Below the pieces are notes generated by a model. It saw nothing but the letters and a program-made list of their open reading frames with translations. It was not told where the DNA came from and did not search any database. Below, in pieces: positions 1 through 64,000 of a stretch of DNA of 64,000 nucleotides. Positions within the stretch are counted from its first letter, which is position 1. The number at the start of each line of letters is the position of its first letter. A program made the translations under genes and the position numbers. Source of the DNA: a virus; IMG/VR virus record IMGVR_UViG_3300016476_000584, positions 117-64,116 of that record; one strand, written 5' to 3'.

Positions 1-33
1 GACGCATATTCCAAGCTGATTCAGCCTGCGGAT

Positions 34-531
34 GTGCTGGCCGTTCGTGCGGAGTATAACCGCCAGATTGGCGAATTTCAAGCGGCAGGCCATCGCGTTA
101 TCTGCGCGGCCTACAATTCTGCCTTTGATTTCAAATACTTGCCTGAGACGGTCGCCGTCCTGACGGATGGTGCTGTCACGCGGTGGCTTGACAAGCGCGT
201 GGAACTGATGGACATTTGGGACTTCTGGGGCGAATCGGTGCCGCGTCATTACGCGCAAAAGGCGAGTGCTAGCGCGTCTGGCCGATTCGTTTCGACCTCT
301 GCCGAGGAAGCCTACAAATACGAGTTTGTCAAGGACGATTTTGTCGAGCGGCATATCGCTTGGTCGGACGTTGAAATCGAATCGGACATTCTGGTGCGGG
401 CGCTCTCGCGCAAGAAAAAAATGCCGGTTGTCAAGTCCCCCGCCGAACTGGCTGGCGCGGTGTGGCAGAAAATCAACCGGCGACTCGGCATCGACGGCAA
501 GGCACAGTTGCCGCAGGCTGTCAACGCCTAA
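34..531 (+). CDS. hypothetical protein, possibly 5'-truncated by the window edge
   Basis: 165-aa ORF with a GTG start at the window edge; followed by a GC hairpin plus T-run at 533-566. Confidence 0.4.
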   Translation: MLAVRAEYNRQIGEFQAAGHRVICAAYNSAFDFKYLPETVAVLTDGAVTRWLDKRVELMDIWDFWGESVPRHYAQKASASASGRFVSTSAEEAYKYEFVKDDFVERHIAWSDVEIESDILVRALSRKKKMPVVKSPAELAGAVWQKINRRLGIDGKAQLPQAVNA

Positions 532-566
532 GTGAGGGGCTTCGGCCCCTCATTTTTCTCAACAAA
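532..566 (+). terminator. rho-independent terminator
   Basis: Hairpin GAGGGGC-TTCG-GCCCCTC followed by TTTTTT. Confidence 0.6.
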
Positions 567-572
567 ATCAAT

Positions 573-612
573 GGGTTAGCGGGCGGGGCGCGGTCTGCCC
601 TAAGCTGTTGAA
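573..612 (+). repeat. GC-rich intergenic element, copy a
   Basis: AATGGGTTAGCGGGCGGGGCGCGG...CTAAGCTGTTGA; family recurs at 1095, 1683, 2183, 2743, 3731, 4459, 5115 and 5240. Confidence 0.6.
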
Positions 613-633
613 AATGCACACAAAATTACCCGT

Positions 634-662
634 TGCAGACACTAACGAATCACCGTATACAA
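634..662 (+). promoter_or_regulatory. sigma70-like early promoter
   Basis: TTGCAG-N17-TATACA followed by the AAATCATCA leader and a CAGGAGG ribosome-binding site. Confidence 0.55.
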
Positions 663-682
663 AATCATCACAGGAGGTTGCC

Positions 683-1075
683 ATGACTAAAGTTTTCGTC
701 CCTGACTGGTATGACCCGCCGAGCGGCTGGCGGTATGGATTTCCTAAAACGTGGCCCGCAGGATTGGAACGGTCAGACGAAACGTTGGCTGCACAACTCA
801 AGGCTGACGGATATCCTGAAGATGCAATTCCCGTGGCTGTCGGACACACTCGATTCGGAGGGCACTTTGAAGTGACTGGAACATATGAAGAATGGATGAA
901 GCAGGTTGATCAAATTTTGATCAAACGCACTGGCGGTCTTGATCAGATGATGCTGCCTGACTGGCTTAGCCGCGACTCCTATGAGTGTGGCATGACTCCC
1001 GAAGAAGGTGCGGACGCCTGCCTAGAGTCGGCTGGATGGGAAGATGACGACGAAAGGATTGTTGACGAACTCTAA
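683..1075 (+). CDS. acidic early protein, hypothetical
   Basis: ORF 608..1075; likely start is the ATG preceded by CAGGAGG. Confidence 0.5.
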   Translation: MTKVFVPDWYDPPSGWRYGFPKTWPAGLERSDETLAAQLKADGYPEDAIPVAVGHTRFGGHFEVTGTYEEWMKQVDQILIKRTGGLDQMMLPDWLSRDSYECGMTPEEGADACLESAGWEDDDERIVDEL

Positions 1076-1268
1076 GAAAAACCCAGCTATTTCAATGATA
1101 TAGCTGGGGCGGCGCCCCCGCGGCTAAACTGTTGATTTCATTGCATAATTTAGTTCGAGCCAGACTCCATTTTCTGCGTGTCAAGGCAAAAATTCCTCTT
1201 GCTCCCTGCCTCGATTCGCGTTATACATATCTCACTGAAGCGAAACAGCCAACATGAGGAGATTGCAA

Positions 1269-1595
1269 ATGGCTGAACCGAAAGTGAACTACACCGAGTC
1301 GATGGTCGAGCAGATGCTGCAAATGTATGCTGAACTCGGTAACGAGGGCATCGAGCAGATTGCCCAAACTCTGGGCAAGCCTGTGCGCTCCGTGCGGTCC
1401 AAGCTGGTCCGCGAGGGTGCCTATGTGGCCGATCCCAAGGCCCCGAAGGCTGCCAAGGTGGAAGGCCCCACCAAAAAGGAACTGGTCAACGAACTGGAAT
1501 CGCTGGTCGATTTCCCCGTTGACGGTTTCATGGGCGCTACCAAAGAGGCTATTGCCTCTGTGATCGCTCTGGCGCGGGCGGTGAAAGCCGCCTGA
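1269..1595 (+). CDS. GcrA-like DNA-binding protein
   Basis: IEQIAQTLGKPVRSVRSKLVREGAY resembles the GcrA N-terminal motif; paralog of 2526..2732. Confidence 0.45.
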   Translation: MAEPKVNYTESMVEQMLQMYAELGNEGIEQIAQTLGKPVRSVRSKLVREGAYVADPKAPKAAKVEGPTKKELVNELESLVDFPVDGFMGATKEAIASVIALARAVKAA

Positions 1596-1617
1596 GCCTA
1601 ACCCGTGGCGAGTGTCA

Positions 1618-1652
1618 AGCCCCTGCCGAAAGGCGGGGGCTTTTTTTGTGTC
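1618..1652 (+). terminator. rho-independent terminator
   Basis: GCCCCTGCC-GAAA-GGCGGGGGC followed by TTTTTTT. Confidence 0.6.
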
Positions 1653-1682
1653 TAAAATGCAACACTAAAAAACTCAATGATT

Positions 1683-1730
1683 TCAATAGGTTAGCGGGCG
1701 GGGCGCTGGCTGCGCTAACTCGTTGATTCA
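1683..1730 (+). repeat. GC-rich intergenic element, copy c
   Basis: AATAGGTTAGCGGGCGGGGCGCTGGCTGCGCTAACTCGTTGA; the TTAGCG/CGCTAA stem encloses GGGGCGC. Confidence 0.6.
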
Positions 1731-1799
1731 TATCGTTTATTTCCTATATTGACGAAATATAGCGAATCGCCTATAAAAGCTTTAACAGAGGAGATAGCC

Positions 1800-2051
1800 A
1801 TGAACCGCTTCGAAGAATCAAAAGCCGACACGCTCAGCCGTTTGCCTGTGCTGCGCTTTATGAACGCAATCGGCATGATTGCTTGGCGTGATGACCGCTA
1901 CGGCGGAGCCGAGCAACGGTTGCGTATGCTGCACCCTCTCTCGTGGCCGTGGCTTATCGTTATGGTTCTGTTTGCCGTTATCATGCACGGCGTGGTTGAG
2001 GTGGGGAAAGAACTGAAAACTCTTTGGCGCGGTCAGTGCGTGTGGTGGTAA
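1800..2051 (+). CDS. small membrane protein
   Basis: ATG preceded by AGGAGATAGCC; hydrophobic segment LIVMVLFAVIMHGVV; promoter TTGATT-N16-TATATT upstream. Confidence 0.4.
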   Translation: MNRFEESKADTLSRLPVLRFMNAIGMIAWRDDRYGGAEQRLRMLHPLSWPWLIVMVLFAVIMHGVVEVGKELKTLWRGQCVWW

Positions 2052-2182
2052 TATGTCGCGCCATAAACAAGCCCGCACGCAAAAGCTGATTGATTATTAC
2101 TACAGGTTGTCAAGAAAAACAACTTGCGATCTTAAACGCTGGCACTTTCGTGCAATGGCTCTAGAACTGGAGATTGAACTAG

Positions 2183-2235
2183 CAATATCAAGGGGTTAGC
2201 CACCCCGGCGCCCCGCTGTCTAACACATTGAGAAC
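2183..2235 (+). repeat. GC-rich intergenic element, copy d
   Basis: AAGGGGTTAGCCACCCCGGCGCCCCGCTGTCTAACACATTGA. Confidence 0.6.
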
Positions 2236-2262
2236 ACACAGAAAAATAACTCTTGCACTCTG

Positions 2263-2292
2263 CTCATGATTCGTCGTATAGTTAATCATCAA
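2263..2292 (+). promoter_or_regulatory. sigma70-like early promoter
   Basis: TTGCAC-N18-TATAGT, then the TAATCATCA leader and an AAGGAAA ribosome-binding site. Confidence 0.5.
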
Positions 2293-2305
2293 GAAAGGAA
2301 ATCAC

Positions 2306-2524
2306 ATGGAAGCACCTTCGGTTTACATCGTCCATCACAACGGAGCGGACGTTGAATGTTACGGAACGTTGGAAGAGGATTCCAATTTCAGCGTTGTCTG
2401 TGAGGATGAAGAGGTTGACGACGTTTGGTGCTACGGCATCGAAGGCGAGTTGACCTGGGAAAATGTGGTTGCGGAATTGCAGCCGCAGTTTGATTCTCGC
2501 ATCGTTGAAATCGGGACTTGCTGA
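2306..2524 (+). CDS. small acidic protein
   Basis: 72 aa with a ribosome-binding site. Confidence 0.45.
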   Translation: MEAPSVYIVHHNGADVECYGTLEEDSNFSVVCEDEEVDDVWCYGIEGELTWENVVAELQPQFDSRIVEIGTC

Positions 2525-2525
2525 C

Positions 2526-2732
2526 ATGAAACCGATTTGGGAAAGCTGGCCGCAATGGCTGACTGACGCTGTCGTGTCGGCCTATAAGAGCGGCAAAGAA
2601 CCGGCAGAAATTGGAGCGGTTCTTGGCCGCCGCGAGGCAGTGATTCGCGGCAAGCTGGTCAGGCTCGGCGTATACGAGAGCGCCGCCATGAAACGTCAAC
2701 TGAAGATTGCAGAGATGGCAGAAGGCTTTTAA
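2526..2732 (+). CDS. GcrA-like DNA-binding protein
   Basis: WESWPQWLTDAV...PAEIGAVLGRREAVIRGKLVRLGVY matches the GcrA N-terminal domain pattern (W...L...LW..G.SA.QIA..LG...RNAVIGK.HRLGL). Confidence 0.5.
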   Translation: MKPIWESWPQWLTDAVVSAYKSGKEPAEIGAVLGRREAVIRGKLVRLGVYESAAMKRQLKIAEMAEGF

Positions 2733-2742
2733 TATCAAGGGG

Positions 2743-2790
2743 TTAGCCACCCCGGCGCCCCCGCCCGTAACACACTGATTGTAAACAGTT
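2743..2790 (+). repeat. GC-rich intergenic element, copy e
   Basis: Near-identical to copy d. Confidence 0.6.
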
Positions 2791-2798
2791 TTTTGTTG

Positions 2799-2827
2799 TT
2801 GCAACGTCTAGAGAATCACCGTATACA
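2799..2827 (+). promoter_or_regulatory. sigma70-like early promoter
   Basis: TTGCAA-N17-TATACA followed by TAATCATCAG and AAAGGAGA; drives a 52-aa ORF at 2852..3010. Confidence 0.55.
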
Positions 2828-3086
2828 TAATCATCAGCAAAGGAGATAGCGATGGAACTGAGCATGAGCATGTTTGTTCGTAAAGAAGATCGGGATGCGC
2901 TCGATGAAGCTGTGCGTGCATCGCGTATCAAGGCTGCTGCCGTTGTCACACGTCTGCAAAGCAGCGGCACTCACTGGACCCTGACCACTAAACCGGAGAA
3001 AAGCAAATGAGAATCCGTATTCGTCTCAGCAAACCCAAACGCAGCCGCCGTCAAATCTGGCGTGCCAAACTCGGAGGTATCTTTCG

Positions 3087-3290
3087 ATGAGCAAACTTTA
3101 CACGTTCGTCATTCCGTTTAGCGGAACCATGAGCGTTTGGCTGGAAGCCGAATCCGAAGAAGAAGCCCGCCAAAATGTTCTGGACGGAAATTGGTGGGAC
3201 TCCAACGAAGAATCATTTGAATCGCATCCTGAAAAGGATATGGTTCTTGTCAGTGTCGAAGAAATCACAGAAGGAGAAATTGAGGAATGA
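3087..3290 (+). CDS. small acidic protein
   Basis: 67-aa ORF. Confidence 0.4.
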   Translation: MSKLYTFVIPFSGTMSVWLEAESEEEARQNVLDGNWWDSNEESFESHPEKDMVLVSVEEITEGEIEE

Positions 3291-3712
3291 AACGTTTTAT
3301 CGTCGCCATCATGGCGTTTCTGGGCCTGTTCACGCTGGTCGCGTGTCAGGATGATGCAAAGGTGGCAAGCTATAACATCAGCAAAGCCGCCGACAATTTC
3401 GAGATTGACCGCCGAATCGTTTTCTATAACGGCATCAACGGCGAATATATGCTCACAATCGAGGGTCGATGTTCAATCGAGGACCAGACCACTCAACTTG
3501 AGGTTACTTGCAAGGTCGGACCAAACGCCTTCAAGAAGCACTTCCTTGGGTTGAGCGATAACGTCACGTATTTCGCTGAACAGCAAGAAACCGCCGATGT
3601 GAGCGTGTATCATCACCGAATCACATTCAAGCCGCAAAGCATCCTTGGTGACGTTGACTTCCGCGGTGACGCAGGGGAACTGACCCAGAACAAGAGCGAG
3701 GCGATGCAATAA
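3287..3712 (+). CDS. putative lipoprotein
   Basis: Signal peptide with lipobox LVAC. Confidence 0.5.
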   Translation: MKRFIVAIMAFLGLFTLVACQDDAKVASYNISKAADNFEIDRRIVFYNGINGEYMLTIEGRCSIEDQTTQLEVTCKVGPNAFKKHFLGLSDNVTYFAEQQETADVSVYHHRITFKPQSILGDVDFRGDAGELTQNKSEAMQ

Positions 3713-3730
3713 CAAAAAAAGCCTGATAAT

Positions 3731-3780
3731 CCAATGGGTTATCAGGCCGGGCGCCCAGGCCCGTAAGCTACTGAAATCAT
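3731..3780 (+). repeat. GC-rich intergenic element, copy f, acting as terminator
   Basis: GCCTGATAA-TCCAATGGG-TTATCAGGC hairpin, then CGGGCGCCCAGGCCCG and CTGA. Confidence 0.55.
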
Positions 3781-3794
3781 TAGAAACTTAGTTA

Positions 3795-3823
3795 TTGCAA
3801 CCAACCACGAATCATCCTATACA
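3795..3823 (+). promoter_or_regulatory. sigma70-like early promoter
   Basis: TTGCAA-N17-TATACA followed by TAATCATCGAAAGGAAA; drives a 40-aa ORF at 3845..3967. Confidence 0.55.
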
Positions 3824-3978
3824 TAATCATCGAAAGGAAAACGAGATGGACCTGACCTACGAAGAATACATCGAGTTTATCAACCACCTCTTCTTGCAAG
3901 AGTTTGTTGACTTTCAGTTTCACATGGGTGATACTGAATCCACTGTCGAATCACTCACAATCCTCTGAGGAGAAAGAG

Positions 3979-4215
3979 ATGACCACCTACACTGTTATCT
4001 GGCGCGATGCTGGCGAAGATTTCATGTTCACGGAAGTGACGACGGCTGTTGAGCCTGCCGAACTGACCACGACTGATTGGGTCGTCATGGCAGGCGAAGT
4101 CGAATATGCCGAATGGTCCGTCGAAGAACGGATTGCCGCTCTGGCCGATCTGCTTGATGGCTATGAACTCTTGGATGTGCTGATCGGTGAACCGCAATCT
4201 GCACTTTTTGCATAA
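3979..4215 (+). CDS. small acidic protein
   Basis: Ribosome-binding site GAGGAGAAAGAG; part of ORF 3904..4215. Confidence 0.45.
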   Translation: MTTYTVIWRDAGEDFMFTEVTTAVEPAELTTTDWVVMAGEVEYAEWSVEERIAALADLLDGYELLDVLIGEPQSALFA

Positions 4216-4225
4216 GGAGCGAATC

Positions 4226-4450
4226 ATGTATGTGCTGCTATACGTTGATAGCAACAACGAACCTGGCTATATTCAAGGAACCGTTGAGGAAATCAACACA
4301 CGATTGCGAACTCTCTGGATGAATGGCGACATTGACCGCGACGAATGGGAGTTTCGTTCTCCGTGGCAAATGCTTGGCATTGAGGATGGAGCCTTGACTC
4401 CGATTGAGCGCGTTGAGTGCTCGCATACTCCATACTTCGAGGTGCACTAA
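4226..4450 (+). CDS. small hypothetical protein
   Basis: Ribosome-binding site AAGGAGCGAATC; followed by a terminator hairpin at 4459-4487. Confidence 0.45.
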   Translation: MYVLLYVDSNNEPGYIQGTVEEINTRLRTLWMNGDIDRDEWEFRSPWQMLGIEDGALTPIERVECSHTPYFEVH

Positions 4451-4524
4451 CAAAAAACCCTGTATGTTCAAGGACATACAGGGCGGGCGCCTCGGACCCC
4501 AAACCATTGGAATCCTTAGCTTTT

Positions 4525-4893
4525 TCAATAGGCCAGATATTCAATCTTGACCACATCCTTGAGAGGAACGCCAGTATCCTCACACACGCCACGCACATGG
4601 TCGGCAACATCAAGCAGAGTTGCTGCCGACACAATCATATCAGAGCGATGGGCAAAGCAGACCCGCCACATGGTCTGAGAAATCTCAACAGCCTTGACGG
4701 TTGCTTTGGGCGGGACTACGCGGATTACCGCAACATTCCTACGCCCCATGCGTTCCCATTCAATAGGGTATTCTGCTTTCATAATGTCGCAGAAATCATT
4801 GAGAGCATCGGGCGCGGTGTCAGCGATAATCTCCAGGCTGATACTTTGGCCGCCTTGCGGACCGTATTCTCCGACAACTTCATATTTCGGCAT
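4525..4893 (-). CDS. hypothetical protein
   Basis: Starts MPKYEV... behind ribosome-binding site GGAGAC; convergent with the early block. Confidence 0.4.
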   Translation of the reverse strand: MPKYEVVGEYGPQGGQSISLEIIADTAPDALNDFCDIMKAEYPIEWERMGRRNVAVIRVVPPKATVKAVEISQTMWRVCFAHRSDMIVSAATLLDVADHVRGVCEDTGVPLKDVVKIEYLAY

Positions 4894-5319
4894 TGCACGT
4901 CTCCTGTATTCAGAAAAGAGAAGCCTATTCACTATCAGCAGGATGGCCATCCCTACAGCGTCAAGTTACCGACCCAGTATCATCCGTGCAGGCCGCCCGT
5001 GTGATGGGTGGAGGCGGTGCAGTCTGTCGCGGCATCGGCTAGGCTTCTCTTTACTGCCTACTCAATCTTTATACGCGATTCTCACCGACCATGCAAACGA
5101 AAAATAACTACACGATTTCAACGGGTTAGCAGTCGGGGCGCCCAGCCTCCTAACTCATTGATACGACTAAGAAATTCATGCAAGGGAATAACCTTGCATT
5201 TGCTCAATGCAAGGTTCTAGACTTGCATAATTAAAACAATGGGTTAACAGTCGGGGCGCCCTACCCGCCAAGCAATTGAAATCATTCATCTTTTCCACCA
5301 CACGTGCAACGCGATGTCA

Positions 5320-5680
5320 CCACAACCAGCAGCAGAGCTGCCAAGCGCAGCTTGCGCCAAGTAGAAAGTAGATTTTTGACCATGCGGCCGTCCAGTACGA
5401 TTTTGATTTGTGTGCTACCAGTGCTCAGTCTATGAGAGCGTGGCTGCGCCAGTAGGAAAATGGCAAGTACTTTTTTGACGCGTGTGGTGGGATTCGTGCA
5501 AGTACCGGTTTGATTTCGTGTCCTGCAACGGTGCGCAACTTCGTTGCGACGGCGGGTGCGGAGCACCAGTAGGCAACCGGCAAGTAGAATTTTGATGCGT
5601 GTGGTGGGATTCTCACGATTCGTTGTACGATTCCGGGTCCTGCAACGGTGCGTCACTTCGTGACATGCCGAATCACCCCA
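5320..5680. repeat. three tandem ~115-bp repeats
   Basis: Unit CCAGTAGGNAANNGGCAAGTANTTTTTGACGCGTGTGGTGGGATTC..TCCTGCAACGGTGCGNNACTTCG; copies 2 and 3 are near-identical, copy 1 is degenerate. Confidence 0.7.
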
Positions 5681-6657
5681 TCCCACTAATGAAAAGAGCC
5701 CCTAGGAGCAATCCTAGGGGCTTTTTGGCATTCGAGAAGTGTGAAATGACCTGAAAATCCGCTTGGACGTAGTCCAACAGGCCTGCTAGGCAGGGGGTAG
5801 GTAAATTTACAAGTGTTTTTTCTAAAATATGGTCAATTTGGAGGAATTTAAAAGATTATTTCTTGACAGAATAGGTTGTAACCTATTTTTACGGATTTCT
5901 GGCGCGGTCGGCTAGGGATAATTATCGTTACTAGACTAAAATCTCTCTCAGAATCAAGATAATCACTAGACAGAGTCCTGGTCACTAAGAGAATCTAAAA
6001 TCTAGATAGAGTCCTAGATCATAGGAAAATAAAACTAGGACCCTATGCCATTTCATGGCATCATTAGCCCCCTATGCCAATTCTTGGCAAGACGGGCATG
6101 CCTTGTGGGCCTGAGCCACTCCGTGGCAGAGCTAAAGGGAACTAAAATTGAACTATAAAACTAGTATAAAACCTGTAATAAATTAATAATAAACGATAAT
6201 CACATCATTAGGCCAGATTCTGGTCTTCATGGTCAGCCGATATCCGCTACGCGGATGCTCGCCAAGTGAGATTCGCGTACGCGATGGACTGTTCTGCACA
6301 ATTCCAGTGGACCCCCGCACACTTCCGCTCATTTCCCCATACTTGGAAAACAACGCTCACTGAGAGCGCTTCGCTGACGCTACGCGCTCCACACAACTAA
6401 GCATCGTTTTCGGCTTTGTGGACTTGCGCGGAGCGCAACTTCGTTGCTTAACCTGCTTTTTTGTCTACCTCTCAATCGTACACCTAAAAAGATTCATTGT
6501 CTAGTAGCCGAATTATAAAAAAGTATGGTTGAGGACCATTTTAGAATATTTTTTTAATGCCCTGCCCCCAGCGCAAATAGGTCGCTAGACAGTTAAGAAA
6601 ATTATGCTTGACCTCAACCAGTGGCCGTGTTAATCTAGTATCAAAGGAGAACAAATT

Positions 6658-6900
6658 ATGTATACCGTTACAACAAATGCTGACTGGCGTGTAGCCTCAG
6701 CCAACTCAACTGTAGCTTTTCAGGTAACTGGAGCAGGTGCAGTATTCGTAGGACTAGGAACCAATGCGGCTCCTGCCGCAGGATTTCTATACGAAGCCAA
6801 CCAAGGAGACCGTGGGGCCTTAACTGACATATTCCCTGCTTCTAGTGGAAATGTGGTTTGGGTTCGTTCCAGCTTCCCAAGTGAGGTTACTCTAGGATGA
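6658..6900 (+). CDS. small Gly/Ala-rich protein, possibly structural
   Basis: Strong promoter TTGACC-N17-TAATCT and ribosome-binding site AAGGAGA. Confidence 0.45.
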   Translation: MYTVTTNADWRVASANSTVAFQVTGAGAVFVGLGTNAAPAAGFLYEANQGDRGALTDIFPASSGNVVWVRSSFPSEVTLG

Positions 6901-7706
6901 AATCACCTTTCGACACGTTCGGGGTGAACTCTTGGGCGCCTGGACAGGACGGAGGGTCTACAGTGCTAGGCGCACTCAAGAGTCTTGCTAGAACTCTATC
7001 CGGCATCTCAGCCAACGCCACTAGCGTGGCAACGGCTGTATCGACCATTGAGAGTAGAGGATTGTCAGTGTGGGCAGCCCCCACTGCAACCAAGGTTGCA
7101 GAAGCTCTTGTGGGAACCACTGGAACAGTATCGGCTGGTACATTTCAGTATCGTGCCGGCGGTCCTCTTGGCGCTCGTGATCTAGGCGCTCTAACTGGAG
7201 CTACTCCAGCCGCTGGCTTGCCTTGGAACGGGATGGCTTTCTGGGATGGAAATTCGTTTAGAGGAATCCTCGTTTGGGCCTGGACAGGCGATACGATAAA
7301 CTCTCTAGGTGACATTGTGGCTGGTGCTCGTCCTGTTACCACACCTGCTTCCATCTTCTCACCTGTGACCGGAGACAACCTGTTCCGTCGCGTTCGTCCA
7401 CTAGTCATCGACTCGGGTGGCAACATTGTGCTAGACGGTAGCGATGGCGCTACTGGATATCAGTTCTCATCTGCTCAAAACCCAACCTCAAATGGATACT
7501 ACTCAACCTCATTCTTCTCACAAGACGATGGAGTTTGGGGCATCCGCCCAGGAGCCTCGATTGATGGTGACACGCCTGGGCCCTCACTCACCACAGGATC
7601 GTATGGATTTCAGAACTTTAACGGCAGCGAACCTGTCAGCTCATACTGGTGGGGTGGCACTGCTCAGACTTCTACCACGTTCGTTGGAGTTGTATTCTCT
7701 GCATAA
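6897..7706 (+). CDS. Gly/Thr/Ser-rich protein, possibly structural or fibre-like
   Basis: 269 aa of low complexity; followed by a terminator hairpin GGGCCCTCACGGGCCC plus T-run. Confidence 0.4.
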   Translation: MKSPFDTFGVNSWAPGQDGGSTVLGALKSLARTLSGISANATSVATAVSTIESRGLSVWAAPTATKVAEALVGTTGTVSAGTFQYRAGGPLGARDLGALTGATPAAGLPWNGMAFWDGNSFRGILVWAWTGDTINSLGDIVAGARPVTTPASIFSPVTGDNLFRRVRPLVIDSGGNIVLDGSDGATGYQFSSAQNPTSNGYYSTSFFSQDDGVWGIRPGASIDGDTPGPSLTTGSYGFQNFNGSEPVSSYWWGGTAQTSTTFVGVVFSA

Positions 7707-7717
7707 GAAAAGGGCCC

Positions 7718-8251
7718 TCACGGGCCCTTTTTGGTAGATGCTCGTTGAATTGCTCGGCGTTCTATGGTGGCTAGAACTCCTGAGAATAGAGTGTGTAGGT
7801 TTCTATAGATCCACCGGATAGGACGATTGACGAGATCCCAGGCTACTCCCCACGGCCATAGAACTGCCCACGATGAGATTCGATGGCTGTTCCACGAGGC
7901 TGTATAGTCACGGAAGCGATAGCTCTTACGAAAATCGTCGTGGGAATAGTCGGTTGGATTTGCCCGTACATAGTCGTTCCAAGCTGAGGCGATCTGAGTC
8001 TCACGTGCACGGATCCAGCGTGGAAATCGGATCATGGTAGCATAAGCTAGTCCTACGAGTACATAGGCTACCAGAGCAGCCACTCCTAGCAACGGATTTG
8101 CTAGGGCAGCAGCCCAAACAGGAACCTGGAACCACCACTGAACAGCGGCTCCTACAGCTAGGAAGCTGACAAAACCTCCAAACCAGTTCTCGTACTCTAT
8201 GGATGCAATTCCTAGAACGGCAATGACCAATAAGGCTAAGATTTCAATCAT
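7718..8251 (-). CDS. membrane protein
   Basis: Multiple hydrophobic helices. Confidence 0.4.
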   Translation of the reverse strand: MIEILALLVIAVLGIASIEYENWFGGFVSFLAVGAAVQWWFQVPVWAAALANPLLGVAALVAYVLVGLAYATMIRFPRWIRARETQIASAWNDYVRANPTDYSHDDFRKSYRFRDYTASWNSHRISSWAVLWPWGVAWDLVNRPIRWIYRNLHTLFSGVLATIERRAIQRASTKKGP

Positions 8252-8786
8252 GAGGAGTCTCCAAGGCTATGCGGCGTACCGCGCTTCTTAATGTGTTTAG
8301 GTCGTGGTCGTTAGTGACGATGCGGTCAGCTAGGTGTCTAATGTCTTGCTCGCTAGCATGCCCATCACTCTGAGCGCCAGGTCGGTCAATCCAGATGAGT
8401 ATTCCACCTACCGCACGAAGTGCGTCCACTTCATGTGGAAACCTTATATCCGAACAGCAGACCGGGTTTGGCTTTAGCATTCTCACACGGCGTTGCCACA
8501 TTGGAATCCAAAGGTTCGGGTGGATTGAGTTTCGCCACTCTGTACCCAGCTGCTGCATTGCATGGCGCGGAGTTTGATCGTACAACCATTCATCTGGCTG
8601 CTCCTTAAGATCACCTTCTAGACGACGTTCCACTTCGTCGTGTGTTAGTCCGCAATACTGATACATAGTGCGTAGCATTGCTTTGAGCGGTGCAGCCATC
8701 TTCACATCTACGAAACCTAACTGTTCTAGCGTTTTGACGGCTTCGCTCTTGCCGCTTCCTTTAAACCCTGCGAAGGCTATAATCAT
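8244..8786 (-). CDS. deoxynucleoside monophosphate kinase (T4 gp1-like)
   Basis: P-loop AFAGFKGSGKS; length and pattern fit the phage dNMP kinase family. Confidence 0.6.
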   Translation of the reverse strand: MIIAFAGFKGSGKSEAVKTLEQLGFVDVKMAAPLKAMLRTMYQYCGLTHDEVERRLEGDLKEQPDEWLYDQTPRHAMQQLGTEWRNSIHPNLWIPMWQRRVRMLKPNPVCCSDIRFPHEVDALRAVGGILIWIDRPGAQSDGHASEQDIRHLADRIVTNDHDLNTLRSAVRRIALETPHD

Positions 8787-11188
8787 TTCTTATTCTCCAT
8801 AGTTCTGTAGCTTGGCATACGCTACCTGGGCGTCCATAGCTGTCTGCTAGTCCAGTCTGAGCCAGCAGCACGTCAACTAGGTGTTCATTCTCTTGAATGT
8901 ACTGGTCCCATAGTGCAGAGTATAGTTGACGAACCTCTGCATCATTTTGAGGGCGACGACCTTTAGCTTCTCTCCAGCCTAGCCCAGTAGATCCATCTTC
9001 AAACTGTTTGGCCGCCTGATACTGTTCTTCAATTGACCGCCCATTCACCTTGGCGTAGAACGCGCTAAAACGCTTATCACCTAAACTGGAACATTCTAAA
9101 AACGGAGGTTCACCATGCCATATCACTGAAGCCTCTCCCAGCAATATTCAATGATGCGTTGCGACCGTTGGTCAGGATGCTCCGGGCTCACATCAACTCC
9201 GTTGATGATGTCAGGTTTCCAATCCGCGTCCCACATCTTGAACTCGTTACGAATCATGCGACCTAGGCTGCCATGATACTTGACAAGGCTATCACGAGGG
9301 CTGTCAACGAACTGTACGACAAACGTCGGACCCATTGATTGTATTTTTTTGGCTAACCAGACCGCCATGCTGTGTTCATCGTCAGTCACTGGCCTTCTCC
9401 TTCAGATCGTCAAGCTGTTTCCATGCACGGCAGCAAAAACAATCTTCATCGTAGTCCTCACATCGAGGACCGAACCATTCCTCGATGGCTTCTTCAATCA
9501 AATCCGTCATTATAAATCTCCTAGCGCATCTTGAGCACGTTGTATGGCCCAAGCTACTCGTTCTTCATCCCGGTCGTCTAAAGCTTTTAACAGTTCCACT
9601 AGCACTTCTGTTATCGCTTCGCAATCCTTGCGATGCTTTGATTTTACTGATTCAAAAATCACATCTAGCGCAGCATCTAGATTGCGCGGATGTGGTAGCC
9701 CTTCTTCAGCTACCTGCTCTACCACCCGTGCGACTTCGTCGCGGGGATCATCGTGATCCCACTCCGTGGGTTGAATAGCAGCCAGCTTGTATCGCCGCTC
9801 GCACGAATGTTTCTGCCAACGACCTAGTGATGTGTGGTGTTTGCCCGTTTCATCCACACCGAACCATACCCATTCACTCATTCGCCTCTCCTACACAACG
9901 ACAGCTACAGGCTGTCCTACTTCTAGGTCTGAACTGTCCGCCTGCTCTTCATCTATGATTTCTAGGGATGCGCTTACCAGAGGATGAATCGTCCACTCAT
10001 CTTTAAAGTATACAGGCAGGTCACCGTGTTCTCGTTTAACACGCTCTAGTCGCTCAATCAATTGTGTAATTAGCATAGTTCCATTTCTCTTATCTCGATA
10101 ACCTATCTACAATCCATTCGCCTAAGATCATGCCTGCAAAGTAAAAGCAGGCTGACAGTACAATGCTAGTAAACACGTATCCTGTCACAGTCCAAAGAGC
10201 GACAGCTCCTAGTGTGACCATCGTCACATCATAAATTCCAATGTCAGACATCATCTTGTTGCTTCAATCTATCGGCGACGTATTTCAAACTTTCAGGAAA
10301 ACTGAAATTAGCGTATCCGCCTACGCTCTCTACATATTCGTCATGGAGCGCACGCTCACGAGCATATCGAGGATACACACGAGTATACCACTCTTCTATT
10401 GTTTCTTTTTCTTCTTCATCCATGTTTACTCTGCTCCCTCAAATCGGTGCCTGCTCTACGAGACCTACGATACATCGAACGCAGTGGGTATCCTAACGCT
10501 TCCGCAGCTACCATGTATGCGTAAGCTTTACCTACAAACTCGGCGGTGCCCATCTTACGTTTTGCTACTCGCTTGAGCACACGATTGATGTGAGCGAATG
10601 CCACTTCATTAACCTCGTCTACAAACTCTTTATCTTGATCGTTCACGTTCCCGTCTCCATTGACACCAATCATCCCATAACACAAACAGCATGTACACAC
10701 AAGCTGCACTTAGCGCTGATTGCCACCACACTGCGGCGGTTACAGCTGCAATTGCCGAGGCTACAATCCAATCAGCTACAAATACAGCTACTGCCCAATC
10801 ATACCATCTAATCATCTAACCAACACTGTCCTATGCTCTCACAAAGGTCTCTCCGATCGCAGTCGCATTCAGCCATAGTTTGGTAGATGCTCTGTCTCCA
10901 ATTCTTAGGGGCCTGTTTGACTACGTCAAATCCTTCCATCCGCAGTATGGAGAGTATGCCTTGAGCGAGATCAGGTACATCACCTGTCTCGCAAGTCTTT
11001 AAGGCTAGTCGGAGGGCTTCTAATGCTGGCTCACTCATCGAATACAGTCTCCATTCATATACTGCATACCGCTCTCGATGCACTGTTGTTTAAATGTAAG
11101 CAAGCGATTTTCATCTTGAGTAATCATATATCCAATACCCCCTAGAAAAAAGGCAGCTAAAGAGCATACGATTAATACCGGTACGTGT

Positions 11189-11536
11189 TCACTCATGTTT
11201 TGGTTTCCATAGTTTTGCGAATCGTAATACGTTCGGCAGTTCTTCTGTTGGCGTAGGACATACTACCACGCAGCTAGTGCGCCCGTCAAGTGTATTTTTC
11301 TCGTGAGCTAGGTATACTCCTGGCAGCGCAGCAATCCGATCAAATTCACGCTGGTTGACACGAACTACGCATTTCTTGAAAGACGTGTCCAACCATTCTC
11401 TATAACGTAGAAACCATTTCGGCGGGAAATCGTCTGGCCTATTGAAATGCAGGTGAGCTCCTAGCACAGCATGTGCTACAAGAGTTGGCGTCATATAGTC
11501 TGGAAACTCATCGAGCACTGCGATGTATAGTTTCAT
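11189..11536 (-). CDS. peptidyl-tRNA hydrolase PTH2-like protein
   Basis: N-terminal KLYIAVLDEF...TLVAHAVLGAH resembles the PTH2 consensus (KMV.VVR.DL.MGKGKIAAQCSHAA). Confidence 0.35.
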   Translation of the reverse strand: MKLYIAVLDEFPDYMTPTLVAHAVLGAHLHFNRPDDFPPKWFLRYREWLDTSFKKCVVRVNQREFDRIAALPGVYLAHEKNTLDGRTSCVVVCPTPTEELPNVLRFAKLWKPKHE

Positions 11537-12803
11537 TTCTCAACCCTCTCTACAATCTTACGTCCATGAGTTAGCGTAATACGATGGGTGTCTGTATCTT
11601 CTGTCCAAGTTTTAGCCCAAGGCCCACGAACAGTAAAACACCAAGATGTACGATCTGCTAGCACTCTATGGTTTCTGCTGCGGCGTGTGACCTTGGGAAG
11701 TAGTGAACGCTTGTAAAACTTGTACTTAATCCAGCCATCATCGTCTAGATATTCTTCTAGAAGCTCTCCGCTAATAAACCAAGTCCAAGCGTTGAAAGCA
11801 TGAGTGTGAGACGCTTCACGGCTTCCAGGATTAAAACGTAGAAAGGCTACGCTGCATACACTCTTAATTTCAAATAGGAAGAAGGCATCTACTGGAGATT
11901 CTGGACCTCCATCTTTTGCCCATGTAAAAAATTTCATTTCTTCATCCTCGTTACCATGCCGACACGTTCAAATATACGAGTGTCGATACGTTCTAGTTCT
12001 TCATCTGGAGCCATAATCATTATGCGATGGCCATCAGCGTGAAGAACTCGCATCCAGTTAATTCCTCGATGAGTGAAAATCTTGTATCCTCGGCTGAGCC
12101 AGTAGTAAATCTCCGGGCTCATCATAGGAGTGAAAGAGATTTCTGTATCTTTAAAGTGTAGTTTCATTTACGGTTTCTTTCCTGGAAACGCGTCTAGCCA
12201 ATCTTCAATCCGGTCTAGACGTTTACGGTAATGCATAACTTGACCCATGAGCTGCTCTCGTGTCATATCTCTCATATCTTTGGCCTGACAACCTTCTAGA
12301 GGAGTATCGCTGCGAGGACTTGCTGACCTACCGAACCACTCCTTAGCTCCGCAAGTATCACACTTGTACCAGTACTCGCCATTATGGTCTGATACAAAGT
12401 CAAATGTTACGTGGCACGGCATCGCATATACTCTTGCATTTTAAGTGTTAGTTCACGAATACGTGGTTTAACTGTAGCGTCATTTCTAAAAATCATGCGC
12501 TCCATCAACTGCTTACGCTCACGACGCATATCACCATACTCAGAGCCGATATACTTGCCGTTTAGGGTGTCGTAGTCTTTATCATCCATCATAACAGCTC
12601 CAAAAACCTTTGCTTGTCTAGCTGACGTTCACGTTCTTCTGCTGCTAAGTACCGAGACCACATTCCACGACCGTGCGCATCCTCTACATGGCTTTTTAAT
12701 CCGCCTACATGCTTTCCGCAAATGCGGCACTCCGTGCCGACCTTGCCTCGACGGATCTTAGGACTGCTCTCTTTATCTTCTTTCCAAGCCTGATAAAAAT
12801 TAA

Positions 12804-13178
12804 TCATCGCTTTCCTATCTTGTAAATGTCTGCAGTTTTACGACCATCTAGTTTTTCTATGGCTGTGTGCATGTAGTCTTGGTGCGCATCAGCAAACTTG
12901 TATTTACTGTCTGGAGTAGTGAACTCTACGCGGAACGAGTAGTCTACCTGAACAAGCCTACCATCACCATCACAGCGAGTACACAGTTCTTTCCAATAAT
13001 CATAGTCTGAGTTGTGGTAAGATGTGCACTCGGACCGCTCAACAACCCCAGTACCTTTACATGTCATGCAAGGAACTATCTTAGAGTACTTTTTCCAATC
13101 GGGGTCAATCTTCATTCTATTAGTACTCCTTGTGTTCCCCAGGAGTTTAGATTGTTTACTGAGTGGATTCGTCGCCAA
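12804..13178 (-). CDS. zinc-ribbon protein
   Basis: CMTCKGTG...CTRCDGDG CxxC pairs. Confidence 0.35.
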   Translation of the reverse strand: MATNPLSKQSKLLGNTRSTNRMKIDPDWKKYSKIVPCMTCKGTGVVERSECTSYHNSDYDYWKELCTRCDGDGRLVQVDYSFRVEFTTPDSKYKFADAHQDYMHTAIEKLDGRKTADIYKIGKR

Positions 13179-14962
13179 TCATCAGCATAATCTCCACCAT
13201 CACGAAATACAACTGCATCTTGAGGCATCTTTTTAAGTAGTTCAATTAATTGTGCTACTGTCATTCTGCAACCTCACCTACATACTCACAGCCTAACACT
13301 TTGGCTAGGTCACGAGCATACTGTTCTGCCGCTTCCCATTCATCATCATCAAAACCGCGAGACCAACAGTTGCTAGTACCACGATCATCTTCGATGCGAA
13401 TTACTACGTCTACAATCTCAAAGTCAAAGTCTGGAACGGTTGCTACTGATACTTTCATAATTGTTTCACCATCGCTTGTGCCCATTTTTCTCGCCCGCCA
13501 TCCCAGGCGAATGTTACTCCACCATGAGGTTGCCAGCCATTTTTAATATAGTCATTAACTAGAACGCCGAGTTCTGCTGAAGAATATGCTACTGCTATAC
13601 GATATGTCATCGTAGATACCACTCCCCTTCATATTGCACACAGTGGTGCCTGAAGTTGCTCCAACGTTCGCAAGGTAGAATGACTGTTTTACCAGTTTCG
13701 CAGTCAATGCCGTGGGACACTGACACAGTACCTTTCTCCTCAACGACATTCCAGTTGTGGTCGTACTCAGTTCGCTCAGCTGTGTGTAGAATCACTAGAA
13801 TCATTTTCTTTACGCTCTTCTGCTTCTTTTAAAATATATCGGGAGGCTTCACCGTTTGGGTCTTCAATGTCACACGACACCATAGCTGCACACACATACC
13901 AATCAGGTGTTTGACCGTACCAGTGCATACCTTCGCCATATGCTTCGTCTAATCTAGCTAGCAGATTTGAAATACAAGCTGCAACAACTTCGTCTGTATA
14001 ATTTTTCATAGTTCATATTACCTTATCATATAGGTATCAAGCAACAGTTATTTAGCAGTTAACCTGGGCAGCAGTACTGCCCAGGCCAAATTTAATAGGT
14101 CACTTTCATAAATGTGGGACAATGGTTATCGCTACACACATAACCCATAACACCTTCTAGGCTTATACCACAGCGAGAGCAGGTACGTTTTGGCTGAACA
14201 AACACAGGCGCTTTAGTTGGGCTAGGAAATAGTTGCTCAAACACATTAATTTGTTGAGCGTCACGAATGCCTTGGTTATACGCAGCACGCAGCCAATCTT
14301 TTACCCGCTGTGGGTCGTCAAATTCAAGGTCTTCCCAGAAACGTTCAGCGCGAGTTGAATATCCTTCCAGCTCGTTGAACCACCGTTCAAAATTATCGGT
14401 CGTCATGAGGGTTGATGCTCCTTGTAACCTTATAACTGTCTAGGCCAATTTTAATTCGTTGTTCTGGCCCGATAGTATGAATCTTATCGTTTCTGCTTAG
14501 CTTGCCTTGTTCAAAATCCCCAACTGGGTCTTCTGTAATTCGTAGTGAGCCGTCGGGAGATACAATTAGATATTTCACTGGTCAAACTCCACTGATGGGC
14601 AGATTTTACTCTTGTAGGCTGCATACTGTTTACCAATTAGAGTTTTAGGCTCTGGATTCTTTTCTTTATACTCTTGTAGATACTCATGGCCTACAGCAAA
14701 GCCTATGATTGTTGCAAAGAAACCGACAATTGCTAGGACAGTATATCCGGCGGCGGCAGGGTTTGCTACAACAGCAGCCGACAACACAACACCGAAGGCA
14801 ATTAGACCGGCACTTACTAGCGCAAGGCCAAAGATACGAAACATGGTTGCTCGCCAGTAAGCACAGAAGTTAGCGTGCTTGAGTTCCCAAGGCTCCATAT
14901 GATGTTCATGTTGATTCCAGAACATGCGGTTCATCTTGTAGTGCCAAGAGTTGCGATTAATC

Positions 14963-15451
14963 TTAAATGTCTGCACCGTAAAACTCCTCATCTAGGACTG
15001 AGCGTAGCTGTGATACCATCGCCTCATAGCTTTCTACCATATCCATTCCGTATTTGCGACATACCATTTTCACATTACCGTATCGGTAGAATGATGGCGG
15101 ACAACAAACTAGAACATTATCTCCTGAAAACAATCCCATCTCTAGCAGCGTGACCGGAGATTTAGAATCAGCTGCAAAATAGTAGACAATTAGGTCAGCC
15201 GCATCTTGCATTTGCAGTTCCCAATCTACCTGCTCATAAAACTGAGTACCAGGAGTTGGGTCTTGTGTCCAAGAGGAGTCCCAATCGTCACGACGAGGAT
15301 TGAGCAACACTAGGTCGTCATAATCAGCTAGGTCTTTAGCTAGTCGCTCTTGCCAGTGTTCAGCAGCTCCCATATCAATAGAACCTCCTAGGAATAGTGC
15401 TAGTCGCGTATCTAGCTCAAAAGGTTCTGGAGCTTTAATCATTGTTGCCAT
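14963..15451 (-). CDS. nucleoside 2-deoxyribosyltransferase / Rcl-like protein
   Basis: ALFLGGSIDMG...LNP pattern and length typical of PF05014-like proteins. Confidence 0.4.
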   Translation of the reverse strand: MATMIKAPEPFELDTRLALFLGGSIDMGAAEHWQERLAKDLADYDDLVLLNPRRDDWDSSWTQDPTPGTQFYEQVDWELQMQDAADLIVYYFAADSKSPVTLLEMGLFSGDNVLVCCPPSFYRYGNVKMVCRKYGMDMVESYEAMVSQLRSVLDEEFYGADI

Positions 15452-16842
15452 TAATCTTTTCCTTTAATTACTGTTAATCGTGGTTTACGCCGGGCGGGTG
15501 GGGGTTTCACAGAGCCGTCTTTACCTAGATACATCACTCCGCTTTCTACCCAATTAACTCTTGCCAACTCAACTCCGTTGTGTCGATCTGAACCATAGAG
15601 AGAGTCTCGCTTGACAGTATCCTTCATTCGACGTTTGCCGCAGCAGGAGCACTGTTGATACCAAACCATATGATGGCGAGGCTCCCAATGCGGCTTGTCG
15701 CTATACAAGGTTGCAAAGCAGTTAGTAGCGTTTACTGTATGCCAACGATGGAAGCCAATAAGGCATAACACTTTACGAAACATCTTTGTACCTATCCAGA
15801 AAGTTTCTCATGTATGAACGAATATTCTCAGCGCCTACAGGGTTCATGCTATGAACATAAAAATCAAACCGAGGCCCAAGGTCAACGTCATTATCAATAA
15901 CCCAATCACAAAACCACTTAGCAAAAGTATAGCCGGTCTTTTCTCCGTCACCAATAATATAGTGTACATCTGCCAGATCATGATCAAAGCTAATAAAGCG
16001 GGGAGCGCCATGATGTTTTACTGTCCAAACTGCATCATCAAAACTACGACAGACAATTACGTTAGAGTAGTGTCCATATGGATACTTAACATCTTCGGGA
16101 AATCGAATATCGTCTAAAAATAGAGTGTAGGTCATATGAGCGCTGCTACTATCATTAATCCAAAGAGTACTGCGGATAGTCCTCTCCAGAGATTTACATT
16201 AATTCTTAGCCCGCTATTCTCACTGTGGAGCTTCTGGCTGCGTTTGGATTCGTCGAGATATTTGTCCATATACTCAGAGGCCAGACGCCTGTGTATCGCA
16301 GCTTGATTGTCATAACCCTGAGCCATACGAAGATACTTTTCAGCCACTTCACGCCAGTAAAGTTCTTTACTTTGCTGTGCTACCGTAGGTTTTACATCTA
16401 CTGCCTCGCCTGTATGTCGTTTACGAGCCAAGCGCAAACATGAGATTGCTTCCTCTTCACTTTGAGTGGAGAGAGCTTTCTCAAGAAGCTGATTCACTTT
16501 CGTCATGTTGCATTTCCCACTCTGGGCGGGCATCTACCCACCAACATTTGATTGAGCCGTCTACTTGCCCGCCATAGTATTCAGGTACAAAACCTTTTAG
16601 TTCATATTGTAATACTAACACATATTTAGGCCGAAACCAACCTAATTTTTGCACACGGTGCCGCCTACGACCAGTAAATTTAGGTGCTAGTGGGTCCATG
16701 AGCCTTCTCCAATTGCTTAGCTAGATGTTCTCTTACTGCGGCGTGAGCAAACTGATATAGGTCGTTTGCAATCATTACTGAAAACATACCTTCAGCAGGG
16801 AAGGGCCTACCTAGCTGTCGTTCATAAATTCGTGCTACTTCA

Positions 16843-17319
16843 TCAATGGTCATAGAGGATTCCCCAATCTTTGAGTTGACGGATAGAGTCTGCTGCGCTA
16901 GTGTGGTGGATGAATGTACCTTTAGCTTCAATCCACAGGTCACGATACTTTAGATAGTCGTCAATGAGAAAGTCACCAGGCTTGCAGTAGTCTCGCTTGT
17001 TCTTGCTCATGCAAGTGACCATAGGAATGCCTGGAAAATGCTTATCTCGCCAACGCATCTTCTGAAGCTCTGCCCAGCCGCCAAACGGACAGCCGGTAAG
17101 AATGATTGGACGAAGATGCTCGACTGCCCCAAACAGCTCACGAGCGTCAGGCATTAGCGGAAGGTTCTGATAAAAATCACCTGAAGTACGAATCACATGC
17201 CAGAAGTTCTTACTGCCGTGTTTTTCTTCGTATTCCCTAGAATCCATTCCAAATCGTTGACGAAACCCGTCGTCAAAATCAGCAAGAACTCCGTCACAGT
17301 CTAAATAAATTCGTGTCAT
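16843..17319 (-). CDS. 5'(3')-deoxyribonucleotidase (HAD family)
   Basis: N-terminal IYLDCDGVLADF DxDGV motif; ~158 aa, the size of NT5C-like enzymes. Confidence 0.55.
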   Translation of the reverse strand: MTRIYLDCDGVLADFDDGFRQRFGMDSREYEEKHGSKNFWHVIRTSGDFYQNLPLMPDARELFGAVEHLRPIILTGCPFGGWAELQKMRWRDKHFPGIPMVTCMSKNKRDYCKPGDFLIDDYLKYRDLWIEAKGTFIHHTSAADSIRQLKDWGILYDH

Positions 17320-17744
17320 AGTTTATCCGTGTAAAAAATATGTTTACCATATTGACCGAGACGGGTCATATGCTTTGCCCAACTGGGACGTACTGAGGCT
17401 TCGTGATAGTGATTAGCTCCGCTGCCAAGAAGTGAAGCAGGGTCAGTTAGTGCTTCGTTGGCCAGGATTACGGACTGAGCATAAGCATCTAGGTCTTTAG
17501 GCCTGTCGCTCTTACCGTCATTGGTCCAGCTAAATTGATCTTCTTCCCAAACCACTTCGCAGATGGTTTTATGTTCTTCTTGAGCGCGGTTGATAGTTAC
17601 CTCGGCTACTAGCATCTGAGCATCAAGACTCTCTCCGCGAGCCTCGTGGTAGATGTTAAGTGCGAGGCAAGTTACGATTGCCATATCTAACATTGATGTT
17701 TCCTTTATCTGTATGTTAGATAATACCACGCCGTGACTGGTCAA
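17316..17744 (-). CDS. SleB-like cell wall hydrolase
   Basis: NIYHEARGE motif of the Hydrolase_2/SleB family. Confidence 0.55.
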   Translation of the reverse strand: MTSHGVVLSNIQIKETSMLDMAIVTCLALNIYHEARGESLDAQMLVAEVTINRAQEEHKTICEVVWEEDQFSWTNDGKSDRPKDLDAYAQSVILANEALTDPASLLGSGANHYHEASVRPSWAKHMTRLGQYGKHIFYTDKL

Positions 17745-18257
17745 GCAAGTGAATATTTATACTATGAGCCATAGTAGCCCGTAAAAAACCCACACATTAA
17801 CTGTAGCACCTGCGGCGGCATATGACCATAGTTGTCCTAGAAAAGGGTCTTTACGGTCTTGGTATACTGCAAACGCCCACATCACTATCGTGATTACGGT
17901 AGGAATTAGCCACACACCTAAAGTAACTGTCATCGTTCACCTATATCTTCTGCCTCTGCCCAACTGATATAATCTGTTACCCAATCGAACAACTCTTCTA
18001 GCGGTATGCCTTGACGAGTTGCAAACTGCACTAATCTTTTGAAATGCTCTGGGTAGAGCTTGATTATATCAACTATATCTGGCTTAGCAATGCTACCAAT
18101 CTGCATAGCTCTATATACAGTTCCAGGATTTTGCAGCGTTCGTTTATACCCCTCTACTGTTAGAGGCTCGCAGCTAAAATCTTCTGTACCATTCATAACC
18201 ATATCCCAATCCATTCGTGTTCTCCATATGAGAATTGCCAGCACAAGGCTGGCAATC

Positions 18258-18896
18258 TTACTCAACGATTTCTTCGTATATCTCTCGCCAACTGAACACA
18301 CGTGAATCGGTGTTGAAGGTTCGATTGTAGTGTTGGTCTACCAAGATACTGTTCAGACCTAAATTATTTCCTAGATGGAAGTTGCTTAGATGGTCTTCAA
18401 TCCATACACAACCACTCTCAGCATACTGGTTTAGTACTGACAATTTAGAAACTGAAGGGTCTAGGCAAGTGATGCGATAAAACGGACTAGCTCCAAACAC
18501 GCTGTGTAAATTCTTTACACGCCCTTCTACGATTTCCGGCTCGTCTCCGATGCTAGTAATAACATGGAATACATATCCGTGATCTTCATGTAATTTGCGG
18601 ACATATTTGATAGCATCACGATATGGAGGCAGATTAGTCACAAATACAGTTTCGTTGAACATCTTAACGAGTTCTTCGGCTTTTGTACGACTAATATCGT
18701 AACACTGATCAATATCGTAAGCGCCTTCAGAATGCTTTACATAACCATGCTTTGACATCCATCGGTCAAACGACCACTCCCAATGAAGAAGAACCCCGTC
18801 GCAGTCAGTTAGAATTAGTTTTTCACTAATCATTTTACCACCCGTACCCGCCGCGCTCTGCACGAGAAATCTCGTCTTCTGTAAACTGTCCGCCAC
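18258..18896 (-). CDS. HAD-superfamily hydrolase
   Basis: LILTDCDGVLL DxDGV motif. Confidence 0.45.
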   Translation of the reverse strand: MADSLQKTRFLVQSAAGTGGKMISEKLILTDCDGVLLHWEWSFDRWMSKHGYVKHSEGAYDIDQCYDISRTKAEELVKMFNETVFVTNLPPYRDAIKYVRKLHEDHGYVFHVITSIGDEPEIVEGRVKNLHSVFGASPFYRITCLDPSVSKLSVLNQYAESGCVWIEDHLSNFHLGNNLGLNSILVDQHYNRTFNTDSRVFSWREIYEEIVE

Positions 18897-19064
18897 TACG
18901 GTCGGGATTAATCTTCCAACCTAGCTCAATGTTTTTACGTCTGAGACTGTCTATTTCTCCTACTGCTCTAGATAGAAGAATGTATAGTTCATCGCCAGAC
19001 ATTGTATTGCGAATACCATCTTCTATCTCTACTAGAGTATCCGCGAGATCTTGTAGAATATCAG

Positions 19065-19769
19065 TCATTTTATATTGAATATCTCTCTCAATTGATGGTA
19101 CGTATCTTGCCAGCCTGTGGTGTGAAACACCCTATCTTTTGATTTTAGAAGCAGTTCTTGTGCTAGAGAATGGTCATTACCGCCTGCGCGACATTCGTCG
19201 CCCCAAAACCACACATCGTCATCAGCATCAACTAGAATGACATGTTTACCACGTCCACGCTCAGTAACGTCAATACCCGTTTTTCCACCTAGAGTGGCGT
19301 GCACTCGTGGATACTTACGGTTTATCTCATCTGCTATACGACGACGAACACCAGTCTTTTCGTCCCAAGCAGTAAACTGTTCGCGTTGAGCCTGAGTAGC
19401 GTTCCGTCCTGGGATAGAAAGATTCACCATACCAGTTCTAATTTCTACGTGTCGGCCAGTTTTTGTTTCGTATCCGCTCTCGTCTAGGGCTGAAAACAGG
19501 TCAATGATTAGTTGAACTGGCGGGTTCCAATCGGCTGACGAAACTCGGTTAGGGCCAAACCACTTTTCAGCGCCTGCACAGCAATACACACGCTCTGCTG
19601 CATTGAATAGCTCTCCAACCTGCTCACGGCATTTCGGTTCGTCGCTTCCAGTGACCAGCCAAACGGTTTCTCTAGAACACAGATGCAACATCAGATCTAA
19701 CATCAGAGGGTCTATAGGACGTCTAGCGTCTGTTAGAGTTCCATCTACATCAAAGGCCAGGATTGGCAT
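19065..19769 (-). CDS. phosphomannomutase-like HAD-IIB phosphatase
   Basis: AFDVDGTLTDARRPIDP...VTGSD..K..EQVG matches the eukaryotic-type PMM N-terminal pattern. Confidence 0.5.
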   Translation of the reverse strand: MPILAFDVDGTLTDARRPIDPLMLDLMLHLCSRETVWLVTGSDEPKCREQVGELFNAAERVYCCAGAEKWFGPNRVSSADWNPPVQLIIDLFSALDESGYETKTGRHVEIRTGMVNLSIPGRNATQAQREQFTAWDEKTGVRRRIADEINRKYPRVHATLGGKTGIDVTERGRGKHVILVDADDDVWFWGDECRAGGNDHSLAQELLLKSKDRVFHTTGWQDTYHQLREIFNIK

Positions 19770-19931
19770 GTTTATTCCTAGTCTTGATTAGAAGGTCTAA
19801 GTAATCATAGAGGTCTGACTGCGTAGCGAAAACCATCCGTCTATTCTGATAATCACTGTGGTCATCTTGATATGAGAACTGCAACATAAAACCATTGTCA
19901 CAAAACGAGATGGTGGCTTCTTCTAGATTCT

Positions 19932-20234
19932 TCATTGTAGCGATCCTATTGCTCCGACGCAAGCTATGAAAGTGCTTACGCCTACTTGTTCTGGTGGTAG
20001 TGCATCTGACTCGGTATACATATACTCTACAGTAGATGCAAGCATAGCAGACCAAGGTTCTACATAAGGAAGGTCTGCTACCCAATCAATTGCGTTATCA
20101 TACTCTAGGCCAAATTCTTTGGCTACAGCAATGATTTCGGCGTGCTGTGCTAATACCTTGCAACCTTCTTCTGTTGTAAGTGCATAGCCAGATGTTGGTA
20201 GTACTAGTAAGAAGGCTGCAAGGTATTTAAGCAT
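19932..20234 (-). CDS. secreted protein
   Basis: N-terminal signal peptide MLKYLAAFLLVLPTSGYA. Confidence 0.4.
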   Translation of the reverse strand: MLKYLAAFLLVLPTSGYALTTEEGCKVLAQHAEIIAVAKEFGLEYDNAIDWVADLPYVEPWSAMLASTVEYMYTESDALPPEQVGVSTFIACVGAIGSLQ

Positions 20235-20510
20235 TTTAGTGTACCAGTACTGGTTTGTTTACTAGCTCTCGGCAGGATGCAACGAGAGCGGAGAAGGCAT
20301 CACGAACACTCATAGTGCCTTTCTGCATATTCACTTCACGGCCATCGTCTAGACGGGCTAGAAGCACTACCTCGAAGATTTTGTCAATCATATCCACTTG
20401 GATACGGTTACGCTTGAGGAAGCGTTCATCTTCTTGTTTCAGCACTTCTACCTCGATAGTGTCTTGTAGGCCATGAGGTTCACGATACAGATTTACGTTA
20501 AACAAGTCTT

Positions 20511-21317
20511 TTATTCCTTAAATTTGATGTTTTGTTCGAGTTCACGAGTTTCAGGTTCATAAAGTGATCTAAAGTAATTATTACTTTCTATCACAGTTTT
20601 AAGTATAGACAAACTAGGAGCTTCATGCAAGAGGGCTTTTGAATCTTTTGGGAAGCAAGCTCCGCCAAATCCTCTTTTACCGTCCAGTCCAGGTACTAGC
20701 CAATGGCTTGTTCCAAGCCTGGTATCATTTTGAAGAGCATTTACAACGTGATGCCAGCTCTGCTTATCATCAAAGTAGTCATACAGCTCATTCAAATATG
20801 CAACTTTCATTGCAAGCATTGTGTTGGTAATATACTTAATCCAACAGGCTTCTTCACCGCTAACATGCTGATAACGATGGGCAAAGCATATAGAGTGCTT
20901 ACGGTAGTATTCCTCTATTAGGTCGGTAGCATACTCTGTTCCGCCTAAAATAACAGTGCTGGCCCCAATCATGTCTGGCACGGCATTACGCTCTGTCAAG
21001 AACTCAGGGTTGAATACTACTCGTTCACTCTTAGCAAACTGTGCTGCAAAGCTAGGAGGTACAGTACTTTTTACTACCACTAGTCCATATGTATTTTGAA
21101 GTAGGTATTGAATTGCGTCTAAGGTTATCTTTGTGTTTGCACGACCATCTTCAGATGAGGGGGTTGGGGTGCACACAAAACTAACATTAGGCTCAAACTC
21201 TACTACAGCAGATATGTCTACTCCTAGCTTTGGGTCTACTAGTAAAAGATTATTAGTTTGGAAGGCAGCCGCAACTGCTTTACCAACAAATCCAACACCT
21301 ACAATAGCTATTTTCAT
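20511..21317 (-). CDS. UDP-glucose / GDP-mannose 6-dehydrogenase family protein
   Basis: Rossmann motif IAIVGVGFVGKAVA and catalytic motif GFGGACFPKD. Confidence 0.6.
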   Translation of the reverse strand: MKIAIVGVGFVGKAVAAAFQTNNLLLVDPKLGVDISAVVEFEPNVSFVCTPTPSSEDGRANTKITLDAIQYLLQNTYGLVVVKSTVPPSFAAQFAKSERVVFNPEFLTERNAVPDMIGASTVILGGTEYATDLIEEYYRKHSICFAHRYQHVSGEEACWIKYITNTMLAMKVAYLNELYDYFDDKQSWHHVVNALQNDTRLGTSHWLVPGLDGKRGFGGACFPKDSKALLHEAPSLSILKTVIESNNYFRSLYEPETRELEQNIKFKE

Positions 21318-21736
21318 TTTGTTTCCATTTCCGATACTCTAGCGCGTAATCCGCTAGAACTAAATCTATGGTCTCTAGTATTAAAGTAGAGACTTATGTC
21401 ACGCTTTTTGCATATATCTTTTCCTGTAAAATCTTTGTCTTTATACTCTTCTCCGAGTATACGAATATTTATAGGAAACAAACTGAGTATATCTTCTAGG
21501 TCTTGTTCTGTCTGATATACTACAATTTCATCTACATATTTAACAGCAGAAAGCTGAACATACCGTTCGACTAGTGTCTGAACAGGTTTATTTTTTGAGG
21601 CTCGGTCCAGAGAAGGATCTACTTGAAGTCCTGCAATCAGCCAATCGCACTGACTCTTTGCTTCTCTTAACATTGAGATATGACCTGCATGCAGCAAGTC
21701 AAAGGTGGAGCAAGTAAACCCTACTATCTTAGACAT
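21314..21736 (-). CDS. cytidylyltransferase (TagD-like)
   Basis: GFTCSTFDLLHAGH (HxGH) nucleotidyltransferase motif; ~140 aa. Confidence 0.55.
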   Translation of the reverse strand: MSKIVGFTCSTFDLLHAGHISMLREAKSQCDWLIAGLQVDPSLDRASKNKPVQTLVERYVQLSAVKYVDEIVVYQTEQDLEDILSLFPINIRILGEEYKDKDFTGKDICKKRDISLYFNTRDHRFSSSGLRARVSEMETK

Positions 21737-21813
21737 AAGTAGTTAGTTTAGTTATTAGTGCTATTAGCCGCCCATCTGCTAGGGCCTGGCTAATCATATT
21801 AATCATTGGCATG

Positions 21814-22461
21814 TTATATACGATAGTCGTCATTAATTAAAAATCCTTTTCTCTTGACGGTTAGAAATCCATTGGCATCATCTTCGGATTCTACGAATTG
21901 ATAGCCTTGCTGTATGTATCTGTATATAATCTCTTCATTGTCTGACCAGACGGGTATGAACTCATCGTACTGAGGGTCTGGAGACTGTCTGAAATGAACC
22001 TCTATCAGCTTTCCGTCTATAAACTCAGCGTTTATATCTTTAACGTCTGACACGCTTTTAAAAGGTTCAGGCAGTTCAATAAGTTTGTTTGTACGCAACC
22101 ACCGTGAAAATCTTATACCGTCTGCACATTTTTCTCCTAGCCAAGAAGACGCAGGAACATGCACGCCGTTATCTAGTCTGTAGTTAACACTAACATGGTC
22201 TCCACTAAAAAGCTCGCACCAAAAATATCCTGGAGGAACTTGTGTATAATCGCCTGCTTCTATGTGTTTTATAGACGCTCCTGCGCTCATACCTGCTAGA
22301 TTGTAGGTTGGCCTTACTATATACTTAGCTGAGACAGTAGGGGCTACACCGCTAGGCCCACATACATAATCTAAATACATAGATAGGTGTAGCTTGTCAA
22401 ACCATCGTCTGTGTTGTGGGTATTGCTCCCACGAGTCAAAGTCTTCCAGTAGTCTTCTCAC
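21814..22461 (-). CDS. hypothetical protein
   Basis: 215-aa ORF in the sugar-nucleotide cluster. Confidence 0.35.
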   Translation of the reverse strand: MRRLLEDFDSWEQYPQHRRWFDKLHLSMYLDYVCGPSGVAPTVSAKYIVRPTYNLAGMSAGASIKHIEAGDYTQVPPGYFWCELFSGDHVSVNYRLDNGVHVPASSWLGEKCADGIRFSRWLRTNKLIELPEPFKSVSDVKDINAEFIDGKLIEVHFRQSPDPQYDEFIPVWSDNEEIIYRYIQQGYQFVESEDDANGFLTVKRKGFLINDDYRI

Positions 22462-22495
22462 TAAAAAGGAGCTGCCCGAAGGCAGCCCCAGTATA

Positions 22496-22852
22496 TTAGA
22501 ACTTTAGAGAAACTTCAACGAATGCTTTTTCGTTTTCAAAGTTGTCGTCTACAGTGACGTAAGCACTAGCAGTTAGTGGCTTTACTTGCGAAGGTGTATA
22601 CACAACACCAAACTCGGAACCAGTAAACTCAGCGGCTTTAGCATCTACATAGAAAGTGCCGTATACGGATACATCAGTAACAGCCTGGAATGATAGTCCA
22701 GTTTCAAAATCAGATGAGAAAACATCGTCAGTTGCGTTGTAAGTAGTAGTCAACTCGGTGTTCCAAGCTAGCTTGTCAGTAAGTTCAACTGCCATTGCAG
22801 AACCAGCGGTCATAGCTAGGATTGCGGAAGTTGCGATAAGTAGTTTATTCAT
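22496..22852 (-). CDS. secreted protein
   Basis: Signal peptide MNKLLIATSAILAMTAGSAMA. Confidence 0.45.
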   Translation of the reverse strand: MNKLLIATSAILAMTAGSAMAVELTDKLAWNTELTTTYNATDDVFSSDFETGLSFQAVTDVSVYGTFYVDAKAAEFTGSEFGVVYTPSQVKPLTASAYVTVDDNFENEKAFVEVSLKF

Positions 22853-22908
22853 TATTTACTCCAATTGGGTTTATTTGGGTTTCTTAGCATTACGCTTTCT
22901 TAATCACA

Positions 22909-23059
22909 ATAGAGTTGTTCTCTACTGAGATGGATAGAGTATCACCGGGAACCCAACCAGTGACGTCTAATACTTCTTGTGGAATTACCATAAGACAGAG
23001 GTCTTCGTCGTCCTCAATGTCTTGGAATATTTCATCCACACTATATGTTCTTGTAATCA
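22909..23059 (-). CDS. small AbrB/MazE-like protein
   Basis: ~49-aa ORF (below the ORF-track cutoff): ...VLDVTGWVPGDTLSISVENNSIVIKK, a swapped-hairpin-like motif. Confidence 0.3.
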
Positions 23060-23261
23060 TCGTATCCTTAATGTATCATACATTGTTTGATAGCAGCAAG
23101 GTCAATCTTAAAATGTTCTGCTATCTCATGAGCAATACCCATACTTTTATCTATGAGATAAAGGTTAAGCTCTTTTTGCTGGTGAACATAAACCGCTAAA
23201 GAGCCGACAAACATTGCATAGCCCATGCGTATTCTCCTAAAAGCGGCCCGTTCTGTTTCTA

Positions 23262-23620
23262 GGTGGAGCCATACCCACTTAAATTAAGCTGCTAGAGCTA
23301 ATTTAACAGGTGCTACGTTGTCGTTTGCACTTATAATTGTCTTGCGGTTATCAGTCGCTTGCTCACTGGCTCCTGGTTTCCTCATGCTCAACATGTCGAA
23401 TCCCTTTCGGCCCCATCAGAGATACACTGTTATCCTTCTATCGCCGACCACGAGCACCGCAGCATTACCTGTAAAGTCGTGACACGTCTAACCAGCGAAC
23501 GTATCTGTAACAGCCATTCCATATAGCCAGCGTACCCGCTATAGGTCTGAGCCAGTGTATCCGTGGTGGAGCCGCCGGTATCGAAACCGGGTCCATGCTG
23601 CATCCGATTTACGTAATCAG
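23262..23620 (-). ncRNA. ssrA: circularly permuted (two-piece) tmRNA gene
   Basis: Minus strand. Acceptor piece GGACCCGGTTTCGATACCGG-CGGCTCC-A-CCA at ~23573-23605. After a ~150-nt intervening hairpin, the coding piece starts GGGGCCGAAAGGGATTCGAC (~23418). Tag ORF GCA AAC GAC AAC GTA GCA CCT GTT AAA TTA GCT CTA GCA GCT TAA encodes ANDNVAPVKLALAA. The GGGGCCG/CGGCUCC acceptor helix has a G3.U70 wobble. Confidence 0.8.
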
Positions 23621-25651
23621 AGCTTAATCTTTGTGTGGTTAGGCATCTAACAGACGATCTTAATGGGTATTGCTTGCGAGTATCTAGCCAGGACTAAAAA
23701 GCTGTGACTAAAACCTATTACTCTCAAAAGACGCAAGCGCAGGGTTTCTGGTTTATGCCTACTACTATAAACCCTTTTTCGTTTCCACACGAGGCAGAAC
23801 ACTTATACTACATGGGCGACCCCAAGTTGGTCGGGCAAGGTCCAAATCTTCTGGTTATCAGCCAGCCGTATTGTCGTAGGTCGTCAAACCTAACAGCCCT
23901 AGTTCATTTCATGAACGGTCAGTTGACGCTAACCTGTTCACTAGCCTGCAATTCTGCCATCTCTGTTTTTGCAGCGAGGCGTTGTTTCTTTAAATCTTGC
24001 AGCAGCGCTTTGTGCTCAGCACTACGATTATGTTCCCGTTCAGCTTCTAGCTGCTCTACTTGAGCATCGAGCTCACGATGGCGTTTGGCTAGCCATTCAA
24101 TTCGAGTCATAAGTTTATCCTTTCTACTGTAATTCTAAACAGAAGAGGATCTCTGTTCCTCATTAACTGCTGGACATCTTTGTCCAAATCCCTAGTATAA
24201 ATCTCAACAACACTACCACCAACTTCGTGTGGTTGATTAGTTTGCGTGTTGATTAACGTTACTCGATACATTATACTATACCCGATTCGGACACAACATG
24301 CAAATTATTTTTTAAATCAAAAATCTGTGCATCGGGCCAAACTTGAAGTAGTTCTTGTGCGCTCTTAATAGAATCGTAGGCCACTGTGACCACACTAGAA
24401 TTGGCATAGTTATCATTACTAGCTTCAAAAACTACATGACGTACTAGTTCACCGTTACGACGAATTGCATATCTGCTCAACCTTTTTCTCCTATATCTGC
24501 ATTAACAATTGCGTTGTGCAGAGTCATATAACCGCAGTCCATACCGCGCATATACATAGACCCATCAAAACCAAATACATCATATAGAATGTATCGGTAA
24601 GTTCCTTGGTCTATGATTTCGCCTTTATAGATGCGCTTTACTACAGCGTAAAACGCATCTTCACGTTCTTGTTCAGTAAGCCCGTTCCACCAAGCATCAT
24701 TCTTGGCCTCATAAGAGGCCTGTTCTTTTTGCTGTTCTTGACCTAGCTCGGCTAGAACGTCTAATAGATTTTTAGTAGACTCGTCCATCATCAATCCCAA
24801 AGCCCTTGATAGTATTTTCCAAATAGTCTAAAGCCATTCTGAATACGAGCAGCATAGGCTTTTTGCCCGTCCCAGTCGATTTTGTAGTCGGAACTCTCAT
24901 CTCTAACCATTTCAGAGGTTCCATCTTCGCTAATCTTCTTAAAACGAAAATTAGGCTCACCGCTTCTAAACTGGTCTTCCCAATCTTGCAGCATTCCTGC
25001 CTTAGTCTCAAAGGCGTGAATCATTTCATCTAGAACCCAATCCCAACGAGCGAAGTGATGCTCATCCGGTGCGTACACATTCTTTTCTTCAGCAGTAAGA
25101 GGGCGAGCTGCCGTGCTACGAAGATGCTCTGGAACATCCTCATCATCTACACTAGGAGCGCCGTGCTTATTTTCCTTAAGCTGTTTGAGCATAGGAAGAA
25201 TGATGTACGCTAGAGTGTTGTCCATAGACCAAGTATCCCAGCGGTCAATACGAACTTTAATCTTACGCTCTTTGAACTTATCCAACCACAGAAGAAAGCG
25301 ATAGAGTAGAGTGTTAGGACGCTCGTCAAGCATATCATACAACTCTCCTACCTCCGGTTCTGGGGCAATGCTTCCATGAGCCAACCACTCACCAAATCTG
25401 TGTACTCGGTCGGCAGTATGTGGAAATCCATACTCATCACGTTCTTTAGGGACCCAGAACATCAACTTTTCTGCAAGTTGATAAGGTCCAAACCAGCTTT
25501 TATAAGGGCCGATATATACTTTCATTTCCCACCTGTTAAGATTGTGTAGACTATGTATACTACACTCATATAAAATCCAGCAAAGATAGCCAGCAAGGCT
25601 ATCGCTACTATTACAGATACAATCATACTCATAAATCAGCCCTTTGTCAAT

Positions 25652-26227
25652 TTAAATCTTAATGTAATCTACTGGGCCACCTACTGTAGTACAAAACTCT
25701 CCTGCTGCACGGATAGAGTTAACTACAGCTTTCTCTGGTGTTGCTTGTACACGGCTGAAAGCAAACAGCGCTCCCATAGCGAACTCTTGACCGCTACCAA
25801 CAGCCGTATAACCACAACGAGGCTCTAGAATTGAGAAATCTTCTTGTACGTGGAACAAACGACCACGAATGGCAACGAGGAAATTACCGCCACTTTTAGT
25901 TCCTTCTTTGGTTTTGGCAAACGAGTGTTCATCAAAACACTTGATTAGTTCTGGAATAAAATCTTTGACCAGATACTGGTTCTCATCTTCGTCGATTTCA
26001 ATAGGTGGCGGTGTGAAATGATAACGAAGAATGTCGCCCATTCGATAAGAAGTGGTGTAACCGATACCAACATTAATCTTAGTTAGACTGAGGTCTTTCT
26101 TCTCAAACACTTCCAAAGTAACTAGCTTTGGAGTGGTGTATACCTGCTTAACACCGTTGCCCGAACCTAGGGAATCAGCTCCAATATACACAGCCTCAGT
26201 AGCAATCAAACCTACAATACAAGTCAC
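25652..26227 (-). CDS. Ntn-hydrolase / HslV-proteasome beta-like protein
   Basis: N-terminus MTCIVGLIATEAVYIGADS...GSG resembles HslV (TTIV...GDGQ). Confidence 0.35.
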   Translation of the reverse strand: MTCIVGLIATEAVYIGADSLGSGNGVKQVYTTPKLVTLEVFEKKDLSLTKINVGIGYTTSYRMGDILRYHFTPPPIEIDEDENQYLVKDFIPELIKCFDEHSFAKTKEGTKSGGNFLVAIRGRLFHVQEDFSILEPRCGYTAVGSGQEFAMGALFAFSRVQATPEKAVVNSIRAAGEFCTTVGGPVDYIKI

Positions 26228-26785
26228 TTAAAATTTTCCTTCTAACTTCTTTACCCACTCAATCACGTATTCGTCGCTCCAGCTGGAGAGATACTTATTG
26301 TCTTGGCGGAATAGTTTTAGCATTTCTTCTTCAGAGACTACAGAAGAGTCTACAATAAGCTCATCCACATGATTTTGTGAGAACTCTTCCAGTTCTTCGC
26401 AAGTAACTAGGTCAGCTAAATGCTCTAGCTTGTCGTCGTCTTTAATCTCTACTACATAACGGTGCTTAAACACTGATACAGTAGTAAAAGTAGCATAACG
26501 TTTTGTCATAGTGCTTCCCATTCTCCGGTTACAGCATTTTTCCTACACACACTAAACTGGTCTTGGACTTTAGATTGATCTGGGTTTTCTACTCGCTCGT
26601 ACCGACCACCAGTCCACTCATCCCAAAAAGCAAAATGGCTTTTAAAGCTATCTTGGTCTCGACACCACTGTGCTGAAGCCTCTGTCCAAGGCCAATAAAA
26701 CTTCGTTTTAGGCTTGATATTCTCGCGCTCCCAAGCTACGTGCCTGCGAGCGCGAGCATATGATTCTGCAAATGTTTCTGTCATG

Positions 26786-27442
26786 TTATAGCTCTACATC
26801 CACATATTCTAAAATACCAATACACTGAAACATGGTACGGCCATATTTGTACTGCACTGAGTGATGCCAATGTCCGAAGTACCATTCATCAGGCTGATGA
26901 AGCTCAAGCAGACGTTGTAGAAAATCGCCAGTACGAGTGTTGTATCGTGGACCTTTTAGCAGTCCGCTCTTCCAGAACATCGCATCAGCAATTTCATGAG
27001 GGCAGTCATGAGTAATCATCACACGAGGCTTAATAGTAGAGTACACGTCAAGCATATGTGCGAACTGCTCGTCAGAACACTCTTCATCTTCCCACCAGTC
27101 ATAGTCTTTTTGACGTTTATACCAGCCTGGAGGGGCATCAGGATTGTCAATAGACCAAGCCCCGCCAATGAACATCACATCATTTTCTACACGACCGTCT
27201 GGAATCCAGCTCTTGAATGTTTTACACACAGCAGGGTTGTCATGATTTCCGCGAATAAAACGACCATTGCTGGCACACATATAACCGTCTACGCTTTCAT
27301 GCCAGTAATCACTCTGACCAAAGCCTACACCAAAATCACCTACTTGAATATGCGGACCTTCAAACTTGTCGATGGCATAAGCCTTATAGTCGTTGAACAG
27401 TCCGTGGATATCCCCGACTAGCCGAGTTAGTTGTTTAGTCAT
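26786..27442 (-). CDS. Ser/Thr protein phosphatase (calcineurin-like metallophosphoesterase)
   Basis: GDIHG, GDFG, RGNHD and GHWH motifs. Confidence 0.6.
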   Translation of the reverse strand: MTKQLTRLVGDIHGLFNDYKAYAIDKFEGPHIQVGDFGVGFGQSDYWHESVDGYMCASNGRFIRGNHDNPAVCKTFKSWIPDGRVENDVMFIGGAWSIDNPDAPPGWYKRQKDYDWWEDEECSDEQFAHMLDVYSTIKPRVMITHDCPHEIADAMFWKSGLLKGPRYNTRTGDFLQRLLELHQPDEWYFGHWHHSVQYKYGRTMFQCIGILEYVDVEL

Positions 27443-27840
27443 AGTAGTATTCTCCGTTGATGGGGTCCGTAATATCTTCTGGATCTACCACTCTATATTT
27501 AACTACTTCTGCAACTGTACCAAACGACTGAGTAATATCATGAGGGTCATCGACCCAATAAACTTCTTCGTCTTCGGTCAGTACTTTGTACACATATTCT
27601 GTCATTCTGCTTTCCTATAGTCAATGACGCTATCGTGTTTGAAACTGCGCCATGCTTCTTTCTCTAAGTCCCACACACAAGCGATACCTTCTGGTCCTTG
27701 TGACCGGCTAAATGTGAGTGAATCAATCAAGTCGCTGCGCTGAGTACACAGCATTTCACGACGAGAACCGTCCTTTTTAGTAAAAGTGACAATAACTCGC
27801 TCAGTTTTAAGTAGGTCTAGTAGACGGTTCATCGGATTCC

Positions 27841-28152
27841 TCAAGTATGTTCTACATGTTTAATGCCTGCTGCAAGAATAGCACTCTCACACACAGTACA
27901 CGGTTTAGCGTTTTTAGGCTTGCCTTGTTTATCAAAACGAGTAACTACGATGCGGTGCGCTCTCTCAAGGTTACGGCAACGAGAGATAGCGTGAATCTCA
28001 GCGTGAAGAAACTGCTTGTCGGGCAACCCAACCTTGCAAGCATGATGATGCTGAAGTGGGTGCGTTTTCACATAGCTATTCTTGCCGATGCTAAGTACAC
28101 GACCCCGCTTATCGTAGATGATGGCGGTCATGTCAAATCTTTGCTTAGACAC
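27841..28152 (-). CDS. cytidine/deoxycytidylate deaminase-family zinc enzyme
   Basis: HAE...PCTVC zinc-binding motifs. Confidence 0.5.
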   Translation of the reverse strand: MSKQRFDMTAIIYDKRGRVLSIGKNSYVKTHPLQHHHACKVGLPDKQFLHAEIHAISRCRNLERAHRIVVTRFDKQGKPKNAKPCTVCESAILAAGIKHVEHT

Positions 28153-28213
28153 AGTTTTCTCCTTGCTTACACACTAATATAGCAGGTAAACAAGCAAACT
28201 AGCAAGCTGATAG

Positions 28214-28738
28214 TTAATCTAGTTCGATACCTAAGTCTACGGATAGAAAATTAGCATACATATCATGGTAGTCTACGCGGTCAAAACCCTCGCTGGCTGT
28301 AGGCAGCCAATAACTGGAAACCATCTTGGCCAGCACTTCTTCTGGGATAGTTTTACCTAGGCGGCTATCAAGCCTGCGTTTCCACTCTGCTTTGTCCTCC
28401 TCAGTAGGCGGAACGATACAAGTACAGATCATCACATAATCTGTATCTTTGAACCGCTCAAGAATACGCTTACGTTTCGACACAGTTAGGTTAGTTTGGT
28501 CCCAGATAATGTCCCGGCGTTCCGCAATAGCTTTAGCCAAGTGAGTATCCATAGACAACGTAGCAGCCTCGATGTTGCCTGCAAACGCCTCGTTATATGT
28601 AACGCCAAAATGTTTGGCAATATCTTCAATGAACTTATCTGTGCTATACACAAACTCATAGCCTGTTGAATAGCAGGCTAGTGTTGATTTGCCAGTACCC
28701 GGCAACCCAACTAGAATATTACAAGTAGGTAGGCTCAT
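28214..28738 (-). CDS. P-loop kinase (polynucleotide-kinase-like)
   Basis: Walker A motif VGLPGTGKST. Confidence 0.45.
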   Translation of the reverse strand: MSLPTCNILVGLPGTGKSTLACYSTGYEFVYSTDKFIEDIAKHFGVTYNEAFAGNIEAATLSMDTHLAKAIAERRDIIWDQTNLTVSKRKRILERFKDTDYVMICTCIVPPTEEDKAEWKRRLDSRLGKTIPEEVLAKMVSSYWLPTASEGFDRVDYHDMYANFLSVDLGIELD

Positions 28739-29159
28739 GCGTTTACAATCTCTGATCTGAAACCATCCATAACGCTCAGCACCTCAGAGCACTGAACGAC
28801 AGCATCTTCGTAGGTTTTACAACCTCTTATGATTTCATGGATATATTCGTCAGTCCAACACTCAACTAGAATATCCCAGCCATCTTCAGTGTAGTGGCAG
28901 GTTGCATGTTGGCGCAGTCGTTCAGTCCAGGTTTTCATCATTTGTCTCCGATCCGCATAATACCTAGGTCAGTTTCACCAGCCCTAAATTCTACTACTAG
29001 TGTAGATGTTTCTGCAGCGTATTCACTGCATATAAATACTTCAGTAGCGTCAGGATATTCCTGAAGTAACGTATGAATTTGATTCAATTCATCTACTGTT
29101 AGAAGCATATTTCATTCCTTTCAAATATACAATACTACAAATGCAAGCTGCCAGCAAGT

Positions 29160-29702
29160 TCAATCTTCGTTGAACCGCTGGCAAAGGTCATTAACATATT
29201 CAAGAGGTGCGTCTCCTACGTCGTGCCAAGGATGTATCTGAACGTGGTCATGAGCATACTTAGCCAGCCGTAACCCTACGCCGTCCCCGTCACAAAGTGC
29301 TACAACCCGTCTACGACTTCTCAACATTCTCAACCAACTTGCAGTAGTCGCGTTTACTTCTGTGCTGAAGACAGCTAGTGCGCTGTACCCTAGCCAAGTA
29401 ACCTTGCACGCATCGAACACTCCTTCACATAGAAACAGAACGTCGCTAAATGACCAACTCTCTAGCCCCCAAACTCCTACTCGGTCTCTAGCCAAACGAG
29501 TAAAGTACCTACCTTCTCGTGGATCGTTCTTAGCTTCTTTAGATGCGTTAGGACGATAGTGCTGGTAGCCTACTAGCTGACCGCTAAGGTTCCACAACGG
29601 GAATGTAGCTACGTCTTCGCCTAGCCAAGCACGATGCAGGTTCATACTAAAAAACCGCTCGTGCAAGTGCACGGCTAGACTGTTCTGGTCCACAAATTCC
29701 AT
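29160..29702 (-). CDS. Toprim-domain protein
   Basis: LCEG...ALCDGDGVG (E...DxD). Confidence 0.35.
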   Translation of the reverse strand: MEFVDQNSLAVHLHERFFSMNLHRAWLGEDVATFPLWNLSGQLVGYQHYRPNASKEAKNDPREGRYFTRLARDRVGVWGLESWSFSDVLFLCEGVFDACKVTWLGYSALAVFSTEVNATTASWLRMLRSRRRVVALCDGDGVGLRLAKYAHDHVQIHPWHDVGDAPLEYVNDLCQRFNED

Positions 29703-30221
29703 GATATTAATTCGCCTTTTTCAAATTCGCAGAGTACAGGCTTATTCAGTAGATCGCTTATTTTACTTATGTCTGCTTGGTTAAGCAGGTGAGCCAAGTA
29801 ACTTATCATAAAAGCTGAGGCATTCACACTACCTTCTTGATAGTGGTGTGGCACTCCAGTAAACGACTCAACTGACCATGCGCTGTCTGCTTGGCCATTA
29901 TGTTGTACCGCCCCCATAGAGACTAACAAGCCCAACTCTGAGTTATACCGACCTCCAAGCGCGATTTCTACTGACGTAATTCTACCTAGTTTGTGCACTC
30001 CACAGCTCCTCCTGAAGCTCATCTAGTTCTTCTAGCATAAGCTCTACTTCATATTCCTGCCCTTCGAGTTGGGCATATTTGATTTCTTGACGAAGAGCTT
30101 CGATGTTCAGTTTGATTTCTTCAACAGTTCGCATATTGATTCTCCTCTTATAAATCAATATAACAAAATTAAAGCAGGCGTGCAAATGAAAAAAGGCAGA
30201 GATTGCTCTCTGCCTAGTCTC

Positions 30222-31184
30222 TTACTTTAAGCTGCTTACTAGCTCTTGGGTAGCCGCCAACTCTGGGTCAGGCACTAGGCCGTAGGCAGCAAGCGCCCCT
30301 TCTGGCCCTGCCATGTCATAACTTACAAAGAACTCTACGTATTCTATTAGACCTGGGATAGTATCTAAGTGCGCGTTCTTTACATAGAAATACAGTGGAC
30401 GGCTGATAGGATAGTCCCCACTGGAAATAGTTTCTACTGTTGGTTCTACTCCATTGATAGTAGATACTTCAAGCGTGTTACGATTGTTCTCGTAAAAACT
30501 CAACCCAAATACTCCAATAGCTGTTGGGTTAGCATCTAAGCGTGCTAGAGTTTCAGTATAGTCGCCGTCAATATCAACAGCAGCGCCGTCCGTTCTAATA
30601 GTGTGACAAGCTTTTTTCTGGTCGTCGTCTAGCTTATCAATCCCAAGCGCTGCTTTACACCCTTCTTCCATAACTTTCACATCGAATACTTCACGAGTGC
30701 CATGCTTAGTTCCTGGAATAAATGCTAGAATCTCTACGTCTGGAAGTGCTGGGTCAACATCGCTCCATGTTTTTGCGGTACTTGATTCGTGTAGAGCGCT
30801 GTACAGCTGTAGAGGTGTTAGGTCGTCAATGTTTAGCCTGTCCACGCTAGATGCAAACACAATTCCATCATATCCTATTCTAACTTCTGTGATTGTTCCT
30901 ATTGAGGCTTCGCACTTAGCCCATTCTTCCTCTTTCATTTTAGAAGAGCTGTTCGCTATGTCTACAGTGCCCTCACCTATACCTTCGCACAGCTTTTTAC
31001 GGCCAGCACCAGAACCGCCACCTTCAACTACAGGGGTTGGGAAATCAAAGTTTTCACCAAACGCCTCAGCAACTATAGTTGCATACGGAAGCACTGTAGA
31101 AGAACCCGTTACTTGTATATTATCTCTTGCAAATGCAGAAGAGGCTACTGCAATAAGTGCAACACTTAGTATTAATGTTTTCAT
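30222..31184 (-). CDS. pstS: phosphate ABC transporter substrate-binding protein PstS
   Basis: Signal peptide plus VTGSSTVLPY...GGGSG...DIANSS..M..EE, the PstS signature. Confidence 0.7.
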   Translation of the reverse strand: MKTLILSVALIAVASSAFARDNIQVTGSSTVLPYATIVAEAFGENFDFPTPVVEGGGSGAGRKKLCEGIGEGTVDIANSSSKMKEEEWAKCEASIGTITEVRIGYDGIVFASSVDRLNIDDLTPLQLYSALHESSTAKTWSDVDPALPDVEILAFIPGTKHGTREVFDVKVMEEGCKAALGIDKLDDDQKKACHTIRTDGAAVDIDGDYTETLARLDANPTAIGVFGLSFYENNRNTLEVSTINGVEPTVETISSGDYPISRPLYFYVKNAHLDTIPGLIEYVEFFVSYDMAGPEGALAAYGLVPDPELAATQELVSSLK

Positions 31185-31315
31185 TTATATCTCCATGATT
31201 TAACAGGCTACTATCAGCCTAATCTTAGTATATAACATTTTTGTTACAGTTTTGTGACAGCCTGCTATTTTTAGAAAAAATAAAAAGGGCAGAGATTGCT
31301 CTCTGCCCTCGCACA

Positions 31316-32653
31316 TTATTTAACAAGCTTATCTACTAGAGCCTTACCAGTAGGAGTCTGCGCTAGACCTTCTAGTAGTGCGCCTATGTTAGTGCCGCCA
31401 CCAGAACTTAGAATATCTCCTAGGCTGCTAATACCTCCAGTCACAGTGCCGTTGTTGGCAATCACTTTCAAATCAGCACTCTCTAGAGCTTTAGCCTGTT
31501 CGACACCTACAGCCTGAGCAGCTTCCACCTGACGAATAGTAATCAGATACTGCTGATAGCTAGCATTCTCACCAATCTCTTTAGCCAGAACAATCTGAGC
31601 CTCGACAGGAGCAAGTTGTAGTAGCTTCTCAGATTCAGCTACAGCCTGACCTTTTACTAGAATAGCCTCAGCATTACGGCGTTCAGATTCTAGTTGGCCT
31701 TCTGCAATTAGAACAGTGCGTTGCTTTTCACCTTCTGCCTTAACAATGTCAGTCTGCTTCTGTTCATCTGCACGAACGATGTTAACATCCTTTGCAATCT
31801 CAGCAGCTTTAACCTGCTCCACCCGAGCAACTTCCATTGCTTTTTCAGTGGTAACTTTTTGCTGTTCAGTGATTTCCTGCTTAGCTTTTTCGTTCGCAAT
31901 ACCTACTTCTTTCTCCTTCTCAGCAGTACGAATACCTACTTGCTGTTGAGCAAGCTGACGGTTCACCTCTACTTCGCGGTCTGCGTCGATCTCTGCATTT
32001 TCAGCAGCACGCTTGTTTTCAGCAACTACTACGCGGCTTTCACGTTCAATCTCAGACTTTTTCTTCTCCATGATATTCTGGATTACTTGACTGCCTCGGC
32101 TGTCGCGAATGTCCATCAGTTCGATGTTCTTGACAGTAGTAACACCCCAAGCCTTAAGCTGCTCGTTAACTTCTGCTGTGAACGCAATGCCGAACTCGCT
32201 ACGACCTTGCATAATCTCTTCAATATTCTTGCTTGCTAGAATGGTACGAGCAGCACCTTGAAGGATAGAAGTTAGCTGAGAGTTTAGTTCATTTACGTTA
32301 GCTACTCGTTGAGCAGCGATATTAGAGTTTTCAATTCGGAAGAAAGCTTCTAGGTCTAGAACAAATGGAAGACGCCCGCTGTCATATGCCTCGTAGTCTT
32401 TAAGACGTAGACTGAATACGCTAACTGGTAGCTTGATTACCTGAATACCGATACGAGGAATCCATGCGGGCCACTCGTAGTAAGTGTTACCTGCTTCTTG
32501 GTCTTTACCAAATGAAACAGTCTTAGTAGAGCTTTGGATGATGTGGACTTCGTTAGTACTAACTACTCGACGAAGTGAGATAATCCAAGCTACAAAAACG
32601 ACAGAGACTAGAGCTAGAACACTTAGCACAGCCATAAAGATGATAGAACCCAT
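31316..32653 (-). CDS. SPFH / band-7 (flotillin-like) protein
   Basis: N-terminal transmembrane helix, SPFH core, and a long EA-rich coiled coil. Confidence 0.55.
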   Translation of the reverse strand: MGSIIFMAVLSVLALVSVVFVAWIISLRRVVSTNEVHIIQSSTKTVSFGKDQEAGNTYYEWPAWIPRIGIQVIKLPVSVFSLRLKDYEAYDSGRLPFVLDLEAFFRIENSNIAAQRVANVNELNSQLTSILQGAARTILASKNIEEIMQGRSEFGIAFTAEVNEQLKAWGVTTVKNIELMDIRDSRGSQVIQNIMEKKKSEIERESRVVVAENKRAAENAEIDADREVEVNRQLAQQQVGIRTAEKEKEVGIANEKAKQEITEQQKVTTEKAMEVARVEQVKAAEIAKDVNIVRADEQKQTDIVKAEGEKQRTVLIAEGQLESERRNAEAILVKGQAVAESEKLLQLAPVEAQIVLAKEIGENASYQQYLITIRQVEAAQAVGVEQAKALESADLKVIANNGTVTGGISSLGDILSSGGGTNIGALLEGLAQTPTGKALVDKLVK

Positions 32654-34898
32654 TAGTTTATTCCTTTGTTTCAGTTTTTTCTTTTACATACTCTACTTCG
32701 TTCCCATATTCATCTATATGGGTTTCGTATGAGTACTCGGCGGTTTCAGTAAGCATCCTGCGCAGAAACCAGACGAGTGCGTACACTAGTACAATGAAAA
32801 TTATGATTACAGATGTGTATAACATTAATCGTGCCTATATTCTTCTACTTCAGTTCCATTACGAGAAATTTTTACTCGAACGTGGTCGTCGTACACTGCT
32901 AGCATAATGTCGTCAGGAATTAGAGTCATACACTCGTAAAATGCTTGGAAGGCGTTATTAATACGATCTGCATCTTCTGCAGAGTATATTGCTCGTTGCA
33001 GTTCAATTTCAGCAACTTTCTCCTGAGCAGCCTCAACAGTATAGGGCCAGGGGCGATGCCATTCTATCCTATCAGTAGGAGATAGATTATGCTTAATTTT
33101 ATACTCTTCAAACCACGCATTAGGATCGGCTACGTATACACGTACTTTTTCTAGTGTGGCTAGGGCAATATCGTAATCCTCACTAGAGTATAGATACGAT
33201 CCCTCACCGTCAACTTCGGCTTCGGTATCTCCATCGAGTACGTAGTAAATATCATGCCTGCTAAATGAGCAAGGCTCTCCATCATTGAAATATGGAGTAT
33301 ACTGAACCCAGAAGATGTGGTCGATTTCTGGGGCTGCTCGAAACAGCTCTTGTGCTGCTTGCTCGATTAGAGACTGACTATCAGATTTCATCTGAGCCAT
33401 AGCCTCTGCAATCCGCTCATTCAGAGTTTTAAAGTTTTGTTTAAGTTGTTCTAGGTTCACGGTCAGTCCTTACGAGAAGTTGAAATGAAATTCTTGCGAG
33501 AATACCATATTACCAGGCTGGTCACTGTTGAGCAACATGTGTTTTACAGAGTCAGGAAGCATACGACCAAAACGAGTTAAAAACTCTTCTCGTTCTAGAA
33601 TTTCAACGCCGTCCGCTATAAAACCTCCAAACCTAACTACAAACTCTCGCTTAGCACGATATTCAGCGGTGTTTTTGGTTTCAGATTCAAATACGAATTT
33701 ACCTTCTTCATCAAAATAGCTGTCCCGCACATAGTCTTCTTTGTGAGGATATGCACGAGTAATGAGTAGGCAGATAGTACGGCCTTCCCCTGTAGCTGAG
33801 TAGTCTGCGGCTAGAAATTGATATAGCTCACTCATTGCGTAGCTCGTCCTCTAAAACTTTAATCTTGTAATCAAGCTCTTCACGTTCTTGCTTAAGCTGC
33901 TTTAAATCTTCCTCTCGTAGCGCCTGAACGATGAGAGGATGGCTTAATACTGGTTGAATGCGAGTATAGATCTTTTTTAGCTCAACCCAATATTCAATAG
34001 GTTCTCCTAGAAAAGTACTAGTCTGCATCTACACCTTCCCGCTTAGCAAAAGCACGTTGGCCCATACCTAGCATCCAAGGTTCGGGGCTTAGCTTACCGA
34101 GCCAGTCTTGAATTGTGGGTATCTTACCACCGCAATCTTCTTTAACATGGTCTTCTCCAATGTCTCTAACGCTGACCACTTTTCCATCGGAGTTAGTAAG
34201 GGTCGTGCCGAATAGTTGTTCAGCAAGAAAGATTCCAAAGGTGTTGTGTAGGATTGCTCGATGCCCGAAGTCTGCATATGCTGCTTTGGTCGAGTCAAAC
34301 CAATCGTGGATATGTAGGTAGTCTGAAATAACTCCCCCATAACGCTTAACTGAATTTTTTGCATGGATGTACGGTTTCATAGTTGTGTTTTCTTTTCAAA
34401 TTTAAGTCGAGAGGACCAAGCAGCAGCGCAATAGAAGGTATCACCTACTTCTAGCTGAAATCCGTTAAAACGAAAACGCTTTAGAACTCGATCACCATTC
34501 CAACATGGATATGGAGGTATTTCGATATATCCACGTGATTTCAGCAGATTACGCACTTCTGCGAAGGCAGGATGGTCCTTGTGTGCTGCTGTAACTCCGT
34601 AATGACCTTCAAAGTCATAACGAATTAAGCAGTCTGTAACAAGATTTTCTGGAATGTCTACACGTGGATTTTCAACCTCCTTACGCTCAGGAGCTGGATT
34701 ATCTCTAAGATACTTGTGAATAACTTCGTTAGGAATGACATTATTCCACGACATGTCAGTCTCCTAGGATTAGTCGTATACAGAAATAAGTAAAGCTAGC
34801 TGCCAGCGCTGCTGAAACAACAGGCTGACTAATCGTATCTGTGAGCACTTGAAAGGAAGCAAACCCAGCTAGAGTAGCTTGTAGTGCGTAGTAAATCT

Positions 34899-35450
34899 TC
34901 AATTCATTTTCCTCGCGATTGCAGCTAGATCTTCGATATTAACCGGGTAGTAGTCAGTTTGCTCAACGCAAACGCAGTGATACGGCCCTTTAGGGCTTAG
35001 GTTCTGGTGAATATGACCATGCACGTTTAGCATTTGCTTGCCTTCACCTGCACCACGATACAGCCCACTCTCGTGCAGTGGGACGTGACTTAGGATGATG
35101 CCAAACTCGCTAAACACACGCCACATTTCAACCTTAGCAAACCAACCACCGCTGGCAAGCATCTTGATGTTATCGTGGTTACCAACAACGAGACGCTTCT
35201 GACCCATTAGGCGCGGCCAATGGCGCTTCATCCAACCTTCTTGGTCGTTACCCATAACTACGTCGCCAAGGTGATAAACCTTGTCGCCAGGCTTAATCAT
35301 CGTGTTCCAACGATGAATCATAACCTCGTTCATTTCTTCTACGCACGAAAACCCCGGACGGATAAGTTCGCCAGACTCTGAGTCTGTGAACTTGAGAATG
35401 TTCGAATGGTTAAAGTGCGTGTCACTTACTAGCCAAATATTACCTGACAT
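34899..35450 (-). CDS. metallophosphoesterase
   Basis: VSDTHF, GDVV, GNHD and GHIH motifs. Confidence 0.55.
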   Translation of the reverse strand: MSGNIWLVSDTHFNHSNILKFTDSESGELIRPGFSCVEEMNEVMIHRWNTMIKPGDKVYHLGDVVMGNDQEGWMKRHWPRLMGQKRLVVGNHDNIKMLASGGWFAKVEMWRVFSEFGIILSHVPLHESGLYRGAGEGKQMLNVHGHIHQNLSPKGPYHCVCVEQTDYYPVNIEDLAAIARKMN

Positions 35451-35816
35451 TTTATTTCGTTTCCACTAGCTTGATTTCGTTTTCTGCTACCATGTACCAG
35501 TCGGGTGCGCTGGGAGCAGTATTATATGAGTTGAGTTTGTCCCGATACTGAGCTGCTGCTTCGTAAGTGTCAAAGTCCTCGTGTTTGTACCGTTGACCCC
35601 AACCACGCTCAGACTCAATAACAGTTACGCGATATTTAACTTTCATTGTATTTCCTTTTATATTCTATACAATAACATACTAGGCTTAGTAACGCAACTA
35701 AGATTTGGATGTAGGTGCTATTAGCAGTCATGTGCTTGTTAGGTATTTTGACGCTTGGAGATAATACGTTATACTTATAAATCCTCATGTGCGTAGGACC
35801 TAAGATAACTTTCATA

Positions 35817-36638
35817 TTACATAAATCCCCATTTTTCTGCACAGATTGGACCAATCCCGAGGTCAATGCTTTGTTTGTTAGAAAGAACACGACCACAGCA
35901 AGCACATGAACCAGTACGACGACCATAACGGATGGCGGCATCGCGCGGGTTCTCTGCAATCACACTGAGAGCAGTTTTATGCTCGTCAGTAGCTTCGCGA
36001 GTACCAAAGAAACGACCGTCTGCAACCTTACCGATATACTCGTCATTCTCAGTCTTGACATACAGAGCACCTGCATTGTTACCAGTAGCAGGAGCCAGAG
36101 AAATCTTCAAACCTTCAGCACGATACACAGGACGCTTGTAGCCTCTCTCACGAGCATGAGCGAACATATCAATGATTGACTGAAGATTGACTTCCTTAGC
36201 CTCAGCCTCACGTTGAGCACGGCGTTCTTCCATGCGAACCAGCATAGCCTGAATAGCAGCCACCTGCTTTTCGCTCCAAGCTTTACCAGCATTGTGCTGC
36301 TCAGCAAGAGAACGAGCAAGATCGTTCCAGGTGGCCATAGCGAACACACTAGCATAGATAGTGGTTTCACGGTTCAACTGCTGTGCAGCTTCGATTGCGT
36401 CTTGCTTTTTCTTGGCGCGCTGGAGCCGAGCCTTCTCCAGCTTGCGCGGGTCAGTTTTGAAGTATCCTTTGCCGCGGCAGGCAAAGCACTCACGCTTGTC
36501 CTGATGAACACGCACACCACTGTACAAGCCCGTGCCAGCACACTGGCCGCACGGATAACGCTTTTCTGCCGACGCCTTCAGAGGGATAGGCGCGGTATCT
36601 TCAGTCAGTGAATCAACAAAGCTGTTCCAGTCGCTCAT
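35817..36638 (-). CDS. zinc-ribbon protein
   Basis: CGQCAGTG...CFACRGKG at the N-terminus and CACCGR at the C-terminus. Confidence 0.3.
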   Translation of the reverse strand: MSDWNSFVDSLTEDTAPIPLKASAEKRYPCGQCAGTGLYSGVRVHQDKRECFACRGKGYFKTDPRKLEKARLQRAKKKQDAIEAAQQLNRETTIYASVFAMATWNDLARSLAEQHNAGKAWSEKQVAAIQAMLVRMEERRAQREAEAKEVNLQSIIDMFAHARERGYKRPVYRAEGLKISLAPATGNNAGALYVKTENDEYIGKVADGRFFGTREATDEHKTALSVIAENPRDAAIRYGRRTGSCACCGRVLSNKQSIDLGIGPICAEKWGFM

Positions 36639-36859
36639 CTCTCTCTCCTTCTTTATAATTATTTATAACACAAAGAAAAGGAACTAAGCAAAAGAAAACA
36701 GGCAGTGTTTCCACCGCCTGTTCACTTACTCTTGATTTGGGTCGTCGATAGGTGCATACTGCTTCTTGGCCTTGGATGCTTCCGCGGCCAGCCGCTTGTT
36801 ACGCTCGTCGTTTAGACGCCACACTTCAGCCATCAGACGTGTTTCATCACTACGATTCA

Positions 36860-38287
36860 TCACACACCTTCCTTTGCACGTTCACGAATGTTCTCGAACG
36901 TATCTTCAACTAGGATAACGCCGTTCTTGAATACAGGACGTAGAAGGTTTGTTGCCTGGAACTCCCAGATGTAATCTTCTGGGACAGTGCGGATGTACTC
37001 GTTGATACCAAATCCAGCTTCTTTTACAAGAGCCAGACGACCTTCTTTTGAACGCTTGCCGTGGTCGGTTACTGGGTCTTTTGAGAATCCAACCCATTCA
37101 CCCTCGTTAATACGAATAGCTGACGCTTTCATAGCATATTTGAGAGTGTCACGGTTCCAAGCCTGTAGCAACCCGCCACCCATGCCAAATGCGATATTTT
37201 CTGCCGAGAAACCTGCTGCTTTCAGATTGTCAAGAATGATTGGCAGTGAAGTCTCATTGATGCCATCACCTTGGATAACACGAACCGAAGGATGCAGGAC
37301 CTTGAAGCCCTTACTGTTCACGGTGTAACCAAACTTGTCCATCAGGATCTTGATGACTTCGATTGGAACAGTTAGCGGATCACCAGAGTCGGGGCGTACC
37401 ACTACGGTGCCGCCTGCAATCATAACCTTGCCTTTCAGTCTAGTCCCCCAGAGTTCACGGCAGGCCTCCCATAGGTTGAAACTGTCAGAGACGCAGCCAT
37501 ACAGCTTGCCCGGACCAGCAAACTTGTCAATCATGTTCTCGAAGGCTTTGACTTCATTCTCGCGACCCCAAGAAGTGATAGTGCTATGTTCACTAGCTGG
37601 GATAGAGAAACCGACAACTTCATCAGTGTTGTAGTATTCCATAACACCAACAAGAGCTTCAGCGGTGTCAGTGCCCATGAAGTTCACGAGGTGGGCCATA
37701 CCGCCAAGCATTGCAGTTTCACTAGACGATGCGCCACGAGCACCAAAGTCATGTAGCTTGAAGTTAATCTGAGCATCGACTGGAACGTCAGATGTTTCTG
37801 CAAGAGCACGCTTGATGATCTTCTTCATCTTGCGCGACTTCGTCGCCACGGTAGAAGGATACCACACGCCACGAAGCATAGCTGTTTCCAAGTACGAAGT
37901 CAACCACCACAGGCGCGGGTCTGTGTTAACTACCTGAACCTGTACGTTATGGGTTGGCATAACCGTACCTTCTGGTACTGCTTCTACCAGCACTGGCAAC
38001 ATACCGTTATATTCGTTTACGATAATTTCCCAACCTTCGCGGTTGAAAGGTAGACCGTGTGCTAGAACAATACGTTCTGCACGATCTACGTCCGCCATTG
38101 TGATAGGCGTGGTCATATAGTCTTTCATAAACGCTTGCAGACCAAAGAACACACTCTCATCTTCGCCACCGCGGCTTTCAATGTACGAAGAAATGTGAGT
38201 AGTACCTGCTGGATACTGAACCCACTGAGAAAATTTGTAGCTATCGGTACGAAGGATAGCTGAGATAAGATGTAGTACTGTTTTCAT
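36860..38287 (-). CDS. nadV: nicotinamide phosphoribosyltransferase
   Basis: 475 aa; N-terminal ...ILRTDSYKFSQW and overall NAMPT-like pattern. Confidence 0.7.
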   Translation of the reverse strand: MKTVLHLISAILRTDSYKFSQWVQYPAGTTHISSYIESRGGEDESVFFGLQAFMKDYMTTPITMADVDRAERIVLAHGLPFNREGWEIIVNEYNGMLPVLVEAVPEGTVMPTHNVQVQVVNTDPRLWWLTSYLETAMLRGVWYPSTVATKSRKMKKIIKRALAETSDVPVDAQINFKLHDFGARGASSSETAMLGGMAHLVNFMGTDTAEALVGVMEYYNTDEVVGFSIPASEHSTITSWGRENEVKAFENMIDKFAGPGKLYGCVSDSFNLWEACRELWGTRLKGKVMIAGGTVVVRPDSGDPLTVPIEVIKILMDKFGYTVNSKGFKVLHPSVRVIQGDGINETSLPIILDNLKAAGFSAENIAFGMGGGLLQAWNRDTLKYAMKASAIRINEGEWVGFSKDPVTDHGKRSKEGRLALVKEAGFGINEYIRTVPEDYIWEFQATNLLRPVFKNGVILVEDTFENIRERAKEGV

Positions 38288-38514
38288 TTTAGAACTCCTC
38301 TAAAGTTAATGCCAGTTCTCTCTGAACTGGACTTTTATTTTGGCGTTAGTAGTGTATTACAAATTGGGCAGTTAAACCCACGGTAAATATCATGACCCCC
38401 GCCATAGTCATAGTCATGATATTCTCGAATATCACTGTGAGTATATTCTAACACAGACTTACATTTATGACAGGTAATCTGTAAAGCACCCACTGAAATT
38501 ACTTTAACCATCTG

Positions 38515-39573
38515 TTATCCAATGTTGATAAAGTTGTCGATGATGTGGAAGTGGTCTTCAAACATCTTCTCTTGCTTTACATCCTTGAACGGAACCCAAA
38601 AGGCTTTAGCAGCGTCGTCAGAACCTTTGACTTTTGGTAGTTCACCAACACCCAGATCAATGAAGAATGCTTGAGTGATGGTACGACCGCGAACAGAACG
38701 ATTAGGAGCGTCAAAAGTTTTAGACGCTTTGATTGACCCTTTCAGGACAGGGACAGGAACCTTGATCTTGGTCTCTTCCTTCAGTTCACGAATGGCACCA
38801 TCAAGCATAGTTTCTTCTTGATTGAGAAACCCGCCAGGTAGTGCCCAAAGACCTTTGCCAGGCATATCGCCACGCTCAACAAGAAGAATATGACCCGACT
38901 GAACAACAACTGCATCAACAGTCATGAAAGTCGGAGGGAACGGTGCAGCTTTCCACGATTCTTTGTACCGTTTGACCATTTGGTATTCTTGCTCAAGAAC
39001 TTTCCATTGCTCCGACGCAGAGATTAAAATATCAAGCATCTTGTTTCTAGAGACGGCAGGCATCAGAGTTTTGAGATTCTCTAGCGTCTTGCTATGAACT
39101 TCAAACAACATCTTACGAATGTCAGTAGCATTGATACCGTCAATGTCAGGAACTTCAACGTGATTCTTCCAACGTGGAAAGATGTTCAAGTAGTAGCTGG
39201 TGCTGTCTTTCGAGTGACCAATCAGACCAACGTCTTTTGCATAGGGAACAGTAGCATCAACAATCCGTTGAATTGCATTGACCCATTTATTGTCATCATA
39301 CGGGTAGTCAGAGACTGGAACGACTTTTACGCGAGACGTTTTCACTCGACCTTGAGCACCTTCATAAGTGAAGTGCTGTGGTTCAGTGAAACAGGCTTCA
39401 ATCATTGCCTTACGTTCTTCGAACGTGAAAGGGTTGCGGATATTTCGAGCAGCAAAGCTAGAGCCGACTACGACAACTACCTCTTTAGCTTGTTCTAGTG
39501 CAGCATCAATAACTGCTTTGTGTCCATTGTGAAACGGCTGGAACCTGCCGATAAATACTAGTGCATCACGCAT
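38515..39573 (-). CDS. natV: bifunctional NMN adenylyltransferase / Nudix ADP-ribose pyrophosphatase
   Basis: N-terminal FIGRFQPFHNGH (HxGH); C-terminal Nudix box GGFLNQEETMLDGAIRELKEETKI. Confidence 0.7.
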   Translation of the reverse strand: MRDALVFIGRFQPFHNGHKAVIDAALEQAKEVVVVVGSSFAARNIRNPFTFEERKAMIEACFTEPQHFTYEGAQGRVKTSRVKVVPVSDYPYDDNKWVNAIQRIVDATVPYAKDVGLIGHSKDSTSYYLNIFPRWKNHVEVPDIDGINATDIRKMLFEVHSKTLENLKTLMPAVSRNKMLDILISASEQWKVLEQEYQMVKRYKESWKAAPFPPTFMTVDAVVVQSGHILLVERGDMPGKGLWALPGGFLNQEETMLDGAIRELKEETKIKVPVPVLKGSIKASKTFDAPNRSVRGRTITQAFFIDLGVGELPKVKGSDDAAKAFWVPFKDVKQEKMFEDHFHIIDNFINIG

Positions 39574-40452
39574 TTGTAAAAACTCCTTTTACAGTTAATA
39601 TAGTTCTCTCTGAACTATACATATAATATAGCACTCAACTAGCAGGCTGGCAAGTGTTATTTAAATTGAACTTGCTCTACTAGTACGTCTGCCGGAATAC
39701 GATAGACGGTTACAGACTCACATACTCGCGTGTAGAAATATTCACTGCCATTCAGGCCTAGTTCATATGCTACTTCCATCATAGCATCGCAAATAGCATC
39801 AGTCTCTTCTTCCTCGTCCTCATAGTCGGACAGTGTTAGATTGACAAAGCCTGGATGGCTGAAATAGAAAGCACGGAAAGCTGGTCGAGCAGCATTGTCT
39901 TCACCGTCACATAGATTTCCGATGTCGTGCTCATTACGAGAGCTGGACCCAAACATCTCACAGAATGCGACAACGTCGCGAGCTTCTTGTTCTGTGTCTA
40001 CTTGAATCTCTTTAGTATTATAATTGTCTCCGTCGTTCTCCCAAGAAGTAACGCGAATCAAATATCCAGCACGGTATAGAGTTTTCATTTTGTGTCTTTC
40101 TCAATATTTTCTTGTATTTTTGCCTTAGCTTCTTCTTCAGTTCTAAAGTAGTATTCTCCAGAATGGATGTACTTACTAAGGTTTTCTGCATCGTACACTA
40201 CCGTAGTAGTACTATTGCGGTCAATCTCACAATGAATGAATGTAAACTCACCACGTGAGTACACATCATCATCCTCGGTTAGTCGCCCCTCTACGACTGG
40301 ACGCACAATACCTACAACGGTATTACGCTCAATCTTGAAAGACCGAGGGGGTTTGTCATAACGGTACCACTCAACTCCATCCGCATCTGTCATTGTAATC
40401 TTCTTACGAGACATAAAATTCAGATTTTCTTGGATGTGAAAAAACTCGTCGC

Positions 40453-40833
40453 CTACTTTAAACATGGAGTAATTACCTCAATTCCGTGTTGCATTGCTTG
40501 CTTAATCATATTGCGAGTGCCAGCCCCTCCTCTAAAGGCTACTACTAGGTCTGGCTTACCTTCTTGAATCATTTGCAGGTTCCTTACTGGCCCTGCGTTA
40601 CGTCCGTAACGAGCCCAGTCTGCTCGAAAAGAAAGGACCGGGACCTGTACGATTTCAGCCCATTTGCGGGCTAGGCTATCTGCTCCCCGAGCTTCACCCT
40701 GAATTATCAGCATATCAGGATGTTTCATGCGAATATCTTCTAGAGTATCGCACAGGAAGTATATCTCTATGTCATTGTCTGACTTATCTGGATTCTTACC
40801 ATAGTCTCTACCACCGCAAACTAATACTCTCAT
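40453..40833 (-). CDS. SLOG/YspA-like Rossmann protein
   Basis: VLVCGGRDY...GEARGADSLA..WA pattern. Confidence 0.3.
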   Translation of the reverse strand: MRVLVCGGRDYGKNPDKSDNDIEIYFLCDTLEDIRMKHPDMLIIQGEARGADSLARKWAEIVQVPVLSFRADWARYGRNAGPVRNLQMIQEGKPDLVVAFRGGAGTRNMIKQAMQHGIEVITPCLK

Positions 40834-41216
40834 TGTCTATCCCACCATTCAGCCATTTCAATGGCCATAGATTCAGCCTCAATCTCCCAAGGACGTTCCA
40901 GATAAGGAATATCGTCAGAAACCTCTTGACCACGCCAAAACGCCTTACCACCGCTACGCACAAGACGGCCAGTAACATACTGGTCAATGTGTACCATTTC
41001 ATGAAAAACAGTGACCGGATCTACTGCTGCTACTCGTACCATGTACAAGTCTTCGTCACCAATCATATACCCGTGCATCAGTTCCGCCAGTTCCGGCTTG
41101 ACCTCAAGGTCAACTTCAAGGTCTTCGTCAATAAGATGAAGCCTGGCTGCGGCGAACGCAGCCAGGTCAAACAGAGTTTTATCATCTGCAATAATAATCA
41201 TTTTCATCCCTTTCAT
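40830..41216 (-). CDS. putative HExxH zinc metallopeptidase-like protein
   Basis: VFHEMVH motif. Confidence 0.3.
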   Translation of the reverse strand: MKGMKMIIIADDKTLFDLAAFAAARLHLIDEDLEVDLEVKPELAELMHGYMIGDEDLYMVRVAAVDPVTVFHEMVHIDQYVTGRLVRSGGKAFWRGQEVSDDIPYLERPWEIEAESMAIEMAEWWDRQ

Positions 41217-41255
41217 GTTATATACACAATAACATGAAACAAGCTGTTGAGCAAG

Positions 41256-41768
41256 TTACGACTTAACGCCAGTAGACCCAAACCCGCCAGCACGGTCAGT
41301 TTTCTGACCTGGAGCTGTATCAGTTTCTTCGATAGCGTATGTGAGTGTTGCAACCAATTCGCCTTGGGCAATGCGATCTCCGTCGCATACAATCTGGTCA
41401 ACTCCTGAAACATTGTACAGAGTGACAAAGCACGGGTCTACATAATCACTATCAATAACACCTTCACAGTTAAACAGTGTTAGACCTTGCTTGAGGCTAA
41501 TCCCACTACGTGGGTGGAACCGCACACTGTAACCTGAAGGAATATCCAAGATTAGGTTCAGTGGTACTAGAGTACGAGCACCTGCTGGAATAGTAATAGA
41601 GCTGAAAGCATTTACAGTAATGTCGCTAGGAGCGGTCTCCCCATATCGGAAACATTTTACTGAAGTGCTAGGGATTAGAGATGCGTGAACATCAAAACAT
41701 GCCGCACCCTGAGTGGCTAGTTGTGGTACTTTAGCCGACTCGTGTGTTTTGAATACCTTTAACATCAT
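41256..41768 (-). CDS. dut: dUTP diphosphatase
   Basis: RSG, GVIDSDY, GDRIAQ and the C-terminal RAGGFGSTG motif. Confidence 0.65.
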   Translation of the reverse strand: MMLKVFKTHESAKVPQLATQGAACFDVHASLIPSTSVKCFRYGETAPSDITVNAFSSITIPAGARTLVPLNLILDIPSGYSVRFHPRSGISLKQGLTLFNCEGVIDSDYVDPCFVTLYNVSGVDQIVCDGDRIAQGELVATLTYAIEETDTAPGQKTDRAGGFGSTGVKS

Positions 41769-42167
41769 GCTCCTTTAATAACAAATCCTTCAGTAGAACG
41801 GTTCTTCCAGATAGTTGAAGCATCTACACGAATGAACGGCTTGTTGCGTTCTTCTTTGTTAGGGTTTTCAATAGTAACCATAACTCGTTTACCAGCACGG
41901 AAAGCTTTGAGTTGATTTGCAACTCGCTCACTGGATGCGAGATACTCGCTGCGTAGCGCGTTTGTCATTTTACGCGCTACATTACGGTAAAGACCTGACG
42001 AAGTGTAAGTCTTACCAGAGGATTTTTTACCTTTTGCCATCTATTACTCCTGGGCTAGTATTTTTAGAATGATTCGAGTTACGAGTAGATTTCTATTCGG
42101 TTGTGGTCGTCTACGCCCCACACGGGGCGTAAACATTAAGCGTTGTTGCAGCCAATGGCCGAAACGT

Positions 42168-43604
42168 TCATGCAGCGAATGCATAACGTTCATCCATCAG
42201 AGTCTTCAGCATTACATTGTAAGGCGTGAAGTCTTCAAGATCGTTTGCCAGAACGCTCTTCATGATTGCAGGGCTGAAACCCGACACATGTGCAGTACCG
42301 CGGCTGTCGAACTGAACAGGTACGTTGCCGTAACCAGAGTTCAGGTTCCAGAACACGATCTTTGGCATAGCATAGCCAGCCTGCTCGTACTTGCGAGCAA
42401 TCATGTCCAGAGCACGGTCGTCATAGCGAGCGCAGTGGTCAAACTGCATATCGCTAAGGATCAGAAGGATACGAGGCATATCCTCAGGTGCAGCATTACC
42501 ATTTACGGCAACTTGCAGAATCTGATCGAAAGCAGCGTGTAGGTTAGTATTCATTTCCCAATGAGCAGTGCTCATGGTACGAATACGGTCACTCAGAGAG
42601 CCAGTCAGCTTTACCATAGTCGGACGACCAGAGAAAGTCTGGAACAGGTCTTTGAAAGGACCAGTGTTCTTGGAGCTAAGGTATAGACCTAGAGCAACTG
42701 CAACTTCGATTGGCTGTACGTGGCCAGGACGAGAGTAGCTAAGGCTACCCATCGAACCGGAAACGTCAACCATTGGGAAGACCATTGCATCGCCAACGTA
42801 GTTTGGAAGAGCATTCCACTGTTCGTTGGCTACCGCAGCGTTACCGTTAGCGACGCTTTTTACAACGTCATGAGGATAAACTGCGCTTGCGTTGATTTTG
42901 ACCTTAGGGTCACGCTCAGCCTGTGGCTTTTTCAGCTCCTGAATATAACGAGTATACGCTTCAGATGCGTTACGGCCAAAGGCTTTTTGGTAGCGAGCGG
43001 ATGCAACGCTAGGAACGTGAGAGAAATTAATCTCATTCCAAGTCTTAGCACACATCTGAGTCTCAACAACCTGAGTCAGACCAACGATTAGCTTACGATA
43101 AGCCTTAGGTGATAGGCCAAGAAACTTGGTCAGCTCTACAGCTACAGAGCCTTTGCGAGGCATCCACTTAGCGCACAGACCGTTCTGGTCACGAAGAGCT
43201 TGACCAATCATCTCAAACGCCGCAAGACGGTTTACGTGGTCAGTGTATACGAACAGGTCGTCCCAACGACCAAGCTCTGGAACCTTGTGCATGATGCGAC
43301 CAGCAAGGCTAGGATTAGCCTTTTCTAGTGCAGCTAGCAGATTACGGAAAGTCTGGCGCTCACCAGCACCGCCGCGAATATCACGAGCCCAAAGTAGAGT
43401 GCGAACGGCAAGTTCTTCGTTCTCGCCGATAGCAGCCATGAAATGCTGTGACACATCTTTGCCACGAGCCGAGCCAATCATACCAAAAAGGTCCAGTACC
43501 GCGCTAGAAGTGGTAGCGTGTGCACGCATACCGTTAGCGGTACGAGGAGTGAGGCTGTCATTTAGGACTGCGTTAGCAAAAGTGTTCATTTTATTTCCTT
43601 TCAA
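42168..43604 (-). CDS. vWA-domain protein, Ro60/TROVE-like
   Basis: 478 aa; MIDAS motif VDVSGSM in the C-terminal half; N-terminal helical region; Ro60/Rsr-like architecture. Confidence 0.4.
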   Translation of the reverse strand: MKGNKMNTFANAVLNDSLTPRTANGMRAHATTSSAVLDLFGMIGSARGKDVSQHFMAAIGENEELAVRTLLWARDIRGGAGERQTFRNLLAALEKANPSLAGRIMHKVPELGRWDDLFVYTDHVNRLAAFEMIGQALRDQNGLCAKWMPRKGSVAVELTKFLGLSPKAYRKLIVGLTQVVETQMCAKTWNEINFSHVPSVASARYQKAFGRNASEAYTRYIQELKKPQAERDPKVKINASAVYPHDVVKSVANGNAAVANEQWNALPNYVGDAMVFPMVDVSGSMGSLSYSRPGHVQPIEVAVALGLYLSSKNTGPFKDLFQTFSGRPTMVKLTGSLSDRIRTMSTAHWEMNTNLHAAFDQILQVAVNGNAAPEDMPRILLILSDMQFDHCARYDDRALDMIARKYEQAGYAMPKIVFWNLNSGYGNVPVQFDSRGTAHVSGFSPAIMKSVLANDLEDFTPYNVMLKTLMDERYAFAA

Positions 43605-43687
43605 AGATTTCTGGTTTGTTGCGGAGACTCCCGTCGTCCGCTATTAATGATGATAGATAATTTTATGCTGAAACAAACCGACGCTTA

Positions 43688-44134
43688 TCACATTTTAAAT
43701 GATTTAAGCATCCAGCGTCTTTTTTGTGTGGCAGTAATCATATCTTCTAGATGATTAGTGATGCCGTAGTTACCGACTGCATCAGCAGCTTTGTGTGCTG
43801 TGTACAGAGTGGCTAGTAGAGTGTCGTTGTCTGCAATCAGATTCTGGAACATCATTTCAACTGGAGGAACAGTTGTTTCTTCAGTGATGTTTGATAGTTC
43901 TGAGAATCTAGAGTATGAGAATGGGCTGTAGCTGTCTAGTGTGCGGATTTCTTCGGCTATAGCATCCGTATATCCATGAACTTCCTCATAAATCTCGCCA
44001 AAAAACTCGTGATATTCTGAGAAGTTTCTGCACTCTACGTTAATGTGGTAGTTGTGTGCTTTCATGTAAAATGTGAAAGCCGTAGCAAGAGCTACTTTTA
44101 GTTGATAAACTAAATCTTCATTATCTTGTTCCAT
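43688..44134 (-). CDS. dps: Dps (DNA-binding ferritin-like protein)
   Basis: FYMKAHNYHINVECRNFSEYHEFFGEIYEE...DAIAEEIR fits the Dps ferroxidase region. Confidence 0.6.
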   Translation of the reverse strand: MEQDNEDLVYQLKVALATAFTFYMKAHNYHINVECRNFSEYHEFFGEIYEEVHGYTDAIAEEIRTLDSYSPFSYSRFSELSNITEETTVPPVEMMFQNLIADNDTLLATLYTAHKAADAVGNYGITNHLEDMITATQKRRWMLKSFKM

Positions 44135-44212
44135 ATTTATTTCTCCTACGCTTTCTAGCGTTAAGAATAATATACACTAAGATAAACATGATGGCAAGAA
44201 GAATTTTAAAAT

Positions 44213-44329
44213 TGGTGCCCCCGTCTGGATTCGAACCAGAAACCTCTGCATTATCGTTGCAAAATTAATGGCTGTACGGATACACGACTGTATCCCTTTT
44301 AAGCGCTCTAACCATTGAGCTACAGGGGC
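44213..44329 (-). tRNA. atypical 117-nt tRNA-like gene with a ~41-nt insertion
   Basis: Acceptor GCCCCTG/CGGGGGC, a normal D-arm and T-arm (TCTGG-TTCGAAT-CCAGA) and CCA. Putative anticodon arm TTGCA-ACGATAA-TGCAG (GAU). A 41-nt insert containing hairpin GGATACA-GTCG-TGTATCC lies between the D-arm and anticodon arm. Confidence 0.4.
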
Positions 44330-44334
44330 TAACT

Positions 44335-44410
44335 TGGTCCTGACAAGTGGATTCGAACCACTCCTGTCTGATCCACAATCAGATGTGCTGACCGCTAACA
44401 CTATGTCAGA
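44335..44410 (-). tRNA. tRNA-His (GTG)
   Basis: Cloverleaf with anticodon loop TTGTGGA and T-loop GGTTCGAATCC; CCA encoded. Confidence 0.8.
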
Positions 44411-44416
44411 ATATAT

Positions 44417-44491
44417 TGGAGTCCCTAGCAGGAGTCGAACCCACATCATCGCGTTCGTAGCGCGGTGCTCTATCCATTGAGCTATAGAGAC
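44417..44491 (-). tRNA. tRNA-Arg (ACG)
   Basis: Anticodon loop CTACGAA; CCA encoded. Confidence 0.8.
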
Positions 44492-44492
44492 A

Positions 44493-44828
44493 TTAGTCGA
44501 ATTTAAAAGACGGAACTACATTAGAAAAAGTGTTCACTGTGCTATTAAATTGATTTGTAATCTTAAAAGGCGTGGAACCACTAAACTGAAAGCTAAAAGA
44601 CTGAGCAGTGATTCCGTTGCTATATGTAAAAGGCTTTTGAATATTCAGCCTTGCACTAGAGCCGTTTACAGATTTCATCTGTACGGTTACGCGTGACCCT
44701 ACATTCTGTGCGTAGGTGGACACACTATTTGAGAATACGGTTTCTGCTGATGCCGCAGAGGAGAGCAGCATCAGCAGAGGAATGAGGATACTTTTCATCA
44801 TCATTGTTTTTATATGGTGCCCCAGCAC
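44493..44828 (-). CDS. small secreted protein
   Basis: Signal peptide MMKSILIPLLMLLSSAASA; sits between tRNA genes. Confidence 0.4.
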   Translation of the reverse strand: MLGHHIKTMMMKSILIPLLMLLSSAASAETVFSNSVSTYAQNVGSRVTVQMKSVNGSSARLNIQKPFTYSNGITAQSFSFQFSGSTPFKITNQFNSTVNTFSNVVPSFKFD

Positions 44829-44889
44829 GGGATCGAACCGCGGACCTTTAACTTACTAGGTTATTGCTCTACCACTGAGCTACTAGGGC
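44815..44889 (-). tRNA. tRNA, isotype uncertain (anticodon reads AGT)
   Basis: Good acceptor, D-arm and T-arm; anticodon stem ATAAC/GTTAA with loop CTAGTAA. Confidence 0.55.
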
Positions 44890-45551
44890 AGATGTATTAG
44901 CCTAGACGCACAGCGGCTAGCTTAACACCTTTGAAACGCTTAGTAGCGCTTTCGCTTTCAGTACCTACTGCTACTACGCGAGCGATGCTCATTTCGTCAG
45001 TTAGCAGAAGATCGCCTACAACAACGTCGCCTTCAGTGCCTAGATAGGAGTAAACCTTACCTTGACCGTTGAACATAACGTCGAAAGTGAAAGCCATTAC
45101 ACGCTTGATTTGGTCAGCAGCGAAGGCTTCGTAAGTATTGGAGTCTTGCATTAGAAGCAAGAGTTTGTCGCCATCGTTAGCTTTGTATTCGCCATAACGA
45201 TTGCCGTCTACGGTTTTGTATAGTTTAACAGTCATTTCAGTTTCCTTTTTTACTGTGATTTCGTTTAATTCTTTTGCGGTGTTAGGCTCATACAGAACAA
45301 AATCGTCTTGTGTTCTGAAGCCTAGTTGTTTGCGACTGGAAAGGTATTCGCAGTGAATAGCGTACCCTTGTGCTTTTATCACACGCATTGGAGAAGTACC
45401 GTTTTTAAGACGTACAATGTCTCCCTCTTTAAATCGAGGGCCTACAATCCCACCGCTGTGTAATGTCTTACCACAACGCATAGCATTTAAAGCTATGCTC
45501 TTAGTCCAGCTATTAGATTCTAGACTAGGATTACTAGTCCAGATTATATTA

Positions 45552-46115
45552 TCAGGTTCCATCTCGCGTATCCCATGTTCCTATAATGCTCATAGCATTT
45601 TTCATATGTTTCATTAGCAAACCATTTTCGCTATCTGTCTTGATGTGGCGGCGAACGCCTAAAATTCGATCAAACTCATAGTCAGTGTCATCAAATATAA
45701 TATAGTCTTTTATTTGGCGACCGTCAAGATAATCTTTAATTTCGTGAGCACGAGTTTTACCGCGCTCATAATGATTGTCTGGATTAGTTTTCCAAGGACG
45801 ATTAAATTCACCCCGAAATCCCGCATTTCTAAAACTGGATATAATCCAATGCTCTAGCATTACATCGCTGGTGATTAAATGGTCTTTCCATGTAGAAATC
45901 AACATGAAGTACACACCATCAACACGGTCATGAATTTTATTCATGAACTCAATCGCAGTAGGGTCAAACTTATTCCATAAGTCCCGAGGATTAGCACTTG
46001 CGTACTGCACACGGGCTGAAGTAAAAACCCCGTCAATATCAAGGAACACTAGATATTTAACAGGGAGAATGTCTTTGTTATAATCCATAGTTTCCTCTAT
46101 TTTTGGTATCCCCAA
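45552..46115 (-). CDS. HAD-like hydrolase
   Basis: YLVFLDIDGVF DxDGV motif; the start may be the downstream Met to avoid the tRNA-Glu gene. Confidence 0.45.
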   Translation of the reverse strand: MGIPKIEETMDYNKDILPVKYLVFLDIDGVFTSARVQYASANPRDLWNKFDPTAIEFMNKIHDRVDGVYFMLISTWKDHLITSDVMLEHWIISSFRNAGFRGEFNRPWKTNPDNHYERGKTRAHEIKDYLDGRQIKDYIIFDDTDYEFDRILGVRRHIKTDSENGLLMKHMKNAMSIIGTWDTRDGT

Positions 46116-46180
46116 CGGGTGTCGATCCCGTTTCTCCTCCTTGAAAGGGAGGCGATCTAGCCAACGTAATCTATGGGGAC
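46104..46180 (-). tRNA. tRNA-Glu (TTC)
   Basis: Anticodon loop CTTTCAA with stem CCTCC/GGAGG. Confidence 0.7.
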
Positions 46181-46227
46181 GTTATAATTAATAATAGCTC
46201 ATCTTTTACCAGAGAGCAAGTTGTATT

Positions 46228-46306
46228 TGGTGGATCTTGCCGGAGTTGAACCGGCACTAACGTTGAGTTACAACGCCCCGCTCGCCTATACAGCAGTAAA
46301 GACCCA
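46228..46306 (-). tRNA. tRNA, isotype undetermined
   Basis: Acceptor GGGTCTT/AAGATCC, T-arm GCCGG-TTCAACT-CCGGC, CCA; anticodon arm ambiguous (CGTTG..CAACG stem). Confidence 0.45.
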
Positions 46307-46312
46307 TATATT

Positions 46313-46389
46313 TGGTTGTCCTTGGTAGACTCGAACTACCGACCTAAGAGTTATCAGCTCTTCGCTCTAACCACCTGAGCTAAAGGACA
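46313..46389 (-). tRNA. tRNA-Ile (GAT)
   Basis: Anticodon loop CTGATAA with stem AAGAG/CTCTT. Confidence 0.8.
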
Positions 46390-46800
46390 AAAATTCAGGG
46401 GGATGATTGCTTTGACATGCCCAACCCCAGGGGCACGGCTCATTTCATGAGCAAAACCAAAAAACAGTATACCATTTTTGGTTATTAAAAACTATTCTGT
46501 TGTCTTTTTATTAAAAACGTGATAGGATAATAGTGCGGAGAAAGGAAATGAAATCACTAATCATGTATATAGCTTTACCTGTAGTATTAATACTAACTTG
46601 CATCTACTTCATCGTATTCGGTGAAGATGTATATCGCTATCCTTGTATGGACCCTGCTAACTGGCAAACAGAAGAATGTCAACCGCCAGCTTGTGAAGCA
46701 ATGGGACTGTGCACAAAATATCTTATAGACATACCAGAATAGGTGTACAGTGAAGCTGCTACTCCGACTCTAGAATTTAGTAGTGACTTAACGGTCACAA

Positions 46801-47112
46801 GTGAGACCCCTAATGAGTAAATTACAAAAAGACGATTATATAGATTTACTTGAAGCCAAGCTTAAATTTATAGTAGGAATCTGTTTATCATTTACGCTAA
46901 CAGGTATAATATTTGCTGTGTTGTATTCTCTTATACACGTCACACAGCCGATGAATGCTTCAGCGCCTAATGACCAAAAGTTCTTTGAACTGATACAACC
47001 TATAGCAACATTCTTAACTGGAACACTATCAGGTATAATGCTGACTAGCTCCAGAACAATATCTCGCAAAAAAGACGAAGAAGAACAGGCTGAAGAAGAT
47101 GCCCAGGCTTAA
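46801..47112 (+). CDS. small membrane protein
   Basis: Two hydrophobic helices and a charged C-terminus. Confidence 0.4.
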   Translation: MRPLMSKLQKDDYIDLLEAKLKFIVGICLSFTLTGIIFAVLYSLIHVTQPMNASAPNDQKFFELIQPIATFLTGTLSGIMLTSSRTISRKKDEEEQAEEDAQA

Positions 47113-47188
47113 TGGTGCCTATGAACGGAATTGAACCGCTGACACGCGGATTTTCAATCCGCTGCTCTACCAACTGAGCTACATAGGC
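47113..47188 (-). tRNA. tRNA-Phe (GAA)
   Basis: Anticodon loop TTGAAAA. Confidence 0.85.
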
Positions 47189-47362
47189 ATTATTTAGAAG
47201 TGTCTAGTATGAACTCCTGTAAGGCTCTAGAACTACAGGATCTCACTGCTAGCGTATCTTGGCGGTGGGTGATCAATCCCGATGCCGTCGAGAGCTGATT
47301 TAAGGACGTTCGACCCTCTTCGAGGAAGAAACTGACCACAGCTACTAGACACGTCAAAATAA

Positions 47363-47438
47363 TGGTAAGCCCGGTGGGACTCGAACCCACGTCACATGAT
47401 TAAAAGTCATGTGCTAAAACCACCTCAGCTACGGGCCT
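47363..47438 (-). tRNA. tRNA-Lys (TTT)
   Basis: Anticodon loop CTTTTAA with stem CATGA/TCATG. Confidence 0.8.
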
Positions 47439-47885
47439 ATAAAGACTACTCGGAGAAACATCATCGTGTTTGTCGGAGTAGTCTTTTTTCATTTGTACCT
47501 TGGCATCTCTGCGAGCAGTTTTGTAAGGTTTTTGGTGAGCGCCGCTTTTGCGTTTCACCATGTGTTGCACGAATGGATCGCGCGGTTTAGGGAGTTTTTG
47601 AGGTTTCATTTCCATATCCTACTGATTTGAGCATTTTTGCTGTATTAGTTCTACGTTTAATCTCTGCACGAGGAAAGAAGCAGTCGCTTAGAGTATACTC
47701 TGCGTATACAAGTTTATGCTTCCAATAAGGTGATTTACGTTTAGAGGCTATGTCAACAAGATACTGCTTGTCTACAGACTTTGCTTCTAGATGCCACCAT
47801 TCACGTTTTTCGTATGGGATTTCATCCCAAACATCACTCACACTGTTGACCATGTAAAGATGATACATCTGAAATCCTTGTTGTA

Positions 47886-47969
47886 TGGTGGGTTGACTAG
47901 GAATCGAACCTAGCGTGCTTCTCAGCGACGGAGTTACAGTCCGCTGCCGCACCTTGCGGCGTCCAACCC
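47886..47969 (-). tRNA. tRNA-Tyr (GTA)
   Basis: Class II length; anticodon loop CTGTAAC. Confidence 0.7.
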
Positions 47970-48026
47970 ATTTTTTATCTCATACAAACAATATAACTGA
48001 ACTTAACCTAACAATCAAGGCGTTTC

Positions 48027-48473
48027 TTACAGCACGTAGACCACAGGGGAAACGTCTGTCAGTTCCGCTTCGATGATGCTAGCAACAATATCCCACTTAC
48101 CGCCACCTAGCTGTGCGCCAATTCTTGGCATCGCTAGCTGCTGACCTGCAATCTCTCGATTGATTTCAGCCATGCACTCTGCTACTGCATCGTAACTAAC
48201 ATAACGGCCTGGGTCATTGTATGCCTTAGCAAAATTCTTTTGCGTGATTGCGTTGATGATAACCTTTTCGCCGCAATCTACAAACTGAACAGTGCCTGGA
48301 ACCAATGCTTTGTTACGCATCCACAATGATAGATATTCGTTATAAGCACGAGGGTATAGATCACGAACCAGTTTGGCTACACCTTTACCCATAACACCTT
48401 GAGCATTACATCCGTGTACGATATGACGAATGTCAGTTTTAAATAGATCGCCTTGACGATATTCAATCTTCAC
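48027..48473 (-). CDS. macro-domain (ADP-ribose-binding / hydrolase) protein
   Basis: IEYRQGDLFKTDIRHIVHGCNAQGVMGKGVAKLV fits the macro-domain N-terminal pattern (GDIT..DAIVNAAN..GGGVA). Confidence 0.55.
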   Translation of the reverse strand: MKIEYRQGDLFKTDIRHIVHGCNAQGVMGKGVAKLVRDLYPRAYNEYLSLWMRNKALVPGTVQFVDCGEKVIINAITQKNFAKAYNDPGRYVSYDAVAECMAEINREIAGQQLAMPRIGAQLGGGKWDIVASIIEAELTDVSPVVYVL

Positions 48474-48832
48474 AATGAAACTCCATATTTACGGCAAAGT
48501 TCCCTAATTTTTGCATAATCTTGCTTGTGCTCAATGATATAGCTTTGCTCTAACATGAAAATCAAATCAGCTAGAATTTCTTCTTTAGACCGTTCCTGTT
48601 TCTTCGCCATTAATCAGTTCCATGTGTTTACGAATATATCGCATGAAGAGCATAGCTCGGTCAGTAGCTTTGAAAGTGGCAGTACCAATATCAGAGATAG
48701 GAACTGGAAACAAGAAATTTGTAGTGTTCGTTTCATACCACAGATTTCCATCGAAGTAATGTGAAAAGTTCACAACCCCTCGAACATGGTCTTTGAGAGT
48801 GTACATTGTCGTATCTTTCTTTTAAGTATATT

Positions 48833-48908
48833 TGGTGGTGTTGGTAGGACTTGAACCTACGACCCGTAGAATATGAGTCTACTGCTCTACCAACTGAGCT
48901 ACAACACC
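48833..48908 (-). tRNA. tRNA with CAT anticodon (elongator Met or Ile2/lysidine), copy 1
   Basis: Anticodon loop CTCATAT; G1-C72 paired. Confidence 0.75.
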
Positions 48909-49101
48909 GTATTTTTAACCTAGTTCGTACCAGAGACCCATAATTGTCCACTCACTGGCAACTTGTGCAGTCATTTCAACTATAGTTTTATCTCCTTCTT
49001 GTTGAACTACAGAAGGGTCTGCTCCGCTCTGACGCATCAGTTGCATATACTTTTCTAAATCGTGAGTGTAAATCCATGCTCTCATAGTATTCTCCTAAGG
49101 T

Positions 49102-49177
49102 TGGAGGTCGGGATGGGACTTGAACCCACATAATACGGATTTGCAATCCGCTCCATAACCAATTCTAGCACCCGACC
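49102..49177 (-). tRNA. tRNA-Cys (GCA)
   Basis: Anticodon loop TTGCAAA; perfect acceptor GGTCGGG/CCCGACC. Confidence 0.65.
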
Positions 49178-49399
49178 AAATAAAAAAACCCTCCTAAAAC
49201 CAGTTAGATTCTAGGAGGGTGTAAACAAACACTAACAAACCAATGAAACTATTGTTTCACGAGTTTGCCCCTCCGCTGGAGCTGTGATAAAAACGCTCGG
49301 TCTTAATCATGCAGGTGTTCATTATTTATCTCCGTAAAGGCTTGTTGCCTTCTGTTAAATTTAATATACGTTAAAAAAGTCCAATAAGCAAGAACAATT

Positions 49400-49999
49400 T
49401 TAAAACTTTTCTTGGATGAGCTTATTGCGAATTGTAGTGTGGATGCCTGGATTCACCTTCATTGCAGCAGGAACCATCACGTGACGGATGTAGTTGCGAA
49501 CGGCGAATTGAGGGTTAGCATTGGTAGGATCTTCATACCACGCGAGTTGCTTGCGTTGGCACCAGTCAACAAATTCAGATTTTCTTGTGGTACGGAAAGG
49601 ACGAATTACGTTAACATTACGATAGGCAATAGTCTGGTCACGCCCATTACACATATTCCACAGCCAAGTCTCAACGCAGTCGTCAAGGTGATGGCAGGTG
49701 ATTACGGTTCCGTTGATAGAGTGTAAAAACTGGTAACGCTCATTACGCCAGTGTTCTTCCCAAGACTCATCAGCTGGTTTCTCAGCCTTACCTTGCTTTA
49801 GCAGCAGAGGAAGTTGACGTTTCTCAGCAAACTGCTCTACAAAAGCCTGCTCCGCTGAGGAAATTTCATTTCCGTGGTTGATGTGCGCTAGCACTACAGT
49901 ATGATTGCGACGTAGAAAATCTACAACAGCAACACTGTCAACTCCGCCGCTGAACGCGACATACACTGTGCGAGGAATTTTGCCTTGAACGTGGATCAC
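49400..49999 (-). CDS. tilS: TilS-like tRNA(Ile)-lysidine synthetase, PP-loop catalytic domain only
   Basis: PP-loop VAFSGGVDS and LAHINHG...AEQAFV, matching the TilS N-domain; 199 aa, lacking C-terminal domains. Confidence 0.5.
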   Translation of the reverse strand: MIHVQGKIPRTVYVAFSGGVDSVAVVDFLRRNHTVVLAHINHGNEISSAEQAFVEQFAEKRQLPLLLKQGKAEKPADESWEEHWRNERYQFLHSINGTVITCHHLDDCVETWLWNMCNGRDQTIAYRNVNVIRPFRTTRKSEFVDWCQRKQLAWYEDPTNANPQFAVRNYIRHVMVPAAMKVNPGIHTTIRNKLIQEKF

Positions 50000-50044
50000 A
50001 ATTTATCTCCTTTGATATAAGATAACAGATCAACTACCCTCAGG

Positions 50045-50335
50045 CAACGGTTATTTCGATGAGGCCGGTGCGGTATCTACCAAGAGTTAACGACTCTTAG
50101 GCTGCCCATGCTCCGTTTGCAGTTAATTACTCTGCCGTGCTATCTAGCTAGCATAGCACGCTTTCCATACCTCAAAATTGTCAGAATCATTGGGGAAGCT
50201 GAGATTGCTCTCAGCGGCACCTTGCCATACTCCCCGTCAAAGATACACTGTTATGCTGATTTCTACTCCGAAGAGCTACGCACCTCAGCCAGTGTACCCG
50301 TGGCGGGGAGTACTGGAATCGAACCAGTCATTTTT
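50045..50335 (-). ncRNA. second permuted tmRNA-like / tRNA-like structured RNA (paralog of the 23.3-kb ssrA)
   Basis: Minus strand: ACTGG-TTCGATT-CCAGT-ACTCCCC-G-CCA, then an intervening hairpin sharing CACGGRTACACTGGCT...TAACAGTGTATCTYTGA with tmRNA 1, then a 5' strand GGGGAGT that pairs with ACUCCCC. A possible resume/tag is GCAAACGGAGCATGGGCAGCCTAA (ANGAWAA). Several downstream hairpins. Confidence 0.5.
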
Positions 50336-50724
50336 ATTTTTTGCTGTAATGATTCTATTAGTTGGTGTCGGCTTCAGATTATCACATTAACTTAGCTCAA
50401 TCTTTGCGCGAAGAGTACCGACATAATTGGTGGACACTTGGAGATTCACACTCCACAGACTAACATCTTTATTATCACCGCACTCTATGTGATTTATGGC
50501 GCTGTCAATCTTGACTCTTTACTGAGTGCCCTTATCTATGCCCCATCGTATTCGTACCCACACACGCTCATGTATGTAATACGCCACGGTCTGGACTATG
50601 TTCATGAGAATAGCTATATGAAAACCAACCCACCATGCTGCAATTAGCGTGGCAATGATTCGCCAAGTTATTGACTTGACGATAGACCTTTTGTGGGTTT
50701 CCAACCTATTTCTCCTAATTTATT

Positions 50725-50799
50725 TGGTGCGGAATGAGAGGGTCGAACTCCCGACATTCTCGGTGTAAACGAGACGCTCTACCACTGAGCTAATTCCGC
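50725..50799 (-). tRNA. tRNA-Val (TAC)
   Basis: Anticodon loop TTTACAC. Confidence 0.8.
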
Positions 50800-51229
50800 A
50801 ATCTATCTAGAACACTCTATTTTAAGACCGCTATTTTGGCGCTGAGACGCGCTTGGGTATAGAGTGTTAGGCTAGTTATGGCACGGAACTAGCAACCGCA
50901 TCTTTAAAGACATAAACGCCGTTTAAAATAAATAAATGACTCTCACACTTTGAGTCTAACATCTAGAATTGAGTGACCCGCCTTGCGGCTACCGTACATA
51001 GGTATCTAGAGCGAAGTGCTTACGCATAGCTTGCCGGAGCCGACTATCGTAAGCAGTGATTGGATCAATATCGCATACTATCCACAAGTTAATTCCTGGA
51101 TGGTCTGTGGACCTCAACGATACTATCCAACCCATTCATGATAATGTGTATTGCTACACGTTATTAGTTGCAGTATCCATCCAAGGAAGATTTGCTACGC
51201 TGGCTCTCCCTTGCCTCGATTGCTAAGGC

Positions 51230-51697
51230 TTACGCCTCAGTCATAATCCAAGCCTCAACGGCTTGTTTAATTCTAGACAATTCTGGATTATCTACGTATC
51301 CGCCTTTTGTCCTATCATAAATCTTAACAGAAACTTTGTCAGCTCCATACTTGGCAACCATATTAACTACACGGGGTAGAATAAAGTTGTAAAACTCAAA
51401 TTCACGCTCTGGTTTTCGCTTAGCTTCAACACTGAGGTAGCTAGTACCAGCAATGTAAGCACGAGCTAGAAAAGTTGCTCTATTTTCACGACGAACATCT
51501 TTTACTCGATGTTCACGCAGTGAGCTACGTTGACGGTGAGGTTTGCAAGTGTAAAGGTTGAGCGGCTCATTGGAACCTGTAGCCTCATGCTGACGTTGAT
51601 GCCATGCAACTTGCTTAGTAAGTTTGTGTTCTTCAAAGCGAATAATACGAGCTTCTTCGCCTAGGTGTTTTGATTTAATTTTTAGTTCTAGTGACAT
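51230..51697 (-). CDS. hypothetical protein
   Basis: 155-aa basic protein. Confidence 0.35.
   Translation of the reverse strand: MSLELKIKSKHLGEEARIIRFEEHKLTKQVAWHQRQHEATGSNEPLNLYTCKPHRQRSSLREHRVKDVRRENRATFLARAYIAGTSYLSVEAKRKPEREFEFYNFILPRVVNMVAKYGADKVSVKIYDRTKGGYVDNPELSRIKQAVEAWIMTEA

Positions 51698-64000: not shown

Follow-up and report, generated by a model that had tools for sequence, protein, structure and literature searches.

Reiterated sites and cassettes in phage early regions

Arrays in which one operator recurs many times are known from several phages and include the conserved inverted repeats of phiC31, the stoperators of cluster A mycobacteriophages, and the sites at the SPO1 early promoters (in the terminal redundancy) for TF1, a protein of the HU/IHF family. 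In E. coli, the BIMEs of the RIP/RIB type are reiterated extragenic elements that contain IHF sites. A third kind of reiterated unit is the promoter-early stem-loop (PeSL) cassette of T4-like phages (Arbiol et al. 2010, PMC2839356; Comeau et al. 2014, PMC4122927).

The locus described here, located in a 64-kb stretch of DNA (the window) from an uncultured T5-like phage, combines features of all three. As in the operator arrays, many copies of one putative site are found between the genes of an early block, suggestive of class-wide control. However, the phiC31, stoperator and TF1 sites span 13-17 bp (with dependence on hmU in the case of TF1), lie at or inside promoters and have known binders, whereas here a module of 44-76 bp, a putative binding site, is positioned upstream of the -35 hexamer. 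With the RIP/RIB elements it shares the reiteration, the extragenic location and the combination of IHF-type sites with G+C-rich palindromic DNA, but the IHF site of a RIP/RIB element has a REP palindrome on either side, whereas the G+C-rich centre of the present module is bordered by a putative IHF-type site at each end; furthermore, the present element is phage-specific and placed at a fixed distance from promoters. The PeSL cassettes and those described here are both reiterated intergenic units of ~100-130 bp in which a strong sigma70 early promoter and a Shine-Dalgarno sequence are accompanied by an A/T-rich tract and G+C-rich palindromic DNA, and both flank small orphan genes and are found at the boundaries of the insertions, deletions and replacements that distinguish relatives. 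In PeSL cassettes, however, the stem-loop is a polyG/polyC hairpin that varies and has been shown to act as a terminator, whereas the palindrome analysed here has a fixed length of 44 bp, conserved blocks, no covariation and no terminator features, and the gene content around it is T5-like, not T4-like.

The palindrome family and its promoters

The original prediction placed a family of nine GC-rich elements in the early block, and motif and PWM scans of the window confirmed the family at these places. It consists of a 44-bp imperfect palindrome of fixed length, rather than one with the variable N6-10 spacing first proposed, and comprises eight strong copies and a decayed one, all within positions 568-5279, with none in the rest of the 64-kb window (Table 1). 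The PWM scan returned exactly eight copies and no other match, the family PWM being built mostly from the copies of relatives. The ninth predicted copy, near 4459, is the decayed one, whose score by the window PWM, 12.5, is in the range of shuffled sequence and which stays below 12 by the family PWM; its orthologue in the relative L120 (L120:12437) is intact. A search for GGGTTAGC-N4-GGGGCGC with at most three mismatches produced 12 matches versus 0.65 expected, 11 of them inside elements, and GGCGCC occurs nine times in the window, seven times as the centre of an element. The refined consensus is TCAA-nGGG-TTAGC-N6-GGCGCC-N6-sCTAA-N4-TTGA, to which conserved A/T tracts add 16 nt on either side. 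Across 126 unique copies, which were gathered by PWM and hence are biased towards the consensus, and many of which are kin by descent or gene conversion and thus not independent counts, information peaks at CAA (2-4), TTA (9-11), GGCGC (20-24), TAA (34-36) and TTGA (41-44). With all copies aligned in the direction of the downstream promoter, the two halves yield one consensus, that is, the element is two-fold symmetric.

Table 1. Element copies, predicted promoters and A2-like genes of the early block
Feature	Position	Strand	PWM score	Remarks
Copy 1	568..611	.	49.7	~552-627 with A/T-tract flanks; arms with 0 and 1 mismatch to W6-N8-WATCAA-N4-TTR; canonical terminator hairpin and T-run just upstream (533-556)
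Copy 2	1092..1135	.	43.6	left arm altered (ATAGC), pairs with 1082-1090; right arm a perfect bipartite IHF-type match
Copy 3	1683..1726	.	49.5	arms with 1 and 0 mismatches to the bipartite pattern; preceded by terminator 1617-1642
Copy 4	2188..2231	.	52.9	left core TATCAAGGGGTTA, a perfect WATCAANNNNTTR match
Copy 5	2735..2778	.	53.5	left core a perfect WATCAANNNNTTR match
Copy 6	3731..3774	.	44.4	left arm altered (TTATC), pairs with 3719-3727, itself after an A-run; flank AAAAAA-GCCTGATA-AT-CCAA
Copy 7, decayed	4468..4510	.		43 nt, 1-nt deletion; overlaps minus-strand terminator 4457-4484
Copy 8	5118..5161	.	55.1	serves predicted leftward promoter
Copy 9, terminal	5236..5279	.	47.9	
P1	633..661	+		TTGCAG-N17-TATACA; 21 nt past copy 1
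P2, A2-like gene	1199..1227	+		CGATTCG; -35 hexamer 63 nt past copy 2
P3	1749..1777	+		TTGACG-N17-TATAAA; 22 nt past copy 3
P4	2253..2282	+		TTGCAC-N18-TATAGT, TGATTCG; 21 nt past copy 4
P5	2799..2827	+		TTGCAA-N17-TATACA; 20 nt past copy 5
P6	3795..3823	+		TTGCAA-N17-TATACA; 20 nt past copy 6
P7, leftward	5068..5096	-		TTGCAT-N17-TATAAA, GANTC site; -35 hexamer 21 nt from left edge of copy 8
T5 A2-like HTH protein	1269..1595	+		108 aa; candidate DNA binder
Short A2-like HTH paralogue	2526..2732	+		68 aa; clusters with A2-like family

Absent elsewhere in the window, the element is yet conserved in relatives: related uncultured phage contigs carry 11-22 copies each, the minus-strand parts of L120 and L141 being free of them, and 185,579 bacterial species genomes lack it save for three chance hits. 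Between orthologous copies of the window and L120, the blocks differ by 9% and the spacers by 37% (Fisher P = 6.5e-8), with three changes in 108 at the 18 core positions; by this comparison, purifying selection acts on the conserved blocks.

Promoters of the sigma70 type, all built alike, were predicted at seven places in the window, 20-22 nt (in one case 63 nt) from an element edge. The near-identical promoters that had been predicted were recovered as TTGnnn-N17/18-TATAnn at P1 to P6, as was the conserved leader, AATCATCA with AGGAG; the P2 region contains an extra motif, GCGTGTCAAGG, at 1176-1186. Two similar promoters elsewhere in the window have no element. The last two copies had both been regarded as orphans. 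This holds for copy 9, which has no canonical promoter on either side and is conserved at the edge of a non-coding repeat region (in L120 and L141, too, a similar non-coding flank follows the last element), but not for copy 8, whose leftward promoter arrangement is found also in L120 and L130; L123 has a leftward promoter that lacks the GANTC site. In the window and seven relatives, a strict promoter pattern was detected downstream of 65 of the 123 copies, with the -35 TTG 20-22 nt past the element end in 48 and clusters at 40-41 and 62-65 nt in the rest, a spacing that could partly reflect duplication of whole cassettes. A looser pattern, at 19-22 nt on either side, was found at 86 of the 123 copies.

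IHF-type arms, a predicted docking module and the T5-like block

IHF sites in nature usually occur singly, with far less information than the element holds. They are bipartite (bioRxiv 10.1101/382655), and each arm of the element together with its flank reproduces such a site, that is, A-tract, 8 nt and WATCAA-N4-TTR, with the A/T tract at -16..-11 relative to the T of TCAA on both flanks. All three zero-mismatch occurrences of W6-N8-WATCAA-N4-TTR in the window, and six of its seven perfect WATCAANNNNTTR matches, are element arms; among 246 arms, 101 match the full IHF core and 174 match TCAA-N4-TTR, as judged by the E. coli consensus, which may not be that of this host. The A-tract, WATCAA core and TTR of lambda H' are spaced as in each element arm, and in what we take to be the H' sequence (A-tract and WATCARNNNNTTR), part of which is found verbatim in the literature, the A-tract lies at the same offset. 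The conserved GGCGCC centre, the GC after TTA and the G-rich N4 are unexplained by IHF alone. The promoter-side A/T tract could instead be an UP element, and the far-side one could be the T-run of the leftward terminators at copies 2, 6 and 7. No HU/IHF gene was found in the window.

The reading that we favour, with about even chances of being correct, is that the element is a duplex-DNA docking module, consisting of IHF-type bends around a GGCGCC core, which would mark and co-regulate the pre-early promoter class. The original prediction of a dedicated protein-binding site for the whole early class is supported by the symmetry, selection, fixed spacing, confinement to the block and conservation in relatives. 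The full module would comprise ~76 bp (A-tract, 8 nt, WATCAA-N4-TTAGC, N6, GGCGCC, N6, GCTAA-N4-TTGATW, 8 nt, T-tract), each arm being a putative inward-pointing site for a bending protein of the HU/IHF family, with a stiff G+C-rich core around GGCGCC that would hold the arms fixed 18 bp apart and may be read by a second, dimeric factor. It would occupy ~-100 to -57 of each predicted pre-early sigma70 promoter, with the promoter-side A/T tract at ~-46 to -41. A host bending protein, present at infection, would fold the upstream DNA back onto RNA polymerase and bring the GGCGCC core near the -35 region, and the whole first-expressed promoter class would be boosted together, with joint shut-off possible once a phage factor occupies the module. 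The presence of one module before almost every promoter of the first-expressed genes suggests one shared switch for the class. Both the binding by IHF, or by any named protein, and the direction of the effect on transcription are what we infer.

The promoters of the block contain GANTC as YGAKTCK or TGATTCG, centred at ~-19 (in P1, the reverse complement CGAATCA at ~-20), and reported GcrA sites peak at -20 and -30 (Haakonsen 2015, PMC4647560; Wu 2018, PMC5887438). The placement of GANTC in these predicted promoters is like that in the GcrA/CcrM-dependent promoters of Alphaproteobacteria, a likeness that concerns the promoter, not the palindrome; the link to GcrA is in the promoters, as a predicted GcrA-preferred methylation motif at ~-20. 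Sister lineages have a TGn extended -10 in place of this motif and keep the palindrome. The match of the phage tmRNA to Rfam alpha_tmRNA points to an alphaproteobacterium as the probable host.

The proteins of the block originally called GcrA-like turned out to be homologues of the T5 pre-early protein A2, by precomputed Pfam assignment of their homologues (PF26822, Phage_T5_A2) and by hhalign comparison of the 108-aa protein with T5 A2 (probability 95.7%, E = 9e-9). The relationship of this family to GcrA is weak, with sub-threshold Pfam hits in three of 21 members, and GcrA is absent from its fold-search list. Because A2 homologues are encoded both here and in the blocks of relatives, and T5 dmp homologues in the latter, the early block appears to resemble the T5 pre-early (first-step-transfer) region, also in that small genes with strong sigma70 promoters are followed by an untranslated repeat-rich region, as in the T5 left terminal repeat. 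T5 has far fewer promoters than this block and no copy of the element, and no A1 homologue was found in the stretches examined.

Alternative readings of the element

Given the A2-like genes, the element might be the operator of a phage-encoded symmetric dimer, with this HTH family as the obvious candidate, whose binding would serve to switch the pre-early class off, to auto-regulate it or to organise the first-entering DNA, the IHF likeness being coincidental. The two-fold symmetry would fit a dimer, no clear DNA-binding family other than the A2-like one (1-3 copies per block) was found in the blocks, and the lineage-specificity of the element, evident from the survey of bacterial genomes, is in agreement. 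We nevertheless regard this reading as rather unlikely: the element is missing altogether from sister phages whose putative recognition helix (SVRSVRSKLVREGVY) is near-identical, the reading would offer no account of the exact three-part agreement with IHF sites, and a better candidate for the A2 site is GTGTCAAGC-A5, a different motif that is kept upstream of A2-like genes both in the element-bearing contigs examined and in at least one element-free contig. Another function suggested by T5, in which the major nicks follow the consensus R/GCGCRGG (PMC3517423), is site-specific nicking at the element centres, where GGCGCC holds RGCGC on both strands. This appears extremely improbable because RGCGCRGG, on either strand, is present in only three of the 123 elements, symmetry would expose both strands of a site to nicking, and the DNA that enters first, with its cluster of ~20 sites, would be broken into fragments.

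The element was initially described as a stem-loop of GGTTAG and CTAACC, possibly an RNase III/E processing site. These arms can pair only because both keep one consensus: across 121 copies, 62.9% of the cells in the palindrome pair, versus 62.6 +/- 0.6% in column shuffles; the share of copies that pair at variable stem positions is only 33-75%, as column composition predicts; and neither compensatory change at variable positions nor a coherent helix in the 88-nt extended alignment was found. The stem-loop and processing-site readings are thus unsupported. More generally, a hairpin in RNA or extruded DNA, be it a PeSL-like terminator or attenuator, an RNase III/E entry site or a 3' stabiliser, would be consistent with the complementarity of the arms at the conserved blocks, with the folding of about half of the copies with outer arms paired and a mean minimum free energy ~1 kcal/mol below that of column-shuffled sets, with the start of elements a few nucleotides past stop codons (a separate canonical upstream terminator exists in only 10 of 123 cases), and with the ordinary hairpins that abut the -35 hexamer in element-free sister phages. 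It is still very unlikely in our estimate, considering that, besides the lack of covariation, the centre is a loop-less GGCGCC, only two of the 123 copies pass a simple terminator test, the element has no Rfam match, the sequence symmetry is independent of the direction of transcription, and copies 1 and 3 are located behind real terminators and would be largely untranscribed. Some copies had indeed been predicted to double as terminators; this fails on the plus strand, but copies 2, 6 and 7 do overlap hairpin and T-run structures that read as minus-strand terminators. We take the element to function on duplex DNA, as a binding module with the even chances given above, and do not regard it as an RNA signal.

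Homology breakpoints between relatives coincide with elements in 95 cases versus 58.7 expected (1.6-fold), and the gene replacements and indels that distinguish the window from L120 begin or end at elements. Along with the fast turnover at spacer positions, these observations would fit cassettes that are mainly PeSL-like recombination or mobility modules, alike through gene conversion, in which the palindrome has no regulatory ligand. However, gene conversion would even out whole copies, whereas short blocks are kept and spacers are free to vary, and this block-wise pattern holds across contigs with genes less than 70% identical, which indicates base-specific selection; as the main explanation, recombination therefore looks quite improbable. 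Under the docking-module reading, the cassette (element, A/T tract, promoter, leader and ribosome-binding site) would, because it is reiterated, also act as a recombination junction that shuffles the small pre-early genes. Recombination and a binding function can both be true.

Distribution of the element and its coupling to promoters

The block of small genes at positions 1-5290 of the window contains a family of reiterated intergenic elements, as originally predicted. By combining reading of the sequence with anchoring on the GGCGCC core, we delineated eight fixed-length copies of a 44-bp imperfect palindrome. The window has nine GGCGCC sites in all, seven of which are centres of these copies, and the seed pattern produced 12 matches against 0.65 expected. 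A position weight matrix trained almost entirely on copies from other contigs recovered exactly these eight copies from the 64 kb and none besides. The additional copy formerly placed at ~4459 scored inside the shuffle range and has suffered a 1-nt deletion; because the orthologous copy of the closest relative, the uncultured phage locus L120, is intact, the window copy is a decayed one.

A pattern scan of viral contigs together with a protein-guided search yielded more than a dozen related uncultured contigs. The expected conservation in relatives is evident in ten loci of the related group (including two near-identical pairs), whose versions of this block contain 11-22 copies in 9-20 kb; several copies each are present in further viral contigs. 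One of the element-bearing contigs is NCBI VFQT010000067.1 (L141; 168,860 bp), with 17 copies. In the examined stretches of L120 and L141, the copies cease where minus-strand genes begin. The sister contigs L128-L137, which encode the same helix-turn-helix (HTH) gene, contain no element, and the relaxed pattern likewise found none; nor is there a copy in the left terminal repeat of T5. The strict pattern CAA-N4-TTAG-N7-GGCGC-N8-CTAA-N4-TTG, run against one genome per species from 185,579 bacterial and archaeal species, gave three single matches, which is chance level and therefore rules out both a host regulon site and a prophage feature. The element is a feature of this phage lineage.

The block contains seven promoters of the form TTGnnn-N17/18-TATAnn, in agreement with the near-identical promoters previously noted downstream of the elements. 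Six of these face rightward and lie 20-22 nt beyond an element, save one that is located 63 nt past copy 2, ahead of the gene for an A2-like HTH protein. The seventh faces leftward, and 21 nt separate its -35 hexamer from the left edge of copy 8; copy 8 is therefore not the orphan it had been taken for. Two similar promoters at ~24.3 and ~56.7 kb of the window both lack an element. In the window and seven relatives, 65 of the 123 copies have a downstream promoter under a strict pattern, and in 48 of these 65 the distance from the element end to the TTG of the -35 hexamer is 20-22 nt, with smaller groups at 40-41 and 62-65 nt that mostly precede A2-like genes; a looser pattern detects a promoter 19-22 nt away, at one edge or the other, for 86 of the 123 copies. 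The linker between element and promoter is variable in sequence and contains an A/T tract 5-11 nt ahead of the -35 hexamer; sequence logos display this tract, the -35 and -10 hexamers, the leader and AGGAG. If the usual -35/-10 geometry is assumed, the 44-bp core spans about -100 to -57.

All seven window promoters (633-5096) additionally possess a GANTC site 3-4 nt ahead of the -10 hexamer, centred at about -19, and all seven conform to the extended motif YGAKTCK near the core promoter, often as exactly TGATTCG. Among the promoter GANTC sites of the window and the GANTC-type relatives, 60 of 65 match YGAKTCK and 22 of 65 are exactly TGATTCG, compared with 27% and 4%, respectively, of the 141 GANTC sites found elsewhere in the window. 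The GcrA protein of Caulobacter is a sigma70 cofactor that reads CcrM-methylated DNA and prefers TGATTCG/YGAKTCK, with reported sites peaking at -20 and -30 (PMC4647560; PMC5887438). The promoter motif thus suggests dependence on CcrM-type methylation and a GcrA-type cofactor, such that the first phage transcription may need methylated virion DNA and a host cell-cycle cofactor. None of the ten largest unassigned ORFs was recognised as a methyltransferase. Other element-bearing lineages have a TGn extended -10 in place of GANTC; what stays constant is therefore the palindrome, with the GcrA-type site as a lineage-specific addition.

Symmetry of the element and its candidate readings

In 126 unique copies, information peaks at (T)CAA (positions 1-4), TTA(GC) (9-13), GGCGC(C) (20-25), (C)TAA (33-36) and TTGA (41-44), and the two N6 spacers vary almost freely. 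Orienting each copy by the promoter it serves yields an identical consensus for the promoter-distal and promoter-proximal halves, so that the element has two-fold sequence symmetry. Comparison of the window copies with their L120 orthologues shows differences at 9% of block positions and 37% of spacer positions (Fisher P = 6.5e-8); the 18 most strongly conserved positions account for 3 changes in 108. On sequence grounds, such block-wise conservation is the signature of a duplex-DNA site that would be read base by base by a symmetric protein or complex.

The original prediction had described the palindrome as a stem-loop, with some copies doubling as terminators, and had proposed either a regulator-binding site or an RNA-processing site such as an RNase III/E entry site. 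The observed pairing does not favor the hairpin-based readings: with the full palindrome treated as a helix, 62.9% of the cells are paired in 121 copies versus 62.6 +/- 0.6% after partner shuffling, a level reached by 184 of 500 shuffles, and the symmetry of the element is independent of the direction of transcription. Small hairpins around TTAG and CTAA yield a weak subfamily signal only (41% of cells paired), an extended 88-nt alignment contains no run of co-varying pairs, and folding energies are about 1 kcal/mol better than those of column-shuffled sets. Both the long-hairpin and the local mini-hairpin models were rejected on covariation and on energy relative to the column-shuffled sets. 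An RNase III-type processing site, as in T7 early RNA, is likewise disfavored by the lack of compensatory changes and of any Rfam match over window positions 1-9000. As for an intrinsic terminator, in which a stable G+C-rich hairpin is followed by a U-tract, only 2 of the 123 copies pass the combined hairpin and T-run test, the T-run lying 10 nt past the palindrome, and this function was rejected for the plus strand; genuine terminators precede copies 1 and 3. At copies 2, 6 and 7, an altered left arm pairs with upstream sequence behind an A-run and can be read as a minus-strand intrinsic terminator.

Known protein-binding sites were also considered. The consensus sites of CtrA (TTAA-N7-TTAAC), FNR/FixK (TTGA-N6-TCAA) and KorA/KorB (TTTAGC half-sites), as well as those of DnaA, LexA and sigma54, do not fit the blocks in spacing and orientation, and the T5 nick site R/GCGCRGG is present in only 3 of 123 elements. 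A closer correspondence is found with integration host factor (IHF): each arm reads (W)(A)TCAA-N4-TTA, that is, the IHF core WATCAANNNNTTR, with the full 13-mer core in 101 of 246 arms and TCAA-N4-TTR in 174. Perfect core matches number seven in the window against 3.35 expected, and six of the seven are element arms. Furthermore, a sharply bounded A/T tract lies on both outer flanks at -16 to -11 from the T of TCAA, where the A/T content is 70-99%, falling to 21-56% at -10 to -8. The A-tract of the lambda H' site, AAAAAA-GCATTGCT-TATCAA, has the same offset; part of this H' sequence occurs verbatim in the literature. IHF sites are bipartite, with WATCAR between two kinks, TTR on one flank and the A-tract on the other (bioRxiv 10.1101/382655). 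The combined pattern W6-N8-WATCAA-N4-TTR has three zero-mismatch matches in the window, all of them element arms, and with at most one mismatch it is found in 9 of the 16 arms versus three sites in the remaining 63 kb. No HU, IHF or TF1 homologue was detected in the window or the related loci; if a protein of the HU/IHF family binds these arms, it is most likely that of the host. IHF alone leaves the GGCGCC centre, the GC after TTA and the fixed 18-bp separation unexplained; a second factor occupying the centre, or a requirement for a stiff core between two in-phase bends, may account for them.

The pre-early-like block and its A2-like proteins

The block consists of plus-strand small genes with a G+C content of 50-53%, compared with ~44% elsewhere in the window, and resembles the pre-early region of T5 in several sequence features. 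The family of A2-like proteins comprises at least 1,763 metagenomic proteins, many of which are annotated with the Phage_T5_A2 domain (PF26822), and neighbours of the A2-like genes with Phage_T5_dNMPase (PF26880); the family profile matches T5 A2 with an hhalign probability of 95.7%. Searches of the relatives' blocks with T5 proteins (tblastn) detected dmp with E-values down to 2e-15 and A2 down to 3e-7; the dmp homologues are located in the relatives' blocks, and the window begins inside the block. Thus, homologues of A2 and dmp are shared with the T5 pre-early region, whereas tblastn found no A1 homologue in the window or in loci L120-L142, which are partial genomes. The block is near the contig end in several contigs. 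The earlier assignment of the HTH proteins as GcrA-like did not survive: the Pfam GcrA model gives sub-threshold matches to 3 of 21 members (best E = 0.0014), and a structural model (pLDDT 75.6) matches only generic three-helix HTH folds with E > 0.7, GcrA being absent from the 50 listed structure matches.

A gene-free stretch of ~1.6 kb full of direct repeats separates the plus-strand block from the following minus-strand block. This stretch recalls the untranslated repeat region and the injection stop signal of the T5 terminal repeat, and by analogy may be their counterpart.

The A2-like protein is a natural candidate binder of the element. This candidacy is weakened by the sister contigs L128-L137, which lack the element; the putative recognition helix is almost invariant in those phages. 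Upstream of A2-like genes, the element-bearing contigs examined and at least one element-free contig share a conserved motif, GTGTCAAGC-A5. In the form GCGTGTCAAGG/C-A5, this motif is placed between element and -35 hexamer ahead of the A2-like genes of the window, L120, L130, L127 and L122, and it also occurs in L137, a relative devoid of the 44-bp element; the A2-like proteins may use it as their own operator. The families exclusive to element-bearing loci offered no further DNA-binding candidate; they include an acidic 77-aa protein, a Zn-ribbon protein, an HNH nuclease and similar proteins. A 234-aa family found in 11 element-bearing loci includes the product of the first window gene; with its motifs DIETT ... 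HDCLIESD, this family looks like a DEDD-type 3'-5' exonuclease; no database match supports this identity.

Proposed portable cassettes and neighbouring features

The window and L120 are 85% identical over the first 1.6 kb, and the genes replaced or missing between them are bounded by elements. Homology to L120 restarts at 2184 and 3732, next to the starts of copy 4 (2188) and copy 6 (3731), and stops at 4502 and 5162, next to the ends of copy 7 (4510) and copy 8 (5161). Across eight contigs, 95 of 522 homology ends, which are mutually dependent, fall within 15 nt of an element versus 58.7 expected. In these respects, the cassettes recall the promoter-early stem-loop (PeSL) cassettes of T4-like phages, with which they share a strong sigma70-type early promoter, an upstream A/T tract, a Shine-Dalgarno sequence and a start codon, as well as the position at junctions of gene insertions, deletions and replacements. 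However, the PeSL stem-loop is a terminator or attenuator, a role for which the element shows neither covariation nor, in more than two of 123 copies, the hairpin and T-run. The cassettes match PeSLs in architecture and evolutionary role but not in the nature of the palindromic part, and take the PeSL concept, in which promoter modules are portable and reshuffle small genes, to a phage group beyond the T4 family. At some of the places that the palindrome occupies in the element clade, the element-less sister contigs L128, L129 and L133 have ordinary G+C-rich hairpins directly at the -35 hexamer, which is the classic PeSL-like arrangement.

Collectively, the sequence data are best explained by a symmetric module for protein docking, specific to this gene class and placed upstream of pre-early promoters, in which two IHF-type sites would surround a GGCGCC core and which would be reused as a portable cassette. 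Such a module appears to be a variant of already known kinds, namely PeSL-like cassettes, reiterated operator arrays and IHF-assisted phage early promoters. Little is understood of how temporally ordered phages tag their very first gene class so that it is switched on jointly and shut off later. For T5, no known feature sets the pre-early promoters apart from the early ones, and we know of no DNA target for its essential DNA-binding protein A2, whose role in second-step DNA transfer has been unexplained since the 1970s; this clade supplies a sharply defined class-specific DNA tag with testable predictions. We also entertain, as a long shot, a scenario in which arrays of ~20 modules organise the first-entering T5-type pre-early DNA: host IHF would fold the modules and a phage dimer, possibly of the A2 type, would read GGCGCC, so that the array would fire and later silence the class and gate entry of the remaining genome.

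The window derives from a large uncultured phage. Its minus-strand genes between 23 and 64 kb include a permuted tmRNA along with 28 tRNA genes, a set that points to an alphaproteobacterial host. Neither megablast of positions 1-8000 nor tblastn with the A2-like protein as query returned a match from 50,697 phage records; hence, there is no cultured close relative among them. The leftward transcript from the copy 8 promoter opens with a conserved region of ~160 nt, for which RNAalifold predicted, from three sequences, 52 pairs, 8 of them with compensatory changes, and which had no Rfam match. The region precedes an ORF in the window, and L120 keeps it without the ORF; it is a candidate non-coding RNA or riboswitch-like leader.

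Coordinates of features in the window (other loci where stated)
Feature	Coordinates	Strand	Remarks
First gene, 234-aa family	1-531		
Element copies 1-6, 8 and 9 (starts)	568, 1092, 1683, 2188, 2735, 3731, 5118, 5236		44 bp each
Element copy 7	4468-4510		decayed
GCGTGTCAAGG/C-A5 motif	1176-1192		
Altered left arms of copies 2, 6 and 7	1076-1103, 3713-3747, 4450-4484	minus	terminator 4457-4484 closes a minus-strand gene
Conserved ~160-nt region	4905-5066; L120:12495-12660; L130:14212-14387	minus (window)	
ORF preceded by this region	4893..4525		
Paired hairpins/repeats	5178-5228		between copies 8 and 9
Gene-free repeat-rich stretch	5290-6890		units 117 nt apart at 5446 and 5563, shorter related ones from 5359; further repeats at 5966-6090, spacing 29-36 nt
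Permuted tmRNA and 28 tRNA genes	23193-23655 and 44335-63838	minus	tmRNA: Rfam alpha_tmRNA, 60.6 bits, passes threshold; tag ANDNVAPVKLALAA
Auxiliary genes	30222-31184, 36860-38287, 38515-39573, 42168-43604		

Copies 8 and 9 are separated by a pair of neighbouring hairpins or repeats built on TGCAAGG/CCTTGCA, and L130, a related locus, has a similar 'gcaagg' at the matching place. The auxiliary genes encode a PstS-like phosphate-binding protein, a nicotinamide phosphoribosyltransferase, a fusion of NMN adenylyltransferase and Nudix domains, and an RtcB-like protein annotated as RNA-binding.

What the first reader, a model, noticed from the sequence alone, without database searches (positions are those of the whole stretch)
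23262..23620. Phage-encoded circularly permuted (two-piece) tmRNA with an alphaproteobacterial-style tag
On the minus strand the gene is in permuted order. The tRNA-like acceptor piece (T-arm CCGG-TTTCGAT-ACCGG, acceptor 3' strand CGGCUCC, discriminator A, CCA) lies upstream of the coding piece. The coding piece begins with the 5' acceptor strand GGGGCCG followed by the conserved GGAUUCGAC. The helix GGGGCCG/CGGCUCC keeps the G3.U70 alanine identity pair. The tag ORF reads ANDNVAPVKLALAA*, ending in the canonical ALAA. A ~150-nt segment between the pieces folds on GATACACTG/CAGTGTATC, like the excised loop of two-piece tmRNA precursors. Permuted ssrA is typical of alphaproteobacteria, some betaproteobacteria and marine cyanobacteria. 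A phage copy with a proteobacterial AND... tag is unusual and suggests the host lineage.
Basis: partly seen in the sequence, partly recalled or inferred. Interest (0 to 1): 0.85.

Follow-up and report, generated by a model that had tools for sequence, protein, structure and literature searches.

The report
Two-piece tmRNA gene in a phage
An uncultivated large phage really does carry a complete, circularly permuted (two-piece) tmRNA gene of the alphaproteobacterial type, but phage copies of this gene are already documented, so this is a well-supported new member of a known kind and not a surprise.

Summary
ARAGORN calls a permuted tmRNA with tag ANDNVAPVKLALAA*. Rfam tmRNA_permuted scores 99.9 bits (threshold 47) and alpha_tmRNA 60.6 bits (threshold 50). 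Across 22 homologous phage genes the acceptor helix is always paired, G3·U70 is invariant, and positions 4-7 covary. The T-stem, the stem closing the intervening segment and a 3' pseudoknot also covary.

The locus is identical or 99.9% identical in independent metagenome assemblies and sits between phage genes, next to about 29 tRNA genes.

The claim of rarity does not hold. Buchholz et al. 2022 reported 53 two-piece forms among 133 unique phage tmRNAs, and here the same 3' signature is found on 117 IMG/VR viral contigs. The host inference is weak, because phage Melnitz carries an alpha-type ssrA yet infects a non-alphaproteobacterium.

Three things go beyond the literature I read:
- The signature is absent from 185,579 bacterial and archaeal species genomes, so this is a phage-restricted lineage.
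- The tRNA-like core and the P2/tag module recombine.
- The closest relative has an endonuclease-like ORF inserted in the locus.

No SmpB was found in the window. Function is inferred, not shown.

The parts
23627..23671 (-). Conserved 5' leader upstream of the acceptor piece, containing the hairpin GUUAGAUGCCUAAC (23651-23638). It could be a promoter, a processed leader, or part of the mature acceptor piece. The true 5' end is unknown.
   Evidence: 95.6% identical to L006 where the coding flanks are about 82%. Nearly invariant in the window, L006 and L010. Occurs once in the window. The alpha_tmRNA model extends to 23667. No sigma-70-like site was found on this strand.
23564..23624 (-). Acceptor piece:
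- Outer P2 strand AGCUC, 23624-23620
- Local hairpin GAUU-ACGUA-AAUC
- P2a strand CAGCAUG, 23600-23594
- GAC
- T-arm, 23590-23575
- Acceptor 3' strand CGGCUCC, 23574-23568
- Discriminator A plus encoded CCA, 23567-23564
   Evidence: T-stem and acceptor helix are 100% paired with covariation across 22 phage homologues.
23415..23563 (-). Intervening segment of 149 nt, predicted to be excised. It is closed by a 10-bp stem, 23562-23553 with 23429-23420, followed by the leader UCUGAU before G1.
   Evidence: The closing stem is 96.7% paired and all 9 counted pairs have double changes. The interior is unrelated between close relatives and no more stable than shuffles. No Rfam family matches it.
23242..23414 (-). 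Coding piece:
- Acceptor 5' strand GGGGCCG, 23414-23408
- D-loop analogue AAAGGGAUUCGAC, 23407-23395
- P2a strand CAUGUUG, 23395-23389
- Outer P2 strand GGAGC, 23373-23369
- Hairpin CAGU...ACUG, 23368-23352
- Tag ORF and 3' pseudoknot (listed separately)
23284..23328 (-). Tag reading frame. Resume codon GCA at 23328-23326, 14 codons encoding ANDNVAPVKLALAA, stop UAA at 23286-23284. The stop lies in the 3' strand of helix 5 (23306-23298 paired with 23287-23279).
   Evidence: ARAGORN (where it reports 'Tag not identified'). The identical tag occurs in L003 and L010, with one synonymous GCA to GCC change in L003. Helix 5 was read by eye, with covarying partners in L104, L118 and L138.
23245..23277 (-). 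3' H-type pseudoknot. S1 is UGGGU (23277-23273) with ACCUA (23264-23260). S2 is GGCUC (23270-23266) with GGGCC (23249-23245). The loop is GAAACAGAAC. This is the signature of the phage lineage.
   Evidence: S1 is 90% and S2 95% paired across 22 sequences. The signature occurs on 117 viral contigs and in 0 of 185,579 species genomes.

Best explanation
This is an intact ssrA gene in circularly permuted order, carried by an uncultivated and probably jumbo phage.

**Shown by sequence and comparison**
- One transcription unit on the minus strand encodes, in this order: the acceptor piece, a 149-nt spacer closed by a conserved stem, and the coding piece.
- The acceptor piece holds the P2 3' strands, the T-arm, the acceptor 3' strand and an encoded CCA.
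- The coding piece holds the acceptor 5' strand, the D-loop analogue, the P2 5' strands, the tag ORF, helix 5 and a 3' pseudoknot.
- The two pieces can pair through a 7-bp acceptor helix with G3·U70 and through P2.

**Inferred from established tmRNA biology**
- RNase P cuts 5' of G1 (23414).
- 3' processing trims back to the encoded CCA (23564), which releases the spacer.
- The base-paired two-piece RNA is charged with alanine by host AlaRS through G3·U70.
- It binds host SmpB and EF-Tu and enters ribosomes stalled on broken mRNAs.
- It switches translation to the tag frame, which adds ANDNVAPVKLALAA and frees the ribosome. The ...ALAA end would direct the tagged protein to ClpXP-type proteolysis.

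**Inferred benefit to the phage.** Ribosome-rescue capacity is kept up or raised while host mRNA is being destroyed. This fits the roughly 29 tRNA genes in the same window.

**Origin.** The gene belongs to a phage-restricted lineage of alpha-type two-piece tmRNAs that recombines between phages.
For: - **Detection:** ARAGORN permuted tmRNA. RF04321 99.9 bits against a threshold of 47, and RF01849 60.6 bits against 50.
- **Covariation:** in 22 phage homologues 91.9% of cells are paired against 76.4% when shuffled. The covariation score is 0.461 against 0.170 (0 of 500 shuffles reach it). Slid controls reach at most 54%. The acceptor helix and T-stem are 100% paired, and G3·U70 is present in 22 of 22.
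- **Family scale:** 17 different acceptor 5' strands occur among 69 unique family members. Only genes with a fully paired helix and G3·U70 were counted as complete.
- **Tag frame:** conserved, with a synonymous change in L003.
- **Population:** the locus is 100% identical in L209 and 99.9% in L213, from independent assemblies.
- **Phage context:** dNMP kinase, endolysins, primase, dUTPase, NAMPT and about 29 tRNAs. Relatives lie on 291-342 kb contigs.
- **Precedent:** the annotated SsrA of phage Melnitz has the same architecture, closing stem included.
- **Phage-restricted lineage:** 117 viral contigs against 0 bacterial genomes for the same 27-nt signature.
Against: - There are no expression or processing data.
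- No SmpB was found in the window or in the fetched relatives.
- The alpha-specific model scores only 60.6 bits. Its middle P2 helix is deleted or non-canonical, and about 43 nt after the stop codon are missing.
- The T-arm is one nucleotide shorter than canonical.
- No sigma-70-like promoter lies on the gene's strand.
- The host is unknown, so compatibility with its SmpB, AlaRS and proteases cannot be judged.
Confidence: 0.85

Rival explanations
1. It is a phage-directed tagging device rather than a simple rescue helper. The phage tmRNA out-competes the host tmRNA so that stalled products receive a phage-specific tag. That tag is either read by phage-encoded proteases or escapes the host adaptor SspB, which would give the phage control over what is degraded.
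For: - The tag is not among ARAGORN's known tags.
- No bacterial genome encodes the ANDNxAPxxxALAA pattern.
- Tags are very diverse within the phage lineage.
- An HslV-like peptidase lies 2 kb upstream at 25652-26227 (the Pfam Proteasome match is below threshold).
- Relatives of the clade encode ClpP.
Against: - The tag keeps the generic ANDN...ALAA features that host ClpXP-type systems recognise, which argues against a private code.
- The link to the peptidase rests on proximity alone.
- The tmRNA is present near the neighbour gene in only about 10% of clade members.
Confidence: 0.12
2. It is a decoy that inhibits host trans-translation by titrating SmpB or AlaRS, like the tRNA-like-domain-only RNA of mycobacteriophage DS6A.
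For: - A precedent is cited in PMC4131195 and PMC11915505.
- The T-arm is unusual at 16 nt.
- The fit to the alpha model is weak.
Against: - A complete tag ORF, resume context, helix 5 and 3' pseudoknot are conserved and covary. A decoy would need none of these.
- The same 16-nt T-arm core is 100% conserved in five loci with different contexts.
Confidence: 0.05
3. It is a non-functional passenger: a host ssrA copy or an attachment-site remnant picked up by imprecise prophage excision, or bacterial DNA mis-assembled into a phage contig.
For: - ssrA is a common integration site for temperate elements (PMC4383910, PMC9004378).
- One ORF at 3287-3712 matches a PHROG named 'recombination directionality factor'.
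Against: - Both pieces are complete and covary.
- No bacterial genome has the signature.
- Contigs from independent assemblies are identical.
- Phage genes lie on both sides, and no integrase appeared among the 49 window ORFs (40 against PHROGs, 18 against Pfam) that were screened.
- The locus is syntenic in L006 and L010.
Confidence: 0.02

Closest known systems
SsrA of Methylophilales phage Melnitz and the related pelagimyophages HTVC008M and Mosig (Buchholz et al. 2022, PMC9004378; MZ577097 45984-46436)
   Same: - Phage-encoded, alpha-type, permuted gene order.
- The spacer is closed by a stem directly after CCA and ends ...UAUGAU|GGGG.
- ANDN... tag ending in ALAA.
- AAACAGAA pseudoknot loop.
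   Different: - Melnitz has a near-consensus sigma-70 promoter abutting the gene and, according to the paper, a glutamine riboswitch in its 3' domain. The window has neither.
- The tag, P2/PK1 and the exact pseudoknot sequence differ.
- Melnitz is a 141-kb member of the Kyanoviridae, whereas the window belongs to a different clade with relatives up to 342 kb.
Unannotated ssrA of Sinorhizobium jumbo phage Phosso (PV764938, about 349.5-350.2 kb). A tmRNA is also reported in Sinorhizobium jumbo phage AP-J-162 (PMC11242549).
   Same: - The only cultured-phage DNA hit for the window's tmRNA.
- Same 3' pseudoknot signature, ANDN tag and permuted order, scoring 113 and 108 bits.
   Different: - 410-nt intervening segment.
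- Alpha-type GGCGGUA T-loop.
- Tag ANDNVSTKVALAA (read from the sequence; listed).
- Soil rhizobial host.
Bacterial two-piece tmRNA of Alphaproteobacteria (Caulobacter crescentus prototype; Rfam RF01849)
   Same: - Permuted gene and a two-piece tRNA-like domain with G3·U70.
- ANDN-type tag.
- Single 3' pseudoknot with an ...AACAGAA... loop.
   Different: - Only 60.6 bits to RF01849.
- The middle P2 helix is missing.
- UUCGA-type 16-nt T-arm instead of the GGCGGUA loop.
- Much longer spacer.
- The signature is absent from all 185,579 species genomes searched.
One-piece phage tmRNAs (mycobacteriophage Bxz1 group, Bacillus phage G) and the tRNA-like-domain-only RNA of phage DS6A (PMC4131195)
   Same: A phage-borne component of the trans-translation system.
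   Different: Those are standard one-piece genes, or lack a tag altogether. This one is permuted and complete.

Membership tests
Permuted (two-piece) tmRNA, Rfam RF04321 / alpha_tmRNA RF01849 | Covariance-model score above the curated gathering threshold | tested here: met
   RF04321 99.9 bits (threshold 47). RF01849 60.6 bits (threshold 50).
Permuted (two-piece) tmRNA, Rfam RF04321 / alpha_tmRNA RF01849 | Permuted gene order: T-arm, acceptor 3' strand and CCA lie upstream of the acceptor 5' strand, D-analogue and tag ORF | tested here: met
   Direct reading of the sequence and ARAGORN's 'Permuted' call.
Permuted (two-piece) tmRNA, Rfam RF04321 / alpha_tmRNA RF01849 | 7-bp acceptor helix formed between the two pieces, with the G3·U70 alanine identity pair, supported by covariation | tested here: met
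   100% of cells paired. G·U in 22 of 22. Double changes at pairs 4-7. 17 helix variants in the family.
Permuted (two-piece) tmRNA, Rfam RF04321 / alpha_tmRNA RF01849 | Canonical T-arm (5-bp stem, 7-nt loop) | tested here: inconclusive
   The stem covaries and always pairs. In the window, L002, L003, L004 and L005 the arm is 16 nt, read as 5 bp with a 6-nt loop or 4 bp with an 8-nt loop. The UUCGA motif is kept.
Permuted (two-piece) tmRNA, Rfam RF04321 / alpha_tmRNA RF01849 | Tag reading frame that starts at a GCA resume codon, ends in a hydrophobic ...LAA, and has its stop codon in helix 5 | tested here: met
   ANDNVAPVKLALAA*. Helix 5 at 23306-23298 with 23287-23279 was read by eye, with covarying homologues.
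Permuted (two-piece) tmRNA, Rfam RF04321 / alpha_tmRNA RF01849 | Alpha-specific extended P2 (middle 7-bp helix) and GGCGGUA T-loop | tested here: not met
   The middle helix is deleted or non-canonical in both model alignments. The T-loop is of the UUCGA type. Close relatives L010 and L007 do have the alpha T-loop.
Permuted (two-piece) tmRNA, Rfam RF04321 / alpha_tmRNA RF01849 | The precursor is cleaved into two mature RNAs that stay base-paired | not testable with these tools
   No RNA data. The only support is the conserved, covarying closing stem and the UUUGAU leader before G1.
Permuted (two-piece) tmRNA, Rfam RF04321 / alpha_tmRNA RF01849 | Works with SmpB and is charged by AlaRS | not testable with these tools
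   No SmpB homologue in the window or loci by tblastn. A host supply is assumed.
Phage-encoded alpha-type two-piece tmRNA (Melnitz / pelagimyophage type, PMC9004378) | Located in a phage genome | tested here: met
   Phage genes on both sides. Syntenic in IMG/VR viral contigs.
Phage-encoded alpha-type two-piece tmRNA (Melnitz / pelagimyophage type, PMC9004378) | Associated glutamine (glnA) riboswitch in the 3' domain | tested here: not met
   No Rfam family other than the tmRNA models at E<=1 in 22900-24000. According to the paper this is not a defining feature of the group.
ssrA attachment-site fragment left by a temperate element | Only the 3' part of ssrA is present, next to an integrase | tested here: not met
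   Both pieces are complete. No integrase among the ORFs screened.

The most novel reading that the evidence does not exclude
These phage tmRNAs are not occasional host captures. They form an autonomous, phage-restricted gene lineage that spreads and diversifies among unrelated large phages by exchange of modules, the tRNA-like core on one side and the P2/PK1/tag module on the other. Homing-type endonucleases may drive that exchange. The private, fast-evolving tags may then be read by phage-encoded proteases (HslV-like here, ClpP in relatives), which would make this a phage-controlled protein-tagging system rather than simple ribosome rescue.
Probability: 0.15. Interest if true: 0.6.

Novelty: new member of a known kind. 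Interest (0 to 1): 0.3.

Why it matters

The wider value lies in the comparative results:
- A 27-nt pseudoknot signature separates a large phage-borne lineage (117 viral contigs) from all 185,579 bacterial and archaeal species genomes searched.
- Two short contigs binned into Verrucomicrobiales and Saprospiraceae MAGs encode the same tag pattern on permuted tmRNAs. They are probably mis-binned phage DNA, so permuted tmRNAs in phyla that lack permuted ssrA may help flag contaminated bins.
- The lineage shows modular recombination inside a structured RNA gene.
- tmRNA type is a poor host predictor for such phages.

If phage tags turn out to be read by phage proteases, that would be a new layer of host takeover.

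Tried and rejected
- **Close relatives in GenBank phages:** megablast of 20 kb around the locus found nothing.
- **First 3'-motif scans:** The loosened pattern returned mostly chance hits and was truncated at 120 loci, so it was filtered with ARAGORN.
- **ARAGORN sensitivity:** it missed the L006 and L007 genes that Rfam found. My regex scan missed L010 and L060. The roughly 10% frequency in the clade is therefore approximate.
- **Riboswitch or other RNA family in or near the gene:** none.
- **Special fold of the spacer interior:** none, z = -0.59.
- **Sigma-70 promoter or terminator on the gene's strand:** none.
- **Leader motif as a repeated phage promoter:** it occurs only once.
- **SmpB in the window or loci:** none.
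- **Host from the tag:** there is no genuine bacterial match.
- **Host from PstS homologues:** all the top hits are unnamed metagenomic or phage proteins.
- **Environment from accession numbers:** no paper mentions them.
- **Pfam on the L006 inserted ORF:** no family at E<=0.01 (the first attempt, used coordinates off by one base). 'HNH-like' therefore rests only on the CxxC...HH...CANCH...H motif read by eye.
- **Founding two-piece tmRNA papers:** PMC16621 and PMC516066 are not held. Statements about processing rest on PMC11915505, PMC9004378 and general knowledge.

Full report

Yes. The minus strand of 23680-23200 reads, in order:
- outer P2 strand AGCUC, 23624-23620
- P2a strand CAGCAUG, 23600-23594
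- GAC
- T-arm CCGGUUUCGAUACCGG, 23590-23575
- acceptor 3' strand CGGCUCC, 23574-23568
- ACCA, 23567-23564
- a 149-nt spacer, 23563-23415
- GGGGCCG, 23414-23408
- AAAGGGAUUCGAC, 23407-23395
- P2 5' strands and a hairpin
- the resume codon GCA at 23328, with 14 codons giving ANDNVAPVKLALAA and UAA at 23286-23284
- a 3' pseudoknot ending at 23245

ARAGORN calls a permuted tmRNA with exactly this tag. Rfam's tmRNA_permuted model gives 99.9 bits (threshold 47, E=3e-18) and alpha_tmRNA gives 60.6 bits (threshold 50).

The T-arm is 16 nt, one less than canonical.

**2. Is it more than chance, and does it covary?**

I collected homologues from IMG/VR in two ways: by an exact 20-mer, and through a neighbouring gene with more than 597 relatives. 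A 3' motif scan added more. A trimmed alignment of 22 distinct phage genes (A1) was scored against a structure derived from the window.

| Measure | Result |
|---|---|
| Cells paired | 91.9%, against 76.4% in shuffles |
| Covariation score | 0.461 against 0.170 (0 of 500 shuffles reach it) |
| Slid controls | at most 54% paired |
| Acceptor helix | 100% paired; G3·U70 in 22 of 22; pairs 4-7 show CG/GC/AU/UA exchanges |
| T-stem | 100% paired; all five pairs have double changes |
| Closing stem of the spacer | 96.7% paired; all nine pairs have double changes |
| 3' pseudoknot stems | 90% and 95% paired |

The closest relative, L006, is about 82% identical and collinear. It has GGGGGUA/UACCUCC where the window has GGGGCCG/CGGCUCC, which is three consecutive compensatory pairs with G3·U70 kept.

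**3. Is it really in a phage, and is the assembly sound?**

The window encodes:
- dNMP kinase, two endolysins, a primase fragment and dUTPase
- NAMPT and an NMNAT-Nudix protein
- a PstS-like protein, an SPFH protein, an HslV-like peptidase and a Ro/TROVE-like protein
- an HNH endonuclease and a Ser/Thr kinase
- 28-30 tRNA genes, all on the minus strand

.

There is no near match in GenBank phages. Relatives of the neighbouring gene and of PstS lie on viral contigs of 251-342 kb, so this is probably a fragment of a jumbo phage.

The window's PstS is 100% identical on 23 contigs from NCBI, ENA, JGI and Logan assemblies. An ENA contig is 100% identical over 18,963 nt, tmRNA included. An NCBI contig that is 98.3% identical overall is 99.9% identical across the tmRNA region. 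Chimerism and contamination are excluded.

**4. Anatomy and likely mechanism**

*Shown.* The two strands of the acceptor helix, P2, the T-arm, the tag frame, helix 5 enclosing the stop codon, and a 3' H-type pseudoknot are all present and conserved.

*Spacer.* Its interior is unrelated even between phages whose tmRNA is otherwise 96-100% identical, such as the window and L003. It folds no better than shuffles and matches no RNA family. Its ends, however, always form a stem that starts 1-3 nt after CCA and ends about 5 nt before G1, with the conserved leader UUUGAU|GGGG. The annotated SsrA of phage Melnitz has the same arrangement.

*Inferred from established tmRNA biology (PMC11915505, PMC9004378).* RNase P cuts at G1. 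3' trimming stops at the encoded CCA. The spacer is discarded. The paired two-piece RNA is alanylated through G3·U70 and works with host SmpB to rescue stalled ribosomes and add the tag.

*Not found.* No SmpB gene is in the window or the fetched loci. No promoter is recognisable on the gene's strand.

*Upstream region.* L020, L085 and Melnitz have TTGACA-16/17-TATAxx promoters abutting the acceptor piece (read by eye). The window instead has an almost invariant upstream region of about 135 nt, shared with L006 and L010. Its role is unknown.

**5. Comparison with what is known**

- Phage tmRNAs have been known since the Bxz1-type mycobacteriophages and phage G (PMC4131195).
- tmRNAs and SmpB are reported in huge phages (PMC7162821).
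- The 2025 tmRNA database lists 79 phage sequences (PMC11915505).
- Buchholz et al. 2022 (PMC9004378) describe an alpha-type two-piece ssrA in phage Melnitz. They counted 53 two-piece forms among 133 unique phage tmRNAs, 50 of them from marine or aquatic phages.
- Sinorhizobium jumbo phage AP-J-162 is reported to have a tmRNA (PMC11242549). I found an unannotated permuted one in its relative Phosso.

The kind is therefore known, and the window holds a new, rather divergent member.

Melnitz infects OM43 yet carries an alpha-type gene, and clade relatives L060 and L085 carry beta-type genes.

**6. What goes beyond the literature I could read**

(a) *A phage-restricted lineage.* The signature GGGTATGGNNNCCACCTNGAAACAGAA occurs on 117 IMG/VR contigs and in none of 185,579 species-representative bacterial and archaeal genomes. 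The tag pattern ANDNxAPxxxALAA hit only two short contigs, binned into Verrucomicrobiales and Saprospiraceae MAGs. One of them shares a protein with the window, and both are most likely mis-binned phage DNA.

(b) *Diversity within the lineage.* There are 69 unique complete genes, 17 acceptor variants, spacers of 2-492 nt and very diverse ANDN... tags.

(c) *Module exchange.*

| Compared with the window | tRNA-like core (T-arm, acceptor strands, D-analogue) | P2 / PK1 | Tag |
|---|---|---|---|
| L002, L005 | 100% identical | 28-36% identical | different |
| L010 | 74-80% identical (alpha-type GGCGGUA core) | 90-91% identical | identical |
| L007 | 70-74% identical (alpha-type GGCGGUA core) | 78-79% identical | different (73% identical) |

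L020, L107 and L136 combine the other P2/PK1 module with the alpha-type core. All four combinations therefore exist, which is a four-gamete signature of recombination.

(d) *An inserted ORF in L006.* In L006 the divergent block sits immediately downstream of an inserted 208-aa ORF with a CxxC...HH...CANCH...H motif. This suggests homing-endonuclease-driven conversion, but Pfam gave no hit, so it remains a lead.

**7. Verdict**

- The finding is real and the identification is correct.
- The claim of rarity and the host inference are overstated.
- Novelty: a new member of a known kind.
- Interest is modest, at 0.3. The phage-restricted, recombining lineage raises it slightly, and that lineage would merit a focused comparative study.

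Noticed in passing
L006:7912-8538 (IMGVR_UViG_3300037189_005847), corresponding to window ~23627: The closest relative has a 208-aa ORF with a CxxC...EFHHVDP...CANCHREIH motif inserted between the conserved leader and the acceptor piece. Directly downstream, the acceptor piece, spacer (only 14 nt) and acceptor 5' strand are replaced by a divergent version with tag ANENSAPVKLALVA. It looks like a free-standing homing endonuclease with a co-conversion tract. There is no Pfam hit.
   Followed up: partly
window 44216-44329 (-), next to 42168-43604 (-): A 114-nt tRNA-like RNA scores 49 bits against the tRNA model and was not called by ARAGORN. Its acceptor, D and T arms are intact, but 54 nt forming two hairpins replace the anticodon arm (fold z = -4.27). 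It lies just upstream of a Ro/TROVE-like RNA-binding protein gene (DUF2828/DUF7788, phrog_850). This is the architecture of YrlA-type Y RNAs, although the YrlA model itself does not hit it.
   Followed up: partly
window 25652-26227 (-); L217-L219 5753-6370: An HslV-family peptidase homologue (phrog_1040, E=1.4e-21; Pfam Proteasome below threshold) lies 2 kb upstream of the tmRNA. Jumbo-phage relatives encode ClpP. A link between phage proteases and phage tags is possible but untested.
   Followed up: no
window 23674-23740 and 23741-23830 (-): The non-coding region upstream of the tmRNA is nearly invariant in the window, L006 and L010. The window alone has a 67-nt insertion bounded by inverted termini GCTTGCG...CGCAAGC. 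Its function is unknown; it could be a promoter, a leader or a small mobile hairpin.
   Followed up: partly
window 23575-23590 (-); also L002, L003, L004, L005: The T-arm is 16 nt (CCGGU-UUCGAU-ACCGG), one nucleotide short of the canonical 17. It always occurs together with the D-analogue AAAGGGAUUCGAC. This core is 100% conserved in five loci but is a minority form, 4 of 69 in the family.
   Followed up: partly
L085:~4400-4590; L208 (Melnitz) ~935-1075: Some phage tmRNA spacers contain a small ORF with a Shine-Dalgarno sequence. L085 has 49 aa starting MKYKIVVKIYDKTF.... Melnitz has GGAGAA-N6-ATG. No such ORF exists in the window's spacer.
   Followed up: no
L206 (NYWG01000240.1, Verrucomicrobiales MAG) and L207 (CAXGOB010000088.1, Saprospiraceae MAG): Alpha-type permuted tmRNAs with tags ANDNFAPVDYALAA and ANDNVAPSGYALAA lie on short contigs binned into phyla that do not have permuted ssrA. 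L206 shares a protein with window 17.3-17.7 kb. These are probably mis-binned phage contigs.
   Followed up: partly
L001 908-1597 (Sinorhizobium phage Phosso PV764938, ~349.5-350.2 kb): A permuted tmRNA (113 bits) with a 410-nt intervening segment is not annotated in the GenBank record.
   Followed up: yes
window 57054-59128 (-): An HNH endonuclease gene (58592-59128, phrog_16726) sits beside two ORFs (57054-57611 and 58048-58614) that both match the same part of a DNA methyltransferase family (phrog_799). This could be a duplicated or split methyltransferase.
   Followed up: no
window 54143-54213 (-): ARAGORN calls a tRNA-Asn with the unusual anticodon ATT. Rfam gives only a partial match of 41.7 bits.
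   Followed up: no
window 22890-23060 (-) and 23919-24110 (-): The small ORFs flanking the tmRNA are a MazE/AbrB-like 56-aa protein (PF04014, 25.7 bits) and a DUF465 63-aa protein.
   Followed up: no

What the first reader, a model, noticed from the sequence alone, without database searches (positions are those of the whole stretch)
50045..50335. Second permuted tmRNA-like / tRNA-like RNA gene, divergent paralog upstream of the TilS-like gene
It has the same architecture as the 23.3-kb ssrA. A T-arm (ACTGG-TTCGATT-CCAGT) is followed by a 3' acceptor strand ACUCCCC, discriminator G and CCA. Next comes an intervening hairpin with nearly the same flanks as tmRNA 1 (CACGGGTACACTGGCTG...CATAACAGTGTATCTTTGAC). 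Then comes a 5' strand GGGGAGU that pairs perfectly with ACUCCCC. This copy lacks the G.U alanine determinant and the GGAUUCGAC box. It carries at best a short candidate tag (GCA AAC GGA GCA TGG GCA GCC TAA, ANGAWAA). It is rich in extra hairpins (GTGCTATGCTAGCTAGATAGCAC, AAGAGTCGTTAACTCTT). It could be a specialised or decaying second tmRNA, or a tRNA-like non-coding RNA of another class, such as a Y-RNA/YrlA-like partner for the Ro60-like protein at 42.2 kb.
Basis: seen in the sequence. Interest (0 to 1): 0.8.

Follow-up and report, generated by a model that had tools for sequence, protein, structure and literature searches.

The report
Split tRNA-like Y RNA in phage
This is a real, conserved phage RNA gene shaped like a transfer RNA cut open and rejoined in a different order; it is not a second tmRNA but most likely a "Y RNA" partner of the phage's Ro60-like protein, built to end in a free CCA tail.

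Summary
The true element is window 50357-50182, so it starts 22 nt further upstream than reported. The 3' third of the reported interval (50175-50060) is a separate RNA gene.

About 30 distinct homologs from phage and metagenome contigs support one structure. It has a terminal 5'/3' helix, an invariant ACAGCAA, a T arm and a 7-bp acceptor ending N-CCA. A removable insert follows, then the acceptor 5' strand, a D arm and a capped hairpin. 99% of cells are paired and 19 of 41 pairs covary.

It is not a tmRNA. G3-C70 is invariant, there is no conserved tag, it has a true D arm, and no tmRNA model hits it. The flanks shared with tmRNA 1 are a lineage-wide processing cassette that relatives also use in their real tmRNA genes.

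The "helix + ACAGCAA" handle also frames other RNAs in this window. One is recognised sub-threshold by Rfam's YrlA model (E about 1e-3). The same handle frames RNAs lying next to Ro-like (DUF2828/DUF7788) genes in mycobacteriophage, FelixO1-like phage and cyanophage.

Best reading: a YrlA-class tRNA-mimic Y RNA, processed into two pieces with a free CCA end. It is a new variant of a known kind. The same handle defines Dictyostelium Class I RNAs, which is an unexplored lead.

The parts
50348..50357 (-). Terminal helix, 5' strand (TAGAATCATT)
   Evidence: Pairs with 50182-50191. 10 bp, 4 pairs with compensatory changes across 28 sequences, 99.3% paired. Reproduced by the unconstrained MFE fold.
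50341..50347 (-). Invariant single-stranded ACAGCAA ('handle' motif)
   Evidence: C12-A17 are invariant in alignment A2. The same motif occupies the same position in RNAs next to Ro-like genes in LilDestine, BPS15Q2 and BUCT-ZZ01, and in other RNAs of this window.
50329..50340 (-). A-rich variable linker
   Evidence: Variable in sequence and length, always A/C-rich.
50312..50328 (-). T arm: ACTGG-TTCGATT-CCAGT
   Evidence: The loop is invariant. Two of the five stem pairs switch C-G/U-A to U-A/C-G in 13 of 28 sequences.
50305..50311 (-). Acceptor stem, 3' strand (ACTCCCC)
   Evidence: Pairs with 50229-50235. There is a compensatory G-C to C-G swap in L191 and a G.U in L200. 99% paired.
50301..50304 (-). 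Discriminator G plus encoded CCA
   Evidence: CCA is invariant. The discriminator varies among G, A and U across homologs. All tRNAs of this phage also encode CCA.
50236..50300 (-). Intervening segment (65 nt): basal stem GGGTACACTG/CAGTGTATCT, variable interior, leader TTGAC
   Evidence: Its length is 63-109 nt in homologs and zero in L165. Six of the 10 basal pairs covary. The same cassette is present in the tmRNA of this window and in real permuted tmRNA genes of relatives.
50229..50235 (-). Acceptor stem, 5' strand (GGGGAGT)
   Evidence: See the acceptor 3' strand. G3-C70 is invariant, so there is no alanine G.U determinant.
50216..50226 (-). D arm: GGC-AAGGT-GCC with the GG of a D loop
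   Evidence: Invariant in the family (it was part of the search pattern). L165 has a diverged version, GGGC-TGG-CGCCC. It resembles the D arm of the phage tRNA-Tyr genes.
50198..50215 (-). Post-D hairpin (anticodon-arm position) capped by a GCAA tetraloop
   Evidence: All six tested pairs covary. Loops are GNRA, UUCG or UCAC tetraloops in most members, and 7-nt CUCAUAA or CUUAUAA loops in a few.
50192..50197 (-). Conserved single-stranded TTCCCC
   Evidence: (T)TTCCCC is invariant in A2 and also present in L165 and in element B of this window.
50182..50191 (-). Terminal helix, 3' strand (AATGATTCTG)
   Evidence: See the terminal helix 5' strand.
50060..50175 (-). Not part of the tRNA-like element.
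   Evidence: It occurs without the element in L024, and alone after ordinary tRNAs in L135, L112 and L065. In L198 it is not followed by TilS. It has its own closing helix and a covarying inner helix. No Rfam hit.
42168..43604 (-). Ro60-like protein gene (DUF2828 + DUF7788/vWA), the proposed protein partner
   Evidence: Pfam. PHROG 850 'RNA-binding protein', E 7e-145. The AF2 model's only significant PDB match is 2NVO, D. radiodurans Rsr, E 1.5e-6 over the full length. 31-32% identical over its full length to mycobacteriophage 'Ro-like RNA binding protein'.
54242..54350 (-). Sister handle RNA C: helix-TTCAGCAA-V hairpin-T arm-closed AS-TA-D arm-helix (classic YrlA layout)
   Evidence: Fold and reading. 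Rfam YrlA RF02553 scores 29.2 bits, E 1e-3, on 54255-54323. Model R1 gives a weak hit.
54135..54232 (-). Sister handle RNA B: TAGAATCAG-TTCAGCAA-[tRNA-like body in normal order]-CCCC-TGATTCTG
   Evidence: Homologs lie about 30 nt after the Ro-like stop codon in L196, L154, L211, L212 and L163.
56000..56064 (-). Sister handle RNA D (short, handle only)
   Evidence: Conserved in L193, L203 and L209.
54614..54678 (-). Sister handle RNA E (short): TAGGATGG-CTACAGCAA...CCATCCTG

Best explanation
Window 50357-50182 (minus strand) encodes a Y RNA-like tRNA mimic of the YrlA class, in a circularly permuted, 'two-piece by design' form.

SHOWN. The RNA folds into a 10-bp helix joining its two ends, followed by a single-stranded ACAGCAA. 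Together these form the 'handle'. The rest is a tRNA-like body: a T arm with a canonical T loop, a 7-bp acceptor stem, a D arm with GG, and a capped hairpin in the anticodon-arm position. In the gene the acceptor's 3' strand-N-CCA comes first and its 5' strand comes second. They are joined by a dispensable insert whose base is a conserved stem plus a UUGAY leader.

INFERRED.
- It is transcribed with the surrounding tRNA array.
- RNase P cuts before G1 and the 3' trailer is trimmed to the encoded CCA. This is how two-piece tmRNA matures and how M. smegmatis YrlA matures.
- The result is two RNAs of about 55 nt each, held together by the acceptor stem, the terminal helix and the D/T-loop contact, with a free CCA end.
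- The handle is the binding site for the phage's Ro60-like (DUF2828/vWA) protein.
- The tRNA-like body with its CCA end either recruits a tRNA-recognising factor to that protein or gates it. The likely setting is surveillance or protection of the phage's own large tRNA set during infection.
For: Structure.
- 28 distinct sequences, 99.0% of cells paired against 35-45% when partners are slid. 19 of 41 pairs change on both sides against 1-4 in the slid controls. 0 of 500 shuffles reach the observed values.
- The MFE fold of the precursor gives the same structure, dG -72 kcal/mol, z about -6.

Family.
- 20 viral contigs and 25 metagenome contigs carry it.
- A diverged member without an insert, L165, scores 70.5 bits with model R1.

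Processing cassette.
- The flanks are shared with the window's tmRNA and with real permuted tmRNA genes of relatives, with a covarying stem and IVS lengths from 28 to more than 130 nt.
- CCA is invariant and all tRNAs of this phage encode CCA.

Ro link.
- The 42.2-kb protein matches Rsr (2NVO) as its only significant full-length structural hit.
- It is a full-length homolog of proteins annotated 'Ro-like RNA binding protein' in mycobacteriophages, with the same Pfam architecture.
- It is on the same strand as the element in every locus long enough to show both, 2-12 kb away.

Handle.
- Helix + (A/T)CAGCAA frames three tandem RNAs directly after the Ro-like gene of LilDestine. The middle one is Rfam YrlA's top hit.
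- It frames a T-AS-D RNA 1 kb after the Ro-like gene of Salmonella phage BPS15Q2.
- It frames an RNA immediately upstream of the Ro-like gene of cyanophage BUCT-ZZ01.
- It frames RNAs about 30 nt after the Ro-like stop codon in four compact-type phage lineages.
- It frames four more RNAs in this window, one of which hits Rfam YrlA at 29.2 bits, E 1e-3.
- TWCAGCAA is enriched twofold in the window, and 0 of 100 shuffles reach the observed count.

Precedent. M. smegmatis YrlA has a 7-bp 'acceptor', is cleaved by RNase P in vivo, carries CCA, and sits next to a second Y RNA on one precursor (PMC4201824).
Against: - No transcript, processing, protein-binding or modification data exist for this RNA. 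Every step after folding is inferred.
- Rfam's YrlA model does not hit the element itself. That model also scores a clear phage YrlA at only 21.7 bits.
- The published Ro-binding motif GNCGAAN0-1G is absent. ACAGCAA as a binding site is my inference from recurrence.
- The layout differs from published YrlA. There is an extra closed hairpin after the D arm, so the ends fall at the variable-arm position rather than the anticodon-stem position.
- The element is not tightly linked to the Ro-like gene (6.6 kb upstream here, 2-12 kb elsewhere). Everything lies in one same-strand tRNA island, so proximity is weak evidence.
- The Ro-like assignment rests on a medium-confidence model (pLDDT 71, TM about 0.39). 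There is no sequence-level TROVE hit.
- L024 and L021 show that relatives can lack the element.
Confidence: 0.6

Rival explanations
1. A tag-less permuted tmRNA: a tRNA-like-domain-only ssrA derivative. It would be charged and bound by SmpB, and would interfere with or substitute for host trans-translation, as reported for the CDS-less tmRNA-like gene of mycobacteriophage DS6A.
For: - It has the same gene order and the same intervening-segment cassette as the phage's real permuted tmRNA.
- It has an encoded CCA and a 7-bp acceptor starting GGGG.
- 'Permuted, no CDS' tmRNAs and an inhibitory phage tag-less form are documented (PMC11915505).
Against: - G3-C70 is invariant in 28/28 sequences, so the universal alanine determinant G3.U70 is missing.
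- A true D stem-loop with GG replaces the tmRNA D-loop analog GGAUUCGAC.
- There are no pseudoknots and no P2-type helix.
- No hit to any tmRNA family, including the permuted and mitochondrial models, even at E<=10. ARAGORN is silent.
- Outside the cassette there is no sequence similarity to tmRNA 1.
- The handle motif is shared with non-tmRNA RNAs next to Ro-like genes.
Confidence: 0.08
2. A permuted or split tRNA-like RNA that works through its aminoacylated CCA end, independently of the Ro-like protein. Examples would be an amino-acid donor, a decoy for host toxins that attack tRNA acceptor ends or the tRNA elbow, or, in the few members with a CUCAUAA loop, a real two-piece decoder.
For: - The acceptor sequence GGGGAGU/ACUCCCC is almost invariant although other helices drift, which suggests sequence-specific recognition.
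- The same acceptor occurs in ordinary phage tRNA-Tyr genes (L174, L178, L182) and in an unpermuted long tRNA-like gene of cyanophage BUCT-ZZ01.
- It has an encoded CCA.
- Some members have 7-nt loops with CAU or UAU in the anticodon position.
- It always sits in tRNA arrays.
Against: - Most members have 4-nt GNRA or UUCG loops, so decoding is excluded for them.
- The discriminator base varies among G, A and U, which is unusual for a fixed amino-acid identity.
- This reading does not explain the invariant ACAGCAA and terminal helix shared with RNAs that have no acceptor end at all.
Confidence: 0.2
3. A decaying segmental duplicate of the tmRNA or of a tRNA, i.e. a pseudogene with no function.
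For: - Isolated defects exist: an A.C mismatch in L010, a C-to-A change in L146 and L156, a T-arm deletion in L157, and a degenerate copy in L185.
- Relatives L021 and L024 lack the element.
Against: - 19 covarying pairs and 99% pairing across phages whose TilS proteins are only 60-100% identical.
- Single-stranded motifs and loops are invariant.
- No residual tmRNA similarity exists beyond the cassette, and that cassette is itself maintained by covariation in real tmRNAs.
Confidence: 0.02
4. A cis-acting leader of the downstream TilS-like gene, for example a tRNA-mimic operator bound by TilS.
For: In the window lineage it lies upstream of the TilS-like ORF with no terminator between them. TilS is a tRNA-binding enzyme.
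Against: - In most phages the element is followed by a different gene (phrog_4499) and TilS is elsewhere or absent from the locus.
- TilS homologs at 43-82% identity have no such RNA upstream.
- A separate RNA gene lies between the element and TilS.
Confidence: 0.03

Closest known systems
YrlA (Y RNA-like A; Rfam RF02553), especially the Mycobacterium smegmatis and mycobacteriophage forms
   Same: - The 5' and 3' ends pair in a terminal helix with a conserved single-stranded motif beside its 5' strand.
- The gene order is T arm, then 'acceptor' stem, then D arm.
- The T loop is canonical and the D loop has GG.
- It is encoded on the same strand as a Ro60-like gene, and several paralogous RNAs occur per genome.
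- M. smegmatis YrlA has a 7-bp acceptor, is cut by RNase P and carries CCA (PMC4201824).
- A sister RNA in this window hits RF02553 at E 1e-3.
   Different: - CCA is encoded, and a dedicated excisable insert with a conserved stem and leader closes the acceptor.
- An extra hairpin follows the D arm, so the ends lie at the variable-arm position.
- The motif is ACAGCAA, not GNCGAAN0-1G.
- The protein partner would be a DUF2828/DUF7788 protein with no sequence-level TROVE match.
- The distance to that gene is 2-12 kb, not under 4 kb.
- RF02553 does not hit the element itself.
Two-piece (circularly permuted) tmRNA, including tag-less forms (mitochondrial; mycobacteriophage DS6A)
   Same: - The gene order is T arm-acceptor 3' strand-CCA, then the intervening segment, then the acceptor 5' strand.
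- In this phage lineage the basal stem and leader of the intervening segment are literally the same.
- The expected maturation is by tRNA-processing enzymes.
   Different: There is no G3.U70, no D-loop analog, no pseudoknots, no tag and no match to any tmRNA model. It has a real D arm and an anticodon-arm-like hairpin.
Dictyostelium Class I RNAs (Rfam RF01414)
   Same: The defining signature is the same: a short stem joining the 5' and 3' ends, a conserved motif (Rfam consensus CCUUACAGCAA) directly 3' of the 5' stem strand, and a variable remainder. The phage handles read (U)UACAGCAA or UUCAGCAA in the same position.
   Different: - Class I RNAs are eukaryotic, 42-65 nt, and have no tRNA-like body.
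- They are reported as unique to dictyostelids, and their one named binding protein is an RRM protein (Rnp1A).
- RF01414 scores the short phage RNAs only at sub-threshold level (14-19 bits).
- No common protein partner has been shown.
Circularly permuted tRNA genes (Cyanidioschyzon merolae; some archaea)
   Same: The 3' half of a tRNA-shaped RNA is encoded upstream of the 5' half, with an intervening leader between the acceptor strands. (From my own knowledge.)
   Different: Those genes yield continuous, decoding tRNAs through a circular intermediate and the splicing endonuclease. Here most members have no anticodon loop and nothing suggests ligation of the ends.

Membership tests
tmRNA (any form) | G3.U70 wobble in the acceptor stem (alanine identity) | tested here: not met
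   The third acceptor pair is G-C in 28/28 sequences (columns 52-94).
tmRNA (any form) | Tag reading frame with a resume codon and a conserved stop | tested here: not met
The compact members end about 55 nt after G1 with no ORF. It is frame-shifted in L010 and changes its end in L019, L022 and L024.
tmRNA (any form) | Recognition by curated tmRNA covariance models or ARAGORN | tested here: not met
   No tmRNA-family hit at E<=10 on 49900-50500. ARAGORN finds only the 23.2-kb tmRNA. That real tmRNA scores 99.9 bits.
tmRNA (any form) | D-loop analog without a D stem, P2 helix, pseudoknots | tested here: not met
   The element has a D stem-loop GGC-AAGGU-GCC and a closed hairpin instead. No pseudoknot is needed to explain the conservation.
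tmRNA (two-piece) | Permuted gene order with an excised intervening segment between CCA and G1 | tested here: met
   The order and the cassette are identical to tmRNA 1 and to relatives' tmRNAs. Excision itself is not testable here.
YrlA / bacterial Y RNA | tRNA-like module in the order T arm - AS stem - D arm, with conserved T and D loops | tested here: met
   The alignment and pair counts show it. T loop UUCGAUU and D loop AAGGU are invariant.
YrlA / bacterial Y RNA | 5' and 3' ends base-paired in a stem that carries the Ro60 site | tested here: met
   A 10-bp terminal helix with 4 covarying pairs. Whether it binds the protein is not testable here.
YrlA / bacterial Y RNA | GNCGAAN0-1G motif near the 5' end | tested here: not met
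   The motif is absent. An invariant ACAGCAA stands in the equivalent place. LilDestine's Ro-adjacent RNAs also carry ACAGCAA rather than GNCGAA.
YrlA / bacterial Y RNA | Encoded within about 4 kb of a Ro60 ortholog, same strand | tested here: inconclusive
   It is on the same strand in all cases. The distance is 6.6 kb here, 2-3 kb in L151, L154, L196, L211 and L212, and about 12 kb in L163. The region is a same-strand tRNA island, so specificity is low. Sister handle RNAs lie 30 nt from the gene.
YrlA / bacterial Y RNA | Genome encodes a Ro60 (TROVE + vWA) protein | tested here: inconclusive
   The fold-level best and only significant match is Rsr 2NVO (E 1.5e-6, TM 0.39, model pLDDT 71). 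It is homologous to mycobacteriophage 'Ro-like RNA binding protein'. There is no Pfam TROVE hit and no PDB sequence hit.
YrlA / bacterial Y RNA | Match to Rfam RF02553 | tested here: not met
   No hit on the element. For calibration, the LilDestine YrlA scores 21.7 bits and the window's element C 29.2 bits, both below the gathering score of 69.
YrlA / bacterial Y RNA | Bound and stabilised by the Ro60 ortholog; modified by TruB and DusA | not testable with these tools
   This needs immunoprecipitation and modification mapping.
Canonical tRNA | Contiguous cloverleaf with a 7-nt anticodon loop | tested here: not met
   The order is permuted. ARAGORN and the Rfam tRNA model do not call it. The loop is a tetraloop in most members.
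Dictyostelium Class I RNA | Short terminal stem plus a conserved 11-nt motif adjacent to the 5' stem strand | tested here: met
   The handle reads helix + UUACAGCAA, against the RF01414 consensus CCUUACAGCAA.
Dictyostelium Class I RNA | 42-65 nt length, DUSE promoter, dictyostelid origin, match to RF01414 | tested here: not met
   The element is 176 nt in the gene and of phage origin. RF01414 does not hit it. RF01414 hits the short LilDestine RNAs only at 14-19 bits.

The most novel reading that the evidence does not exclude
The 'terminal stem + UUACAGCAA' handle marks one ancient RNA class shared by phages and eukaryotes. On this reading the many handle RNAs of Ro-like (DUF2828/vWA)-encoding phages and the abundant, functionally unexplained Class I RNAs of dictyostelid amoebae are the same kind of RNA, recognised through the same motif by the same kind of protein (DUF2828 proteins also exist in eukaryotes). 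The element studied here would be the version in which the variable body is a CCA-ended split tRNA mimic.
Probability: 0.25. Interest if true: 0.85.

Novelty: new variant of a known kind. Interest (0 to 1): 0.68.

Why it matters
Y RNAs that mimic tRNA are known, and one (M. smegmatis YrlA) is known to be cut open and given a CCA tail. Why a Ro60 partner should look like a tRNA is still unanswered. Here evolution has built the opened, CCA-ended form into the gene, using the same excision cassette the phage uses for its two-piece tmRNA. That argues the free acceptor end is functional rather than incidental.

The element also belongs to a set of at least five RNAs in one phage that share a handle, embedded in a 30-tRNA island together with a Ro-like protein. 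This gives a compact, experimentally tractable system for three questions:
- What do Ro/Y RNA particles do for tRNA pools during infection?
- Are such RNAs aminoacylated?
- Is ACAGCAA the recognition site of the large, uncharacterised DUF2828 protein family (711 phage records hit)?

The match to the Dictyostelium Class I RNA signature, if it is more than coincidence, would give a first mechanistic lead for that class.

Tried and rejected
1. Searching viral contigs with the exact tmRNA-type flank CCACGGRTACACTGGCT gave three chance hits in coding DNA.
It did by luck catch true stand-alone copies of the second RNA.
3. megablast and blastn of the locus against about 50,000 cultured phage genomes found nothing, or only generic T-arm matches. 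No cultured phage carries the A-type element.
4. The scan of bacterial and archaeal genomes for the 20-mer gave three chance hits.
5. An alternative pairing of GGGGAG with the downstream UUCCCC, instead of the acceptor, was rejected. The L191 G6-to-C change is compensated in ACUCCCC to AGUCCCC, not in UUUCCCC.
6. I considered reading the second RNA (GAGGUAAGGAAAGUC...) as a miniature RNase P RNA. It was dropped because the GUC continues into a local hairpin and no RNase P model hits.
7. I considered whether the element is an attP-like copy of a host tRNA 3' end. This was rejected because the matching 5' strand, the D arm and the covariation are all present.
8. The antisense ORFs 50108-50395 and 50178-50390 (one was called as a gene in a public assembly, L005) were rejected. 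Insert lengths vary by non-multiples of three, and the substitutions are compensatory in stems.
9. Avesson et al. 2011, which identifies the four Class I RNA-binding proteins, is not held.
10. Regex hits L079 and L105 were false positives for the A-type element.
Full report
**1. What is in the sequence**

- ACTGG-TTCGATT-CCAGT (50328-50312)
- ACTCCCC (50311-50305)
- G (50304) and CCA (50303-50301)
- a 65-nt segment (50300-50236)
- GGGGAGT (50235-50229)

The two flanks of that segment, CCACGGRTACACTGGCT and ATAACAGTGTATCTYTGAYGGGG, each occur exactly twice in the 64 kb. One copy is here and the other is in the real permuted tmRNA at 23.2-23.7 kb. Chance expectation is 0.16 and 0.00. ARAGORN and Rfam find that tmRNA (99.9 bits) and about 30 tRNAs, all on the minus strand and all with encoded CCA. 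Nothing is found at the candidate, even at E<=10.

**2. It is a conserved gene family with a defined structure**

Identical copies occur in several public metagenomes. Walking out through TilS homologs and then through DNA patterns gave about 30 distinct homologs. In most of them the element is compact:

TTTAGAATGTTT-ACAGCAA-A/C-rich linker-T arm-ACTCCCC-N-CCA-[stem + variable insert]-TTGAT-GGGGAGT-AT-GGCAAGGTGCC-[hairpin]-TTTCCCC-AAACATTCTG

A different gene follows it in those phages. In the window it lies at 50357-50348 and 50191-50182.

I tested the full structure on a 28-sequence alignment, with inserts trimmed to their basal stem:
- 99.0% of cells are paired, against 35-45% when partners are slid.
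- 19 of 41 pairs change on both sides, against 1-4 in the slid controls.
- No shuffle out of 500 reaches the observed values.

Every helix that varies covaries: terminal helix 4 pairs, T stem 2, insert basal stem 6, post-D hairpin 6. The nearly invariant acceptor shows one clean G-C to C-G swap (L191) and one G.U (L200). The unconstrained MFE fold of the 185-nt precursor gives the same structure (dG -72 kcal/mol, z about -6).

The insert is 63-109 nt long and is absent altogether in the diverged member L165, where ACTCCCC-G-CCA-TAT-GGGGAGT closes directly. L165 still scores 70.5 bits with my model. Antisense ORFs across the locus are not conserved, because insert lengths differ by non-multiples of three.

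**3. The reported interval contains two genes**

It is a separate module:
- It is present without the tRNA-like element in L024.
- It stands alone directly after ordinary tRNAs in L135, L112 and L065.
- It is not followed by TilS in L198.

It has its own closing helix and an inner helix with covariation. The 'tag' is one strand of that helix. The frame is shifted by a 1-nt deletion in the closest relative, and its end differs in the others. This second RNA matches nothing in Rfam and I leave it unclassified.

**4. Not a tmRNA, and not a decaying copy**

The defining tmRNA features were tested and fail:
- The third acceptor pair is G-C in 28/28 sequences.
- There is a real D stem-loop instead of the D-loop analog.
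- There are no pseudoknots and no tag.
- No tmRNA model hits.

Outside the insert flanks there is no similarity to tmRNA 1. Those flanks are not a duplication scar. Relatives use the same cassette, CCA-(C/T)AGATACA...TGTATCT(T/C)TGAT-GGGG, in their genuine permuted tmRNA genes. There the distal pairs covary and the IVS length runs from 28 to more than 130 nt. A cyanophage's permuted tmRNA has unrelated flanks. So this phage lineage has one processing cassette that it applies to two different RNA genes.

This is the best argument that the acceptor end of the element is really opened and trimmed to CCA, as in two-piece tmRNA. The tmRNA curators' 'permuted, no CDS' class and the inhibitory tag-less gene of phage DS6A (PMC11915505) keep a tmRNA-like rival alive, but only at low probability.

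**5. What it resembles: YrlA-type Y RNAs**

YrlA RNAs have several defining traits (PMC4201824 and bioRxiv 10.1101/312249):
- paired 5' and 3' ends carrying the Ro60 site
- a tRNA-like module in the order T arm, 'acceptor' stem, D arm

In M. smegmatis the 7-bp acceptor is cut by RNase P in vivo and carries CCA. A second Y RNA lies next to it on the same precursor. The element has this topology.

The protein at 42168-43604 belongs to Pfam DUF2828 + DUF7788 and to PHROG 850 'RNA-binding protein'. It is a highly conserved core gene. Its AF2 model (pLDDT 71) has one significant full-length PDB match, D. radiodurans Rsr (2NVO, E 1.5e-6). All other hits cover only the vWA domain. It is 31-32% identical over its full length to mycobacteriophage proteins annotated 'Ro-like RNA binding protein'. 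Those share the same Pfam architecture, as do the homologs in FelixO1-like phages, cyanophage and Listeria phage.

**6. The handle**

The decisive comparison came from reading the DNA next to these Ro-like genes.

*Other phages:*
- In LilDestine the gene is followed by three tandem RNAs. Each has a terminal helix followed at once by ACAGCAA. The middle one has T, AS and D arms and is Rfam YrlA's top hit, though at only 21.7 bits.
- In Salmonella phage BPS15Q2, 1 kb downstream in the tRNA array, lies AGACCGTT-ACAGCAA-V hairpin-T arm-closed 7-bp AS-D arm-AACGGTCT.
- In cyanophage BUCT-ZZ01 a helix-ACAGCAA RNA sits directly upstream of the gene. Just downstream is an unpermuted long tRNA-like gene with the very same acceptor (GGGGAGT...ACTCCCC-G-CCA). 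Its anticodon region is replaced by CATTCTG-TAA-AGAATG, which are the two strands of my element's terminal helix closed by a loop.
- In four compact-type lineages a handle RNA with a nested tRNA-like body starts about 30 nt after the Ro-like stop codon.

*This window* has at least four more handle RNAs:
- B (54232-54135): ARAGORN called this one tRNA-Asn(att).
- C (54350-54242): a closed YrlA layout that hits Rfam YrlA at 29.2 bits, E 1e-3.
- D (56064-56000): short, handle only.
- E (about 54678-54614): short.
- A short handle-like hairpin also lies in the spacer just upstream of the Ro-like ORF.

TWCAGCAA is twofold enriched in the window (14 against 7.0 +/- 2.7, and 0 of 100 shuffles reach 14). 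The signature alone is not specific, since my scan also hit coding DNA. The specificity comes from its combination with T and D arms and from its location.

**7. Mechanism**

*Shown:* the fold, the family, the cassette shared with tmRNA genes, the encoded CCA, the Ro-like fold of the protein, and the recurrence of the handle beside Ro-like genes.

*Inferred:*
- It is co-transcribed with the tRNA array. No minus-strand promoter or terminator was found around it.
- RNase P cuts after the UUGAY leader, and the 3' end is trimmed to CCA.
- The product is a two-piece RNA of roughly 57 + 54 nt, held together by the acceptor stem, the terminal helix and the D/T-loop contact.
- The Ro-like protein binds the handle.
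- The CCA-ended tRNA-like body acts as effector or gate.

The permuted, unpermuted (BUCT-ZZ01) and closed-acceptor (C, BPS15Q2) versions would all give the same three-dimensional arrangement of handle and tRNA-like body. This suggests that the shape matters, not the connectivity.

I cannot say whether the CCA end is charged. The near-invariant acceptor sequence, shared with phage tRNA-Tyr genes, hints at specific recognition. The variable discriminator argues against one fixed identity.

**8. Limits**

- There are no expression or binding data.
- RF02553 does not hit the element, the published GNCGAA motif is absent, and the layout has an extra hairpin.
- Linkage to the Ro-like gene is loose (2-12 kb) inside a same-strand island.
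- The Ro assignment is at fold level only.
- Some relatives lack the element (L021, L024), and damaged copies exist (L157, L185).

**9. An unexpected lead**

Rfam's Dictyostelium Class I RNA family has the consensus GaUcuCC-UUACAGCAA-Uua...GagAuC. By its authors' definition (PMC7919456) the class has these features:
- a short stem joining the 5' and 3' ends
- a conserved 11-nt motif adjacent to the 5' stem strand
- a variable remainder
- no evidence of the class in any other organism
- function unknown

That is the phage handle, down to UUACAGCAA. DUF2828 proteins also occur in eukaryotes (one search shows plant examples). I could not check dictyostelids, nor the identity of the three unnamed Class I-binding proteins. 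I rate a genuine relationship at about 0.25.

**10. Verdict**

This is a real, structured and conserved phage RNA gene. It is not a tmRNA paralog. Most likely it is a YrlA-class tRNA mimic, made two-piece and CCA-ended by a processing cassette borrowed from, or shared with, the phage's tmRNA. It is a new variant of a known kind, and part of a larger, undescribed set of handle RNAs associated with phage Ro-like proteins.

Noticed in passing
window 50060-50175 (-): A second conserved structured RNA of about 116 nt (TTGAGGTA.GGAAAG ... AAACGGAGCATGGGCA ... AGATACCGCACCGGCCTCA), with a closing helix and a covarying inner helix. It also stands alone after ordinary tRNAs in unrelated contigs (L135, L112, L065). 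No Rfam match; class unknown.
   Followed up: partly
window 50428-50520 (-): A stretch of about 95 nt between the DUF2061 ORF and the element is 80-100% conserved in more than 15 loci, including distant compact-type phages. It ends in ...GGAGTGTGAATCTCCAAGTGTCCACCA (T-arm-like plus CCA). In L149 it directly abuts the second RNA, so the two might be parts of one larger RNA.
   Followed up: partly
window 54135-54232, 54242-54350, 54614-54678, 56000-56064 (-): Four further RNAs share the 'terminal helix + (A/T)CAGCAA' handle. B has a tRNA-like body nested in the handle, and ARAGORN called it tRNA-Asn(att). C has a closed YrlA layout and hits Rfam YrlA at E 1e-3. D and E are short, handle-only RNAs.
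   Followed up: partly
window 43613-43679 (-): The spacer directly upstream of the Ro-like ORF folds as GGTTTGTT-TCAGCAT...AACAAACC, a handle-like hairpin with a variant motif. It could be a Y-like RNA or an autoregulatory leader.
   Followed up: no
window 44216-44329 (-): A 114-nt tRNA-like gene (Rfam tRNA 49 bits, not called by ARAGORN) has normal acceptor, D and T arms but an insertion of about 40 nt in the anticodon region (GGATACAGTCGTGTATCC hairpin, GTACAGCC...). It lies about 600 nt upstream of the Ro-like gene.
   Followed up: no
L214 (Synechococcus phage BUCT-ZZ01, ON615601.1) 9587-9833: Two long, unpermuted tRNA-like genes lie right after the Ro-like gene. One has the same acceptor as the element (GGGGAGT/ACTCCCC-G-CCA) and a closed CATTCTG-TAA-AGAATG helix followed by TCTGCAA. 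It appears to be the unpermuted counterpart of the element.
   Followed up: partly
Rfam RF01414 versus the phage handle RNAs (L213 6544-6590, 6677-6738): The Dictyostelium Class I RNA consensus (terminal stem + CCUUACAGCAA) is the same signature as the phage handle. The class is described as unique to dictyostelids and of unknown mechanism.
   Followed up: partly
window 50363-50427 (-): A 65-nt insertion specific to the window/L010 lineage lies between the upstream conserved stretch and the element. It is flanked by CACCAA repeats and contains a TGTGATAAT extended -10-like sequence.
   Followed up: no
L211 16709-16786; L212 10310-10384; L214 2633-2708: ARAGORN calls 'tRNA-Pyl' genes with anticodon CTA in the tRNA islands of related phages, i.e. 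amber-suppressor tRNAs.
   Followed up: no
L079 ~2440-2640 (-) and L105 (same sequence): Another RNA with a T arm, a closed acceptor-like stem (CCCTGC/GCAGGG) and a D-like arm, preceded by GTGTCAGCAAG, lies downstream of an ordinary tRNA in an unrelated viral contig. This suggests such RNAs are common in phage tRNA islands.
   Followed up: no
L145, L148, L151, L154 and others, directly 3' of the compact element: A small conserved gene (MRDRAFRRFQELKKK...CSCYxCGNPRKWWDQKT; phrog_4499, unknown function) follows the compact element in most phages. It has no homolog in the window.
   Followed up: partly
window 49400-49999 (-): The 'TilS-like' protein is only 199 aa, with the PP-loop ATPase domain alone (PF01171) and none of the C-terminal tRNA-binding domains of bacterial TilS. 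Its best PHROG match is a weak QueC-like hit.
   Followed up: no
L157 3315-3545 (-); L185 5513-5692 (+): Damaged copies of the element exist. L157 has lost the T arm but keeps everything else. L185 has mismatches in the T and acceptor stems and lacks TTTCCCC.
   Followed up: partly
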